DNA from: Candidatus Poribacteria bacterium
Lineage (GTDB): Bacteria; Poribacteria; WGA-4E; WGA-3G
Assembly: GCA_964291315.2 (NCBI GenBank)
Contig: OZ219753.1
Coordinates: 1,824,001 to 1,888,000, forward strand
Length of the DNA stretch: 64,000 nt
Direction of reading: 5' to 3'
Both the position numbers and the translations under genes were made by a program. The notes under the pieces are model-generated. The model was given only the letters and a program-made list of their open reading frames with translations, did no database searches and had not been told where the DNA came from. Below, in pieces: positions 1 to 64,000 of the stretch (the stretch's first letter is position 1; each line of letters starts with the position of its first letter).

Positions 1-1956
1 TACAACATGGGCGGGAGCGGCGCTATTGTGTTCTGTGGCAAAAAACGATACCAACTCATCGGTTCTAAGCGATATGATAATACAGGCAAATTTGGATTCA
101 CCCTAATCAGAGAACATCCGCTCACCGAAACAGAACAAACGGTTAAGAGAAATACATGGTATGAATACCTGAAAATCGGTGGCGTAATTCCATCTTTCCA
201 CGCTGAACAGCAAAGCCTGGGGCTCTATAATAGAACATTTACCACCGGGACAATTATTAAACTGTACTCCTACGATTTGCCACCCGGAATCCGATCGGTT
301 ATTTCCAGAGACCTGAATCAAGGCATCAACGAGTACCTGTTTGAACCCATTTTACCGGTGATTACTGTTGATAAAAAAGAACGTTACCCCGACGATCTAA
401 ACCTTGAAAGAGACGTATACGGACTCAAACGCAGATTAGAACGGGAAGATAACAGGTACATTGAAGAAGCTTTTTCCGAAGATTTCAACGACACGCTTTT
501 TGGAAAAATGAAGGTGACCTGTTATCTCTTCAAAACGAAAATAGATGCTCAATCTGTTAAAGAGAGTAAAGGTACAATTCGGAGAGAATTTTTTAAGAAC
601 AACATGTCCATCCTATTTTCGATCAACGGACAGGTTCATGGACACTACACCTCAGAATTCATAACCCGATCTCTCAAATTGAATCTACTTAAAGAGCATC
701 TTCTCATTCATGTCGATTGCACAAACATGAACTACGATTTCCGTAAAGAGTTATTCATGGCATCTCGAGACCGTTTAAAAAGCGGCGAGGAAAATAATGC
801 CTTACGAAAGTTATTAGCAGACAAACTCGGAGCGAAAAATGGACGCTTGCAGCAAATACAGAAACAACGTAAAGATTCAATCGCGGTAGAAAGTGAAGGG
901 GCGAAAGACTTAATAAAATCTTTCGCACGGAATTTTTCACGAAATCCAGAATTGTTGAAGCTGTTGGATCAAACGTTAAATTTCGACCTACCTCTTAAAA
1001 CGAACCAAAGCGCGAAAACCAACACGGCAACCAAACGAAATAAGATGGAGCAAGAACGCTTTAATCCAAAGCGATTCCCCGCACTTTTCAAACGCCGGAT
1101 ACAAGGCAAAAAAGATAAAGAGGTCGTTATAATACCGCTTGGCGACGAAAAAACAATTCTCTTTGACACGGACGTTGAGAACAACTATTTTGATCGTACA
1201 GAAGAACCTGGCGAATTGAAAATCGCCATTCTTGGTTTCAAAGAAAATGATACGGAAGACGGAAACGCCCCAGGAGAAGCGGATCAGATTGAAAATGTAT
1301 TCAATGTGCGAAAAAGCAGCCCCCAGAACGGAACAATCAAGCTCCACCTCAATCCAAAGGAGGCGGTAAACGTTGGGGATGAAGTAAAGATCAAAGTTAG
1401 CTTGGAAGATCCAACCGGCGGGGAATTTAAGGAAATATTTTGGGTAAAGATCACTGAGAAGAAAGCCCCCACACAGCCTTCACCGAAACCTGAAAAAAAG
1501 GAAACCCCAACCTTAGGATTGCCTGAGTTAATATACGCCTATAAAGAAGAAAAACCAGATAGAGAAGGTGTATCTTGGGAAAAATTTGAGGAGAACACCA
1601 CTAAACAGATGGATTACAATACCGTGATGCAACCTATAGCAGAAGGTGAGAAGTTAGAGCGTGTTTATATCAACATGGACAGTAAGGTTTTGAAAAACCT
1701 CAGAGCCAAAACCAGAAACCCCAGTCAGGAGCAATTAGAGACAACTAATAAAAGGTACATCGCCGCTGTATATTCCCACACGCTGTTTTTGTACGCAATC
1801 ACCAAAGCACATAAATACGGAATTGTGAAAGAGGAAAACGGCACAGATTCCGATGTGGAATTAGACATTTACCTCAAAGACCTCTTCGACTCTTACTACG
1901 CAGAATTCCTTCTGAACTACGGTTTCGATGAAATCATGCAATTGTTAGAAGACTAA
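1..1956 (+). CDS. 5'-partial large protein, probable GHKL/MORC-type ATPase family (C-terminal part)
   Basis: Frame is open from base 1 (YNMGGSGAIVFCG), resembling the Gly-rich ATP-lid G2 motif of GHKL ATPases; no start context before the ATG at 7; lies next to an R-M gene. Confidence 0.45.
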   Translation, partial: YNMGGSGAIVFCGKKRYQLIGSKRYDNTGKFGFTLIREHPLTETEQTVKRNTWYEYLKIGGVIPSFHAEQQSLGLYNRTFTTGTIIKLYSYDLPPGIRSVISRDLNQGINEYLFEPILPVITVDKKERYPDDLNLERDVYGLKRRLEREDNRYIEEAFSEDFNDTLFGKMKVTCYLFKTKIDAQSVKESKGTIRREFFKNNMSILFSINGQVHGHYTSEFITRSLKLNLLKEHLLIHVDCTNMNYDFRKELFMASRDRLKSGEENNALRKLLADKLGAKNGRLQQIQKQRKDSIAVESEGAKDLIKSFARNFSRNPELLKLLDQTLNFDLPLKTNQSAKTNTATKRNKMEQERFNPKRFPALFKRRIQGKKDKEVVIIPLGDEKTILFDTDVENNYFDRTEEPGELKIAILGFKENDTEDGNAPGEADQIENVFNVRKSSPQNGTIKLHLNPKEAVNVGDEVKIKVSLEDPTGGEFKEIFWVKITEKKAPTQPSPKPEKKETPTLGLPELIYAYKEEKPDREGVSWEKFEENTTKQMDYNTVMQPIAEGEKLERVYINMDSKVLKNLRAKTRNPSQEQLETTNKRYIAAVYSHTLFLYAITKAHKYGIVKEENGTDSDVELDIYLKDLFDSYYAEFLLNYGFDEIMQLLED

Positions 1957-2133
1957 CCTCCCGAACAAAGCATTAACACTACTTTTCCGCAAGCAAAATA
2001 AACCTTGCCCCCAACTATCATAAATGCCCTACCCCACCCTAATTCTTGCACACACAAAATTCCCCTTGTAATTCCACACGACTCCGTGTACGATAAAATA
2101 CTGTTTTTATACCCTCAACGACGGAGGAAATAG

Positions 2134-5100
2134 ATGCCCCATCTCAACATCAAGCCTATGCATAAACCTATCAAAACTTACTACGCCGAACTTGAAAAAT
2201 ACGCACAACTCGGTGAGCAAAATGAAGGCACTGTCCGTGCAGCCTTCCAACACCTGCTCCAACACTACTGCCACCAAGCCAAACTTACACTGCTCTGCGA
2301 AAAAACACACTACACACCCGAGAAAAAACGCATAATCCCGGACGGGGAAGTCGTGGACACCTACGGACTACCGCACGGCTACTGGGAAGCAAAAGATACA
2401 CACGATGACCTGCTCCTCGAGGCTGCCAAGAAGTTTGACGCAGGCTACCCCTCCAAGAACATCGTCGTGCAGTCGCCCACACGCGCCCTGCTTTATCAGG
2501 ACGGGCAGCTGCAGCTCGACGCCGACATCACTGATCCGTGCAACCTCGTTCAGGTGCTCCAAACCTTCTTTGCGTATCAGGAGGCAAACATCGCCGCGTG
2601 GCACACCGCTGTCGCTGATTTCAAGGAAGCCGTGCCCGCACTCGGAGCGAAGTTAGTGAGGCTCATCGAGACCGAGCGTCGAGACAACGTGCGGTTTCAA
2701 GAGGCGTTCCACCAGTTCCATGTGCAGTGCTGTGCCTCCATCAACCCGGGTCTCTCCATTGCTGCTGTGGAGGAGATGCTGATCCAACATCTCCTCACCG
2801 AACGCATCTTCCGCACGGTGTTTGATAACCCTGACTTCACGCGCCGGAATATCATCGCCCGGGAAATAGAAAACGTCATAGATGTGCTGACGGAACGGAC
2901 GTTGAACCGGTCGGAGTTTCTTCGTCCTTACGACCCGTTCTACGCGGCGATAGAGAGCACCGCTGCGACCCTCACAGCGTTCTCACAGAAGCAGCACTTC
3001 CTCAACACCGTCTACGAGCAGTTCTTTCAAGGGTTCTCCGTCAAGGTTGCCGACACGCACGGCATCGTCTACACGCCGCAGCCGATCGTGGATTTCATGG
3101 TCAACAGCGTGCAACATCTATTAGAGACCGAGTTTGATCGTTCGTTATCGGATAGCGGTGTGCATATCATAGACCCGTTTGTCGGCACGGGCAACTTCAT
3201 CGTGCGGTTGATGCAGGTCCTGGATCCGATCTCTCTGGAGCGAAAATACACCGCCGATCCGCCTGAACTCCAGTGTAACGAGGTGATGCTGTTGCCGTAT
3301 TACATTGCGAGTCTGAATATTGAGCAGCAGTTTTACACTGTGACGCGCCGGTATTCGGCTTATGAGGGCATCTGCCTTGTAGATACGTTTGAGGTATCGG
3401 AGGCTCGGCAGATGGCGCTGTTCGCGCCGGGGAACACGGAGCGGGTTGAGCAGCAGAAGCGGACGCCGATGTTCGTAGTGATCGGCAATCCGCCGTATAA
3501 TGCGGGTCAGAAGAGAGAGAGCGACAACAACAAGAATAGGAAGCACCCGATCGTAGATGCGAGAGTTGCGGAGACGTATGTCAAAGGCTCTGCAGCACGG
3601 AACCCCAATAAGCTCTACGATCCGTATGTGAAGGCGATCCGGTGGGCCTCCGATCGTATTGGAGAGGAGGGCGTTGTGGCACTGGTAACGAATAACAGCT
3701 TTTTGGACGGCATCGCGTTTGATGGGGTGCGAAAGCACCTTGCGGCAGACTTCGATGCCCTCTACGTTCTCGACTTAGGCGGAAATGTGCAGCGCGGATT
3801 AAAGGTCTCTAAAGCGAATGTATTCAACATTCGGATAGGGGTGAGTATCAATCTATTCGTGAAAAACAGAGACAGGTCATCAGAGCAGCCGCGTATCTTT
3901 TATTATCGCACGGATGAGTTGTGGGATAGAGATCAGAAGTTTGCGTTTCTGAATAAATGTCAGCATGTGGGCGGTGTTGCGTGGCAGTCCATTGAACCCG
4001 ATGCGCGGCACGCGTGGCTAACCGAAGGGCTGGCACCTGAGTTTGAGACCTTTCTTCCGATAGGGACTAAGGCATCAAAGACGGCAAAAAATGAGGTACA
4101 AGATGTCTTTTTTAAAACCTACAGCAATGGTGTGCAAACGGCTCGCGATGCGTGGGCTTACAATTTCAACCGAGACGCACTCACTGAAAATATAAGCAGG
4201 ATGATTGAAAATTACAACGCAGAAGTCGCGCGTTGGACACAACGAACAAATAGGGAGGCGGCCGTTGATAATTTTCTGATTTCCGATGCCACGAAGATCA
4301 AGTGGAGTTCGACGTTAAAGCGGAAGCTACAGAGCGGTCAGAACACAGCATTTACAGAGGCAAATATCCGTTCCAGCCTTTATCGCCCCTTTACGAAATC
4401 CAACCTCTACTTTGACCGAATGATGAACCATAGGGTAGGAGGCTTTCCATCTATCTTCCCCACCCCAGAGACTGAATCAGAAAATTGGGTCATTTGCGTC
4501 AGCGTGACACTAGAAAAACCCTTTACTTGTTTGATGACTGCTTGTATTCCTGAATTTGTAGTAACGGGCGGGTTTGGATCACCAACCCAATGCTTTCCAT
4601 TCTACACCTATGACGAAGACGGCGCAAATCGCCGCGAAAATATCACCGATTGGGCATTGACAGAATTTCGATCTCATTACAAAGACGACAACATCAGCAA
4701 GTGGGACATCTTCCACTATACCTATGGGCTCCTGCATCATCTAGACTACCAAAAGAAATACGAGGCGAACCTCAAGCGCGATCTGCCGCACATCCCCTTC
4801 GCCACAGACTTCTGGGCGTTTGCTACCGCAGGCGCGCAACTCGCAGAGCTCCACGCTAACTACGAATCTCAACCCGAATATGAAGAGCTCAAGTTGATTC
4901 AGAACCCCGAGGTGCCGCTTAACTGGCGCGTGGAGAAGATGAAACTCTCCAAAGACAGAACACAGTTGACATATAACGACTTCTTGACACTTGCCGACAT
5001 CCCGCCCGAAGTGTTTGCGTATCGGTTAGGCACTCGTTCGGCGTTGGAGTGGGTGATAGATCAATATCGCGTCAAAAGGGACAAGTGGAGTGGGCTGGTC

Positions 5101-5214
5101 AGCGATCCGAATTGTGCGGAGGCACCGCGCTATATTGTGGAGTTAATTGGCAAGGTAATTACGGTGAGTTTAGAGACGGTGGCAATCGTTGAGAAGCTGC
5201 CACCGATACCGTAG
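2134..5214 (+). CDS. Single-chain restriction-modification enzyme (type IIG / helicase-less type ISP-like): PD-(D/E)xK nuclease + N6-adenine MTase + ISP-type specificity domain
   Basis: IPDG...YWEAKD nuclease motif, YTPQPIVDF, motif I DPFVGTGNF, motif IV VIGNPPY, C-terminal YRPF/RENITDWAL/DIFHYTYGLLH..Y..NLKRDLPHIP; RBS GGAGG upstream. Confidence 0.85.
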   Translation: MPHLNIKPMHKPIKTYYAELEKYAQLGEQNEGTVRAAFQHLLQHYCHQAKLTLLCEKTHYTPEKKRIIPDGEVVDTYGLPHGYWEAKDTHDDLLLEAAKKFDAGYPSKNIVVQSPTRALLYQDGQLQLDADITDPCNLVQVLQTFFAYQEANIAAWHTAVADFKEAVPALGAKLVRLIETERRDNVRFQEAFHQFHVQCCASINPGLSIAAVEEMLIQHLLTERIFRTVFDNPDFTRRNIIAREIENVIDVLTERTLNRSEFLRPYDPFYAAIESTAATLTAFSQKQHFLNTVYEQFFQGFSVKVADTHGIVYTPQPIVDFMVNSVQHLLETEFDRSLSDSGVHIIDPFVGTGNFIVRLMQVLDPISLERKYTADPPELQCNEVMLLPYYIASLNIEQQFYTVTRRYSAYEGICLVDTFEVSEARQMALFAPGNTERVEQQKRTPMFVVIGNPPYNAGQKRESDNNKNRKHPIVDARVAETYVKGSAARNPNKLYDPYVKAIRWASDRIGEEGVVALVTNNSFLDGIAFDGVRKHLAADFDALYVLDLGGNVQRGLKVSKANVFNIRIGVSINLFVKNRDRSSEQPRIFYYRTDELWDRDQKFAFLNKCQHVGGVAWQSIEPDARHAWLTEGLAPEFETFLPIGTKASKTAKNEVQDVFFKTYSNGVQTARDAWAYNFNRDALTENISRMIENYNAEVARWTQRTNREAAVDNFLISDATKIKWSSTLKRKLQSGQNTAFTEANIRSSLYRPFTKSNLYFDRMMNHRVGGFPSIFPTPETESENWVICVSVTLEKPFTCLMTACIPEFVVTGGFGSPTQCFPFYTYDEDGANRRENITDWALTEFRSHYKDDNISKWDIFHYTYGLLHHLDYQKKYEANLKRDLPHIPFATDFWAFATAGAQLAELHANYESQPEYEELKLIQNPEVPLNWRVEKMKLSKDRTQLTYNDFLTLADIPPEVFAYRLGTRSALEWVIDQYRVKRDKWSGLVSDPNCAEAPRYIVELIGKVITVSLETVAIVEKLPPIP

Positions 5215-5283
5215 GCAACTTTACGCGCGATCCCCTCTTTTTCCCGCTATAGCAACGCCTGAGCAAGATAACCGCTGCTCACC

Positions 5284-5312
5284 TTGACTTCGCCACCACA
5301 ATATGATAAACT
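5284..5312 (+). promoter_or_regulatory. sigma70-like promoter
   Basis: TTGACT-17 nt-TAAACT with TG extension, upstream of the PorV-like gene. Confidence 0.5.
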
Positions 5313-5421
5313 ATACTAAATTTCTATACTTCACTTCACACCGCACTGATACGTAGGAAACCGCGCCAACAGACGCGGCGAAAGCACAGAAAACTTCTTG
5401 AAAAACTAGGCAAAACACATT

Positions 5422-6354
5422 ATGAACAAAACCTGGGCATACATCTCCATCGCAATTTTCATTTTCATACCGCTATCCGCAGCAGCCGATAGCACAGACA
5501 TACACGAAAACGCAGGCACTCGCGCCATGACCTTCCTCAAAATCGGCGTCGGTGCCGAAGCAATGAGCATGGGCGAATCGCACGTCGCCGCAACAGATGA
5601 CCTCTACGCATCCTATTGGAATCCCGCAGGACTCACGCGACTCCAGAAACCGCAACTCGCCCTCATGCATAACGAATGGTTCGCAGGAATCAATCACGAA
5701 TTCATAGGCTTTGCACTACCACTCCCAAACATAGGCACCATCGGATTCAGCACCAGCTATCTCTCCTTCGGGGAACTGCAAGGACGCGACCGAGACGGAA
5801 ACGAAACAACCCTCTTCCGACCCTACGATTTAGCCTTGATACTCTCATACGCACGCACGCTCAGGCAAAACCTCGCCTTTGGAATAAACGCAAAATTCTT
5901 GCGAGAACAGATCGCCGACGAAAGCGGCACAGGAATCGCCTTCGACGCAGGAGCACTATACACCCTCTCACAAATACCCCTCTCCTTAGGCTTCAACGCT
6001 CAGCACCTCGGCCCAAGAGTGACGTTTATAGAGGAAGCCTTTGGACTGCCCGTTACGTTTAGACTCGGCGGTGCCTACACACTCTGGAACGAGACGCTCA
6101 CCCTAACCGCCGATATTATCCGACCCTCTGACAACGATCTCGCCACCGGCATCGGAGTCGCCTATGCACCCAGCAACAACTTGCAGCTCCGCACCGGCTA
6201 TAACTACAAAATCGGCGGTAACGATTTGGGACCCGCCTCCGGACTCGCAGGCGGCTTCGGACTAACGCTGCGGCAGTTTCAAATCGACTACGCACTCGTC
6301 CCATTCGGCGTTCTCGGATTAACCCACAGATTCTCCCTAGTCGCCAATTTTTAA
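5422..6354 (+). CDS. PorV/PorQ (UPF0164)-family outer-membrane beta-barrel
   Basis: Signal peptide; FLKIGVGAEAMSMGE, YWNPAGL, C-terminal IDYAL..FG.LG.THRFSL..F. Confidence 0.8.
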   Translation: MNKTWAYISIAIFIFIPLSAAADSTDIHENAGTRAMTFLKIGVGAEAMSMGESHVAATDDLYASYWNPAGLTRLQKPQLALMHNEWFAGINHEFIGFALPLPNIGTIGFSTSYLSFGELQGRDRDGNETTLFRPYDLALILSYARTLRQNLAFGINAKFLREQIADESGTGIAFDAGALYTLSQIPLSLGFNAQHLGPRVTFIEEAFGLPVTFRLGGAYTLWNETLTLTADIIRPSDNDLATGIGVAYAPSNNLQLRTGYNYKIGGNDLGPASGLAGGFGLTLRQFQIDYALVPFGVLGLTHRFSLVANF

Positions 6355-7070
6355 CCAGCAACCCGAAAAGCAAGAGCATCAGACGCAGCCCCAATAAACG
6401 CCTCAAATAACTTACGCCTATGCTCAAGAAATTCAGCCGTTTGAATCATCCGCTCCGGATGGTATTGGACCCCCAAGGCAAAACGCTTCGACGGATTCTC
6501 TATTGCCTCAATCACCCCATCTCCCGACCGCGCCGTAACAATAAAACCTTCACCAATATCGTCCACGGCTTGGTGATGGTCAGAATTGACAGTATCTGAC
6601 GTCTGACCACCTATAACTTCGCACAGCAGGCTGCCGGGCTCAATCTCAATCTCATGTCGCGCATCAACGCCCCTCTTTTTCACCGAATGCGGCAGAGGAG
6701 CACTGAACTGAGACGGAACATCTTGGTACAGGTCTCCATCCATCGCAATACTCATCACCTGAATCCCGCGACAAATCCCGAAAACAGGTAGATTCGCCTC
6801 CAGCGCCCTCTTGCATAGCGGTAACTCCATCTCATCCCGCTCTTCCCTAACAAATTTCAGCGATGGATGCCACTCCTGACCGAAAAACCTCGGGTGAACA
6901 TCGCCACCCCCTGTTAGTAAAAGTCCATGAATCTCTCTCAATTCAGAATCTGGAACACCGGGATACACCGCCACTGGTACACCGCCATACATCTCAACAG
7001 CCCGGATATAATTGTTACGCCGTCTGTTCTCAGCCTCTCTTCTAAATGTGACTCCGATAAGGGGTATCAT
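6351..7070 (-). CDS. Peptidase C26 / gamma-glutamyl-GABA hydrolase family glutamine amidotransferase
   Basis: LLLTGGGDV, GICRGIQ (catalytic Cys), VNSDHHQAV, GVQYHPE. Confidence 0.9.
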   Translation of the reverse strand: MIPLIGVTFRREAENRRRNNYIRAVEMYGGVPVAVYPGVPDSELREIHGLLLTGGGDVHPRFFGQEWHPSLKFVREERDEMELPLCKRALEANLPVFGICRGIQVMSIAMDGDLYQDVPSQFSAPLPHSVKKRGVDARHEIEIEPGSLLCEVIGGQTSDTVNSDHHQAVDDIGEGFIVTARSGDGVIEAIENPSKRFALGVQYHPERMIQTAEFLEHRRKLFEAFIGAASDALAFRVAG

Positions 7071-7216
7071 ACAATAACCTCTCTTTGTAATATTTACTCA
7101 ATTATACCCTATTTTGATGCCAAAAAACAAGCTAATCCGATCCGATAACGCAGCCCTAGAAAACCCGCCACATCCAACCGATCTCGCCAAACGCGAATAA
7201 TCTTGCCAATAACTAT

Positions 7217-7245
7217 TTGCATTATCTAACGATGCATGGTATAAT
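7217..7245 (+). promoter_or_regulatory. sigma70-like promoter with overlapping TGCAT-N9-ATGCA inverted repeat
   Basis: TTGCAT-17 nt-TATAAT with TG extension; AGGAGG RBS precedes ATG 7279. Confidence 0.55.
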
Positions 7246-7278
7246 TTAAGCAGTACTAAGTAAAAAAAAGGAGGAAAC

Positions 7279-7530
7279 ATGAAAAGCAGTTACGCATTTG
7301 ATTTTGAAAGTTTCAAAGATGCAGCGGTGGTACGCGGCCGGAACGAACGTTACGCAAAAGAGATAGGCGTATCGCGAGAAGCGGTACGACAACGGTTTAA
7401 CAGATTAGAGGATTTACGCGTACGTGAGCTGATAGCGATCTGCAATGTGATACAAAGAAACCCACAAGACTTCTTTACGGAGGTATCCGATGCAACAGAT
7501 GACACAGAAAAGGAGACGCGCGAAACTTGA
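7279..7530 (+). CDS. Small Cro/XRE-like helix-turn-helix protein
   Basis: YAKEIGVSREAVRQR HTH pattern, ELIAICNVIQRNPQDFF XRE-like tail, strong RBS. Confidence 0.6.
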   Translation: MKSSYAFDFESFKDAAVVRGRNERYAKEIGVSREAVRQRFNRLEDLRVRELIAICNVIQRNPQDFFTEVSDATDDTEKETRET

Positions 7531-7548
7531 CGAACGAACATAATATTT

Positions 7549-8316
7549 ATGTTACACAGCGAAGTGACCGATAACGAATTATCCATCACACAAGACAACG
7601 CACCGATCCTCACCTGCCGTTACGGCAGGCTTGAATCGCATCCGTATTTGCATCCGCTCTACGTACCGAACGGCCAAATTGTAACCGACCACACAGATAG
7701 CAGAACACAATATCCACCTGGTATCTGCTTTACGATCGGAAACGTCAACGGCAAGAAACTTGACCAACAGGAACTCACCCGGGAACGGACACTGTCTCTT
7801 GCAGAGAATTCAGAAAAATTCGCGATCAGCACAACGTGGAATAACCAACAACCGCTACTGATAGTGACGCTCACAACCAAAGTCTACCCGCAGCAAACCG
7901 AAGTGCAAGTGCTAGACATTGAAGCCACACTACATGCACCCACCACTTCGCTTGAATTTACACGCAACACCGGACTCGGAGCGCGCACTATTGAAATGGA
8001 ATACCGAAAAACCTTCAACGCCGACGGACGCATCGGCGAAACGGAAGTCAACGGACATAAATCTGCCTGGGGAGCACTTTCAGGGATCACCGCAACTCAA
8101 CAAAACGCTGTCGGGATCGCTCTCCTGCCACATCCCACAAACGCAGAAACCTCTTTTTTCGCAGACGACACAGCCTACGGATTTCTGTTCGCAGAAGCAA
8201 CACCCTTCACAGTTGATGCCAAGGCAACGCACACGCTGAGATACCGCCTGCTCGCTTACATCGGCGATCTCTTTACCTTTGATGTCTGGAAATCTCACAA
8301 CGATTATACCCGCTGA
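7549..8316 (+). CDS. DUF6807/PmoA-like beta-sandwich family protein
   Basis: HPYLHPLY.P.G..VT and GIALL.HPTN motifs. Confidence 0.5.
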   Translation: MLHSEVTDNELSITQDNAPILTCRYGRLESHPYLHPLYVPNGQIVTDHTDSRTQYPPGICFTIGNVNGKKLDQQELTRERTLSLAENSEKFAISTTWNNQQPLLIVTLTTKVYPQQTEVQVLDIEATLHAPTTSLEFTRNTGLGARTIEMEYRKTFNADGRIGETEVNGHKSAWGALSGITATQQNAVGIALLPHPTNAETSFFADDTAYGFLFAEATPFTVDAKATHTLRYRLLAYIGDLFTFDVWKSHNDYTR

Positions 8317-8365
8317 ACCTTTTCAGCACCCGAAAACTGACGACTCCCGACAACAAACAACTCAC

Positions 8366-9796
8366 ATGGAAAATCAGACGCTTTTCCCAATCTATAATAG
8401 AGACAAAAACGCACCCAAGCCGACGCAAAAAGCCGAAACAGGAATACCCTCATATACACGACGTGTCTACATCGAAACCTACGGATGTCAGATGAACGTC
8501 AGCGACAGTGAACTCATCGCAGGGATCCTGACGCAAAGCGGACACCAGACAGTGCAACGCATTGAGGACGCAGATGTCGTCCTCGTCAATACATGCGCAA
8601 TACGAGAAAATGCCGAAACAAAAGTTATCAATCGATTGACGCACCTCAACCACCGCAAACGCCGTCAACCCAACCTTATTATCGGAGTCTGTGGCTGTAT
8701 GGCGCAACACCTCCGAGACAAACTTTTGGACGCAGCACCCTACATCGATCTAGTGATGGGGCCCGATGCTTACCGCGAACTCCCCACCGCACTCAAGTCA
8801 TTGGAGAGTTTGGAGAATGAGGTCAAACCACACATCTCTACCACCGACCGAGACCCGTTCATCGGCTTACGACTCGACAAGAACGAGGATTATGCCGACA
8901 TCGCACCAATCCGAAAAAACGGAATCCGGGCATGGCTCACTATCCAACGCGGATGTGATAAAATGTGTACCTTCTGCATCGTTCCCTTCGTCCGCGGCAG
9001 AGAACGCAGCCTCCCAATAAAACATCTCATAGAAGATGTCGAAAAACTCGTAGACCAAGGCTTTAAAGAGGTCGTCTTGCTCGGGCAAACGGTTAACTCC
9101 TACCACAACAACGGCACCGATTTCGGAGACCTTCTCTACGCCATCGGCGATGTGAACGGGCTAGAACGGGTACGATTTACCTCGCCACACCCAGCAGACG
9201 CAACCGATAGCATGATCGAAGCAATGGCGAGCTCACCAAACGTCTGTAACCACCTGCACCTCCCCTTGCAATCCGGGTCAACAGAAGTGCTTGAACGAAT
9301 GCGGCGAACCTACACCGCCGACGAATACCGCACACTCGTCTTCAAACTCCGAGAACGCCTCCCTGATATCGCTATCACAACCGATATTATCGTCGGCTTC
9401 TGCGGCGAAACCGAAACCGAATTTATGCAAACCTATAACCTGATGGCAGACATCCGATACGATTCTGCGTTCATGTTCAAATACTCCGAACGGCAAGGCA
9501 CCCTCGCGCACAAAGCCCTCCCAGATGACGTGCCAGAATCCGTAAAAGCCAAACGCCTCCAACAAATTATTGAACTCCAAGAACAGATTTCTGCCGAAAT
9601 TAACAGCCACACCGTCGGCGACACCGTCACCGTGCTCGTAGAAGGAGAGTCCCGGCGGGACACAGACAAATACCACGGGAAAACAGACGGGTTCAAAACC
9701 ACCGTATTCCCGAAAACCGATAGCAAAATCGGGGAAATAGTCAACGTTCGTGTCAACAGCACAACCGCACATACCTTGATCGGACAAATCGTTTGA
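8366..9796 (+). CDS. miaB: tRNA-i6A37 methylthiotransferase
   Basis: YIETYGCQMNVSDSE, NTCAIRE, GCMAQ, radical SAM GCDKMCTFC, TRAM domain; ATG 8366 preferred over TTG 8279. Confidence 0.95.
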   Translation: MENQTLFPIYNRDKNAPKPTQKAETGIPSYTRRVYIETYGCQMNVSDSELIAGILTQSGHQTVQRIEDADVVLVNTCAIRENAETKVINRLTHLNHRKRRQPNLIIGVCGCMAQHLRDKLLDAAPYIDLVMGPDAYRELPTALKSLESLENEVKPHISTTDRDPFIGLRLDKNEDYADIAPIRKNGIRAWLTIQRGCDKMCTFCIVPFVRGRERSLPIKHLIEDVEKLVDQGFKEVVLLGQTVNSYHNNGTDFGDLLYAIGDVNGLERVRFTSPHPADATDSMIEAMASSPNVCNHLHLPLQSGSTEVLERMRRTYTADEYRTLVFKLRERLPDIAITTDIIVGFCGETETEFMQTYNLMADIRYDSAFMFKYSERQGTLAHKALPDDVPESVKAKRLQQIIELQEQISAEINSHTVGDTVTVLVEGESRRDTDKYHGKTDGFKTTVFPKTDSKIGEIVNVRVNSTTAHTLIGQIV

Positions 9797-10581
9797 TGGA
9801 CAAACTCACAATTAAAAGCAGAACCGAGATTGAGAAAATGAAACAGAGCGGCCAAGCAGCAGCCACCGTCCTAAAACGCATCGGCGCAGCAATCGCCCCA
9901 GGGGTATCCACCGCCGACTTGGAACGGATTTCACGCGATACCATCGCTGAAATCAACGCCACCTCTTCCTTCTTAGGCTACCAGCTGCCCGAACACCAAC
10001 CCTATACCGCAACAATATGCACCTCTATTAATGATGTCGTCATACACGGCACACCAGATAAAAGCCACATACTCAAGGACGGAGACATCATCGGAATAGA
10101 CACAGCTGTCAACCTCAACGGCTACCACGGAGACAACGCATACACCTTCGCTGTCGGCAACATCTCGCCCTCCGCCCAACGTTTGCTTAAAGTAACACGC
10201 AACTCCCTCTACGCCGCAATCGCCGAAGCCAAACCGGGGAAGCGGATCGGCGACATCTCCGCCACATTACAGCACGGCGCAGAATCCGAAGGGTTCTCCG
10301 TAATCCAGAACTTCGCCGGACACGGCATCGGACGAAGCCTCCATGAAGCACCAGAAATCCCCTGCCTCGGCATCGCAGGACGCGGCTTACGACTCAGAAC
10401 GGGAATGGTACTCGCTATCGAAACAATGGTCAACATCGGGCTCCCTGATGTCGAAATACTCGCAGACGGCTGGACAGTCACAACTGCAGACGGAAGCCTC
10501 TCCGCTCTCTTTGAACATACCGTCGCGATCCTCGCCAACGGACCCGAAATCTTAACAGGAAGCACACTGTGGGAAAACTAA
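9796..10581 (+). CDS. map: Type I methionine aminopeptidase
   Basis: CTSINDVVIHG, GHGIGRSLHE, DGWTV.T.DG..SA.FEHT; TGATG coupling to miaB. Confidence 0.95.
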   Translation: MDKLTIKSRTEIEKMKQSGQAAATVLKRIGAAIAPGVSTADLERISRDTIAEINATSSFLGYQLPEHQPYTATICTSINDVVIHGTPDKSHILKDGDIIGIDTAVNLNGYHGDNAYTFAVGNISPSAQRLLKVTRNSLYAAIAEAKPGKRIGDISATLQHGAESEGFSVIQNFAGHGIGRSLHEAPEIPCLGIAGRGLRLRTGMVLAIETMVNIGLPDVEILADGWTVTTADGSLSALFEHTVAILANGPEILTGSTLWEN

Positions 10582-11246
10582 ACACTAAAATTATCGCCGC
10601 CACCACCGCACTCCTTATCTTCATCTCGATCTACCTTATCTTCGGATACGCACGGATCGAAAGCACAATGCTTGAAGTCCAGAAAATCTTCTACTACCAC
10701 GTCTCCGCCGCTCTAACCGTTTTCGTGGCATTCGGCGTTAACTGCATCTTTAGCATCAAATACATCATCCAACGCAAACCCAACGACGACCTCATCGCCG
10801 TCGCAGCCGCTGAACTCGGCATCGTCTTTTGCACAATCGCCCTTCTCTCCGGACCTATCTGGGCAAAATACGCCTGGAATACATGGTGGAATTGGGAAGC
10901 ACGCCTTACAAGCACACTCGTGCTCTGGCTCATGTACATCGCCTATTTCATCCTGCGATCCGCACTAGAAGTAGATAAACGCAGACTCTATTCCGCTGTA
11001 CTCGGAATTATCGCCTATCTTGACGTGCCCATTGTCTACTACGCAGTAGATATTTGGCAAGGCGGACTACATCCCGACCGCGGAACAAAGTGGAACCTCG
11101 AAGCAACAATGCAGCATACCTGGCTAGTAGCCCTGATCGCCTTTACCCTACTCTTTACCCTTCTACTCATCGTGAGGTATCACATGAAAAAAGCACAAGC
11201 ACGCTATCAAGCCATACAACTAAAACATCTCGAGGAGACAGCCTGA
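10569..11246 (+). CDS. ccmC: Cytochrome c biogenesis heme-handling protein CcmC
   Basis: IFYYHV, Trp-rich WAKYAWNTWWNWEARLT motif, about 6 TM segments, LHP. Confidence 0.85.
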   Translation: MGKLNTKIIAATTALLIFISIYLIFGYARIESTMLEVQKIFYYHVSAALTVFVAFGVNCIFSIKYIIQRKPNDDLIAVAAAELGIVFCTIALLSGPIWAKYAWNTWWNWEARLTSTLVLWLMYIAYFILRSALEVDKRRLYSAVLGIIAYLDVPIVYYAVDIWQGGLHPDRGTKWNLEATMQHTWLVALIAFTLLFTLLLIVRYHMKKAQARYQAIQLKHLEETA

Positions 11247-11584
11247 TGAAAATAGCGATTTTAGTCAGCTTCTTAGCCGTCTTCATACTGTTCTTTTTTG
11301 TCGCACAAACACCCGTCACCTTAACACCCGATGAAATCGCAAAAGCAGCCTCGGAAGCCCTCTCTGAGTCCCAAATACCTATGGATGAAGAAGTTCTAAC
11401 ACAGGCAGTGCAACTATCGATCGCCAAACTCGAAAAAGCGCAAAGCACGCGCTTAAAATATCTCGCCTCAGCGTATCTCGTTATCTGGTTGGTATTCGTC
11501 TTATACGTCCTGCGATTGGACACGCAACAGCAAGAACTAGACAAACGTCTCGACCAACTCGAACAAGCGTCTGACGAGGCATAA
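11246..11584 (+). CDS. CcmD-like membrane protein with N-terminal extension
   Basis: TGATG coupling to ccmC; C-terminal YLASAYLVIWLVFVLYVLRL followed by a coiled coil, as in CcmD. Confidence 0.6.
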   Translation: MKIAILVSFLAVFILFFFVAQTPVTLTPDEIAKAASEALSESQIPMDEEVLTQAVQLSIAKLEKAQSTRLKYLASAYLVIWLVFVLYVLRLDTQQQELDKRLDQLEQASDEA

Positions 11585-11630
11585 ACTGCCAGTAGCAACA
11601 ACCGAAACCGATAAATGGAGACGAAAAAAA

Positions 11631-12080
11631 ATGAAAACGTTCCTTTTCAAAACACAGCAGACGCTTGAATGTCCGCTCACGGAAGTTTTCGCATTCTTTT
11701 CTGATGCACATAACCTGGCTGTCATTACACCACCGTGGCTCCGATTTGAGGTACTAACACCCGCACCGATTGAGATGCGCCCCGGAACACTTATCGATTA
11801 TCGTTTGAAACTGCGCGGTATCCCCCTCCGGTGGCAGAGCGAGATTACAACATGGAACCCGCCGCACAGTTTTGTTGACGAACAACGCCGCGGACCCTAT
11901 CGCCTCTGGCGACACACACATACTTTTAAAAACACAAACGAGGGCGTTGTAGTCGGAGATTCAATAGAGTACGCTGTCTGGGGCAATCAGCTCATTAACC
12001 AATTTTTTGTGCGGCCCGATATAGCGAAAATCTTCGCCTATCGCTCAGAACAACTCAAGGAAATTTTCCAACGAGGTTAA
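11631..12080 (+). CDS. SRPBCC family protein
   Basis: VFAFFSDAHNL..ITPPWL, FVDEQRRGPY..WRH.H.F. Confidence 0.85.
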   Translation: MKTFLFKTQQTLECPLTEVFAFFSDAHNLAVITPPWLRFEVLTPAPIEMRPGTLIDYRLKLRGIPLRWQSEITTWNPPHSFVDEQRRGPYRLWRHTHTFKNTNEGVVVGDSIEYAVWGNQLINQFFVRPDIAKIFAYRSEQLKEIFQRG

Positions 12081-12084
12081 CACC

Positions 12085-12756
12085 TCAGAAAAAAAATAAG
12101 AAGCCACCATATCGGTGGATCCTATCGTAATAGTGCATGACCCGCTCCACGAAATCCAGTGTCTCATTAGATCCCTCAAAGTAACCGTGAGTAGGCACCC
12201 CCGTTTTCCACACCCCCTTATGCATATCTACATGCTGCTTTGTCAATTGGCTGAGGGCAACGCTCACCGGACTCCACAAACGTGGATCTGCACCATTCCG
12301 ATGACGGACAAGCGCCTGCGCATCCCGAACACGACCGATACCACCATTGTAACTCGCTAACACCAAGCGGTGCCGATCCTCCTCCGGACTTTCAGGAAAA
12401 GCGCGATACAACGTGTGTAGATAGCGGGCAGCACCCGCAATGCTCTGCTCCGCATCAAGCGGGTCTTCCACACCGAGCTCCTTTGCTGTCGCCGGCATCA
12501 GCTGCGTTAACCCCTGCGCCCCTACTGAACTCTCTGCTTTTTCATCAAACCCTGATTCTTGCACAATCAGAGCACACACCAAGCGCGCATCCAACGACTC
12601 TTTGTCGGCATACTTCTGAATCAGTTTTCTGTACTTGAAGATCCTCGGCGTAAGCGCGAGCAGACGCACATCCGGATGGAAACCGTTGATAACGCCACCG
12701 ATTAAAAAAATCAGAACAAGCGCTGTGATAATGAGAAAAAATGTCCGTTTACGCAT
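12085..12756 (-). CDS. Lytic transglycosylase (SLT domain, MltF-like C-terminus)
   Basis: QESGF, GAQGLTQLMP, ASYNGG; N-terminal TM anchor. Confidence 0.9.
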   Translation of the reverse strand: MRKRTFFLIITALVLIFLIGGVINGFHPDVRLLALTPRIFKYRKLIQKYADKESLDARLVCALIVQESGFDEKAESSVGAQGLTQLMPATAKELGVEDPLDAEQSIAGAARYLHTLYRAFPESPEEDRHRLVLASYNGGIGRVRDAQALVRHRNGADPRLWSPVSVALSQLTKQHVDMHKGVWKTGVPTHGYFEGSNETLDFVERVMHYYDRIHRYGGFLFFF

Positions 12757-12777
12757 CTTTTTATAAACTACAAACCT

Positions 12778-14376
12778 TCAAAAAGCATATCCGGCATCAA
12801 ACATAAATCTATGTCCTTGATCTCTCTTTCCCAAACGATGTTCACTATTTTGCGTCTGTTGCCAGGCATAAGAGAGTGAGACACGCCACCCATTTAAAGG
12901 ACGATAAGCAAGCACACCGCCAATTTCTGTGGTACGTGCCACGATCCCCGTAGGAAACGGAAGCGAGCTGAAATCCTCACCGGAAAACCGATCCGCAATC
13001 CGCCCCTCTCCCTGACGCATCAAGACCCCTCGAACCGCTGCCTGTGTGGAGACACTCAACTGGTAGGAGACCGAAAATCGCAGTATATCCGAATCCGTCG
13101 CGATCGGATGCCCAATCGCATAACCAAAGTGCGTGAACTGATTCTCAGGCACAAGATGCGTATAGGCCCAACGATTGACCCTGGCATATTCACTATAAAC
13201 GCCAAGCCGACGCTCAAGTTGACTCGGATACCAAGTTACGCCCAAGAGCCACGCCACTGCATGTGGATCGTTTGAAGTAGGCACATATTGGATGTCGTCA
13301 ATGACCCACTCCGCGTAAAGCCGCACCCCGTCGATCGGACGGACCGCGGCATCAAACGCAAACATCATATTATCATCCGCCTTGGCGTTGTATTGTAGGA
13401 CGTAATAAAAGGCGACCGGATTCGCGTATTTCCACTCCACTGTCTGTGCATCGCCACCATAAAGCACCCACTCAGCCACTCCAATTTCAACCCGGTCGGT
13501 GAATTGGTAGTCCAAGCGGTGACCGCTCATATAACGTTTTGCTAAATAACGTCTCTTACCGTCATCATACCACGTTGAATCCAGTTGTGTCGTGAAGGCG
13601 GTCGCTTTAAGACGGCTACCCAACCGACCCGTCAGCCGGATTTGATCAAACGCCGGCGAGTTATCCGAGATACCAACGCTCTTATATGGACTCGACCCCC
13701 AGAAAAGCCAGTCTCTGCCGACAAGCAGATCAAGGTGCCTACTGTTTACCTGTAGATAACTTCTTCTGAAATCTATGATATACCCGCCACCGCGATGCCA
13801 CGGCTCAAAACGTTGATCCGCAGTTTTACCATCAAGCGGGCGCTTCTCAAAATTCTGACCCTCAAATTCGGAATAGAACGCGAACCGCGGCGCAGCCCGA
13901 TCGTCAACGCTACCGATTGTATAGTGGAAGGCACCTTCAAGGGCGGGCGCCATTTGCCCCTGTCTTAATCGCAACTGTGGAAATATGTTCACCCTCAACT
14001 CTTGTAAGCCCGCAATTTCGGGTCCAAATTCCCGCTTCAGCTTTTCAAGCAGGCGACTATCTATTGCCCACACAACAACCTCACCCGCCCGAATCCGTGA
14101 CTCCGCTTCTACTATGAGCTCTGCTATTTCTGACCGTGAGAGCGGGGCCGTCTGCCGATGGAAGCCACCCGTGATGCCATCCGTCTCTAATTTCATAAGA
14201 GCTTCCGTAACCCACCCATCGAAATTCAGCGGGACATCCGGAATACCATAAGAGACATTCACAATGAGCAAAACCGCGAGGCAGACATAGACCCATCGCT
14301 GCCAATCTTTAGCTTTCTGTTGTCGGGCACTCGCCCCTGATTGGAGAAACTTTTTCACCCGCCATAAACACTTCAT
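12778..14376 (-). CDS. Capsule assembly Wzi-family outer-membrane protein
   Basis: GRDWLFWG...SDNSPAFDQ, GHRLD...EIGVAE..LYGG, terminal aromatic residue; true start may be downstream. Confidence 0.65.
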   Translation of the reverse strand: MKCLWRVKKFLQSGASARQQKAKDWQRWVYVCLAVLLIVNVSYGIPDVPLNFDGWVTEALMKLETDGITGGFHRQTAPLSRSEIAELIVEAESRIRAGEVVVWAIDSRLLEKLKREFGPEIAGLQELRVNIFPQLRLRQGQMAPALEGAFHYTIGSVDDRAAPRFAFYSEFEGQNFEKRPLDGKTADQRFEPWHRGGGYIIDFRRSYLQVNSRHLDLLVGRDWLFWGSSPYKSVGISDNSPAFDQIRLTGRLGSRLKATAFTTQLDSTWYDDGKRRYLAKRYMSGHRLDYQFTDRVEIGVAEWVLYGGDAQTVEWKYANPVAFYYVLQYNAKADDNMMFAFDAAVRPIDGVRLYAEWVIDDIQYVPTSNDPHAVAWLLGVTWYPSQLERRLGVYSEYARVNRWAYTHLVPENQFTHFGYAIGHPIATDSDILRFSVSYQLSVSTQAAVRGVLMRQGEGRIADRFSGEDFSSLPFPTGIVARTTEIGGVLAYRPLNGWRVSLSYAWQQTQNSEHRLGKRDQGHRFMFDAGYAF

Positions 14377-14427
14377 ATATTAACTGCCAGCTACCCGTTT
14401 TCAGTTGCAGTGGATCACAATCGCTAA

Positions 14428-16530
14428 CTACTGACGGCCATCGCATGCCTCCAGCTTTTTAACCTGGGCATCGATGTGCCGAAACTGCCAAATCCAGCGT
14501 GTGTTATAAAGGAACTGCCGGAGATCGAAGCGGTTGTCGTCCGGCGAATACGACTCTGCATGGTAAGACGGCGTCAACGTCGTCATCTTGTGTCGGTTGA
14601 TCGAATAGTACCTGAAAAACCGTTTCACCTTTTCGGCGACCTGACGAGGCGGCAAGTGCTCCCACTCCCCTACTAACTTTTCGAACATGCTCACAGGACC
14701 ACACTGCTCCATTTTTCGGAGCTGCCCAAAACGACTCAACTCCGCATAAGTCATCCCCATGTCCACTTCGTCCGTTTGCGTATAGGTCTCAGTTACCGGT
14801 TCGAGCTCCGCTGTCGGCGGGGCATCAATAATTTCAGCCAGCGCCGGATAACCAAGCTCGCTTTTCGCCCAATTCAGAAAACACCGCAGATCGTGTTTAC
14901 TAATCCCACCAATCGGGTTAATGTCACCGCTACTGCAGTCATACTTTGTTAGATACCCACGCAACGCCTCATCAACGTTACCCGTGCCCAAAACGAGAAG
15001 CGCGCCTTGACGACTTCGCGTCCACGGCATCAGCTGAGCAAACAGATAACTAATCACCATCCGCAAACGCGCCTGTATATTCTGGAGTGCTTGGTTTTCC
15101 GTATACGTCCCCCCATCCACCTTGAAACGCGGACTCTTCCCAGTGAAACGTGTAAAGAGCGATTGCAAGGCCCGAACAAGCCCATCCATGTTAATATTGA
15201 GATGATACGCACCTATCTGATCAGCCAGCAATTTCGCCCGTTTCTGCGTTTCACGGGAACTATTCTCTGTACCAATATAACACGTATACAACAGACGATT
15301 GGCAAGCACAGACGGATCCGTGAAAATATCTGACGTTTCACCCTTTTCCAGCCAACGTTCAACATCCCGGAGAACCAGTGCCTCCTTCTCGCCAATCGCT
15401 TTAGCAACCAGTTGACACATAGAACCCACAAGCGTCGCAACCGCACCGCTGTCCGCCCCACCGGAGAGCGGTATGAAATACCCCGCTGCACCCGATCTAC
15501 GCAGATAGTCCCAAAGCCAACACGCCGGACCCAGGGCTATTTCCTCTTCCGGTTTGTGATAACGTGGAACAATAGCAGCACTCATCCTCCGTCTATCTTC
15601 CGAAACCGCAGCATCCAATTCAAAATCAACGTCAATCTGTGGAGGGGACACCGTTTTGCTCGCTTGCACAGCTCGACTCGCTTTCACACCGCGATAAGAG
15701 CGAACATCGTCAAGATTCACTGTCGCCGTGATGACCTCTACATCTTTGAGTGAAAACTGAGAACCCTGCGCCAAAATTTTGCCGTTTTGAGCGATCAACG
15801 CACACCCGTCAAAGTAGAGCCTACCTCCATCACACCCTTGTTGGTTGGCGTAGACGTAGACACCACCATTTTTCTCACTAGCATTCTGGATAAGCGCGAT
15901 ACGTGTATCCAACTTCCGCAATTCATGGTGAGACCCCGACCCGTTCGTGATAATCTCTACCCCAGCATTCCCAAACTGAATGTGCAGACTCATCGGCACA
16001 AAGAGCTCCTCACACGTCTCAGAGGCCAACACGGTATCGCCCACCGCAATCGACGCAATACCGATAGGCACATTCTGTTGTCCCGTCAACTCACGAATCT
16101 CACGCGGAAGTGTGTGCGATTCAAGCGTCCAACCGTGTTCCCATGCCGCAAACCAGCGAGGCTCCCGGTAGTTACCATCGCTCGCCAGCACCGTCTTCGG
16201 ACGAATTAACAACAACTTACCATCTAATACAAAAACTCGGCAATTATACCTGACATTTTTATGCATGACCGGCATGCCGATGTCACACAAGATGCCATCC
16301 GTATGATGACCTTTAAGGATATGTGCCAGTGCTTCCCAGCTGTGTCGCAGTGTGTCCAACTCCAAAAAATGGTCTTCACAAGAATAGCCGGTAATTTCCA
16401 GCTCCGGCCCCAACCGATACCGCGCACCGCGCGCTTTTGCAGTCTCAATCGATTCAACGATGCGCGCAGTGTTCCCTTCAAAATCGAGACTCCACTGATT
16501 CAGATTGCACGTTGCAAGAACCGCTTTCAT
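14428..16530 (-). CDS. nadE: Glutamine-dependent NAD+ synthetase, eukaryote (NADSYN1/Qns1)-type
   Basis: Nitrilase domain (NQWSLDFEGN, GPELEITGY, RPK, CEE) plus synthetase domain (PLSGGADS, QNIQARLRM, YLTKYDCSS, NRHKMTTLTPSYHAE); ATG 16530 preferred. Confidence 0.92.
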   Translation of the reverse strand: MKAVLATCNLNQWSLDFEGNTARIVESIETAKARGARYRLGPELEITGYSCEDHFLELDTLRHSWEALAHILKGHHTDGILCDIGMPVMHKNVRYNCRVFVLDGKLLLIRPKTVLASDGNYREPRWFAAWEHGWTLESHTLPREIRELTGQQNVPIGIASIAVGDTVLASETCEELFVPMSLHIQFGNAGVEIITNGSGSHHELRKLDTRIALIQNASEKNGGVYVYANQQGCDGGRLYFDGCALIAQNGKILAQGSQFSLKDVEVITATVNLDDVRSYRGVKASRAVQASKTVSPPQIDVDFELDAAVSEDRRRMSAAIVPRYHKPEEEIALGPACWLWDYLRRSGAAGYFIPLSGGADSGAVATLVGSMCQLVAKAIGEKEALVLRDVERWLEKGETSDIFTDPSVLANRLLYTCYIGTENSSRETQKRAKLLADQIGAYHLNINMDGLVRALQSLFTRFTGKSPRFKVDGGTYTENQALQNIQARLRMVISYLFAQLMPWTRSRQGALLVLGTGNVDEALRGYLTKYDCSSGDINPIGGISKHDLRCFLNWAKSELGYPALAEIIDAPPTAELEPVTETYTQTDEVDMGMTYAELSRFGQLRKMEQCGPVSMFEKLVGEWEHLPPRQVAEKVKRFFRYYSINRHKMTTLTPSYHAESYSPDDNRFDLRQFLYNTRWIWQFRHIDAQVKKLEACDGRQ

Positions 16531-16652
16531 ATTTTCTGTCCCTAAACCACTGCCGGCTATCGATTGTCGGAAACTATCAGCCGGTGACAGCTGCATACCA
16601 CGCCCTGCCACAAACCAATCTGGAACCCGATCCCTGACTGCTAACAGCCGCC

Positions 16653-17996
16653 TTACGTTTTCTGTGGTTTTTTACGAGCCGCTGGGAATAGAATGTTATT
16701 CAGAATGAGCCGGTAGCCGGGCGAATGTTTGTGCAAATCGAGGTTCGTCGGGATTTTACCCTCACCCACGAAGTGACGATAGTCCTCTGGATCATGACCA
16801 CCGAGAAACGTAAAAGTCCCTTTGCCTAATTTACCGTGGATGTATTTCGCGTAGTTCATGCCCTCTACCTCTCCCAAAATCGTGACTGAACCACGAATCT
16901 TGTCCATATTGAACGATGTCGTCTGCCCGAGGTACCCCGGCACAATACTGACATGGTTTTGCGTCAGCATCGTCGGGATGGGATCATGTTTTGCGGAGAA
17001 CTCGAAAAGCTTGAAATCCTCAACACCGCTCTGCGCATCTCTATCAGGCTCCGGGTTGTCTATGTCCGAGAATTCATAGCGGTACGGATTCGTATAAAGC
17101 TTGAAATTCTCGAACGCCAAGGTGCGCTGAAAATCGAGGCGCGCCCCCGCATCAGCCTCGACCGGGGTCCCATCCAACGCAGGGGCGATAATGTCAATAA
17201 CGCCGCCGTGTGTCGCCAAGGCAATGTCCAACGTCTCCGGCGCTGAACACATTGCAAAAATGAACCCGCCGTTGGCGATATAATCCGAAATCATCTGCGC
17301 AGTCTGACCTTTATGCCGCGCAACACGTCGAAAACCCGCCTCAGCGGCAGCTTGTTCAAACATCAGCATCCGTTGCTGATACCAAACCTGCTTTGAAAAT
17401 GAAGCATGGAATTTACCGTGCTGCCCCGTGAAGTCCTCGTGGTGCAGATGGAGCCAGTCGTAATCGTCTATTTCTAAGATGCCGCTTTGCACCTCTTTAT
17501 CCCAAATTTCGTCGTACGGAATCTCCGCGTAATCCAACGCAATCTTGACCGCATCATCCCAAGGATCTCGATAAGGCGACGCCTCTGAAGGGGCATACAC
17601 CGCAATCTTCGGCGCCTTTTCCAATAGAATCTCGTCCATATTGCTGCCTTGAATAACAGATTCTTTGATAGCACCATAGGCAGCAGCATCCATCGCCTCA
17701 AAACTGACACCCATGAGCACTGCACGCCTTCGGACATCCGGCGAATCGGGGACCACGAACGCACCGCCACGGTAGTTTAGCCACCAATAACACCGGTACT
17801 CGCGCGGAACTTCTAATGCCCAATAGGTCAATCCGTAAGCCTTCAGGTGATTAGTCTGCCCGCCCGTATCCATAGGTATCAAGAGCCACTGGGCAGCAGC
17901 CGCATTTACGCCTATAAGGAACAGCATGAGCAGACACAACAGAGTGCTAAACCCCCTGCCTACAATTTGAATCAGCGAAGTGTGAAATAAATTCAT
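16653..17996 (-). CDS. Conserved secreted protein with glutamine-amidotransferase-like fold (family often labelled asparagine synthetase B in FCB-group genomes)
   Basis: Signal peptide; QTNHLKAYG, WLNYRGG, DWLHLHHEDFTGQ.GKF, GGHDPED, SPGYRLILNNILFPAA; lacks true AsnB motifs. Confidence 0.65.
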   Translation of the reverse strand: MNLFHTSLIQIVGRGFSTLLCLLMLFLIGVNAAAAQWLLIPMDTGGQTNHLKAYGLTYWALEVPREYRCYWWLNYRGGAFVVPDSPDVRRRAVLMGVSFEAMDAAAYGAIKESVIQGSNMDEILLEKAPKIAVYAPSEASPYRDPWDDAVKIALDYAEIPYDEIWDKEVQSGILEIDDYDWLHLHHEDFTGQHGKFHASFSKQVWYQQRMLMFEQAAAEAGFRRVARHKGQTAQMISDYIANGGFIFAMCSAPETLDIALATHGGVIDIIAPALDGTPVEADAGARLDFQRTLAFENFKLYTNPYRYEFSDIDNPEPDRDAQSGVEDFKLFEFSAKHDPIPTMLTQNHVSIVPGYLGQTTSFNMDKIRGSVTILGEVEGMNYAKYIHGKLGKGTFTFLGGHDPEDYRHFVGEGKIPTNLDLHKHSPGYRLILNNILFPAARKKPQKT

Positions 17997-20791
17997 TAAT
18001 CTTTACCCGAAATATCTGCCTGTGGATACCGCGCTACAGCTGCCGGCTCACGTCCGAATACAACTTGCCCGTTGTGCATCAGCGCTGTTTCTACGGCCTC
18101 CGGATGTGTCGTATCAATCTTCCAGAGCTGCCCATTACTTTCATAGATAACCCACCGACCCTCCGGCGGCACCCAGACCGGGCGCGACCCGCCTTTCCGA
18201 GTGAGCTGCCGCTCCGTCGGGACACCATCCCCAGCATACGTGATGACCCATACCTGTTGGAAATCACCGACCCTTCGTGTGAATGCCAACTGATTCGGAT
18301 GCGCAGGCGACCAAGCCGGTTCCGTATCATCCGTTTCCGAAGATACCACAATCGGTTCCACACGCTGTGCCACTTGGTCAAAAGCATAGATATTGCGTTT
18401 CTGGGCCGTACCCTCCAACATTAACGCATCTACCGAATTTTCGATGCTCCCGGCTGTCACATAAGCGAGCAGGGTGCCGTCGCTATTCCAAGCGGGCGTG
18501 AAACTTTGCATCGCCGTTGACGGCACAACCAACTCAGATCCGCTCGAAACGTGTTGTATAACTACACGCCTTCGGCCTCCGAACTCCGGCCGCGTATAGG
18601 CAACATACTTCGCATCCGGGGAGATTGCAGCATCATCTGTCACCCGCTGCCCCTCAAGAAGCAGGCCACCGTCCGGCATATCACGGTTTCGAACCATAAC
18701 GTTCCCATCCCTATCCTGATAAACAAGCGTCCCATCTTTCGCAACCGAAGGATTGTGGCCAACGCCCAAAGGGATACTACTGCCATCCGGGAAAAGACAC
18801 CAAATTACATCATCGTAAGCAAAATAGATCGCCGCCGATAACGAGTCTGCTGCTTCTGTTACAGAACCCTTAAACTCTTCAGCATTCTCAGCCGCGCTGC
18901 CCGCTGATCCATCTCTGTTTTTCAGATCCACATCAACCCCCTTTTTAGGGGTAAACGGCTCCATTTTCGCTAATTCCCATCCTGACCCTTTAGCTCGCCA
19001 ATGGAAACTGAGGCCTTTTCTCCAATAGTGCCACTCCTCGTTTAAACGCCCACTCCGGGTGACACGGAAAATGTCATCAGGTTTTCCGTGGCGTTTCCTG
19101 ATTTCCCAACGCCCGCCATCCTCAATTTCTGCCATATTCCCGTCTTTATCAATATAGACTGCAAGAATCTCAATGTCTATGTAGCTCGTCGTTTCCCCAG
19201 AAAATACAGTGACTGCAACAGGTTCACCACGGACAGGATACCGCGTACCATATATCCCAACCCCATCAGCGATGCCCGTTTTTTGGTCGTTGTTTGCGTC
19301 CATAATCGCCATGACGTAATAGCTGCCCGGCAGCACGTTGACCTGATAAAACCCCTCTTTTGAAACAGAAATCGGCATCACAATCGGGGAACTGAAATCG
19401 GAGTTATAAGAAAACGTCAAAATCCCCTGCTGAACCTCTCGTCCATCCCATATCACGCGGCCGGAAATACCCCCTTGTTCAATGTGGGTTTCTATAGTCG
19501 GGGGCGTGGCATGAAGAAGGCCGTTGGCATCGTAGCGAGCACTCATCACAAGCTCTATGTCTTCGGTTTTACCCGCTGTCAACGTTAATGCAGCTGGGGG
19601 CTGCGTTGTGATGTCTAGCGTGCCGTAACCACCTAAACTGTCCCCCTCACTGTATCTGTCGTCTTTGTCCGCATCCACATTCGCAATAACATAGTATTCG
19701 TCTGGCGGAAGCAAAAATCGGAACGAGCCGCCCACATCCGTCTCCGCACTCGCAACCGGCATGACTAAAGCAGGATCGGAGTACACTTCAACCCGTGCAC
19801 TTACCTCCTCGGGAACAGGAGATACGGTACCCGTCAGCGTGCTAGTTGCTGCCGTTTGTGTCTTTTTAGATGTCTGATAGGTGGCAGTGATCGCAACCTC
19901 TATATTTTCAGTGAACTGGTTCGGCGGCACCAAAATAGGCTGCGGAAAGTTCCCACGCCTTCGCATATCCGTGACACCGTAGAATCCGAAATCGTCCCCA
20001 ATATCGAGTTTATTCGTCCCATTGTTATCAACAATCGCCATGAGATAGTATTTTCCCGGCGGAAGATTGAGCGTCCACCTTCTATCTTCCGTTACGCTCG
20101 CAATACCCGCCCGATACTTCCAAGAAAGATCTGTATACGCAAGAATTAACGCTCTCGATGCCCCTCGAAGAGGCTTCGGATCCGCGGGACCTTGACGAAG
20201 AAAACTGAGGGTGCCGCTACACCCAGATGTCGCCTTGCGTAATTCTGTCTGGAATTGCTGGAAACGACTCGGCTCGTATTCAGATATTGGAACAACCTCC
20301 GGCCTACCATCCATATGCGTCACTCGCCCTGTTATCAGGATATCTAGACCGCCAACCTTTTCTCCTGCCTCTACGTCAATGAACTGTTTATTTTGTTTCT
20401 CATCAGTCCAGTCGGTAATTCCGAACATACCCAAACCGTCTCCCGTATCAAAACGACCCGACTTGTCAACATCCACATAAGCCACCAAATAGTAGCGGCC
20501 CGGCTCCACGCGGAGCGTAAACCGACCATCACCGAGTTGCGGGATCCCGCTGATGTAGACCTGTTGCAGAGCCTCGTCCCGATAGACAGAAACGCTTGTG
20601 TGTGCAAGGTCTTGTCCCTCCCAGATGATTTTCCCCGCCAAAGTCGCGGTCATCCGTTTCGCAGTCGTATCCTCCTGACAGTAAACCTCACTGACAAACC
20701 CAATACCGACGGTAAGCAGCAAAAGCAGCAACCATTTCATTTTTATTCTTTCGTTGTGTTGTTTCATTCTTCCTTCATCTTGTTCTTTCAT
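17996..20791 (-). CDS. Large secreted protein: four Ig-like repeats with Ca-binding-type DxDxxG loops + TolB/PD40 beta-propeller
   Basis: Signal peptide; four YY(L/V).A..D.(D/N)......(G/A)D..G.(Y/F)G repeats; PAWN.DG, EPAWSP, PVWVP propeller motifs. Confidence 0.65.
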   Translation of the reverse strand: MKEQDEGRMKQHNERIKMKWLLLLLLTVGIGFVSEVYCQEDTTAKRMTATLAGKIIWEGQDLAHTSVSVYRDEALQQVYISGIPQLGDGRFTLRVEPGRYYLVAYVDVDKSGRFDTGDGLGMFGITDWTDEKQNKQFIDVEAGEKVGGLDILITGRVTHMDGRPEVVPISEYEPSRFQQFQTELRKATSGCSGTLSFLRQGPADPKPLRGASRALILAYTDLSWKYRAGIASVTEDRRWTLNLPPGKYYLMAIVDNNGTNKLDIGDDFGFYGVTDMRRRGNFPQPILVPPNQFTENIEVAITATYQTSKKTQTAATSTLTGTVSPVPEEVSARVEVYSDPALVMPVASAETDVGGSFRFLLPPDEYYVIANVDADKDDRYSEGDSLGGYGTLDITTQPPAALTLTAGKTEDIELVMSARYDANGLLHATPPTIETHIEQGGISGRVIWDGREVQQGILTFSYNSDFSSPIVMPISVSKEGFYQVNVLPGSYYVMAIMDANNDQKTGIADGVGIYGTRYPVRGEPVAVTVFSGETTSYIDIEILAVYIDKDGNMAEIEDGGRWEIRKRHGKPDDIFRVTRSGRLNEEWHYWRKGLSFHWRAKGSGWELAKMEPFTPKKGVDVDLKNRDGSAGSAAENAEEFKGSVTEAADSLSAAIYFAYDDVIWCLFPDGSSIPLGVGHNPSVAKDGTLVYQDRDGNVMVRNRDMPDGGLLLEGQRVTDDAAISPDAKYVAYTRPEFGGRRRVVIQHVSSGSELVVPSTAMQSFTPAWNSDGTLLAYVTAGSIENSVDALMLEGTAQKRNIYAFDQVAQRVEPIVVSSETDDTEPAWSPAHPNQLAFTRRVGDFQQVWVITYAGDGVPTERQLTRKGGSRPVWVPPEGRWVIYESNGQLWKIDTTHPEAVETALMHNGQVVFGREPAAVARYPQADISGKD

Positions 20792-20962
20792 AACGTTTGA
20801 TGGTTAAATAATATTAGCATGCACAACGATAATTTGCAAATAGATATTCTTTTCCATCAGGAGGATTCAGGGAGCTCTAAAAATAATGCAACGTTGATAA
20901 ATACTTGAATAATCTTTTCTATCAAGAGAACATTTTTCTGCACACAGATGGGTTTTCTTGTA

Positions 20963-20991
20963 TTGACAATTTATGTCTATTTTGATAAAAT
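20963..20991 (+). promoter_or_regulatory. sigma70-like promoter
   Basis: TTGACA-17 nt-TAAAAT with TG extension. Confidence 0.6.
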
Positions 20992-21200
20992 CGTTTTTTG
21001 GATGTGGCAGCCTCTACAGATTTGAGGGGCACTGAAGATGTCTCTAGCACCCTTCACTGTAGAGAACCCTGCCATCGATACGGAATGACAGGGCTAACCG
21101 AAATTATATCACACATTGGACCTCTAAACCTTTTATCAAACTCACGCGAGTTACAAATTATTATTGGAGGAATGATACCTGAATAAGGGACCCCAGCAAG

Positions 21201-23162
21201 ATGAAACAAAATCTTCAACAAAAACCTTTCAGGTCATCAAATGCTAACATGGATCTGGCGAAATGGACACAACATGAGGCATCTATAGCCCTATTCGGAC
21301 AGGGGGATGTTTGGACTATATTACCCTCTCCAGACGGCAAATATCTTGCCGTTGCAACTTCTATCGGCTTATGGTGGTATGAATTATCCACAATGTCTCC
21401 CCTGGACCTGTGGGACACGGAGCAAGGAATGATTTCCGCGCTATCTTTTTCCTCTAACGGCAGATGGATTGCCACAGGCGGACGTGATGGGAGCGTCAAA
21501 GTGTGGGATATTTCAAGCTGTGACTGCATTACACGGGTGACGCGATGTGAGGACGGACATTCGATAATGCGTCAAAAAGATATCTCCTGTGTAGCCTTCT
21601 CACCGAATAGTCAACTTTTAGCGCTTTCTGGCAAACGCGACTATATCGTCGACCTATGGAATCCAGAAACGGGTGAATAGCTTGCAAAAATCAATGGTGA
21701 TTCTCAAATAGAACTCCAGTACTGCGGCCTGACCCGGCCTATCGCTTTTTCACCGGACAGTCAACTGCTCGCTTGTTTAAGTCCATCTGTGAGAAATAAT
21801 TCAGGTAGCCCTTCTATAGCCGCCGAATTTATTTCGGTGTGGGAGCTTTCTTGTTGTGAACGTCTCACGATCCTAGAGAAATACCCTCCCGGTTCAGGAT
21901 GGCACTCCTTCTGTTTTTCGCCCTGCGGCAATTACCTGGTTGCCAGCGGCGATGTAGACAAGAAACTGCAGATATGGGATACGGAGGATTGGCAACCGAT
22001 TAGAACGCAGCCCTGGCCCGGGGCAAATTGGATAATACCCTCTTATTCTACTCAGGGCGTTCTGCATGGGGCTGAGGTATCTGATGATAACAAAACTGTC
22101 ACACTGTTCGACATAGAGCACGACCGAAAACTCTGGACTTGCCCGACTTCTGTCGATTTTTCGACGATCTCGTTTTCCCATGGGAACCAGCTAGTCGTCA
22201 AGAGCGGACTTGAACTAAAAACTTGGATAGGAAAACAAAATACCCCCCAGACATGCCCCCATACGCATCTCACACCAGTAGAATCGCTGGCGTTTTCGGC
22301 TGATGGAAACACGCTAGCCTGCGCGTATAGCTACGACGGCATTCTGATCTGGAATGTTGGCACACCTTCACATCCACAACGGGTTTTCAGATGCCCCGGT
22401 GTGAAACATCAGGTGTGCGCGTTCTACAACGGAGAATTCCATACAATATGTGTTGATAAAAACACTATCAAGGTATGGGCAATTGGAAGCGAGACACTTT
22501 CTGCAGAAATCATACTAGAGAACCGGCCTCCGTACTGGGCATTTGCATTCGCTCCCGAAACTAAACGTCTTGCCTCTGGAGATAACAAAGGCACGGTGAG
22601 CCTCTGGGATGTAACAAACGGTGAACGTCTCTATACTTCCAGAAAGCATCCAACCGAGATTCTGCGTTTAGCGTTTAGTCCTAACGGAAAATTCCTCGCG
22701 AGTCAGGCAGCTGTTGGACCCGATACTCGCCTCTGGGATGTTGAATCTGGACAAGAAATTCTCGATTTTCCCGGGACACATATTGAAAAGCTCGCCTTTT
22801 CCCCTTGCAGCACCCGAATTGCCGCCGATACTGAAAAAGAAATTCTTGTCTGGGATCTCCTCCGCTCTGAAATCAAACTCACACTCCCGAAAACATCCGA
22901 ATGGACCGATAACGGTTTTTGGCAGACCTCATTCGCGTTTTCTCCGGATAGTCAGTACCTCGCTTCCGGGGGCGGCGAGGATTTAGGTGGAATGAAAACA
23001 CCTGTGCGCTTATGGGAATTGACAACAGGACGGAATCTGGCCACGCTCCGCGGGCACACGCGCGATGTTTCTGCCCTCTCTTTTTCGCCAGATGGCACGC
23101 TTCTAGCGAGTGGCAGCTATGACGGCACCCTCCGCTTGTGGGATGTGAAACGTTATCTATAA
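21201..23162 (+). pseudogene. WD40-repeat protein interrupted by one in-frame TAG (21678-21680)
   Basis: ORFs 21201-21680 and 21789-23162 are in the same frame; the intervening 36 codons are open and encode IAFSPDSQLLA; many FSPDG/LWDV repeats. Confidence 0.8.
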
Positions 23163-23288
23163 CGTGAGCTCGATAAATATGTGGCTCATCTTTAAAGTAA
23201 AGCGAAACCTTTTGGCATAAGGAAGTAAAACGCTCACCTAACGGAGTTACCAATGCTTTTTTAACGCTATTTTTTTAAACTCACGTTA
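23160..23288. mobile_element. MITE-like element, 129 bp, terminal inverted repeats TAACGTGAG/CTCACGTTA
   Basis: TCTA on both flanks (23156-59, 23289-92), part of a 12-bp direct repeat ACGTTATCTATA; related ends elsewhere in the window. Confidence 0.65.
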
Positions 23289-23296
23289 TCTATAGT

Positions 23297-24562
23297 ATGA
23301 AACTTCGAGACACGCTCTACACCGGAGTCCGACACCTCTCTGAAAATCGATTGCGGGCAGGACTGTCTGTCCTCGGTATTTCCATCGGCATAGCGAGTGT
23401 GTTATGCATGATGGCGATAGGCGATGGCGCAAAACTCTTCATCAAAAAAGACATCGAGAAACTCGGCGGTGCCAACCAAGTCAACTTTTGGACCCGCACC
23501 GCTATTTGGAAACGCGGGCGCCTCATGAGACGCACCATCGAGCGATACACACTTTCTGACATACAGGCCATTGAAGCAGAATGCCCCGAGGTCATCTTCG
23601 TTTTACCTAAAACTGGCAGATACCAAGCCACCGTCAAGAGTCAACACACGGACCACGCCCGCGCTTCTGTAGAAGGCGTGACAGCCGACTACGCCACAGG
23701 AATGCATTGGAACGTGCAAGATGGGCGGTTCTTCTCCCCAGAAGATATAGAGAACGCAAAACAGGTGTGCGTCCTCGGAGCAGAAACCGCACGAGACCTC
23801 TTCGGCAATACAGCACCGTTAGGACGAGAAATCAAAATGAAATACAATTGGCGAACGCCCTTCGTGCGCTACCGCGTCATCGGCGTCATGGCACGCAAAG
23901 GGAGAAGTCTCCAGAGCTACTGGTCTCTAGATGACATCGTTTGTATCCCGTTGACAACACACCAGCAAAGGCTCTCCGGCACCCGGTATGTTGAGGGGAT
24001 GCACGTCTTTTTCAAAAAATCGGCAGAGGTTGACCTTGTCATAGATTCCGTTAAGGATGTCCTCCGGAAAAGACACCAGGGTGCTGATGACTTTATCGAG
24101 TATTGGGTACCGCAAAGAACTGTCAGACGCTTGGATCACATTCAAAAGGTGATACAGATTTCTCTGGGGAGCATCGCCGGTTTTTCGCTATTCGTCAGCG
24201 GGATCGGTATCATGAATATCTGTCTTGTCTCTGTCGGTGAAAGGACCCAGGAGATAGGTATCCGGAAATCTGTTGGGGCGAAAGAGCTCGACATCTTTTG
24301 CCAATTCTTGACAGAGTCCCTCTCTTTATGTCTGTGTGGCGGGGTGCTGGGCATCGCGGTCGGGTGGGTGGCTGCACACGGCATGGCGCGCCTCGCCGTC
24401 CATGTTCTGCCGATTGTGGGGACGTGGCCTGTAGTTATGTCGCCGCCGTGGATGCTAACATCGGTTGTCTTCTCTATCTTTATGGGTACCGTTTTCGGTG
24501 TCTATCCGGCTATCCGGGCAGCCCGGCTCACACCTATCGCCGCACTCCGAACTGAGAAATAA
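23297..24562 (+). CDS. MacB/FtsX-type ABC transporter permease
   Basis: LSVLGISIGIASV, GIGIMNICLVSVGERTQEIGIRKSVGA, YPAIRAARL.PI.ALR.E. Confidence 0.92.
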   Translation: MKLRDTLYTGVRHLSENRLRAGLSVLGISIGIASVLCMMAIGDGAKLFIKKDIEKLGGANQVNFWTRTAIWKRGRLMRRTIERYTLSDIQAIEAECPEVIFVLPKTGRYQATVKSQHTDHARASVEGVTADYATGMHWNVQDGRFFSPEDIENAKQVCVLGAETARDLFGNTAPLGREIKMKYNWRTPFVRYRVIGVMARKGRSLQSYWSLDDIVCIPLTTHQQRLSGTRYVEGMHVFFKKSAEVDLVIDSVKDVLRKRHQGADDFIEYWVPQRTVRRLDHIQKVIQISLGSIAGFSLFVSGIGIMNICLVSVGERTQEIGIRKSVGAKELDIFCQFLTESLSLCLCGGVLGIAVGWVAAHGMARLAVHVLPIVGTWPVVMSPPWMLTSVVFSIFMGTVFGVYPAIRAARLTPIAALRTEK

Positions 24563-24886
24563 ACAGATTTTCTTGAAATCTACTTTTTCATTTTAACATG
24601 CTTACTGAACGCCATAATCAGGACAAGTTAAGTGATGGTATTAGTGATATGAAACTTGAGGAACTAGTGAAGCTCCAGAAAAAACACCACCTAACGCTAC
24701 TCAGCAATGTGGTCATGTTTTCCCCACGGATCCCTAGACGAACAGGCGTAGATAGTACTCTTCTGCCATACCCGAGCTGAGTTGAGAATTTTTATCTATC
24801 AAAATCCGACTCAGACACAGCTCAAAAACAGGTGGCAGATCCTCCTTGGATGGCAATACGCTCTCCATTTGTATTGTAGGAGCATA

Positions 24887-25009
24887 ATGAAGTATTTAAA
24901 AAAAATCGTCCCGTTTTGGAACCACGTACGCATTTTTCTGGTGGCGGGACTCTTGATCGCTATTCTCAGAACCTTTACTGAACTAACAACTAGAAATCTT
25001 TTATCTTGA
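24887..25009 (+). CDS. 40-aa hydrophobic peptide or 5' gene remnant
   Basis: AGGAG RBS then MKYLKKIVPFWNHVRIFLVAGLLIAILRTF... Confidence 0.3.
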   Translation: MKYLKKIVPFWNHVRIFLVAGLLIAILRTFTELTTRNLLS

Positions 25010-25034
25010 CACAACACCGTTTTACTGCTATAGT
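25006..25034 (+). promoter_or_regulatory. sigma70-like promoter with no immediate ORF downstream
   Basis: TTGACA-17 nt-TATAGT with TG extension. Confidence 0.55.
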
Positions 25035-25214
25035 ATCTCTAACAGATACAATTTGACACAAGGTCTTTTTCTCTCAAGTAAGAAGCATAGTATGTGTGTG
25101 CAAGGTCTTGCCGCTCCCAGATAATTTTCCCCACCTTTAAACTCACGTTAAAAAGTAAGCAAACACAAAACACGCTGCATTCAGACAATCTCCACTGACT
25201 ATTAATAACTAAAT

Positions 25215-25244
25215 TTGACTTTTCTATTTAATATATGGTATAAT
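25215..25244 (+). promoter_or_regulatory. sigma70-like promoter
   Basis: TTGACT-18 nt-TATAAT with TG extension, before RBS AAGGAG and the LamG-like gene. Confidence 0.55.
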
Positions 25245-25303
25245 AGTTTTCCCTCTGGTTTTTAGAAATTTGCATGCAATGAATGCAAGAAGGAGACACT
25301 TGA

Positions 25304-26065
25304 ATGAAAATGAACTATTGTATATACGCCATAGTGCTGACGCTCTGTGTGTCCCTGCCAGCAGTCGCGCAAGACGCACAAGCAGACAAGCTGCTGGGCT
25401 GGTGGTTATTTGACAGCGAAACGGATGAAATCGGCAACTGGAAAGATATCGAACTTCACGGGGCTGAACTCAAAGACGGCCAACTGATTGTTGAGACAGG
25501 GAAATGGGCGCACGCGCTTGAATACACCGGACCCGATATCGAAGAGAAAACTTTGATGACCTGGGTCGCGTTGGACAACCTCGCCGCAACTCAAGGCTCA
25601 GCTCTCACGCTAGATAAAGCAAGCGAAGACCAATTCAACGCCATTGTCTACGCCGAACGCCAACCCAATCAATGGATGTCTGGAAGCAGCTGGTTCCACC
25701 GCACTGAAGACTTTCCGAAAGCCCACAATGAGAAGAACGAAGGCGAAATGGTCTATCTCGCCTTCACTTATGAAGATAATGGTGGAACTTACAAAATAAC
25801 AGGCTATCGCAACGGTGAGAGCCTCGGTAGTTATGAAAAAGGCGAAATCAAAACATGGCCCACGGGCGATGCAGAAATCGTCTGGGGAAAGCGGCATACT
25901 AACGGACTCGACGGACCCGGCGACCTCAACGCTCACATTGAGGAATCCCGTATCTATTCTGTCGCGTTGACACAAGATGAAGTTAAGCAGATGGAGATCG
26001 GAACGCTTTCCGTTAACCCTAAAGGTAAACTCGCTACGCGATGGGCAAAACTTAAGACGAGATAA
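25304..26065 (+). CDS. Secreted LamG/concanavalin-like protein with C-terminal VxPxxKLxxxW motif
   Basis: Signal peptide; LGWWLFD, IEESRIYSVALTQDEV; tail SVNPKGKLATRWAKLK. Confidence 0.75.
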   Translation: MKMNYCIYAIVLTLCVSLPAVAQDAQADKLLGWWLFDSETDEIGNWKDIELHGAELKDGQLIVETGKWAHALEYTGPDIEEKTLMTWVALDNLAATQGSALTLDKASEDQFNAIVYAERQPNQWMSGSSWFHRTEDFPKAHNEKNEGEMVYLAFTYEDNGGTYKITGYRNGESLGSYEKGEIKTWPTGDAEIVWGKRHTNGLDGPGDLNAHIEESRIYSVALTQDEVKQMEIGTLSVNPKGKLATRWAKLKTR

Positions 26066-26087
26066 TTCTCGAATTGTACGGCGAGAT

Positions 26088-26121
26088 CCCCGACCCGCAC
26101 CCTAATTTAGTGGGGTCGGGG
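26088..26121 (+). terminator. GC-rich stem-loop after the LamG-like gene
   Basis: CCCCGACCCGCAC...GTGGGGTCGGGG. Confidence 0.45.
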
Positions 26122-26183
26122 GTTCCGTCTACAAAAGAGCCTGACTCTCAAACGCAGACTATCATCTTTATACGCTAAAAGAC

Positions 26184-26870
26184 ATGATCGACATTACCAA
26201 AAGCCGAATAAGCCGCCCTCTGATATACATCACTGTTTTCCTCACATCCGTTGCTGCCGCCGAGCAGCACACTTGGACATTTGATGAGGACGCAGCAGAT
26301 TGGACACCGGCAAATGGCACATGGCGAATCGAAAACGGAGTCTATAAACAGACAATGCGCTATGGGAAGGCACAAAAAGCGTTAGCCCATGGGGCAGAAT
26401 GGACAGACCATACCCTCAAAGCAAACGTCCGTATCGAAGCCGGACACTGGGCCGGAATCGTCTTCCGCGCACAAAATGAATTTGAATACTATGTTTACCT
26501 GATCTGTCCGAAAGAAAATAAGTCTGAACTCTGGCGACACCGCCGAAGCACTGCCTTTAAAGATGGGTTCGAGGCGCGTGATGAAATTGAACATGACATT
26601 GAACCTATCGGGCTTACCCTGACGCGCGACGAATGGTTCACACTTCAAGCAACTGTTGAGGGTGACCGAATTGCAGTCGCCATCAACGGCATACAGCAAG
26701 CCGTGTTTAACGATAGCACCTATGCTCGCGGTAAAATTGGAGTCTGGACATGGGACACCCAAGCCAGTTTTGATGATGTTCATGTCAAGAGCGTTTCCGC
26801 AACATCCCTTACACCTGTAGAACCTCGCGGAAAACTCACAATAGCGTGGGCAGCGTTAAAAGGAAAATAG
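26184..26870 (+). CDS. Secreted DUF1080 (3-keto-disaccharide hydrolase-like) protein with C-terminal VxPxxKLxxxW motif
   Basis: GTWRIENG, AGIVFR, VEGDRI.V.ING, GKIGV, FDDV.V; tail PVEPRGKLTIAWAALK. Confidence 0.7.
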   Translation: MIDITKSRISRPLIYITVFLTSVAAAEQHTWTFDEDAADWTPANGTWRIENGVYKQTMRYGKAQKALAHGAEWTDHTLKANVRIEAGHWAGIVFRAQNEFEYYVYLICPKENKSELWRHRRSTAFKDGFEARDEIEHDIEPIGLTLTRDEWFTLQATVEGDRIAVAINGIQQAVFNDSTYARGKIGVWTWDTQASFDDVHVKSVSATSLTPVEPRGKLTIAWAALKGK

Positions 26871-27017
26871 ACGTATCTCAATCGAATATCAAAAACCAGA
26901 TAAATATCTCACAGTCAACGACATTTCTACACTTTCCGCCAAATTATTTTTTCATGCGGAAGAAACACATAACTCTCGTAATCTAAACGCGTTTTTATAC
27001 GCTACAGGAGGATTTTA

Positions 27018-27485
27018 ATGGCAAATGTAGGAAACACAGCACCAGTTTTCACACTCAAAGGCGCAGTCAATCAAGCGGATGTAGAAGTTTCATTGGGCGA
27101 CTATGCAGGTAAAAATTTAGTCGTCCTCTTCTACCCGCTCGCCTTTTCTCCAGTCTGTGCAGAGCAGGTCCCCGATTTTAACGGAAAACTGGAGGCTATT
27201 CAGGCAAAAGGCGCCGAAGTCATCGCTATTAATAGAGATTCAACCTTCGCACATAAGGCATGGAGCAAGGAACTCGGCGGTGTCGACTTTCCACTGCTTG
27301 CCGATATGAACCTTGAAGTCTCTAAGGAATTCGGCATGGCACTCGAAGAAGTCGGTATCACTACACGCGGCGTGTTTATCATTGATAAAACTGGAAAAGT
27401 CGCCTTCAAACACGTGGAAGCCGCACCACCAGACAATACCTTGACCGCCGAACAAATCTTGGACGAGCTAGACAAACTGCAATAG
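27018..27485 (+). CDS. 1-Cys peroxiredoxin (AhpC/TSA, AhpE-like)
   Basis: FYPLAFSPVC peroxidatic motif, FPLLAD, RGVFIIDK.G; single Cys. Confidence 0.88.
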   Translation: MANVGNTAPVFTLKGAVNQADVEVSLGDYAGKNLVVLFYPLAFSPVCAEQVPDFNGKLEAIQAKGAEVIAINRDSTFAHKAWSKELGGVDFPLLADMNLEVSKEFGMALEEVGITTRGVFIIDKTGKVAFKHVEAAPPDNTLTAEQILDELDKLQ

Positions 27486-27690
27486 GCAAGCCAGGATGGC
27501 TGACGATGGTCCAGCTCCTATAAACCGAAAAGCGGGTATCTGACACAACTCGCAAGCAATTGTTCTGCATTATGCTAACACCCGCTTTTTGCTTTAATAT
27601 TTCACTGCTACACTTTTACCTTGAAAATCGCTTACAGACGTGTTATCCTAATTAGATTAAATAGGAAAAGTCTATAATTATCTAGCAAAC

Positions 27691-27762
27691 GCGGGTGTAG
27701 CTCAGCGGTAGAGCGTCAGCTTCCCAAGCTGAGGGTCGCGGGTTCAATTCCCGTCACCCGCT
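27691..27762 (+). tRNA. tRNA-Gly(CCC)
   Basis: GCGGGTG/CACCCGC acceptor stem, TCAGC-TTCCCAA-GCTGA anticodon arm, GGTTCAATTCC T-arm; CCA not encoded. Confidence 0.95.
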
Positions 27763-27807
27763 TGAATGCTTATTCATTCGATACATCGTGTAAAATTGAG
27801 GAAAACC

Positions 27808-28911
27808 ATGGCACGAGACAAACGACTAACGAAAGAAGACATCCGAGAAGATAAATTTATTGAAAGCCTGAGCGAGATCTACGCGTTCCTGCGTGAAAAC
27901 CTCCAAACCATTGGCATTATATTAGGAGTCATCCTCATCGCAGGCGCCGGTTACGCCGCATATTATCAACATCAGGAAAACCGACGCACTGAAGCAAGCA
28001 TCGCACTCCGTCAAGCTACCGAAACCTATAAGACTGCAGAAGAGAGCCGCTTTGACACGGAAAAATTAACCGAAAGCGAAGAATCGCTCAAAACCGCACA
28101 AGCACAACTTCAGGAAGTCTTTGAAAAATATCCAAATACAGTTTTTAGCGACAAGGCACGCTACCAATATGCCAAAACGCTCTATTACCAGCAAAACTAT
28201 CAGGAAGCACGCTCCCAATTCCAACACATCAGAGACCAACACCAAACCGAAAATCAGATCTATAGCTTGTATGCCCAAAAGGCAATAGGCAACACCTATG
28301 AGCAAGAAGGCAACTATGAAAAAGCCATCGAGGCCTATCAGGCGAAAGCATTTCCACCTACACCCCAACTCTCGCCCGAAATCCGGAAATTCGTGATCAC
28401 CAACGCTAAATTTAACCAAGCACTCGCTTATGAAAAATCCGGAGACCCAGATGCCGCCGCTGCCGCATACAAAGAAATTGTAGACGAATTCCGAAATACA
28501 CTTGAAGCAGGGCTTGCACAAAAAAGCCGCGAATTGATAGAATACGCAAAAACCGTCATCGCAGCGATTGGCGAAACGTTAGATATATCTAGGGCACAGA
28601 CCCTCGAAAACCAAAAACAATACTATGAAGCGTACGTCGCTTATACAGATGCGATCCGCACCTATAAAGTCAACAAAGATATCTCAGGCGGCCTCGCCTC
28701 AGAACTCCGAAAACAGATCGGCAGCTTCGAAAAAGAGGCAATAGAAATTACCAACAACGTTCGAGAAGCACGACTTAACGATGAGGAAGGACGAGAAAGC
28801 TTCGCACTCAACAGTTACGGGCTCGTTGTTGAATTTGAGAAACTCGGGCTAAGCCGTAGACTCTATGAAAATGCCCTTCTTCATCACAAGCGACTTGAAT
28901 CTGTCCAATAA
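27808..28911 (+). CDS. Membrane-anchored TPR protein (YfgM-like)
   Basis: LTKEDIREDKF, single TM, TPR helices (ARYQYAKTLY, AQKAIGNTYEQEGNYEKAIEAY); GAGG RBS before ATG 27808. Confidence 0.75.
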   Translation: MARDKRLTKEDIREDKFIESLSEIYAFLRENLQTIGIILGVILIAGAGYAAYYQHQENRRTEASIALRQATETYKTAEESRFDTEKLTESEESLKTAQAQLQEVFEKYPNTVFSDKARYQYAKTLYYQQNYQEARSQFQHIRDQHQTENQIYSLYAQKAIGNTYEQEGNYEKAIEAYQAKAFPPTPQLSPEIRKFVITNAKFNQALAYEKSGDPDAAAAAYKEIVDEFRNTLEAGLAQKSRELIEYAKTVIAAIGETLDISRAQTLENQKQYYEAYVAYTDAIRTYKVNKDISGGLASELRKQIGSFEKEAIEITNNVREARLNDEEGRESFALNSYGLVVEFEKLGLSRRLYENALLHHKRLESVQ

Positions 28912-28939
28912 TTTTATCTCTTATTTTATCTATTAAGGA

Positions 28940-29977
28940 GTGGCAATGATACATAGATATACCTCCTCACCCTTTTATAGCTCTAGAACCATTCAGTTCA
29001 CACTGTTGAGTCTGTTCTGTTTGAGTTTTTTCATCTCTCCCACCTTGCGAAGCGAAGCCCTCCCTTCCGGACAACTCGCTTATGCAGTCAACGGGTTTGA
29101 CGAGAGCTTAGGACGTTTTGACTGGAACCTCTACACAACCGCACTCAGAGGCACCAAAAATTTCACCGCAAGACCTTTGAACCACAAAGGCATGTACCCA
29201 TCTTGGGGCCCCAACGGGGATTCGCTCTATTTCATTCAGCGCGGTAAGGGGCACTCTGACATCTATTCCATTAATCCCGACAACCCCAAAAATAAAAAAC
29301 GCATCACCCCTATCTCCGGCACATACCGGTTCTTGGCTGTATCTCTGAACGGCAAAAAACTCGCTTTCAACGGGTATACCATGAACCAATTGCCACAAGA
29401 AAATCAGATCTGGATGCTAGATGTCGAAACCGGCGAAATGGAAGCCATGACCGCGGTGGCGCACGCAGGATGGCCCTATCGATTCTGGGGACTCTCCTGG
29501 TCCCCTAACGGCAAAAAACTCGCTTTCTCAATCTCCCGACCAGGGTGGTTGGAACATCTCTACCTCTTAGACGTCGAAACCAAAGAAATAGAAATCTTGA
29601 CTGAACTCAATAAGGATTTTTATCCCGCCTGGGCACCAGATGGAAACCGCATCCTCTTCCTCCGATATAACAGAGAATTCGATACATTTTGCACCATTGA
29701 CGTTGAAACCAAGGAGATTAAACCGCTGTTTGACGTCGATAAAGCCACAGGCTATTGGGGCGACTGGTCCCCCGATGGAGACTACATCGCCTATTCCCGC
29801 TGGGGATCAGTCTACCTCTATGACTTCGCTACCGATGAAACAGAAGAAATCGTTGAGGTGGATGGCAGTATCTTCGTCATTTCATGGTTGCGAGATATAA
29901 GGATATTACCCGTCGAACCGCAACAAAAACTGGTCACAACGTGGAGCGCCATTAAACAGAAGACAACTCAGCAATAG
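28940..29977 (+). CDS. Secreted TolB-like (PD40) beta-propeller with C-terminal VxPxxKLxxxW motif
   Basis: PSWGPNG, WSPNGKKLAF, PAWAPDG, WSPDG; tail PVEPQQKLVTTWSAIK. Confidence 0.78.
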   Translation: MAMIHRYTSSPFYSSRTIQFTLLSLFCLSFFISPTLRSEALPSGQLAYAVNGFDESLGRFDWNLYTTALRGTKNFTARPLNHKGMYPSWGPNGDSLYFIQRGKGHSDIYSINPDNPKNKKRITPISGTYRFLAVSLNGKKLAFNGYTMNQLPQENQIWMLDVETGEMEAMTAVAHAGWPYRFWGLSWSPNGKKLAFSISRPGWLEHLYLLDVETKEIEILTELNKDFYPAWAPDGNRILFLRYNREFDTFCTIDVETKEIKPLFDVDKATGYWGDWSPDGDYIAYSRWGSVYLYDFATDETEEIVEVDGSIFVISWLRDIRILPVEPQQKLVTTWSAIKQKTTQQ

Positions 29978-30104
29978 CACTAGCGGAAGCAGGTGGCGTT
30001 TGTAACGCCATCCAGACTAAATATGTAGACGACAGACCCAACATCGCCCGGCTATCGCGCTACAGACAGTTCGAATATCTCAATTACCCAAAGAGGATAA
30101 ACCG

Positions 30105-32519
30105 GTGTTACCCAGTGTTGAAAAGGCTTTAGAATACGATAAAATCCGTGATATTTTAAAGAAATACACCGCTTCTCAACTCGGGACCGCGCGCGTTGAA
30201 ACACTCTCGCCGTCCTCTGACATTCACAAGGTCCGCTATCTACAGACACTGTGCAGTGAGGCAACATTTTTTTATCAGCTCCACGGGGGGATCCCTTTGG
30301 GCGGACTAGCCGATATCACGAAATCACTAACACATGCCGCTAAAACAGGAGCGATCTTAGACCCAGAAGAACTCCTAAAGATCCAGAAAGTTGCACAGAT
30401 TCCAACGGAGATCCACAAGACATTTGAAAAGCGCGACAGAGAAGAATTTCCCAACCTTTTTTCTATCACGGATATTTTGCCTGTCTTCCCAGAATTAGTT
30501 GAGACTGTAAGATACTGCATTAACCCTGACGGTATCATCCTAGATCGCGCAAGCCCCGAACTGCGTGCCATCCGCCGCAAATTATGGCGACTCCGTGAAA
30601 ATGTACATCAAAAACTTGAAGGCACGCTCCGTTCACCTGAATACCAAAAATCAATTCAAGAATCTGTCATTACTTCCCGAAATAACCGATACGTTATTCC
30701 CATAAAACAGGAAGCACTCTCGTCTTTCAAGGGAGTCGTGCAAGCACAATCCACAAGCGGCGCAACCTTTTTTGTTGAACCGCTAGAAATTGTTCAAATG
30801 AACAATGAACTGCACGAACTCGCTGAAGCGGAACACCGAGAAATTCAACGGATCCTCCTTCAACTCACCAATCGCGTGCGCGACAACCTACACGAATTAG
30901 AACTGTCTGTCAACATTTTAGGAGAACTAGATTTTATAAACGCAAAGGCACGCTTCAGTCTCGCGCTGAACGCTGTTGAACCGAAAATCAATACCCGCGG
31001 TGCAATCAAATTAATCGAAGCACGCCACCCGCTACTTGAATTTCATCTCCAGAATGCAAACGCAGCTGATGCTCATACCAGCAAGGAACTCCCAACACGC
31101 GTCGTACCTACAAACGTTCATATTGGCAAGACGTTTAACACACTGATTATCACCGGACCAAATACCGGCGGTAAAACAGTTGTGCTCAAAACTGTCGGCC
31201 TGTTGACTCTCATGGCACAATCGGGCCTACATATCCCCGCCGACCACGGAAGTGAAGTCGCTATCTTTGACACAATTTTCGCTGACATCGGCGACGACCA
31301 AGGAATAGAGCAGAATCTCAGCACCTTCTCCTCACACATTACAAAGATAACGCAGATGTTGAAAAAGCTCAATCCCACCGAATATTCCCTCGTCTTGTTA
31401 GATGAGATCGGCGCCGGCACAGACCCCAGCGAAGGCACTGCCCTCGGGATGGCACTCCTCGATTGGCTCACAAAAAGAAAAGTTAATACTATCGTCACAA
31501 CACACTACGGCGCGCTTAAAGCCTACGCACATACACAAGAAAACATGGAAAACGCCTCGATGGAATTTGATTGGACAACCCTGCACCCAACATATCGGTT
31601 ACAGGTCGGTATCCCAGGAAGCAGCAACGCAATAAAAATTGCCGAACGACTCGGAATGCCAACCGAAATTCTCTATCAAGCAGAAACGCACCTGGGCAAT
31701 AACACTGTTGACGTTGAAAATCTACTTGTATCTTTGCAGGAACGAGAAACCGAGTTGGAGACAGAACATCAGCTCCTACAAAGCCAACTTCGAGACACCG
31801 AAGTCGCACACCAAAAACATACACAGCTCCTCGAAACATTTAAAGCCAATCAGCATAAGTTGAAGCAAGCGGCGGAAAACGAAGCCCAAACTATCGTCGC
31901 TGACGCACGCCGAACAATTGAACAGCTCGTCGCCAATATCCGCAAAGAACAAGCCTCAAAAGCCAGTATTCAAGACGCTTTCTCAAAAATAGAAAAGACT
32001 AAAAAATATCTGCAACAGAAACAACCTAAGACCCAACAAACCAAGCAACCGAAACTTAAAATCTCTGTCGGTGATAAAGTCCGAGTTAAAAAACTTGGAA
32101 AATTTGGAGAAGTCACAGCGATAAAGTCGAACGGGAAAGCACCACTGCAGATCTTGATAGGAACGATGCAAATGCAAGCAGGATACTACGATGTCGACTC
32201 CGTTCGACCCAAGCAAGAGATTTCGCGCCTCTCAACCTCCATACTTGATATTCAGTACAGCAAGGCAAACTCAATCAGCAGTGAGCTTAACATTCGCGGA
32301 ATGCTCGTCAAGGAGGCACTAGATATCACCGATAAATACCTCGACGACGCTTACCTCGCAGGTATCCCGACGGTACGAATCCTACACGGTAAGGGGACAG
32401 GCGCGCTACGTAACGCAGTTCACGCCGAATTGCGTGAAAACCCACACGTGACAAAGTATCAATTCGCACCCCAAAATCAAGGGGGCGAGGGGGTAACCCT
32501 CGTTACATTTGAAGAGTAA
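30105..32519 (+). CDS. mutS2: Endonuclease MutS2
   Basis: ITGPNTGGKT, DIGDDQ.IEQ.LSTFS, LLDEIGAGTDP.EG, Smr domain HGKGTGALR...GG.GVT. Confidence 0.95.
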   Translation: MLPSVEKALEYDKIRDILKKYTASQLGTARVETLSPSSDIHKVRYLQTLCSEATFFYQLHGGIPLGGLADITKSLTHAAKTGAILDPEELLKIQKVAQIPTEIHKTFEKRDREEFPNLFSITDILPVFPELVETVRYCINPDGIILDRASPELRAIRRKLWRLRENVHQKLEGTLRSPEYQKSIQESVITSRNNRYVIPIKQEALSSFKGVVQAQSTSGATFFVEPLEIVQMNNELHELAEAEHREIQRILLQLTNRVRDNLHELELSVNILGELDFINAKARFSLALNAVEPKINTRGAIKLIEARHPLLEFHLQNANAADAHTSKELPTRVVPTNVHIGKTFNTLIITGPNTGGKTVVLKTVGLLTLMAQSGLHIPADHGSEVAIFDTIFADIGDDQGIEQNLSTFSSHITKITQMLKKLNPTEYSLVLLDEIGAGTDPSEGTALGMALLDWLTKRKVNTIVTTHYGALKAYAHTQENMENASMEFDWTTLHPTYRLQVGIPGSSNAIKIAERLGMPTEILYQAETHLGNNTVDVENLLVSLQERETELETEHQLLQSQLRDTEVAHQKHTQLLETFKANQHKLKQAAENEAQTIVADARRTIEQLVANIRKEQASKASIQDAFSKIEKTKKYLQQKQPKTQQTKQPKLKISVGDKVRVKKLGKFGEVTAIKSNGKAPLQILIGTMQMQAGYYDVDSVRPKQEISRLSTSILDIQYSKANSISSELNIRGMLVKEALDITDKYLDDAYLAGIPTVRILHGKGTGALRNAVHAELRENPHVTKYQFAPQNQGGEGVTLVTFEE

Positions 32520-32610
32520 TCTCAACGTATCTAGGACTAATAAACAAGATTTCCCTGAATCAGTAACCACGCTTGTAACTGACAACCAAACCCTATAAGG
32601 CAGGTCCATA

Positions 32611-34425
32611 GTGAACACCGCTCACTCGAAAAATTACATACCGCCCGAAGTACTTGACGAAATTCGGAGCCGCACGGACATCGTTGAAGTCGTTTCCGAG
32701 TGTGGTGTTGCCTTACGGCCCTCTGGACATAACTACAAAGGACTCTGTCCGTTTCATGATGAGAAAACACCCTCCTTTACCGTCTCAGCAGAAAAACAGA
32801 TGTTCTACTGTTTCGGTTGTCAAACTGGCGGTAATGTTATCTCTTTTGTTCAAAAACATGAAGGCAAATCCTTCACGGAAACCGCAGAATGGCTAGCCGA
32901 GCGCTTGAATATCGTAATCCGGAGTCAAGATGCCCGTGAAATTGCAAAGCAGAAACGATTCTCATCCCTGGAAGACCTCAACCGCTTCGCAGTCAAATAC
33001 TACCACCGTCAACTGCTCACCGAGGGAATTGGAGACGCAGCCAGGCAATACCTCAACCAGCGCGGCATCGAACCCAAAACAATTCAGCGCTTTCAATTGG
33101 GATACGCAAAAAGCAGCCGGCGCGACCTCCTGAAAACCGCTATACAAAACGAATTTACCAACCAGCAGCTCATTGATACCGGATTGATTAAGGATGAAGA
33201 TCACGGACCACAAGACCGGTTTTGGAAACGGATCCTTTTCCCAATTTACAATGAACGCGGGGTACCTGTCGCATTCGGCGGCCGTGCCCTTTCCGAATCG
33301 CAGCAACCCAAATATTTGAACTCGCCAGCGACTACTCTCTATGATAAAAGCAACCTACTTTACAACCTTGACAAAGCACGTCAGTCCATCTATAAACGCC
33401 AACAGGTAATTCTTGTTGAAGGGTACATGGACGCTTTGATGCTTTATCAATCAGGCATCGATTATGTAGTCGCCTCTTCCGGAACCTCCCTGAGTGAGAA
33501 CCACGCAAGTCTCTTAAAACGGTTCGCCCCCGAAGTCGTTATTGTCTATGACGGAGACGCCTCCGGCGTCCGAGCAGCACATCGCGGGTTGCACCGGATG
33601 CTTGCAAAGGGATTGCGCGTACGTATAGCACTCCTGCCAGCAGGAGAAGACCCAGATTCCTTTACACGACAGCACGGACCCGACGCGTTCACAGAACTCA
33701 CCGACAAAGCGGTAAATCTTATCGAATTTCAGATTCAAACCGCTATCCAACAACAGAACATCCACCGAGCCGATGTGAAATCACAGATTGCCAAAGAAAT
33801 TACCGAAACACTTCTAAACCTCACAAATCGAATGGAGCGCACTGAATACGTCAAATACGCCGCAACTGAACTACGTATGGACGCAAATTTGATTTGGCAA
33901 GAATTGCGAGACGCCGGGCTTAAAGAGAAGCAAACCCCTCAATACACAAGAAAAGGCAAGCGCACACCCGCAAAACTATCAACGCGCGCCCAAATCGAAA
34001 TTCAACTTATTGAGGCATTAATCCAAAATCCAACGTTAATCCCGCAAGTCAAATCCGAATTCCCTTATCAGAATTTCACAGAGCCACGTTTCGCTAAAAT
34101 CGCACAATTGCTCTGGCAGGCGTGTACAGACAACGAAACCGTTGAAATCCAGCTCCTTATCAGTGAGTGTTCTGATGACGAACTGAAATCTCTTATCTCA
34201 AACGCGCTGCTACGTAGAAACCCCCCTCCGAACTTAAAAGCAAGGGTTGACGGGTGTCTCCGTAAACTCCGAGATTTCCTCTTACAAGACTACGAACAGC
34301 GCGTGCGTTCCCACGGGATCGCCCAAGGAACAGACGAGAGGGAAATTCTCAAAGACCTCGTAGAACTTTCAAACCGGAGGCGCACCTTAGCTGCAAACAC
34401 CTCTGAGGAGCTAGACGCTGTATAG
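32611..34425 (+). CDS. dnaG: DNA primase
   Basis: Zn finger [34 protein letters not shown]. Confidence 0.97.
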
Positions 34426-34463
34426 CATTGCATCAAACATTTGAAATAAGGAGCACATTGATT

Positions 34464-35987
34464 ATGGATTTTAAAGACTATTCTACCGCCGATTATCTAG
34501 ACCCCGAACGCGACACTGATCTCGAATACAACGAAAGCACAGAATCGCCCGCGCACCGTAGCAATCACACAGATGATTCAGTGAAAGTTTATATGCGTGA
34601 GATGGGGAAATTTCAATTGCTTGATAGGGCCCAAGAGGTCGAACTCGCGAAACAGATTGAAGCAGGACATCGCGACGCACTTGAAGCTACCTTCGGAACC
34701 ACGCTCGCAATTACAGAAATCCGGAAGATGCTCTATAAGGTCGTTACCGCTAAAAAACGAGCCTCCGATATTATCGATATGCCCGTTAAGAGCAGCTCAA
34801 CTGTGGACAAAGAACGCAAACTCCGGGAAGAAGTAAAAAAGGTGTTAGAGATACTCGAAAAGCTCGAAATAGAACGTTTTGATGCCACCACTGAAAACGG
34901 AAACGAGGCCCCTGAAAAGTCGAAAACGCTCAAAAAATTGATCAGAACCCTCGAACAACTAAAGATCGACCGCGAAGAGATTAGCAAAATCTCCGACAGC
35001 GTCAAGCAGGCAGAATATCAGATTAGTCAGTGGGAAAACCAGATCCAGCACCTCCAGCAAACCCACAATATCCCCCACGAATGGTTCAACGGCCAGAACA
35101 GAACCCAACGAGAATGCGAAACCGCCACCCTAGAAAACGCCTACGTGGAAATTGTCCAATGCAAACGCAATATCCGACAGTCCATGAATGAAATTGGAGT
35201 CTCCCGTGAGCATCTGAAATCCCTCACACAACAGATTGACAAAGGCGAATCTGATGCACAGGCCGCAAAAATGGCCATCGTTGAAGCAAACCTCCGACTT
35301 GTAGTCAGCATCGCAAAGAAGCACCGACACCGTTCAGCAGGACTTGAATTCCTAGATCTAATCCAAGAAGGAAATATCGGCTTGATGCGAGCAGTTGACA
35401 AATTCGACTACCAGCGCGGCTATAAGTTCAGTACCTACGCAACATGGTGGATCCGACAAGGCATTACCCGCGCTATTGCTGATCAAGGACGCACAATCCG
35501 CATTCCAGTCCATATGCAAGAACGAATTAGCAAAATACGACGGGTCCAACGCTCACTGCTCCAAGAACTCGGCAGCGAACCAACTGCTGAACAAATCGCA
35601 CAAGATTTGAAAATCTCGACCACCAAAGTCAATGAAGCTTTAGCCGTTGCCCCGGAAACATCTTCCCTAGATATGCCAATTGGTGAAGAAGATGATAATC
35701 CACTCGGTGCTTTGGTTATGGATGTTAGGGTACCCTCGCCCGTTCAAGAAGCAGAATTGAACATCCTTAAAGAACAAATACAAGATGTACTTTCCGAACT
35801 AGACGACCGCGAAAGACAAGTTATTTCCCTCCGTTTCGGCATTGAAGACGGTTACCCTAGAACGCTTGAGGAAGTCGGCAAGCTATTCAACGTAACGCGC
35901 GAACGAATCCGACAAATCGAGGCAAAGGCACTCCGTAAATTGCGACACCCGCGCCGCAGCCACAAGCTACGCGATTTTGTTCCATAA
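34464..35987 (+). CDS. rpoD: Primary sigma factor sigma70
   Basis: [63 protein letters not shown]; follows dnaG. Confidence 0.93.
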
Positions 35988-36083
35988 TATACATTCGATC
36001 CTATAGAAACGCCTCTTATGCAGGTAGACCCAGCACCTATCCTATATACCCTGACGGCAGAGCACCCATAACTATTAAATAAT

Positions 36084-36112
36084 TTGATTTTTAATTAGAA
36101 ATATTGTATAAT
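36084..36112 (+). promoter_or_regulatory. Promoter of the tRNA pair
   Basis: TTGATT-17 nt-TATAAT. Confidence 0.55.
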
Positions 36113-36133
36113 TTTTTATACCGAAATTAAAGC

Positions 36134-36206
36134 GGGCCCATAGCTCAGTGGTCAGAGCCGTCGGCTCATAACCGACTGGTCCTAGGTTCGAGTCCTAGTG
36201 GGCCCA
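36134..36206 (+). tRNA. tRNA with CAT anticodon, most likely tRNA-Ile2
   Basis: GGGCCCA/TGGGCCC acceptor stem, GTCGG-CTCATAA-CCGAC anticodon arm; paired first position and no GGG/CCC anticodon stem, so not initiator; lies downstream of rpoD like ileX. Confidence 0.88.
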
Positions 36207-36217
36207 TATCCCTACAT

Positions 36218-36290
36218 GGGGCGTTAGCTCAGGGGTACGAGCGCTACCTTCACACGGTAGAAGTCACTGGTTCAAATCCAGTACGCCCCA
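36218..36290 (+). tRNA. tRNA-Val(CAC)
   Basis: GGGGCGT/ACGCCCC acceptor stem, CTACC-TTCACAC-GGTAG anticodon arm, GGTTCAAATCC; D-loop ends in C rather than the usual A; CCA not encoded. Confidence 0.92.
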
Positions 36291-36597
36291 TTGTTGTCAG
36301 GTCAAGCACGTTCGGTTCTAGCGTAGGACAGATATACAAATTCCGACTGCTGCCATAGAACCCAACAAAGCTCAAAAACTAAATCGCCCTATCTCAAACC
36401 AAGGGCCGGTACATGGAAAGTAGGGATGCCCCACGCTTTGTCCAAACTAGCATCAAAGCGATCGATTGAGACAGCCACAACGAAGTCCCAACCTTACAGA
36501 TATTCTTCCCTGCTAATCACCCATGTAGACAGAATTTCCGAATCCCGACTGCTAACCGATGACGGCTGACAACCAGCCGCATTCTATTCACAACTAA

Positions 36598-37035
36598 ATG
36601 ACTAAATACGTAGTAGCAACAGCAGATGAAATCGAACCCGGCAAACGCAAAATCGTCGAAATCGGAGGACGGTCGATCGGGATTTTTAACATTGACGGCG
36701 AATATTTCGCCATCCGTAACAGCTGCCCGCATCAAGGCGGACCCTTATGCCGCGGCATGGTCACCGGCTTTTTAGAATCCTCTGCACCGGGCTCCTATAA
36801 CTATACCCGCAAAGGCGAGATCCTCCGGTGCCCATGGCACAGTTGGGAATTCGACATCAAAACCGGGCAATCCTGGTGGAACCCCGCACAGCGACGCGTT
36901 AAAAAATACAACGTCCACGTCGAGAGTGGCGAGGACATCGAGGCATCCAGCCCTCAACCGCAAAAGGGCCCTTATGTAGCCGATACCTTCCCCGTCACCA
37001 TCGAACAAAAATACATCGTCATTGATATTGCCTAA
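36598..37035 (+). CDS. Rieske [2Fe-2S] ferredoxin
   Basis: CPHQG...CPWH.WEFD. Confidence 0.92.
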   Translation: MTKYVVATADEIEPGKRKIVEIGGRSIGIFNIDGEYFAIRNSCPHQGGPLCRGMVTGFLESSAPGSYNYTRKGEILRCPWHSWEFDIKTGQSWWNPAQRRVKKYNVHVESGEDIEASSPQPQKGPYVADTFPVTIEQKYIVIDIA

Positions 37036-37143
37036 CGGAAAATCTTAGATGCGTAAATCTAGCCTTGTGGAATTTGCTCTTTCAGAAAAAAAGATAATAC
37101 CGAATGTAAATACACAAAGGTACATTAGATACGGAGATTTTTA

Positions 37144-38280
37144 ATGCCCAATCCCCACACACTCCTCTGTACAATTGGAACAAGTCTGTTTTATCCCAAC
37201 CTGTCCAATCTTCTTAAGGAAGAGCAAACCGATCCCCGCCGCGCTGCTCTCGCCCGGGCATATTCCCAAAAAGATTGGCAGGCAGTAGCATTACAACTGC
37301 ATGAAGTAGATCCAACCAACCGTCTTTGTGGTGCAGAGATTAACTCTGTGACGGATCTCATCGAACATAACCATATTGAGATAGGCTATCTTCATCTGTT
37401 CCACTCTGATACAGACACCGGAAAATCGATCGCCGAAATTTTGAAAACCTACTTCACACAAGATCATTGGCGGGTGAAAGTTCATTGTGTAGAAGGCTTG
37501 CAAGATGATGACCCTAAGCTGTTTCGCACGCAGGGTTTGCGCAACCTTGTCAAACTCTTCGGCGAACAGGTACGTGAGTCAAGACAAAACTCTATTCCCT
37601 GTGCTATTAATGCAACCGGCGGATATAAAGCTCAGATTGCAATTGCAGTACTTATGGGGCAATCTCTTGACATCCCAGTCTATTACAAGCATGAACGTTT
37701 TAATGCGATTATCCCGTTTCCACCTATGCCTGTAGCTCTCGATGTTTCACTGTGGCAGCGTGCCAGCGGTATGTTTATGCTCCTGAGTCAGACTGACGCT
37801 TGTGAACCCGAAAAAAATTTCAGTGAGGACTGGGATGTGCGTTTTGAACCTTTAGTTGAGCGGGTGGTGATTGATGATGAGCCACATCTGTCACTCTCAG
37901 CCACTGGACAGATTTTTCATGAAACCTCCCACTCTCATTTTCAGGAATTGAAGACGAACAATCTTCCGCGGGCTGCATATCAGCATGAGAAAGAGCAACC
38001 GAGGCTCGGAGAACACGGCTACAACCAAGCCCTTAATCCCATCTTACATTTTTTGCAAACCCTCACCGACGCAAAAGACTACGTCCGATACTGTCATTCA
38101 ACGCGTTGGTATCCGAACCTGCCGGAAGCCACCCGATTTCGGTTATCACGTGGAGCTGTCGAAGGAGTATACTCAAACGGGACGTGGTGTGTGAAATTTA
38201 GGGTCATCACAACCGCAGAAGATGAAAGCCAATTAGCAGTCGTTGTGGCAGATCTCAATGACTGGTTGCACACACAATAA
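37144..38280 (+). CDS. CRISPR-associated CARF protein (APE2256/TIGR02619-type) with C-terminal putative effector domain
   Basis: LLCTIGTSL, GAEINS, HSDT..G, INATGGYKAQ, YYKHE.F; directly upstream of cas10. Confidence 0.85.
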   Translation: MPNPHTLLCTIGTSLFYPNLSNLLKEEQTDPRRAALARAYSQKDWQAVALQLHEVDPTNRLCGAEINSVTDLIEHNHIEIGYLHLFHSDTDTGKSIAEILKTYFTQDHWRVKVHCVEGLQDDDPKLFRTQGLRNLVKLFGEQVRESRQNSIPCAINATGGYKAQIAIAVLMGQSLDIPVYYKHERFNAIIPFPPMPVALDVSLWQRASGMFMLLSQTDACEPEKNFSEDWDVRFEPLVERVVIDDEPHLSLSATGQIFHETSHSHFQELKTNNLPRAAYQHEKEQPRLGEHGYNQALNPILHFLQTLTDAKDYVRYCHSTRWYPNLPEATRFRLSRGAVEGVYSNGTWCVKFRVITTAEDESQLAVVVADLNDWLHTQ

Positions 38281-38313
38281 TTTCAAGGCACACAAAAAGG
38301 AGGTCTTTAGATC

Positions 38314-39921
38314 ATGGCTGATGAATCTTTTGTAATTATAATCGATACCCCCTCAGTAAAAAAATATGTGTTCGGTAGCGATTCTTTGAGTGAAGTACGG
38401 GGCGGCAGCGCGCGACTAGATCGCTTAAACCGGCACGAAATGGAAAGCTGTTTAACGAAGCACCCTGACGTAGCAAACGTAGAACGGGTTTATGCCAATG
38501 GGGGTTCAGCACAGTTTTTGGTCCAGGCAGACAATGCTGCCAAGGTTAAAGCTGCCTGTGAAAGCATGCTGTACCAGATCCGCGCGCAAACAGGCGGGGA
38601 AGTGCGACTTGTCTACGGTATTGCCCCGCTTAAAGATGCGGGGGCCTACCCGGAGACTGTGCGCACCGCACATTTTCAACTTCGATGCCAACGCGAGTTT
38701 GCAACATGCCATCGGAGCGCTGCCTTAGCGCCTATTATATCGGAATGTACCTCTTCTTCGCACCTGCCCGCAGTTCACATAGATGATGACCAGATACTGT
38801 CCCAGGCAAGCTATGAAAAAGTGCATGAGCGACAGGGAACGCCGCATCACGGGCTCTGGCGTGGATGGATGCACCATTTAAATCACAAAGGAAATTGGCC
38901 AGAAAGCAAGCATTGGAATAAACTACGATGTGAGAACCTAACGGATATCGGCGATCGATCCTCATGGCGCAACTACATCGGGATAGTCTATGCCGATGGA
39001 AACGCCATGGGACAAATTGTCCAAGCCATGACATGCCCGGAGACATTTCGCCAATTTAGCAAAATTGTCGATAACAGTATTCAAGACGCATGTTTCACTG
39101 CACTTAGCGAAATTTCCGAGCGGGAAGTTAATAAAATTCGAAAAGATTATAAACAACAGAAGGGTTTTGACCCCCTCGCTGCTGATATCCTACTCCTTGG
39201 CGGCGACGACTTGCTAGTGGCACTGCCAGCCGACCGGGCACTCGATTTTTCCCTGAGAGTCACCGAAAAATTTGAAGCCTTGACAAAAAATAAAATTGAT
39301 GCCCTACAAAATGCAGAAACGCAGCAGTTTTTCCACGAGAAGCTCGGCGACCGAGGCTTCACAATTTCCTGCGGGGTTGCCATTGCAAAAAGCAGCTATC
39401 CGTTTTATCTCGCCCTAGACCTGGCAGAGCAGCTCTTGAAAAATGCCAAACGCCAAAATAGCCGTACTTCGCAAACCGAAACACAAAACAAGGCACGCGT
39501 TGACTTTCATGTCGTAGCAGGAGCAAATAGCCACACCCTTGGACAAGTGCGTGAGACGGACTATCAAGTATCGACTGATTCCACTGCGCAGCGAACGCTT
39601 CGCCCCTTGTCTTGTCCTGAATTGAAGACGCTCCGGACCGGTGTCGAGCGCCTGCAAGAGGCGAGATTTCCACATAGCAAGCTCTATGAGCTTCAAGAGG
39701 CAGCTCTGTTACCGAGCAAGATTCAATCTGACTGGCGCATTAAAGATATATTCGCTCGATGCCAGCATGGAAAAGGCCAATCGCAGCGACGCGCCTTATG
39801 GGAAGCCACAAGACATTTGTGCCCACAAGAATACAACTTTAACTTCCCGTGGTTCGAAAAAGACGGGCAACGCCTGCTGTGTGTAGCAGACCTCGTAGAA
39901 GCATACCGCCTATTTGCTTAG
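38314..39921 (+). CDS. cas10: Cas10, compact, HD-less, cyclase motif intact
   Basis: DTPSVKKYVF.S..L.EVRGGS, YADGNAMG, LGGDDL, AEQLLKNAK; no N-terminal HD domain. Confidence 0.92.
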   Translation: MADESFVIIIDTPSVKKYVFGSDSLSEVRGGSARLDRLNRHEMESCLTKHPDVANVERVYANGGSAQFLVQADNAAKVKAACESMLYQIRAQTGGEVRLVYGIAPLKDAGAYPETVRTAHFQLRCQREFATCHRSAALAPIISECTSSSHLPAVHIDDDQILSQASYEKVHERQGTPHHGLWRGWMHHLNHKGNWPESKHWNKLRCENLTDIGDRSSWRNYIGIVYADGNAMGQIVQAMTCPETFRQFSKIVDNSIQDACFTALSEISEREVNKIRKDYKQQKGFDPLAADILLLGGDDLLVALPADRALDFSLRVTEKFEALTKNKIDALQNAETQQFFHEKLGDRGFTISCGVAIAKSSYPFYLALDLAEQLLKNAKRQNSRTSQTETQNKARVDFHVVAGANSHTLGQVRETDYQVSTDSTAQRTLRPLSCPELKTLRTGVERLQEARFPHSKLYELQEAALLPSKIQSDWRIKDIFARCQHGKGQSQRRALWEATRHLCPQEYNFNFPWFEKDGQRLLCVADLVEAYRLFA

Positions 39922-39939
39922 TAGAAAGGAGACTTATCT

Positions 39940-40683
39940 ATGAATCCTCAACGCTTAGACCTAGACTACCATATTATTTGGCAGGGACGTTGGCACGTCG
40001 GTAGCGGATATCAATCCGCAGCAGCAGATAGGTTACTCCGGCGCTTGGAAGGTGTTGACGGTGGCCCGTTTGTTCCCGGCTCTCAAATCAAGGGCGTTCT
40101 ACGTTACCAGTGCGAAAGATTAGCACTCGCGTTCGGGCTCGAAGCAGTCAACCCCCACGCCGGTATTAAAGAAGACAATCAGAATCTAATAAGACATTTT
40201 AAGCCGTTGAAGGAAACAACCTTGGTAGTAGATCGACTATTTGGCACCCGTTATCAAGGCGAATGTCTCTTTGTTACGAACGCAGTGCCTATGTTATTAC
40301 CCGAGGAGAAAACAGTTCCCTCCGTACAACCGCGTACAGCCTTGGACCGCCTTACAGGAACAGTAATGGAACACAATCTGTTCACAACCGAATTTTCGGA
40401 TCAGAAAACCTCGCTTCAAGGAACTATCCGCGCCCGTCATCCCGCCGGCGTTCTGACACCTTATGAAGAAGGGGTTCCTTATGAATATGCGCTCCTCCTA
40501 GTATCACTCCTTTCCATGGATACCTTGGGCGGAGACAAAAGCACCGGCTTAGGACGTTGCAGCCTTGAAATCGTAGAGGACTCCTTGCGTTGGAACTGCC
40601 AAGATATTTCATTGGATGCCGGTCTGCAAAGTTTCGAGGATTTAGCAGACGAATGGGCTGAGTGGTTAGAGGCAACACGTTAA
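39940..40683 (+). CDS. Cas7-group RAMP (Csm3-like)
   Basis: WHVGSG, VPGSQIKGVLR, RTALDRLTG, G-rich loop LGGDKSTGLG. Confidence 0.88.
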   Translation: MNPQRLDLDYHIIWQGRWHVGSGYQSAAADRLLRRLEGVDGGPFVPGSQIKGVLRYQCERLALAFGLEAVNPHAGIKEDNQNLIRHFKPLKETTLVVDRLFGTRYQGECLFVTNAVPMLLPEEKTVPSVQPRTALDRLTGTVMEHNLFTTEFSDQKTSLQGTIRARHPAGVLTPYEEGVPYEYALLLVSLLSMDTLGGDKSTGLGRCSLEIVEDSLRWNCQDISLDAGLQSFEDLADEWAEWLEATR

Positions 40684-40708
40684 TAACTGTAAATAAGGAT
40701 CGAACAGC

Positions 40709-41965
40709 ATGAAAACAATACCCATAACAGCAAAATTACTTTCACCCCTAGCACTTAGACGCGACCGCCAATCTGATCGCTCGCGGAGTGACCGATCTGT
40801 GACCGGCACAGCAGTCCGGGGCGCCTTGGCCGCTCTCTATTTGCAACACCACGGGCAAACAGATCATACCTTTAACCATCTGTTTCTAAATGAGGCTGCA
40901 TGCCGCTTTGGCCCACTGGATCCCGGACCTAAGCACTTCCCACTAACCACCGCCGCCTGCAAGCGCGAAGGACTAAAACACGCCCTTGTAGACCAATTGT
41001 GGTACCGTATCGCTCAACACTATACCGGAGGCCTTGTGGAAGAAAGCGCAGAATCCACATGGCGGCAATGCCAATACAAGCAGTGCGGAGCAGATTTGAA
41101 AGCACACGACGGCTTTTGGCAGAAACACAGCGATAATAGCTTGCACGAAATGAACGAAGACCGACAACACGTCGCCACCCACGTCGGCATCGATCGACAT
41201 ACTGCTACCACCGCCGAATCTATGTTCTACACCCTTGAAGCTATGCTGGCTTCTGGTAAAAAGAAAGACCTATACGGATGGTGTTCTGTAGACGAAGATG
41301 CCCTCAACGCCCTGAAAAAACTCTTGGAAACCGAGAAATACCGCATATCAGTCGGACACCATCGCACGCGCGGCTATGGAGATATACGTATACAATTGCA
41401 CAAAGCTGTTGAAGAGATGGACCAACAGACTTGTGTGGAAAATTGGGAACGTTGGAGTCAGGAACTAGCGGCGTTTCTGAATTCACCCCCACTCTCTGTT
41501 CGGGACATTAATACTGAACATTTCTATTTTTCGCTCTCCTTTCCCAACGGGGCTATATTCGTGGATAAATTTTTGCGCTACAGTCTGGATCCCGCTACCA
41601 TGCTTTCATGGCTACCCCCTATGCCTTCTGTAGATCAAGCTTTCCCTATAGAGAGCCGGCCTCCCTATAAACTCTCATCGGGAGGCACAATACAGTGGAT
41701 AACTGCGGTAACTAAACACGAACGACTCCGCGGCTGGAACGCAGCCCACGGCCTGCCCCGTCAAGATGAATGGAACGTCGCACGAGGCTCTATCTACGTC
41801 TACTCTTTTCAGGGCACTACGGCACAACGGGAAGCACTTATCCAACATCTCAGCAATTTGTGCAAAGCGGGGGTTGGATTACGACGCAATGAGGGATTCG
41901 GCACAGTCGTCATTTCCGATGAGTTCCATTACCAGTTTCGCAAACAACAAGAGGTCCAATCGTGA
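40709..41965 (+). CDS. csx10: Csx10 (Cas5-group RAMP)
   Basis: LLSPL, GTAVRGALA, HVGIDR.T, RTRGYG, RGWN...GLPR, GLRRNEGFG. Confidence 0.82.
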   Translation: MKTIPITAKLLSPLALRRDRQSDRSRSDRSVTGTAVRGALAALYLQHHGQTDHTFNHLFLNEAACRFGPLDPGPKHFPLTTAACKREGLKHALVDQLWYRIAQHYTGGLVEESAESTWRQCQYKQCGADLKAHDGFWQKHSDNSLHEMNEDRQHVATHVGIDRHTATTAESMFYTLEAMLASGKKKDLYGWCSVDEDALNALKKLLETEKYRISVGHHRTRGYGDIRIQLHKAVEEMDQQTCVENWERWSQELAAFLNSPPLSVRDINTEHFYFSLSFPNGAIFVDKFLRYSLDPATMLSWLPPMPSVDQAFPIESRPPYKLSSGGTIQWITAVTKHERLRGWNAAHGLPRQDEWNVARGSIYVYSFQGTTAQREALIQHLSNLCKAGVGLRRNEGFGTVVISDEFHYQFRKQQEVQS

Positions 41966-42402
41966 TTGTTTTGAATAACGAGTTAATCCAAAAAACCGAT
42001 TGCTATATTGACGAGCATCACGAAACTTTTTCCAAATTAGGTGAATCTTTCTTTGCTACATTCGGCTATGACCCACGAAACAATCGCATTAGCTCACAAG
42101 TTCGTAACCTTCAACAAATTGTCTGCTCTGCTACGCGTTTTGCGGACATTGAGGATTTTGTAAAAAACCAGATAGGAAAAGAAAGAAAGAACGCTCCAGA
42201 CAAAACAGAGTGGAGAGCATTAGGAGAGCAGGTTCTGAAGCAATTGAGGCAGCTGCGCGCCAAAAGTAAGGAATTGGACAGCGATCCCAATAATCAAATC
42301 GCTTTGCGCTTGCGTCTCGCTCGCGGCTGGGTGCGCGCTGTCGTCAGCTCCTACCTCTATCAGACAGCATTGGAACAAATGGAGCATAGAGGTGTACTAT
42401 GA
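41962..42402 (+). CDS. Cas11/Csm2-like small subunit (first copy)
   Basis: Predicted all-helical; SQVRNLQQI...FVKNQIGK...W...YLY pattern; position after csx10. Confidence 0.65.
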   Translation: MIVLNNELIQKTDCYIDEHHETFSKLGESFFATFGYDPRNNRISSQVRNLQQIVCSATRFADIEDFVKNQIGKERKNAPDKTEWRALGEQVLKQLRQLRAKSKELDSDPNNQIALRLRLARGWVRAVVSSYLYQTALEQMEHRGVL

Positions 42403-42920
42403 ATTATGTTGACCTACTGTCCGATACAATCTATTGTGAACAGGCTGTTAAACAATTAAATAAAATACTAGGGAATGCTAGCATATTTCCTGTGGCATAT
42501 TCACAGATTTACGGGCTGCGCCAAATCGCCAGACAACAGCCCCACAAGGTCCTGCCATTTGCCCAACATCAAAACGAGCGCGCCGAAAAGTTAAACAAGG
42601 CAGCCGAGGTCGACTTTTGGTCTCTGGTGGCAGAACTTTGTAAACCCTACAACCCTTCAGATGCTAACTGGTCTGTTTGTAGAGAAGGCACTAATTATCT
42701 GCCAGAAGGCATACGAGAACAAGATATTCCTCCAAAACGGAAAGGCATGCAGCAAAAAGAGCAAAGTGAGCGCAATCAACTCAGGAAAAAACAAAAAGAA
42801 TGGCTCAAGCAATGGGAAAAAGAACATATTCCAGCGTTTTTTGAACGTTTCTGTACAGAGTGTTTGTATCGGAAAACTATGATCGAAACAGCAGAGCTAA
42901 AAACAGAACACAATGGGTAA
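42399..42920 (+). CDS. Cas11/Csm2-like small subunit (second copy)
   Basis: SQIYGLRQIA...FAQHQNER...FW...FFERF...LY pattern; ATGA overlap with the previous gene. Confidence 0.55.
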   Translation: MNYVDLLSDTIYCEQAVKQLNKILGNASIFPVAYSQIYGLRQIARQQPHKVLPFAQHQNERAEKLNKAAEVDFWSLVAELCKPYNPSDANWSVCREGTNYLPEGIREQDIPPKRKGMQQKEQSERNQLRKKQKEWLKQWEKEHIPAFFERFCTECLYRKTMIETAELKTEHNG

Positions 42921-43000
42921 AACGAAGCTATAGACAGCTGAGAAATGTAAATACGTTTGCATGCAAGACAGGTAAAATCGATAAAAGGAGTAATAATAAT

Positions 43001-43828
43001 ATGCTTCAATTAAAGCAGAAGATCCGCCTTACTGCTTGCTTAGGGTTCGACACCGCCTGGCGCATCGGTTCCGGCAAAGAGGGTGAAACTATGAGCGATT
43101 TGGGAGTAGTCCTTGATCCTAATGGCAGTCCGGTTCTGCCCGGTTCTTCACTCAAGGGAAAATTACGGAGCACTTGCGAAACGTTATCACATGCCCTCCA
43201 TCTGCAAGCCTGCATGTTAAATGAAGACGCAAGCGGGGTCCGCTGTGCCAGTGATGTGAATTATTATCACCGTGTGCGTGGTAATTATCAGAAAACCTAT
43301 CAGGAAGGGGTAAAAAGCCGCCTGCAATGGATTGACGACAACACCTGCGATGTTTGCAAACTCTTCGGTTCGCCAGTACAAGCCGGACGCTTGGCGGTAA
43401 GTGATGGCGAACTACAGGATTGGGCATCCCTTGTGCAGGTACGCGACGGCATTGTCATTGATCGTGATAGTCAAACAGCCGTCGATGGTCTCAAATACGA
43501 CTATGAAGTTATTCCATCAAGCAGCCGATTCCAGCTCTGTATTGACATTGAAAACCCAACTGATTCCGACCAGGCTCTACTCGGTGCTGCTCTGTTTGAT
43601 TGGCACGCCGGCAGCAGTATCGGCGGGTTTACAAGCCGAGGCCTCGGACGCTTCCATCTCAAAGATATCAAAATATTCAATGTCGACATGACAGACGCAC
43701 AGCAAAGAATCAAATTCTTAACGAAAAAAACAACCGAGGAACGTTTCAATCTCTTAGAAAATTGGGAATCTTATTTCACTCAATACATAGATAAGACGTG
43801 TCGGGTTCTAGAGAATGAGGAGGGTTAA
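43001..43828 (+). CDS. Cas7-group RAMP (Csx7-like)
   Basis: RIGSG, LPGSSLKGKLRS, CDVCKLFGS, RDGIVIDR, IGGFTSRGLG; AAGGAG RBS before ATG 43001. Confidence 0.88.
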   Translation: MLQLKQKIRLTACLGFDTAWRIGSGKEGETMSDLGVVLDPNGSPVLPGSSLKGKLRSTCETLSHALHLQACMLNEDASGVRCASDVNYYHRVRGNYQKTYQEGVKSRLQWIDDNTCDVCKLFGSPVQAGRLAVSDGELQDWASLVQVRDGIVIDRDSQTAVDGLKYDYEVIPSSSRFQLCIDIENPTDSDQALLGAALFDWHAGSSIGGFTSRGLGRFHLKDIKIFNVDMTDAQQRIKFLTKKTTEERFNLLENWESYFTQYIDKTCRVLENEEG

Positions 43829-43830
43829 CT

Positions 43831-44808
43831 GTGTTACGAAAATGGTTCTGTCAAGCGGATATAAAAATTATCATTGAACCGGTCGACCCTATACTGATTA
43901 AGAGTGGTTATGCTACTATAGACGGGACGGACATGGTGCCTGTATCAACGTTCAAAGACGGCGATCGCGTCTACTACTTTCCCGGGAGCTCACTCAAAGG
44001 CGTACTGCGCAGCCATCTAGAACGTATCGCTCGCACCCTGCATTCAGGCAGCGTCTGCATCCCTTACTATGACCCTAAGAAAAATATGACAATACCCGCC
44101 GCTGCAGAAGAGACCTCCCACGGCTGTGGATATCGCTCACGCAGCCCTCGGAGCAAGAAGACCTCTGCTACTGCGTACGCCGATTCGTGTGCTACATGCC
44201 GCCTGTTCGGCTCCTTGAAATTTGGCGGACGTTTCAGTATAAGTGATGCCTACCCTTTGTTAGAGCATAAGCCTTCTATTGAATCACGCAACGGAGTAAC
44301 AATAGACCGTTTTACAGGCGGAACTGTACCGGGAGCTCTGTTCGACCTGCAAGTACTTGTAGGCGGACAATTCGCCGCGAACCTCCGTTTGATTAACTTT
44401 GAATCCTGGCAACTTGCAGCGCTTAACCTGTTGTTATTAGATATGGCAGATGAAATGATTACCATCGGCTCCGGACGCAGTAGAGGACTTGGCCGCGTAC
44501 GAATCACCGTTCCTTCGTATTGTCTTTCCTACGTTCGAAATGTTAATAAACTTGTTGGGCTATACCACCTTGTCACCCCCCAGGAGCAAAATGCTTACAG
44601 CTTATACAATTGGACACCTGAAGACGATATCGCCCTACAAAGCCCGCATATACGCGGTCTGCGGCATCAGTACGATCTCAGTGACAATTGGGGTACACTG
44701 CTACAACCGCTCTTACCCGCCTTTGAAAAATTTCTGCAGTGGCACGGGGGCCCTCGCGGGCAAGCACCCCACACCGAGGCTGCCAATAAGAAGGAAATCA
44801 ACCCATGA
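43831..44808 (+). CDS. Cas7-group RAMP
   Basis: PILIKSG, FPGSSLKGVLRS, CATCRLFGS, RNGVTIDRFTGG, IGSGRSRGLG. Confidence 0.88.
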   Translation: MLRKWFCQADIKIIIEPVDPILIKSGYATIDGTDMVPVSTFKDGDRVYYFPGSSLKGVLRSHLERIARTLHSGSVCIPYYDPKKNMTIPAAAEETSHGCGYRSRSPRSKKTSATAYADSCATCRLFGSLKFGGRFSISDAYPLLEHKPSIESRNGVTIDRFTGGTVPGALFDLQVLVGGQFAANLRLINFESWQLAALNLLLLDMADEMITIGSGRSRGLGRVRITVPSYCLSYVRNVNKLVGLYHLVTPQEQNAYSLYNWTPEDDIALQSPHIRGLRHQYDLSDNWGTLLQPLLPAFEKFLQWHGGPRGQAPHTEAANKKEINP

Positions 44809-45407
44809 CAGATTTTTTGAAAACCGCAGATCTAACACAGAATGTGTTTCTGAAGCTTATTGAAAACCTTCCACTCGATGCCCAAGTATCTACAGGTTAC
44901 ATCTGGCTAGAAGCCGCTGATGGATGGACACTGGACCGCTGGAATTGGGAAATCGGTATTGAAACGGAGATACGTTGGTACCGAGCACGACATGAGCCGG
45001 TAGAAAAATCCGCTAAAGACTGTCTGGCGAAATCCACCGCCGGTCGACTCTTTGCCATGGAGGGCGAGCTACGCTGGCGCACCATCCCCGCACTCGGAGA
45101 AGCATGCTGGCGCACAGTCTTCCTCGGAAATGTTGATTGGGCGGGGCCAACCTTGGAAAATCATTCCCAAGCTTTGAATAATTTGCGTTCACATCAGAAA
45201 AGCTTTTACTTATGGGGACAACAGACACAAGAGACACCCGATGAATGGATTGAACTGCGGATCCCACACCGTTTTCAGTATCCTATTGCAGGCAACCCGC
45301 ATAGAGTCAAAATCCTCACCGAACAATGGGACGATGCCACCGGCGAACCGCACTTCGTCCGACTCTGTACTCTTAAACCCGCAGAGGAGACAACATCATG
45401 CCAATAG
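44805..45407 (+). CDS. Csx19-like subunit
   Basis: GRLF...GELRW, YLWG, ELRIP...YP, FVRL; position between Cas7 genes as in type III-D. Confidence 0.7.
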   Translation: MTDFLKTADLTQNVFLKLIENLPLDAQVSTGYIWLEAADGWTLDRWNWEIGIETEIRWYRARHEPVEKSAKDCLAKSTAGRLFAMEGELRWRTIPALGEACWRTVFLGNVDWAGPTLENHSQALNNLRSHQKSFYLWGQQTQETPDEWIELRIPHRFQYPIAGNPHRVKILTEQWDDATGEPHFVRLCTLKPAEETTSCQ

Positions 45408-46477
45408 GAGAAAACTTCTGGAACCCATACCGCTGGGTCACCCTCAGTAATCGCCCCAGCACACACGATACGCCACACTATCATCATACCTTTAGCGCTC
45501 TTTCGGGGCAACTGTGGTGTGAGCTTGAGGCACTAACGCCTTTACTGATTGGGGACCGACGAGTACCCATCCAATTTGTCCGCCACGCTCACAATGGGCA
45601 ACCCTATATTCCAGGTACCTCACTTAAGGGGGCCATACGCTCTTTGGTCGAAGTCCTAGGAAATGGAACCACGCCCCCTGCTAATCATCAGCCGGGCGCT
45701 ACTAATCGTCAGCTGGACACTGCAAGCCGAACTTTCGGCTACTCGGACCGCAGTGACATCTTTACAGGATTGATCCGATTCAGCGATGCGGAAATCTCCG
45801 AGCCAATTACGCCTATGGACATGAGGCAATGGCAGGAGTGGACTGTAGTTGTCGGGGCACCAAAACGCACACACACCGCTTTTTATCCACAAGGCCGAAA
45901 GCACAAGTTTTACCACCATCACCCTGGCGCGATACAACTCGTTCCTCCACATCCGGGTGTTACTCAAACCACTATAGTCAGACCTGCCCCACCCAGGACA
46001 TCTTTCCATTTCACAGTGGACTTTACAAATCTACGCGAAGAAGAACTGAATGTCTTACTCTACAGCCTTGCCCTTGAAGAACAAGTTACTGTCCGGCTAA
46101 GTCCAGAAGCACTCGGTCGAAAGGAAGACAATGAAGGCGAGGAATTCTGCGGGCCCCTCCGCCATAAAATAGGCGGCGCCAAACCACACGGGGCCGGCTC
46201 CGTTCACATTCGGATAACCAAAATGCAATTGTGTCGGGACGCAGCAGCCCGTTACCGAGGCAATACGGCTACCGACATCTTGGAAAAAACAAGCCTCACC
46301 AACGAGATATACGAACGCACTGCAAGCTTTCAAAACCGCACAGACACAACAATGAGAGAACTACGGGCTATGTTGATTTATTCTACCGATGATCCCAGAA
46401 CACCTATTCATTATCCGACGTATAGATGGTTTAATACACAACAAGGCGCACAAACACAATTAAAACCGACCCTCTAA
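45398..46477 (+). CDS. Terminal Cas7-group RAMP (TIGR03986-like), short form
   Basis: FWNPYRWV, LEALTPLLIG, IPGTSLKGAIRS, RKHKFYHH, F.NL..EEL, KIGGAKPHGAGSV. Confidence 0.82.
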   Translation: MPIGENFWNPYRWVTLSNRPSTHDTPHYHHTFSALSGQLWCELEALTPLLIGDRRVPIQFVRHAHNGQPYIPGTSLKGAIRSLVEVLGNGTTPPANHQPGATNRQLDTASRTFGYSDRSDIFTGLIRFSDAEISEPITPMDMRQWQEWTVVVGAPKRTHTAFYPQGRKHKFYHHHPGAIQLVPPHPGVTQTTIVRPAPPRTSFHFTVDFTNLREEELNVLLYSLALEEQVTVRLSPEALGRKEDNEGEEFCGPLRHKIGGAKPHGAGSVHIRITKMQLCRDAAARYRGNTATDILEKTSLTNEIYERTASFQNRTDTTMRELRAMLIYSTDDPRTPIHYPTYRWFNTQQGAQTQLKPTL

Positions 46478-46494
46478 CTAAATACGAACTTACC

Positions 46495-47454
46495 ATGATA
46501 TGCCAAAACTTTCGATTCGCACGCTACCGCTTCACATATACCGTCCAAGAACCCTTGAAAATGCCACAATACAAAGGCAATATCTTCCGCAGCCGATTCG
46601 GATACCTCCTGCGCGAAATCACATGCATCGGCGGTAAAGAACACTGTGTGAACCGTTGTCAGTTTCCAGAACGGTGTGTATATTCCAAATGCTTTGAAAC
46701 GCCAGTCCCAGAGGACAGCCCTATCCTCCGGGGGCAACCCTATGCACCACATCCGTTTATACTCGAACCACCGCTCACACCGAAATTAGACTATAGCCCC
46801 GGCGACATCTTCTCCTGCACGCTGACCCTCGTCGGTAACGCAATTAACCTGTTGGCTTGGCTGGTTTTCGCCTTCCGAGAGATAGGCAAACGACGGATCG
46901 GCATCCGCGGTAAACGCGGGCAATGCAAACTTAACAAAGTCGAAGCACTCCCCGCAAAAGATAACCAAAGCCACCGAACAATTTACACAGCAGAAACCGA
47001 GCTACTCACAGACAACGGGCTAGTGCTCCGACACAACGACGTGATACACCAGATACCTAATTCTGTTAATCAGATTCACCTAGAATTCCTTACGCCCGCG
47101 AGTATCAAAGTCAACGGGAAATGGACCAAAGAACTGACGTTCGAACATCTCATCCGCAATTTGCTCCGACGCATCCGGTTCTTGAGCTACTTTCACTGCG
47201 ACGAGGATTTGAATGTAGACGCTCGCGCGCTCATCGAGAAAGCCTGTCCCGTCATACACGAGTCTAATTTCCGTTGGATCCGAGCTGACCGATACTCCTA
47301 CCGCGCAGGGAGTTCTATACCCATGGGCGGGTTTACCGGTAAAATCCGATTTTCAGGCGAATTAGAACCCTTTCTGCCTTTTATCTATTTGGGGAAGTAT
47401 TTACACATCGGGCATCACACAGCTTTTGGACACGGGCAGTACGTCATTCGGTAA
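46495..47454 (+). CDS. cas6: Cas6 pre-crRNA endoribonuclease (DUF2276-type)
   Basis: YKG..FR..FG, Cys cluster, PHPFILEPP, FLTP, GGFTG, G-rich loop GKYLHIGHHTAFGHG. Confidence 0.88.
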   Translation: MICQNFRFARYRFTYTVQEPLKMPQYKGNIFRSRFGYLLREITCIGGKEHCVNRCQFPERCVYSKCFETPVPEDSPILRGQPYAPHPFILEPPLTPKLDYSPGDIFSCTLTLVGNAINLLAWLVFAFREIGKRRIGIRGKRGQCKLNKVEALPAKDNQSHRTIYTAETELLTDNGLVLRHNDVIHQIPNSVNQIHLEFLTPASIKVNGKWTKELTFEHLIRNLLRRIRFLSYFHCDEDLNVDARALIEKACPVIHESNFRWIRADRYSYRAGSSIPMGGFTGKIRFSGELEPFLPFIYLGKYLHIGHHTAFGHGQYVIR

Positions 47455-47688
47455 TTGCTAGTAAATCTAAAAAATTAATAAAGCAAGTTTGAAAAAACTT
47501 GGAGTTTAAGGGGACTGAGGCCCTCGTAGCCTTGGAGATATGGCCCCCACGTTCAAATTATAAAAGCCGTGAAATATCTATCAAACTCACGTTATAATAT
47601 ACCTACATCTTTGCGTTTTGTATCACCTAAAAAACGCACAATTTTATTACCAACCTAACCCTTGATTTTCCATAAATGAGGTCCCAGC

Positions 47689-50653
47689 ATGTCAAGAAAA
47701 AAACGCACCGCTAAGCCAAAAGAGGTCCGAGACTACCGACACGACACCGTTACCCGAAAAAATAATCCGCCCGCAGGCATCGCCGCACAAGGGAAGCTCC
47801 AAGAGCCCCCGAAACGGCAATACGCATACAACCCACACCTGCCACCCAACCTCCGAGCCGACCCAGACGCAGACGCAGATAAACTTCCCGAACTCCTCCA
47901 CACCGCACAACAGCGACCACTCTCCGCAGATGAGGCGAAGACGCTCGCCGAGGCACTCCGACACCACGCTCCCTGGCTTGAATGGGCAGGCAAGCAGGAG
48001 AACGCAACAACCTTCAGCGTCGACCCCGTGGCACTCCACATCCATGAGCGCGTCAGCAGCAAAGCGATCCTGAAAACCGCAAAGCGCCAAAACGTCCAAC
48101 GTGAACTCTTCGCCGATCCGCAGCAGGATTATAGCACAGCCGTTGACTTTTACCAGCACGATGTAGATTGGGCGAATCGCCTCATTCTTGGGGATAGTCT
48201 CACAGTGATGAGTTCCCTTGCACAACGTGAAAATCTCGGTGGCAAGGTGCAGATGATCTACATAGACCCGCCGTATGGTATCAAGTTTGCCTCTAACTTT
48301 CAACCGAGTACTTTTCAGCGGGACGTAAGAGAGCGTCCGCAGGACTTGACGCGTGAGCGTGAGCAGATCAAGGCGTATCGGGATACGTGGCGTTTGGGTA
48401 TCCACTCATATCTTGCGTATCTGCGGGATCGGTTGATTGTTGCGAAGGAATTGTTGACAGATAGCGGCAGTATTTTTGTGCAGATGGGGGATGAGAATGT
48501 CCATCGCGTCCGCTGTGTCATGGATGAGGTGTTCGGGAGTGAGAATTTTGTTTCTCAGATCACGTATAAAGTGACTAGCGGTTTTGAACGAAAGTTAGGG
48601 CCGCGCAGAATTCAAGCCCACATTATGTGGTATGCTAAAAAAAAGGAATCGTGTAAATTTCGAAGAATATTTAAGCCTAAAGATGTTGATGGTTTGAATC
48701 TTGATTTATATAGGTACGTTGAACAAGATGGTAATGTTAGAACATTGACGCGCGATGAACGCACAAATCCTGAACAAATTCCTGATGATGCCAGAGTCTT
48801 TAGATCCCTGCCACTCCACACTATGGGAACAGCGAAAAGAGAACCACGGGTGTTTGAAGGAGAGGTATATACGCCTCCGCCTAATACACAGTGGCGACAC
48901 ACAACAGCTGCGTTCGACGTTATGGTAAAATGCAATCGTATTATAAAAGAGGGGAATCGGATCAGGTCCAAATTTTACTTGGGAGATCTCGGTGCCGAAG
49001 AATATAATAATGTTTGGCTTGATACTGGGCCAGAACTCGCTAAATTCTATGTGGCTCAGACTTCATCCAAGGTCATTCAACGCTGTCTCTTAATGACCAC
49101 AGACCCAGGCGATTTGGTCCTTGATCCGACTTGTGGAAGTGGCACAACCGCCTATGTTGCCGAGCAGTGGGGCAGACGTTGGATTACGATTGATACGAGT
49201 CGAGTTGCTGTTACTTTGGCACGTCAACGCCTTTTAACAGGAAGCTTTAATTACTATAGACTCAAGGATGGACCTAAAAATATCACAGGCGGTTTTATAA
49301 ACAAAATCGTTCCACGAGTCACTCTCAAAGATATTGGGCAAAACACTGCCCTGGATCCGATATTTGCCAAGCATGAGCCGATATTGAAAGAGAAGTTGGA
49401 TGCTCTGAACAACAACTTATCACAGATTACCCCCCCCGCTTCGCATAAAACTCCTCGCAAAACTCACCGATAAGCAGAAAAAACACGGCAAAACTGCCAT
49501 CACAGACGCAGATAAACGCCGCTGGCAGCTACCAGATACACATTGGAACGACTGGCAAGTACCCTTCGATACAGACCCCGACTGGCCAAAACCACTACAA
49601 CACGCTCTCGTAGACTACCGCAAAGCGTGGAAAGCAAAGATGAACGATGTCAACGCATGCATCGCCGCAGCCGCCGAAACCGAAGAACTCGTCGATCAGC
49701 CACACATCAACAGAAAGCGAGTGCGTGTCACCGGACCCTTCACCGTAGAGGCAGTGCAACCCGCAGAAGAGTCTCTTCACCTTGATTCACCCATCGCAGC
49801 ACAACCCGAAGAAGTCGATACTACTTTTGATGCCGAGACCGACACGCACGAACCGATCAATGCCGAGGCATACCTCGAACAGATGATACATCACCTCCGA
49901 CACGACGGCGTCCGATTCCCTAATAACAACACATTGACATTCGACACCCTCGACCCCATCGAAGCCGATATCCTCCACGCAGAAGGCACTTGGAAACACT
50001 GCGATACTGAATCCTCCGTCGCCGTCGCATTTGGACCACAGCACGGCCCCATCACCGCAATGCAAGTCGAGGCGTGTCTACCCATCGCCTCCCGCCGCGG
50101 TTATGATGAACTCGTCTTCGCAGGGTTCAGTTTTGACGGCGCGGCACAAGCAGTTATCCAAGACGATCCGAACCCCAGGGTCCGTATCCATATGGCACAC
50201 ATCAACCCGGATGTCGCAATGGGCGGACTCCTCAAGCAGACACCCTCAACCCAGCTCTTTACCGTCTTCGGAATGCCCCGCACAACCCTTGAGGAAGCCG
50301 GCGAAGAGGAATATATTATCAAAATGGAAGGCGTGGACATCTACGACCCGTCAGACAACACCGTGCGCTCTGCGGGTGCGGATAAGGTGGCGGCGTGGTT
50401 TGTGGATACCGACTACGATGGGCGCACGTTCTGCATCACGCAAGCCTTCTTCCCGGACAAGACAGCATGGCAGAAGATCGCCCGTGCCTTGAAAGGCGTT
50501 ATTGATGAAGAGCAGTTTGAGCGGTTCAGTGGCACAACATCGTTTCCGTTCCGTTTTGGACCGCATAAACAGGTCGCAGTCAAAGTCATCGACCCGCGCG
50601 GAAATGAGGTGATGAGCCTGCATAGTTTGGCAGACCCAAGGTATTCCGTATAG
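47689..50653 (+). pseudogene. Type III Mod-like beta-class adenine DNA methyltransferase, frameshifted in a C8 tract (49430-49437)
   Basis: NRLILGDSL, IYIDPPYG, VLDPTCGSGTT in the first ORF; deleting one C joins it to 49640-50653 (ending VAVKVIDPRGNE) giving 987 aa. Confidence 0.85.
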
Positions 50654-50819
50654 GCAGAGTGAACACAGAAGTATCTATCAAACCCACGCCAAATTAATGG
50701 AAAGAAAATAGAGTGCTGTTTCAAACCTACGATTTTCGGACGAAGGTGTTCACGAATTATTGAAATCTGTGTCACCCGGGATTCAGACAATATTTAGGGC
50801 AACTCTTAACTCGCGCTCC

Positions 50820-51023
50820 CTATTGACCTACCATTTTGCGCAGATTCTCAAGCCAATTCTGTATATCAGACTCTTCCACAATACCGAGCCAGAAGAGAAC
50901 CGCAACAATAACGACAACCAAAATTAAGAAACGCCATGTGTGCTTGATAATACCAATTATAAGAAATACAACGCCTATCCCCGCAATTATTAAAAAGAGT
51001 AGAGAGTTAGCTAATTCAGGCAT
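50820..51023 (-). CDS. Small 2-TM membrane protein (67 aa)
   Basis: Two hydrophobic helices; own promoter candidate on the minus strand (TTGACT-16 nt-TATACT, 51167-51140). Confidence 0.55.
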   Translation of the reverse strand: MPELANSLLFLIIAGIGVVFLIIGIIKHTWRFLILVVVIVAVLFWLGIVEESDIQNWLENLRKMVGQ

Positions 51024-51225
51024 AATTGATTCGGATCCTTGGCGCACACCTTACGACACGCCGGCTTACTCTTCTATGAGGACTAGCGCTACTGTAGGGT
51101 AACAGAAATAGATGAAAGCCCTCAATGATATGCTATCGTAGTATACTAAATACGTAAAAAAAGTCAAGAAAGAGATTTTCACAATAACATTTCCCTTGTT
51201 ATCCTTTGGTTCCTTTGTAAAAAAC

Positions 51226-51254
51226 TTGACATTTCTTCACGTTTCGCGTATAAT
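51226..51254 (+). promoter_or_regulatory. Perfect-consensus sigma70 promoter of the CRISPR array
   Basis: TTGACA (51226-31)-17 nt-TATAAT (51249-54), 2 nt before repeat 1. Confidence 0.75.
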
Positions 51255-51256
51255 TA

Positions 51257-51530
51257 CTTTCTACAACCTTTCCCGCTCGAAGGGAATCGAAACTACATTT
51301 AAGTTCTAAATTGTGTGAGTTGCGTGATATCTGGGTCATCGACTTTCCATAACCTTTCCCGCTCGAAGGGAATCGAAACAAGTAAAGTCAAATATTATGA
51401 ACGGCTCTCTGGATGTCTTTCCATAACCTTTCCCACTCGAAGGGAATCGAAACAATAAAAATAAAAAATATCCGCCAAGGCATGAAACACAAAATTTCCA
51501 CAGCCTTTCCCGCTCGAAGGGAATTAAAAT
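51257..51530 (+). CRISPR. CRISPR mini-array: four 37-bp repeats, three spacers (49, 37, 40 nt)
   Basis: Consensus CTTTCCATAACCTTTCCCGCTCGAAGGGAATCGAAAC at 51257, 51343, 51417 and degenerate 51494; TTCCC/GGGAA hairpin; 3' ATCGAAAC handle and degenerate last repeat give + orientation. Confidence 0.93.
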
Positions 51531-51899
51531 TAACAGGCAGCAATCAGTAAGCGGCAAAAGAGATGTGAGCCCCATACCCGCTTCTGATAGCTAACCTACT
51601 GACACCTTCCGTTTAATCAGAGCAGTCAATACGCACCCCTGAACCCCTCTTGACTCTCTTACCTTTGGCAGCCTGTCTGACATCTTCCACACTTCCGATA
51701 CATCCGAAAATTTAAATTAAAACAGATGACAAATAAATTCGTCTTAAGTAAAATAAATGAGGAATATTGAGTTCTTGTGTAGGTAGAACCTCCAAATTGT
51801 GCAAATAAAACGCAATTTGTCTCAGGCTCTTATTTCCTGACTACCGACCCTTAACCCATAACAACCGAAAACCGATGTTGAAAACAGGGAGATTTTACC

Positions 51900-53408
51900 A
51901 TGCAAACAAACCCACATTTAAGCAAGCACAGCAAACTGACCGACGCACAGATGCAGGATTTTATTGTAAATGGCTATCTTATAGTAAAAACCGATCTGCC
52001 GCGTAGTTTCCATGAAACCATCTATCGCAAAACACAAGAATACACGGAAAAAGAAGGAAATTTAGGCAACAATATCTTGCCACGCGTCCCCGAATTACAA
52101 GCTGTTTTCGAGGAACCCGCTGTCCGTGGCGCATTCGCTAGTATTCTAGGCGAGAATTACGCAATGCACTCACATCGACACCCACATCGCAACAACCCAC
52201 ACAGCAGCGGACAAGGATTCCATAAAGATAGCTATTGGGGATATCAGAAGGTGAGACACCACTGCCCACGATGGGCAATGGCGTTCTACTACCCGCAAGA
52301 CTCGCCCCTCGAAATCGGACCCTCGGCAGTCTTACCGGGCACACAGTACTACAACACGCGGATCACTAAAGATAACGACGGAGAACTGGGAATCAGCGGC
52401 GAAGCCGGGACAATAATCATTATTCATTTTGATCTCTGGCACCGCGCAATGGCGAACCAGACCGACAAAACCCGCTATATGATGAAATTTCAGTTCATTC
52501 GGATGGACGCACCACAAGCACCCGAATGGAACGTAATGGATCCACACTGGAAGCTAGAAGGCACGAATACGGCAACGCCCGCGCATCAAGGAACATGGCG
52601 GCACGTCTGGAATTGGATGGCAGGAAAACCCAACGCCGGTTCTGCACATCCAGCTAACGGACACCTGACCAAACACATCACAGCCCTGAACGATAATAAC
52701 GCGGATGTCCGCTCCCACGCCGCTGACGAATTGGGTATCTGCGGTGAAACCGCTGCAGAATCGATTCCACACCTCATCCACACACTCTCTGATGTTTATG
52801 AACCCGTCCGCCTGAATGCCGCGTACGCACTCGGGGCAATCGGCGCACCAGCTGTCCCCGCACTGATTGAGACACTCAAGGTTGAAGACCAAATCGTGCG
52901 ACGAATGGCCGCATACGCATTAGCAGCAGTTGGCGCGCCAGCTGTCCCCGCATTGAGTGAACATTTACAACACACCGAGGCTGCCGTTCGCGTCGAGGCC
53001 ACTTATGCTTTAGCACAAATAGGCAGCGCAGCCGAGCCTGCTGTTCCAACATTGATCGAGGGCATGAAAGATGAAGTCGTTGAAGTTCGCCGCTATATCG
53101 CGGAAGCTTTTGGCAGTCTCGGACCAGCAGCAGCACCTGCTGTCCCTGTCCTATGCGATATACTAGCTAGTGATGATGACGGACAAGCCCGCTTCGAAGC
53201 CGCATTAGCATTAGCACAGATCGGACCCGCGGCAAGCGACGCTGTGCCAATCCTAACTCGCGCTCTGACCGACGAAAACCGTTATGTCCGAGATAACGCC
53301 GTCCTTGCACTCAAACGGATTGATACACCAGAAGCCGAGGCCGCCCTGTTTGATTACCTACTCCTAGCTCGATGGTGTCCGATCACAAATCGAGAAAGCA
53401 CATTCTAA
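51900..53408 (+). CDS. Phytanoyl-CoA dioxygenase (PhyH) family domain fused to HEAT/PBS-lyase repeats
   Basis: F..NGYL, FHKD (HxD), VLPGT, DLWHRA; repeated VR..AAYAL..IG..AVPAL. Confidence 0.85.
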   Translation: MQTNPHLSKHSKLTDAQMQDFIVNGYLIVKTDLPRSFHETIYRKTQEYTEKEGNLGNNILPRVPELQAVFEEPAVRGAFASILGENYAMHSHRHPHRNNPHSSGQGFHKDSYWGYQKVRHHCPRWAMAFYYPQDSPLEIGPSAVLPGTQYYNTRITKDNDGELGISGEAGTIIIIHFDLWHRAMANQTDKTRYMMKFQFIRMDAPQAPEWNVMDPHWKLEGTNTATPAHQGTWRHVWNWMAGKPNAGSAHPANGHLTKHITALNDNNADVRSHAADELGICGETAAESIPHLIHTLSDVYEPVRLNAAYALGAIGAPAVPALIETLKVEDQIVRRMAAYALAAVGAPAVPALSEHLQHTEAAVRVEATYALAQIGSAAEPAVPTLIEGMKDEVVEVRRYIAEAFGSLGPAAAPAVPVLCDILASDDDGQARFEAALALAQIGPAASDAVPILTRALTDENRYVRDNAVLALKRIDTPEAEAALFDYLLLARWCPITNRESTF

Positions 53409-53813
53409 CAAACCTATATCCTCGTTCGAAATTTTCCAAAATCCACGGAGCCGCGGTTTATATATGAAGTAGCACCTAATTACTTATGCAAAGCGAAGAA
53501 GGTGCTGGATGCAAGCCGATCTTTCAGCACCCCCGGCTCCACCGGCTTACACGCCCATGTTTTCTAAGAGGTAGGCTACTCCCGAATTGACCGTGAATTG
53601 CCATTATTTACTTGACATAACTGATTAACCGCCCCGGGCCCAGACGACGCTAACTGATAGACGCACGCAGTCAAGTCAGAATTCGCAAACAGAAATAGGA
53701 ACCTATAGTCATTGTCAAAGACGGACAAATATACCGCCAACCGCACATGCACCCCTAATATCACCAGGGGCGGTTTTCCAATTTTGCGGTTTCTATAACA
53801 AAATTTAAATATT

Positions 53814-55418
53814 CTAAGGGTGCCGTTCACCCGCCTTCGGTTTAGCCTTAAAGGCGTTGGAATCCGGTCCAAAACGGATGTGGCGCCCCGCACCAGAGGC
53901 ATGCGCACGCCCGAAGAGCACACGTTTGATAAGCCAGAAAAGAACCGTCGTCCCTACCAGCACAACTATCCCCCAGATAGATGCCCGCCAAATCCAATCA
54001 TTGAACGAAAAAGCACGCCCTACCTGTTTTGGTACCAACTTTGGACCCACTGCCATCAGCGCGGTACACATAATCGCGTTGAGCGCAATCACCCCTTCTG
54101 TTACCAAGCGATGCGGACTGAAACCGACCAAAGCTCGTTCAAAGTTAAAGATAACCATCCACCATAGAAACACAAAGTAGAAAAGTTGCCCTTTTCCCAG
54201 CCAATTGGTTGGAATAAAAGCGAGCGGTTCTCGGAAATGTACTGTTAGAAGCCATACACAGACGATGCCGATGCCGATATAGAAAAGTTCAAACCATCCG
54301 ATCCATCCCCTTGAATGCCGAAACCAACCGACGACAGGCAGCCCGAAGAATCGTGCGGGTAAGTCTTCAACCCGATCCACCCACGTTCCCGCGCTCTTTC
54401 TATAATTGAGATACGTTAAAACAATAAGCAGGCAAAATACAGCGAATATCTCTACCCACTGTGGAAAATTCGGATCGGTCTCTAAGGCAGGCGTCCGATG
54501 TATCAGAAGACCAAACGTCACCGCAATTCCGAGCCCGAAAAGCAACCCTTGTGTCTGCTCCATAATACTATGCCAATTCGTTTGGAGCCCTGTCCGGATA
54601 CAGATGAGTTTCAATAGCTGTCCCAAAGAAAACGCAACGCCCCCGGCGAAACCGGTCATCAAGGTTGCAAAAGCCACACCGCCCAGCTCGTAACGCCAAC
54701 AGTACCCCAAAACTCCGATGACCATGCCCACACAGCCCGACCAGTTATCTCCGCGCGGTGGAGTCATGCGGAGCTTGAAAACGTTCACCAATAGCAAAAA
54801 CCCGCCGAACCAGCCGACACCCATATAGATAACAAGCGAGGTAGCCATATCTAAACGCCCGCGGACAAGCGCTACAATAAGCGCAGCTACTATCGCTACC
54901 AATGCTGCTATCCAGTCCGTATCATACCAATAGATCGGGCTCTCGTGCCGCTGCATCTGTTTTGGTACAAGAACTCGATCGATAATCACCGCTTGGAGAG
55001 ACCATCCCGTGAACACAGCGGCAATCGGGACAAAAAATAGGGATAACTGCGTATCCGTCAAAAACGCCGGCAGCGCAGTGCCCGCACCACCGAGAGCTGC
55101 CCACAAAAAACCGATAGCAAATAGGTTCGCGAACCCGTAAAAAACAGTCAGCGAGTGCGGAGAGTGACTATACCCCACGACCATCATGTACGACATACTG
55201 CCACCAAAAGACCACCCTATCGCACCGAACAACGCAAAGTAGTGGACATGCCGCCACCAATCCTCTCGTCCAGAGAGCAAAACGATTGCCATCGCTGCGA
55301 GCGCACCCGGAAGAGCCGCCCCGTATTCATGCCCAAAGTTACCACGTATCCCCCAACCGACGCACACAGACAAACCACATAGAATCACCATCTCCCACGG
55401 AATAAGTGCTGTATCCAT
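53814..55418 (-). CDS. Polytopic membrane protein of unknown function
   Basis: Many TM segments; GWGIRGNFGHEYGA, FGGSMSY, RGDNW, NWHSIMEQ..G motifs; GGAGG RBS. Confidence 0.7.
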   Translation of the reverse strand: MDTALIPWEMVILCGLSVCVGWGIRGNFGHEYGAALPGALAAMAIVLLSGREDWWRHVHYFALFGAIGWSFGGSMSYMMVVGYSHSPHSLTVFYGFANLFAIGFLWAALGGAGTALPAFLTDTQLSLFFVPIAAVFTGWSLQAVIIDRVLVPKQMQRHESPIYWYDTDWIAALVAIVAALIVALVRGRLDMATSLVIYMGVGWFGGFLLLVNVFKLRMTPPRGDNWSGCVGMVIGVLGYCWRYELGGVAFATLMTGFAGGVAFSLGQLLKLICIRTGLQTNWHSIMEQTQGLLFGLGIAVTFGLLIHRTPALETDPNFPQWVEIFAVFCLLIVLTYLNYRKSAGTWVDRVEDLPARFFGLPVVGWFRHSRGWIGWFELFYIGIGIVCVWLLTVHFREPLAFIPTNWLGKGQLFYFVFLWWMVIFNFERALVGFSPHRLVTEGVIALNAIMCTALMAVGPKLVPKQVGRAFSFNDWIWRASIWGIVVLVGTTVLFWLIKRVLFGRAHASGAGRHIRFGPDSNAFKAKPKAGERHP

Positions 55419-55641
55419 TCCATAACCTCCACTTTAATGCCGATTTTGTTGCTCTATTATGCAGGTTTTCAGATGTATTGTCAAATTCTCACTACATAAA
55501 CCCTCTTGTAGGATAGAATCCTAAAATCCGGACCTTCGATCCCTGATTAATACCACCTACCTAAAACTACGCATTGCACCTATTTCCTGTCCATGATACG
55601 ATAAAGGCATATAGAAGTGTTATCAACTGGAGGCAGAACCC

Positions 55642-56739
55642 ATGAGTCGTATACGGATAGGTGTTATCGGGTGTGGTGCAATCGCCCAGGTACATCATCT
55701 CCCGAATCTGACCGCACTCCATCGGGAATTTGAAGTGCCGATCGTTTGTGACATCTCCCACAAGGCTGCAAAAGCCGCCGCAAAACGATTCCACGTCCCA
55801 CGCTTCGTTAAGGATTACACCGAGCTGCTGCACACAGATGTGGATGCCGTTCTCTTATGCCACAGTGACCCAAAAACAGAAGTCGCACTCGCTGCATTTG
55901 CAGCTCGGAAGCATGTCTTTATCGAAAAACCAGTCTGTTTTTCCCTTCAAGAAATAGACGCAATGTTAACTGCACAACGTAAAACCGGGACCGTCGCACA
56001 AGCCGGTTATATGAAGGTGCACGACCCCGCTTTCCAAATCGCCAAGCGCGAAGTCGACAGAATGGAAAGTTACCGCTTCGTCCAGATTAACCATCTCCAT
56101 CCAAATAATAGTCTGCACCTGAGCCAATTTGACGTCGAACGGTTTAACGACATACCCCCTGAAGCATTTAAGACAACAGCGAAGGCACGAAATAGAGCAC
56201 GCTCACAAGCAATAGGCAACGTCTCACCAGAAGCCCAAAGAGCCTTCTTCTTACTCTCAGGCAGCCTGATCCATGACATCTATAGTCTACGAGTGATGCT
56301 CGGCTCACCAAGCGAGGTAATTAGCGCAGAGGTCTGGTCGGAAGGGCGCGCAATGAGCATCGTGTTCGCTTACCCGAACGGAGCACGTTGCGTCGCTACA
56401 TGGGTGGACCTGCCTGATCTCTGGGATTTTAGAGAGACACTGGAAATCTACGGCGACAACAAGCGCGTCATAGTATCTTATCCAACAGGTTTTTCACGGG
56501 GGATCTTGTCAGAGGTAACAATACACGGCATAGATACCGACGGCACAACATATACGAAAACACCCGCAGTTGAATGGGAGAGCCCGTTTGTGCGCGAGCT
56601 GCGCCACTTCCATGCATGCATTACCCAAAATGAGACATGTTATACCTCACTCGAATCTGCACGCAACGATATTGCCTTAATTATTGATATTGTGCGGTGT
56701 TATGTGCGGCAGGAGTCCGTTGTCTGCACATCAGCATAG
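55642..56739 (+). CDS. Gfo/Idh/MocA family oxidoreductase
   Basis: IGVIGCGAIA, KHVFIEKP, IHD. Confidence 0.9.
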   Translation: MSRIRIGVIGCGAIAQVHHLPNLTALHREFEVPIVCDISHKAAKAAAKRFHVPRFVKDYTELLHTDVDAVLLCHSDPKTEVALAAFAARKHVFIEKPVCFSLQEIDAMLTAQRKTGTVAQAGYMKVHDPAFQIAKREVDRMESYRFVQINHLHPNNSLHLSQFDVERFNDIPPEAFKTTAKARNRARSQAIGNVSPEAQRAFFLLSGSLIHDIYSLRVMLGSPSEVISAEVWSEGRAMSIVFAYPNGARCVATWVDLPDLWDFRETLEIYGDNKRVIVSYPTGFSRGILSEVTIHGIDTDGTTYTKTPAVEWESPFVRELRHFHACITQNETCYTSLESARNDIALIIDIVRCYVRQESVVCTSA

Positions 56740-56762
56740 TCTGTTGTCCACACACACTGAAA

Positions 56763-56788
56763 AAGGGCAGGTCCAATGACCTGCCCTT
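56763..56788. terminator. Hairpin between convergent genes, likely terminator
   Basis: AAGGGCAGGTC-CAAT-GACCTGCCCTT, perfect 11-bp stem. Confidence 0.65.
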
Positions 56789-56804
56789 GTAACTGGACCC
56801 GGAA

Positions 56805-58772
56805 TTACTCTTCTTCCACGGGTTCTGCGGGCTCCATCGGGGCCTCACCCATCCCTTCACCTTTTATCATGACTGTGGTAGCTTTAGAACCCGTCACAAT
56901 AAAACCGTTAAGAGTGAGTTCTACTTCAACCGGTTCAGGTTGTTCAAACTCTTCCAGATCCCCTAATTCGGGTGGTGGACCCGCCGGCATCTCGCCATCC
57001 TCCTCACCCTCTCCGGGGGGCAGATCTAATGGGAATCCTGAGAAGTCGCCAAAGCCTGCAGGCGATAGGGTTACCGTGATTAGACCCGGATCTACCTGGC
57101 CTTCTTTCATCTGTTTGATGAGGTCATCCAACGTTTGTGGAACCTTCCTTTCCTCTTCTCCATCAAAGTCCTCGAAACCAAATTCAAAATCTTGAACAGC
57201 ATCAGACAGAAATCCGCCCAATCCTCCGCTGAATTCGTTTCCAGAAACATTAATAGCGGCTTCACCAATCGGGAAATCCTCTGGAACCTCAAGTATAACC
57301 TCTCTCCGAATCGTTCGATCAGTCCCAGCAACGCTCCAATGCGGGACTAAGACGATGGAAACAGATGTACTCTCACCCGGTAAGATCTCCTCAGAGACGA
57401 TAACCTCGGCGATTTCCGCTTGGGCAATCTGTGGTTTGTCCGTGATAACAATTGACACCCCTTTCAATGTGGCCTTGCCCGCACTGTTTGCAAGTGTATC
57501 AGTGAAGGAATTGACAATCTGAGATACACTCGTCAACACGTCAGAAGAGGCATCCGTCGTCGTTTGCCGAAACGATTCCGTATAGACCGTATCGGTTTCA
57601 TGGAATTGCAGCGTGACCGTTGCTTCTATCGTACTATTGCTGGTCTCCATCCGAAGAGCAGCCAACGTAGTTCCAGCAACCGTCGAAATGAACAATTCCT
57701 GACCGTAAGCCACCTGATGATGTTTTTCTATCGGTGCTTCACTGTTCGCCGGATGGTAAGAGACCTTGACAGGAATCATGGAGGGCGGGGCACCCAATTC
57801 ACCGACAGTCCCAGGGAGAAGATCTTTTGTTAGCCTTCCAATGGGTTTACCATAAATTGAGACAGATTTGTTGGACGCCGCATAGCTCGGAACAATGCCA
57901 TTAACGACCGCTCTATATACCGGTAACGAGGATTTACCATTGCCGAAAAGTGAATGCCCAAACGCTAAAAATGTATCACCAGATACCTGAGTCACAGTTC
58001 CAAAGCCTGTTGCGTTGACAATATCCCCTGTTACTAAGGCGACACCAATCATATCCCCGGGGGCAAGATCCGATGAAGTTCCCGGTGGAGGAGCAGCTGC
58101 CACACCGTTAATATCAGCGAACAATTCAACGAAATGATAACGAGAATCAGCGAAATATGACGACAGCTCTTGAATTCTGTGCGGCTGTACACCCGTAATC
58201 ATCACAGGCGTTTTTACCGGGGCGTAAGTCGCACGGAGACCCGGAGCAGCAGGTATCGTTCCTTCCACAAGCAGATCCCCAAGCGTCTGGTGGTTTACCA
58301 TCGCCTCCATCGCATCGATGGATGTTACCCAAAATCGTGTCGGGGCCTTCGAAAAATTGCTACCATAAGCAAGCGCACCCATAATACGGCCAGGCGGACC
58401 CACAGGGCTACCTGACATGCCTCCGGCAATGCCGCCCATCGCTTCAACCGATTCATCCATCAGCTCACATTCGTAAAGTGGAAAGCCGAAGCCGAAATCT
58501 CTAACCCCACGGAACCGGGCCTCAAGCACGACCCTGCTCGTTCCCTCAAGCACGGTGACTATTTGAACGGGTGTTTTATCTACCAGTTTTCGGGCTTCAT
58601 CTTCATACATATTTTCTAAGACCACACCACCCAGTAGAGGCGCAGCGTTTAACCCTGTTATAAGTTCTTCCGCAACAGGATTTTCAATCTCTGTCTGTTC
58701 TTCGTCAGGAGAGCAGCTCCATTGGCAGAAAGTAACAATAGCAAGACCTGCCAACACAAAAAAGAATCTCAT
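56805..58772 (-). CDS. Exported SpoIVB-like peptidase S55 domain protein
   Basis: GIAGGMSGSPV...GALAYG, GTVT.V......AFGH; signal/lipoprotein-like N-terminus; GGAGG RBS before ATG 58772. Confidence 0.8.
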   Translation of the reverse strand: MRFFFVLAGLAIVTFCQWSCSPDEEQTEIENPVAEELITGLNAAPLLGGVVLENMYEDEARKLVDKTPVQIVTVLEGTSRVVLEARFRGVRDFGFGFPLYECELMDESVEAMGGIAGGMSGSPVGPPGRIMGALAYGSNFSKAPTRFWVTSIDAMEAMVNHQTLGDLLVEGTIPAAPGLRATYAPVKTPVMITGVQPHRIQELSSYFADSRYHFVELFADINGVAAAPPPGTSSDLAPGDMIGVALVTGDIVNATGFGTVTQVSGDTFLAFGHSLFGNGKSSLPVYRAVVNGIVPSYAASNKSVSIYGKPIGRLTKDLLPGTVGELGAPPSMIPVKVSYHPANSEAPIEKHHQVAYGQELFISTVAGTTLAALRMETSNSTIEATVTLQFHETDTVYTESFRQTTTDASSDVLTSVSQIVNSFTDTLANSAGKATLKGVSIVITDKPQIAQAEIAEVIVSEEILPGESTSVSIVLVPHWSVAGTDRTIRREVILEVPEDFPIGEAAINVSGNEFSGGLGGFLSDAVQDFEFGFEDFDGEEERKVPQTLDDLIKQMKEGQVDPGLITVTLSPAGFGDFSGFPLDLPPGEGEEDGEMPAGPPPELGDLEEFEQPEPVEVELTLNGFIVTGSKATTVMIKGEGMGEAPMEPAEPVEEE

Positions 58773-59205
58773 TGGTGTTCCTCCAGAATAGAGTTGCATT
58801 TATCTGTTTTGTTATTTGTTATAGCGTTGCGATTTACACAACTTTCATAATAGGTTGTTTTGTGAAGATGACGGCGCGTGAAACATGTAAAAAGATCCGC
58901 CCATCATATACCCAACGACGCTATCTATTAGAATTAGACAGGTTCCACAAAGTATCGAGATGCTTTGTGAATCGCTGTCTTGAATTTGGGAGAAGTAACC
59001 CTATCGCAAAAATAACAGTGTACGCCACAAAGTGGACACCGTTTTATTCTTATGTCAAACCCACATGAATTAATGCAGGTCAACACAAGTCTGCTTGCAA
59101 ACTTAAAAAAACATCTACACTATGATAACGCTATTCAAAATTAAAAGATTACATTCAAAAAAAAGATCAAAAAATCTCACTTACAACCTAAAGAAATTGC
59201 TGGAA

Positions 59206-59970
59206 TTACCATGCAACCCAACCGCCATCGACTGCGATTGTTTGTCCGGTCACCCAATTCGCTGCATCTGAGGCCAAGAACAACACCGCACCAACAACCT
59301 CGTCTACTTCACCGACGCGGCCCATCGGAATGCGCCGGATAACTTCTTCATAGAATTCTTTGCGTTGTAAAAGCACATCCGCGAGCGGAGTGCGTGTAAA
59401 CGCCGGCGCAACAGCATTCACTGTGACGTTATGTGGAGCCCATTCAACAGCGAGCCCTTTCGTCAGCAACACGACACCCCCTTTGCTACCCGAGTACGCA
59501 GTCCGTAGGGGCCCACCAACCAATCCCATCGTCGAGGAAATATTGATAATCTTGCCGCTTTCCCGCTCTATCATCGGTTTGACAAGCGTCTGTGTCAGAA
59601 AGAACAACCCTTTCAGATTAAGATCGTAGATTGCATCCCAATCTTCTTCAGTCAGTTCAAGTGCGGGTTTCGGGCGGTTCGTGCCAGCATTATTTACAAG
59701 GACATCCACTCTGCCCCATACATCAAGCGCTTCTCGTGCACCGTTAGCAATCTGCGCCATATCACTCACATCAAATACGACAGCCTCTGCCTCACCGCCG
59801 TTGCTACGAATCTCGCTGGCAACCTCCTCAAGATCAGAAGGCGTGCGGCTGTTCAAAATGACTTTTGCCCCCATCTGTGCAGCCGCTATCGCTATGCCTC
59901 TACCGATACCTTTTCCGGAACCGGTCACCAACATCACTCTCTCTTTCAACTCAAAACCTGGAAACGCCAT
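59206..59970 (-). CDS. Short-chain dehydrogenase/reductase
   Basis: TGSGKGIG, NNAG, YSGSK, VDGG. Confidence 0.93.
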   Translation of the reverse strand: MAFPGFELKERVMLVTGSGKGIGRGIAIAAAQMGAKVILNSRTPSDLEEVASEIRSNGGEAEAVVFDVSDMAQIANGAREALDVWGRVDVLVNNAGTNRPKPALELTEEDWDAIYDLNLKGLFFLTQTLVKPMIERESGKIINISSTMGLVGGPLRTAYSGSKGGVVLLTKGLAVEWAPHNVTVNAVAPAFTRTPLADVLLQRKEFYEEVIRRIPMGRVGEVDEVVGAVLFLASDAANWVTGQTIAVDGGWVAW

Positions 59971-59973
59971 ATT

Positions 59974-60807
59974 TTAACCTCCAATCGCTAATTTCAAGGT
60001 ATTTGCTAATAACATTGCTCGCGTCATCGGGCCCACTCCTCCTGGAACAGGCGTGATAAACCCCGCGACCTCTTTAACTTCCTCAAATTTGACATCCCCC
60101 ACAGCGCGCCCATTCATATGGTTGGTGCCGACATCAATCACTATAGCCCCCGGTTTCACCATATCCGCAGTGATGAACTCAGCACTGCCGATAGCCACAA
60201 TCAGTAAGTCCGCCTTTCGCGTCTGTTCCGCGAGGTCCGGCGTTCGGGAGTGACAATAGGTAACAGTGGCGTTACGGTTCAGGAGCATTAAACCCACCGG
60301 TTTTCCAACGAGGGGACTCCTGCCGACACACACTGCGTACTTGCCCTCAATTCTCTCACCACTCAGATCAATTAGACGGATAATCCCAGTCGGCGTGCAA
60401 GGGGTTACACCCTCACGGTTGAGGAGGAGATTCCCTAAATTGACAGGATTCAGACCGTCTGCGTCCTTAACGGGACTGATCCTATCAATCACAATTTCCT
60501 TATCAATGCCGTCTGGCAGCGGGAGTTGCACCAGGATCCCGTGGATATCCGATCGCGCATTCAAGCTTTCAATGTGTTGGATGAGTGTGCTTTGACTCAC
60601 ATCTGCCGGTAGACAATGGACTTCGGAATGAAAATGGACCCGCTCACAATCCCGTTGTTTGTATTTGATATAGAGCGTGGACGCCGGGTCCGCCCCTACT
60701 TGGACAACAGCGAGCCCAGGCGTGAATGTCAAGCTCTTTAACTTCCTCCGGATCTGACTCCGGATCTGCTTCGCAAGACGAGTGCCATTAAGGAGTACGG
60801 CTGACAA
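59974..60807 (-). CDS. folD: Methylenetetrahydrofolate dehydrogenase/cyclohydrolase
   Basis: GILVQLPLP, KDADG, PCTP.G, GRS..VGKP, ITPVPGGVGPMT. Confidence 0.96.
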   Translation of the reverse strand: MSAVLLNGTRLAKQIRSQIRRKLKSLTFTPGLAVVQVGADPASTLYIKYKQRDCERVHFHSEVHCLPADVSQSTLIQHIESLNARSDIHGILVQLPLPDGIDKEIVIDRISPVKDADGLNPVNLGNLLLNREGVTPCTPTGIIRLIDLSGERIEGKYAVCVGRSPLVGKPVGLMLLNRNATVTYCHSRTPDLAEQTRKADLLIVAIGSAEFITADMVKPGAIVIDVGTNHMNGRAVGDVKFEEVKEVAGFITPVPGGVGPMTRAMLLANTLKLAIGG

Positions 60808-61182
60808 ATCCGTTTCCCTCCAGTTTATAGGTCTTTACTAAATTGACTGAATTGCAGCACAAAGTAATCCGACGGACCTTTATACATTCAATTCCACATT
60901 TCATATTAGCTATTATAGCATACTATCCATGCCCGATGCACAGGTTTTTCTCGATAAATAGCTCAATGAACCTACCCGAATACCATCTCTCATTTGGTCA
61001 ACAACCCCGCGCGTCGATGTGAAATGATGTCAATTTTTTAAAAATTACACGATTTTTAACCCATCTGTGCTACAATGCCCCATATCCATTTCGACACAAA
61101 TTGGGGTTTTAATTGTTCATTGATGCGTTCTGAAATAACATCTCCGCATCCCTTTTTTCAACAAAAAACCTAAGGAGTAAAA

Positions 61183-62022
61183 ATGAACAAAGAAATTTTT
61201 GTCGCTCAAGAATTCACACCTGCTAACAGTTTTACCTCTGGCATCGAGGGACCCGCTTGTGATGCAGACGGGAATCTATACGCAGTCAATTACGCCAAAC
61301 AACACACTGTCGGCAAAGTCACACCGAACGGTACCGCAACCGTTTTCCTCGAACTACCAACCGGTAGCATCGGCAACGGCATCCGTTTTAACAGCAAAGG
61401 TTTCATGTTCATCGCTGATTACACCAATCATAACGTTTTAAAAGTGGACATGGACACGCGAGAAATAAACGTCCATGCACACAAACCAACAATGAATCAA
61501 CCGAATGATCTTGCTATCGGGGCAAATGATACCCTCTATGCAAGTGATCCGAATTGGGCAGAATCAACAGGCCAAATCTGGCGAGTGGATACAGATGGAA
61601 CAGTAACGCTCTTGGAAACAGACATGGGGACTACAAACGGAATAGAGGTAAGCCCTGACGAAAAAACCCTATACGTCAATGAATCCGCACAACGCAACAT
61701 CTGGGCTTATGATCTGTCGCCTAACGGTGAAATTAGCAATAAACGCTTGCTAATTCAGTTCCCCGATTTCAATATGGATGGAATGCGATGCGATATTCAA
61801 GGAAACCTCTATGTCACTCGACACGGCAAAGGTACAGTAGCGAAACTCTCATCAACAGGCGAAGTGTTATTGGAAGTTGAGTTGATTGGTAAGCTCTGTT
61901 CGAATATCGCCTTCGGCGGCCCAGATGGATGCACCTGTTATGTCACAATGGCCGACCGAGGCAATGTAGAAATATTCCGCACCGATGTCCCAGGCAGAAG
62001 CTGGCAACTCTTCCAACGCTAA
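61183..62022 (+). CDS. SMP-30/gluconolactonase family protein
   Basis: IEGP, PNDL, NGIEVSPDEKTLYV, DGMRCD..GNLYV, NIAFGGPD. Confidence 0.92.
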   Translation: MNKEIFVAQEFTPANSFTSGIEGPACDADGNLYAVNYAKQHTVGKVTPNGTATVFLELPTGSIGNGIRFNSKGFMFIADYTNHNVLKVDMDTREINVHAHKPTMNQPNDLAIGANDTLYASDPNWAESTGQIWRVDTDGTVTLLETDMGTTNGIEVSPDEKTLYVNESAQRNIWAYDLSPNGEISNKRLLIQFPDFNMDGMRCDIQGNLYVTRHGKGTVAKLSSTGEVLLEVELIGKLCSNIAFGGPDGCTCYVTMADRGNVEIFRTDVPGRSWQLFQR

Positions 62023-62075
62023 ACCCCATTGAAGGATTAACCGATAGATCACTGCCAACAGCTAAACAAACGTAC

Positions 62076-62104
62076 TTGACACCTGTTACAATTTGTGCTA
62101 CTAT
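62076..62104 (+). promoter_or_regulatory. sigma70-like promoter
   Basis: TTGACA-17 nt-TACTAT with TG extension. Confidence 0.55.
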
Positions 62105-62136
62105 GTGCACATATAATTATCTACATGGAGGTAACC

Positions 62137-62919
62137 ATGAAACAACTCTTTACTTTTTTGGTTCTCACCCTGGTATGTAGTCCTTTTGCAACAGCCGATT
62201 TACTCGAAGGGCTCGTTCTCTACATGCCACTTGACGAGGGAGCCGGAAATAAGACCGAAGACTTCTCGGAAAACGGCTTTGAAGGCGAATTTCAAGGCGG
62301 GGCCAAATGGGTCGACGGTAAATTCGGAAAAGCTGTTGAATTCGACGCATCCAGCGATTTTGTCGAAGTCGGAGACCACAAAGCGTTCCACATTGAAGAT
62401 GAAATCACACAAGCCGCATGGGTCAATCTCAACCGATTGCCCAGCGCACACGCAATTGTCTTCGGCACCCGTATGGGCGGCGGCGGAAGACATATTGGCT
62501 TCGGATACGGCATGAATCCCTCAAACGGGCTAAAGGTCTGGACGAACGCTGCCGGCGGCGGATTCCTCGACATCAACGATAACAAAACAGCCCTTGATAC
62601 CGGTAAATGGTATTACCTTTCCTATACCCATACCTCTGATAACAAAGGGAAGGTAAAAATTTACGTCGACGGCGAGGTCACACACGAACAAGATTCCAAC
62701 AATCCCGTTGCACCCGCAGGCGCTACAAGCCGTATCCAGATCGGCACATGGTCTGGTGAAGCCTGGCCCGGCATCGTTGACGAGGTCCGACTCTGGAACC
62801 GTGCGCTCTCTGACGACGAAATGAAACAGAGCATGGAACTGGGGGCGGAGGAATTCTTGGCTGTTAATCCCAAGGATAAACTCACCACATCCTGGGCTCA
62901 TATTAAGAGACTTCGCTAA
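62137..62919 (+). CDS. Secreted LamG-like jellyroll protein with C-terminal VxPxxKLxxxW motif
   Basis: GGAGG RBS; signal peptide; LVLYMPLDEG.G, WVDGKFGKA, IYVDG, GIVDEVRLWNRALS; tail AVNPKDKLTTSWAHIK. Confidence 0.85.
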   Translation: MKQLFTFLVLTLVCSPFATADLLEGLVLYMPLDEGAGNKTEDFSENGFEGEFQGGAKWVDGKFGKAVEFDASSDFVEVGDHKAFHIEDEITQAAWVNLNRLPSAHAIVFGTRMGGGGRHIGFGYGMNPSNGLKVWTNAAGGGFLDINDNKTALDTGKWYYLSYTHTSDNKGKVKIYVDGEVTHEQDSNNPVAPAGATSRIQIGTWSGEAWPGIVDEVRLWNRALSDDEMKQSMELGAEEFLAVNPKDKLTTSWAHIKRLR

Positions 62920-62925
62920 CAGAAA

Positions 62926-62950
62926 TGAGGCGACAATTTTTGTCGCCTCA
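62926..62950 (+). terminator. Stem-loop after the LamG gene
   Basis: TGAGGCGACAA-TTT-TTGTCGCCTCA. Confidence 0.6.
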
Positions 62951-62985
62951 CCCTTTATAATAAGCCTCACTCAACATCAGACACT

Positions 62986-63537
62986 ATGAAAAAATACAAA
63001 CCCGTCTTAAAACGACTAGAAAAAACAGCAAAACAATATACCAATATCGCACCGGAGAATGGACAATTCCTCTCTATTCTCATCCAATCTATTAACGCAC
63101 AAAACGTGCTTGAAGTCGGAACCAGCAACGGTTACTCCGCTATCTGGCTTGCCGCCGCATTGAAGAAAACCGGCGGCAGACTGATCACGCTTGAGTTCGA
63201 TCCAACGCGAGCAGCAGAGGCAAAAAAACACCTTCGAGAAGTCGGACTTAATGACATCGTCGAAATCCGTGCAGGAAACGCCCTTGATGAAATACCGAAA
63301 TGCGTCGCACCCTTCGATCTTGTCTTCCTTGACGCAGAAAAAAATGAGTACCGACACTATCTTGAATTAATTTTGCCGAATGTCCGTTCAGGTGGTTTGA
63401 TCATCGCTGATGATACTGTAACTATGCGAGACGAAATGTCCGAGTACGTCGAATTCGTCTTCAATACACCCACACTAGACTCCGTTGATATCCCATTAGA
63501 CGACGGGGTTATTCTGAGTTATAAAACCGATATCTAA
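62986..63537 (+). CDS. Class I SAM-dependent O-methyltransferase
   Basis: VLEVGTSNGYS, FDLVFLDAEK, GGLIIADD. Confidence 0.9.
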   Translation: MKKYKPVLKRLEKTAKQYTNIAPENGQFLSILIQSINAQNVLEVGTSNGYSAIWLAAALKKTGGRLITLEFDPTRAAEAKKHLREVGLNDIVEIRAGNALDEIPKCVAPFDLVFLDAEKNEYRHYLELILPNVRSGGLIIADDTVTMRDEMSEYVEFVFNTPTLDSVDIPLDDGVILSYKTDI

Positions 63538-63692
63538 ACGTCGCACACACTTAGGCGAGCGTCTCCGCCTAAACGATGCGATGTCTTAATCTTACTGAAC
63601 TTCGCAACTATCAAGAGAACATTTCCAACGCTAATTTCTACCGAAAATAGTAAGACTTTCTAATGACTCAAGCTTGTGTTGCTATTAAGAGG

Positions 63693-64000
63693 ATGCCCGA
63701 AATTTCCGCTCAATTTAAACTCTCAGACAAATCTACCCAATTTACCGAATCTGTTATCCGCGGGATGACGCAGCTCTGCTTGCGCTACAATGCAATCAAT
63801 TTATCCCAAGGCACACCCGCCTATCAACCGCCACCCGAGGTCAAAACCGCAGCAATCGAAGCAATTCGAGTAGGCTATAACCAGTATAGCATCACATGGG
63901 GCGCACCAGCATTTCGCGAGGCAATTGCACAGAAGATGACAGAATTTAACAACATCCCCACCGACCCAGACAAAAACGTTACCGTCACCTGTGGTTCAAC
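63693..64000 (+). CDS. 3'-partial PLP-dependent aminotransferase class I/II
   Basis: MPEISAQ...FTESVIRGMT...AINLSQG.P...NQY..TWG...REAIA...VTVTCG; runs off the window end. Confidence 0.85.
   Translation, partial: MPEISAQFKLSDKSTQFTESVIRGMTQLCLRYNAINLSQGTPAYQPPPEVKTAAIEAIRVGYNQYSITWGAPAFREAIAQKMTEFNNIPTDPDKNVTVTCGS

Follow-up and report, generated by a model that had tools for sequence, protein, structure and literature searches.

A CARF7 sensor protein with a conserved alpha-beta4-alpha tail beside a type III-D1 CRISPR operon in Candidatus Poribacteria

A type III-D1 CRISPR locus of Candidatus Poribacteria encodes a sensor protein in which a CARF7 head and a wHTH-like middle region are followed by a conserved C-terminal domain that is neither RelE, HEPN nor Pfam DUF2103. 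The protein is a new member of a CARF7-wHTH-'DUF2103-like' family which is catalogued but without experimental characterisation; its domain anatomy, its place in this family, the conservation of its ring-nuclease residues and the linkage of the family to type III systems are well established by the searches, alignments and locus scans set out below. The explanation that we favour, and to which we would give about an even chance, is that the protein is bifunctional, a sensor of cyclic oligoadenylate (cOA) that combines an effector domain of new fold with a self-limiting ring nuclease.

The locus and the protein family

The window, that is the whole stretch of 64,000 nucleotides that was analysed, contains the following features:

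37144..38280, + strand: CARF7 + wHTH-like + 'DUF2103-like' protein, 378 aa (ORF, PADLOC, AF2 model)
37144..37743, + strand: CARF domain of the Cas_APE2256/CARF7 type, residues 1-200, with ring-nuclease-type S14 and K162 (Pfam, profile alignment)
37744..37962, + strand: middle helical/hairpin domain, wHTH-like, residues 201-273 (AF2, PADLOC, Foldseek)
37963..38277, + strand: linker (residues 274-293) and C-terminal alpha-beta4-alpha domain (residues 294-378) (AF2, alignment)
38314..39921, + strand: Cas10, short, 535 aa, without HD domain, GGDD present (Pfam Cas10-Cmr2_palm2; PADLOC E 1.7e-65)
39940..47454, + strand: rest of the III-D1 operon (Pfam, NCBIfam, PADLOC)
51257..51546, + strand: CRISPR array, four repeats of ~37 nt, the last degenerate (repeat search, spacing 74-86 nt)

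The sensor ORF (37144-38280, + strand) starts with ATG and translates as 378 codons, with a GGAG ~7 nt 5' of the ATG, and the two peptide strings cited in an earlier, sequence-only reading of this DNA occur in the translation at residues 286 and 343. The gene lies directly 5' of cas10 on the same strand, with a gap of 33 nt that contains AGGAGG and in which no terminator-like site was found; a scan for sigma-70 sites and terminators around the sensor gene found fewer of them than in shuffled sequence and is uninformative. The neighbouring Cas10 is HD-less with an intact GGDD, just as had been read from the sequence, its translation containing LLLGGDDLL and beginning straight at the palm region, which leaves no space for an HD domain. 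After Cas10 the operon runs on with a Cas7-like RAMP, Csx10 (Cas5), a Cas11/Csm2-like protein and a 173-aa ORF without assignment, and then with two Csx7, Csx19, a TIGR03986-type RAMP and Cas6; both Csx7 are above their NCBIfam cutoffs, with Csx10, Csx19 and the TIGR03986 RAMP just below theirs. A GGDD Cas10, Csx10 (Cas5), Csx19 and several separate Cas7 genes are the features of subtype III-D1, for which separate Cas7 genes and Csx19 form part of the definition as worded in an excerpt of PMC13294483.

No cas1 or cas2 was seen in the window, and Tandem Repeats Finder gave no report at the region of the CRISPR array. PADLOC was run on the remaining 10 genes of the locus and on 38 further ORFs in the window that are 100 aa or longer, and no second CARF or SAVED protein emerged; a CARF_m8--CARF_LolE_TM match at 23297-24559 was rejected as it covers only the permease part of the profile. 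Apart from the sensor, which accompanies a cyclase-type Cas10, no CARF protein was found in the window, and to this extent its earlier description as the only CARF effector candidate next to Cas10 stands.

The PADLOC profile PDLC01930 'CARF7--CARF_DUF2103' matches the protein over its whole length (E 7.7e-116; residues 5-375 of the protein, positions 3-352 of the 353 in the profile), and another PADLOC profile, also named 'CARF7--CARF_DUF2103', aligns with residues 6-367. Given this end-to-end match the CARF7-DUF2103 family is already catalogued; the window protein is a member that is not separable from it and, taken as an annotation of one genome, is unremarkable, with the family catalogued and the context the usual one. 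Treating the family as unnoticed was therefore an overstatement, as it is already in the defence-gene catalogues. The basis of the label 'DUF2103' is the profile names together with the relevant sections of two citing papers, and 'CARF7_DUF2103' is named in a section of a software preprint. Searches of full-text literature other than the 2020 CARF census found no experimental study of any CARF7-DUF2103 member.

The CARF7-DUF2103 family is widespread. Full-length relatives number 1644 proteins at E<=1e-3, the best 120 of these 1644 covering 91-100% of the query, and many of the 1644 matches are probably owed to CARF alone; a genome set with a single representative per species (185,579 species) yielded 314 candidate stretches, of which 297 were confirmed. 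The closest relatives (60-76% identity) are from MAGs of Poribacteria, Latescibacterota, Binatia, Entotheonella, Dehalococcoidia, Gammaproteobacteria and Paracoccaceae, with remoter ones (42-50% identity) in cyanobacteria, Planctomycetota, Competibacteraceae and others. The loci of relatives are referred to here by L numbers, and one of them, L001 from Poribacteria, is syntenic with the window (DnaG 70%, sigma-70 77%, Rieske 81%, cas operon 64-77%).

The CARF head and the middle domain

That the head is an APE2256-type CARF domain is borne out by Pfam, which finds a single family on the sensor protein, Cas_APE2256 (PF09651), at residues 61-194 (E 9.2e-36) with a score of 123.2 bits that lies above the gathering score of 24.8; NCBIfam TIGR02619 also matches (E 2.6e-20). 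A full-length AF2 model built from 38 relatives has a pLDDT of 87.6, and in a Foldseek search of the PDB its top match is Cami1 (8phb, E 1.7e-13 over 398 columns), followed by Sis0811 and SSO1393 (E ~1e-10, TMt 0.59-0.65), where the alignment with Sis0811 spans 290 columns at a TMt of 0.61. The family profile A1 likewise finds Cami1 8phb (E 5.6e-20) and Sis0811 7pq2 (E 1.2e-8). Between head and tail the AF2 elements (helix 201-237, extended 238-251, helix 253-273) agree with the wHTH-like region that had been proposed, and this middle domain is one that Cami1 and Sis0811 also have; the PADLOC CARF_RelE profiles align with the sensor protein from the N-terminus to residues ~220-285.

In the profile alignment S12 of Sis0811 falls on S14 and K169 of Sis0811 on K162, and PDB entries of Sis0811 mutants exist for these positions (7pq6 is S12A and 7pqa is S12G/K169G). 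The stretches G12-T13-S14 and T158-G159-G160-Y161-K162, corresponding to the G-x-S and T-G-G-x-K motifs of ligand binding and catalysis, are invariant in 38 of 38 relatives. Sis0811 and SSO1393 are CARF + HTH proteins according to the part of PMC9638899 that deals with them, and the combination that defines the Crn1 type, a CARF + HTH fold with catalytic Ser and Lys, is found in the window protein as well (Foldseek E 1e-10, S14/K162). The whole-model matches to these two proteins imply that head and middle domain together equal a Crn1-type ring nuclease and that the last ~105 residues are extra; indeed Sis0811 (7pq2) and SSO1393 (3qyf) share the CARF + HTH and the Ser/Lys of the window protein but end after the HTH, at ~270-275 aa, whereas the window protein carries ~105 more conserved residues. 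Because the ring-nuclease Ser and Lys are kept the protein is read as limiting itself, in agreement with the 'possibly self-limiting' of the sequence-only reading.

The same residues and structural matches (S14 and K162 invariant and aligned with S12 and K169, E ~1e-10 with TMt 0.59-0.65) speak for a serious rival, albeit one that we consider rather unlikely, in which the protein is a ring nuclease only, a Crn1/Sis0811-type off-switch for cA4 with a non-toxic tail that serves, for example, for tethering, oligomerisation or regulation. There is a possible parallel in SyCsm6 (Sll7062) from the III-Dv locus of Synechocystis, also a CARF7 protein of a III-D-class operon, the tail of which is described as RelE-like; in the experiments excerpted from PMC9676260 this CARF7-RelE protein shows cOA cleavage, i.e. 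ring-nuclease activity, and no RNase activity in vitro. SyCsm6 is no close relative of the window protein, with no Synechocystis record among the 7 plasmid records matched. The NCBIfam ring-nuclease equivalog NF040951 tells against a role as ring nuclease only, as the window protein reaches 23 bits with it, below the cutoff of 600.

A CARF domain followed by a wHTH-like domain is also the arrangement of Csa3, and a Csa3-kind, cOA-responsive transcription regulator would use the wHTH-like domain to bind DNA, with the tail in a modulating role. Csa3 chains are among the Foldseek matches (E ~1.6e-3) and the sensor gene is the first of the cas operon in the window. These matches are however weak (TMq 0.23-0.26) and far behind those to Cami1 and Sis0811, and the position of the gene varies, as it precedes cas10 in the window as well as at L001, L003 and L025 and follows the operon at L010, L014 and L021. 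Furthermore, the same wHTH-like domain is present in an RNase effector, Cami1, and in a ring nuclease, Sis0811, going by their depositors and the pertinent parts of the papers, and on balance it appears improbable that the protein is a regulator of this kind.

The C-terminal domain

The dedicated AF2 model of residues 270-378 (109 aa) has a pLDDT of 96.4 and gives the tail as a helix (294-310), four strands (314-323, 331-335, 338-344 and 349-356) and a second helix (361-377). Besides the window the tail is conserved at 79 further loci, giving 80 sequences in which the others are 32-69% identical to the window copy, and in the 80-sequence alignment its conservation equals that of the CARF head. 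P275 and C317 are invariant across the 80 tail sequences, and K283, P286, S344, G346, K351, T356 and N372 are among the positions kept in at least 90% of them; the polar residues C317 (80 of 80), S344 (79), N372 (79), K351 (76), K283 (76), T356 (75) and R333 (70) stand out. The tail is a real, conserved domain and not a product of chance. This set of kept polar residues exceeds what a spacer would require, and strand alternation by itself suggests that C317, R333, S344 and K351 should point to one side of the sheet. The window copy deviates at three positions, with R at 321, Y at 323 and N at 325, where the family consensus is Y321 (75/80), N323 (71/80) and D325 (66/80); since close relatives are also variable at position 321, these deviations need not mean that function has been lost.

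The sequence-only reading saw neither a HEPN nor a PD-(D/E)xK motif in the tail, and both absences are upheld. The sole Rx4-6H string, R276..H281, falls within the variable linker and lacks conservation, with P in 47/80 and R in 24/80 sequences at position 276 and no majority residue at position 281, and the PADLOC HEPN-type profiles match the CARF part of the protein only. No PD-(D/E)xK family was matched, the best such PADLOC profile being CARF4--CARF_PDDEXK (E 7.7e-4), which covers residues 85-190 and thus only CARF.

The closest comparison is with Cami1 of Allochromatium vinosum (PDB 8phb, 8phj), which likewise has a CARF7/APE2256 head, is of similar length (381 aa) and is encoded beside type III cas genes, but which ends in RelE where the window protein ends in an unrelated alpha-beta4-alpha domain. 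The shared scaffold of CARF7 and middle domain, and a tail that is small and of mixed alpha/beta structure with conserved Arg and Lys on its strands, are what an ordinary Cami1 would present if its RelE/BECR RNase, cutting mRNA on the ribosome, had become highly divergent. This we hold to be very improbable. The PADLOC CARF_RelE profiles end at residue 285 or before, hhalign of the 80-sequence tail profile with residues 201-381 of Cami1 returned a probability of 0.13% (the family as a whole aligns with Cami1 over residues 58-209 only, with a probability of 99%), and no RelE or Cami1 chain is among the PDB matches listed by Foldseek for the tail model, the best of which has an E of 0.044. The tail order alpha-beta-beta-beta-beta-alpha is moreover unlike that of RelE, and L066 encodes a CARF7-RelE as well as a sensor orthologue, from which it follows that CARF7-RelE and CARF7-DUF2103 are not interchangeable. 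With head and middle resembling Cami1 and the alignment ending before RelE, the tail is best seen as replacing RelE on a common scaffold; a standard RelE, an outcome for which the sequence-only reading had allowed, is not what was found.

Nor is the tail Pfam DUF2103 (PF09876), to which the window copy has no match at E<=10; among the 80 family tails one matches, at the level of noise (E 0.08), and at E<=1e-3 there is no match for any of 50 representatives. The description 'DUF2103-like' in the sequence-only reading is thus right in so far as it is the name of the PADLOC profile and the wording of PMC12065111 in its passage on the domain, and wrong if taken to mean the Pfam model. That passage of the 2025 paper reports the fusion of Cas_APE2256 to a 'DUF2103-like' domain in CRISPR loci and gives no structural homologue for it, which agrees with the Foldseek results obtained here. 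It also reports a 'DUF2103-like' domain in the effector slot of NsnC proteins; the likeness of this domain of Menshen NsnC to the tail is one of description only, and no NsnC-like long protein is among the 59 tail relatives found by phmmer.

Searches with the tail found nothing of recognisable fold, in keeping with the atypical domain that had been proposed from the sequence. Foldseek with the model of residues 270-378 returned no PDB chain at E<=1e-3; the top matches were profilins (E 0.044, TM 0.20), at chance level, and the HPF/RaiA ribosome hibernation factors (E 0.14-0.74, TM 0.25-0.32) are also at chance level, so that the likeness to HPF is a loose lead only. In BFVD there was again nothing at E<=1e-3, the best match being an unnamed viral protein of 92 aa (E 8.6e-3, TM 0.41/0.47) that is uninformative. 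The tail profile A3 gave nothing significant among PDB sequences (best E 0.17), the ESM Atlas look-alikes of residues 270-378 and 201-378 provided no usable match, and Pfam on the tail alone (E<=10) gave only DUF3067 (E 0.17-0.19), which was taken as noise.

The tail domain is rare and is nearly always fused. A phmmer search of 1.84 billion representative proteins with residues 270-378 found 59 at E<=1e-3, 50 of which were scanned, the nine shortest (39-97 aa) being left out; 29 of the 50 carry Cas_APE2256 and the rest are short and without an informative domain. Among the 21 representatives that have no CARF match there was no other defence-type partner, one having a cytochrome c match and two having coiled-coil extensions. 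A profile search for free-standing tails in proteins of 57-203 aa gave 33 matches, none with a Pfam domain, and as most are on contigs of 1-2.5 kb they are probably gene fragments. A conserved tail without a known fold beside an understood sensor head probably carries an uncharacterised kind of immune output.

Genomic context and the proposed function

A tblastn search with the Cas proteins of the window found a Cas10 relative at 13 of the 80 loci and a complete III-D1 operon at L001, L003, L014, L021 and L025 (47-77% protein identity). When 14 further loci were scanned with PADLOC (ORFs of at least 140 aa within ~6 kb), 12 had type III genes, with Cas6 only at L024 and no type III gene at L032. 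The 12 divide as follows:

III-B loci (PADLOC): L008, L015, L022, L026, L029, L065, L073
III-A-like loci (PADLOC): L016, L018, L020, L034, L068

Orthologues with 60% identity or more thus work with three subtypes, which fits a module that is coupled by a diffusible signal. A further 12 loci of III-D type, chosen for a Cas10 match by tblastn, were also scanned, and the scans of relatives' loci overall took in ORFs of at least 120-140 aa within ~6-10 kb. Over this range no CARF protein other than the sensor was found at 11 of 24 type III loci, and another one is present at 10 of the 12 loci of III-D type. A Csx1 (CARF-HEPN) gene is directly upstream of the sensor orthologue at L001, L002, L003, L034 and L052, with L001, L002, L003 and L052 belonging to the closest relatives, and HEPN effectors occur at 9 of the 26 loci scanned; the window is without the Csx1 gene that is present in the syntenic L001, and no remnant of it was detected. 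Csx1/Csm6 proteins (CARF-HEPN) are also cOA-sensing ancillary proteins of type III systems and are often encoded beside the CARF7-DUF2103 family, but they belong to a different CARF clade and carry the HEPN domain, whereas the window protein has no HEPN and no conserved Rx4-6H.

Given the Csx1 genes directly upstream and the other CARF proteins at 10 of 12 loci, the sensor could be an off-switch for Csx1, and it is here that a ring nuclease without further function gains ground; the HEPN effectors at 9 of 26 loci and the absence of a detected catalytic fold in the tail (Foldseek against PDB and BFVD, profile search) point the same way. Co-occurrence does not decide between effector and off-switch, since Cami1, a proven effector, also co-occurs with others in about one half of cases according to the section of PMC11229360 on this point. 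Several observations tell against a ring nuclease only. In the window and at 11 of 24 type III loci there is, among the ORFs scanned, no other CARF protein to regulate, and at L029 the one neighbour of signalling type is a Csx3-AAA ring nuclease, which would couple the sensor with a second, Csx3-type ring nuclease in the absence of any other recognised effector. Conservation of the tail matches that of the CARF head and includes polar residues that are invariant or nearly so, and a like domain is reported in the NsnC effector slot in the passage of PMC12065111 cited above. The expectation that the protein should carry the signalling output of its locus is upheld in part only: it is the lone CARF protein found in the window, but the argument is weakened by Csx1 upstream in L001 and by the second CARF protein at 10 of 12 III-D-type loci.

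In the bifunctional reading that we prefer, the crRNA-guided type III-D1 complex would bind foreign RNA and the GGDD palm site of the HD-less Cas10 would then synthesise cyclic oligoadenylate, most likely cA4 by analogy with other CARF7 proteins. The cA4, as the presumed ligand, would bind the CARF head of the sensor, which is taken to be a dimer, and binding would switch on the alpha-beta4-alpha domain that is placed where Cami1 has its RelE RNase. The tail might then damage a component of the host or the phage, most likely RNA or translation, and the CARF site with its ring-nuclease Ser and Lys would slowly cleave cA4 and so turn the protein off.

The narrower proposal, that the tail is a cOA-switched toxin of new fold which uses a Cys/Ser/Lys/Arg/Asn site on the exposed sheet to act on RNA or the translation machinery, is put forward more tentatively, its chance being somewhat below even. 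An effector role is favoured by the RelE position of the tail on the Cami1 scaffold and, as far as the account of NsnC in its source extends, by the 'DUF2103-like' domain in the NsnC effector slot, as it is by the near-invariant polar residues of the tail, the type III linkage, the frequency with which the sensor is the lone CARF protein and its coexistence with a CARF7-RelE at L066. Against it are the lack of a recognised catalytic fold or motif in the tail (Pfam, Foldseek and profile searches) and the departure of the window copy at three well-conserved tail positions.

Type III CRISPR systems rely on small-molecule signals for defence, and with every effector newly characterised, such as Csm6, Can1/2, Cami1, Cad1 and CalpL, another means of stopping a virus has come to light. 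The CARF7-DUF2103 family is widespread, strongly conserved and often the sole sensor of its locus, with an output domain that has no assignable fold or activity. If its members were ring nucleases only, the many loci where the sensor stands alone without a known effector would represent a gap; if the tail is a toxin it would add a class of effector, possibly with a new RNA- or ribosome-directed activity.

The cas operon, its array and other defence genes

Within the type III-D1 cas operon of the window there is an ORF of 173 aa that is without a match in Pfam, NCBIfam and PADLOC; the same operon occurs in five loci, and all five have this ORF too, conserved at 47-65% identity. The operon ends with cas6, which is 3.8 kb from a CRISPR array of only four repeats, the last one degenerate, and neither cas1 nor cas2 was found within the 64-kb window. 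Between cas6 and the array lie two adjacent ORFs that align with a single 983-position PADLOC profile for a type III methyltransferase, each with a consecutive stretch of it (46-612, then 649-980), and these may be a split methyltransferase gene or a two-gene form. A type IIG restriction enzyme-methyltransferase is also encoded in the window.

2134-5211, type IIG restriction enzyme-methyltransferase, 1026 aa (PADLOC, E 1.5e-231)
42399-42920, 173-aa ORF within the cas operon
47689-49473, first methyltransferase-profile ORF
49640-50653, second methyltransferase-profile ORF
51257-51546, CRISPR array

Upstream of the sensor gene

A short way upstream of the CRISPR-Cas locus is a pair of tRNA genes, and this stretch is shared with L001, the syntenic Poribacteria locus, over 236 nt at 89% identity.

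36134-36291, tRNA-Met (CAT) and tRNA-Val (CAC), between a sigma-70 gene and a Rieske gene

Relative to window 35988-37143, L001:3830-10000 has four extra ORFs, one of which is a Csx1 (CARF-HEPN) directly upstream of the sensor orthologue, whereas all that the window retains is a 54-aa remnant of one extra ORF (36413-36556), with no trace of Csx1 in the region compared.

Genes beside relatives and possible spread of the family

One cyanobacterial locus, L066, holds both a CARF7--CARF_DUF2103 family member and a full-length CARF7-RelE, the latter matching PADLOC PDLC01934 (E 6.5e-128). Csx21 repeatedly adjoins the family member, in three III-D-type loci.

L066:10001-11236, family member
L066:16132-17289, CARF7-RelE
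L002:19349-19969, Csx21
L005:9321-9923, Csx21
L007:19427-20107, Csx21

Sponges are a known source for several of the groups that carry the closer sensor orthologues (loci L001-L027). As these orthologues, at 60-76% identity, come from genomes whose labels span at least seven phyla or classes, and adjoin III-A, III-B or III-D systems, their distribution suggests that the sensor gene has recently spread horizontally as a module.
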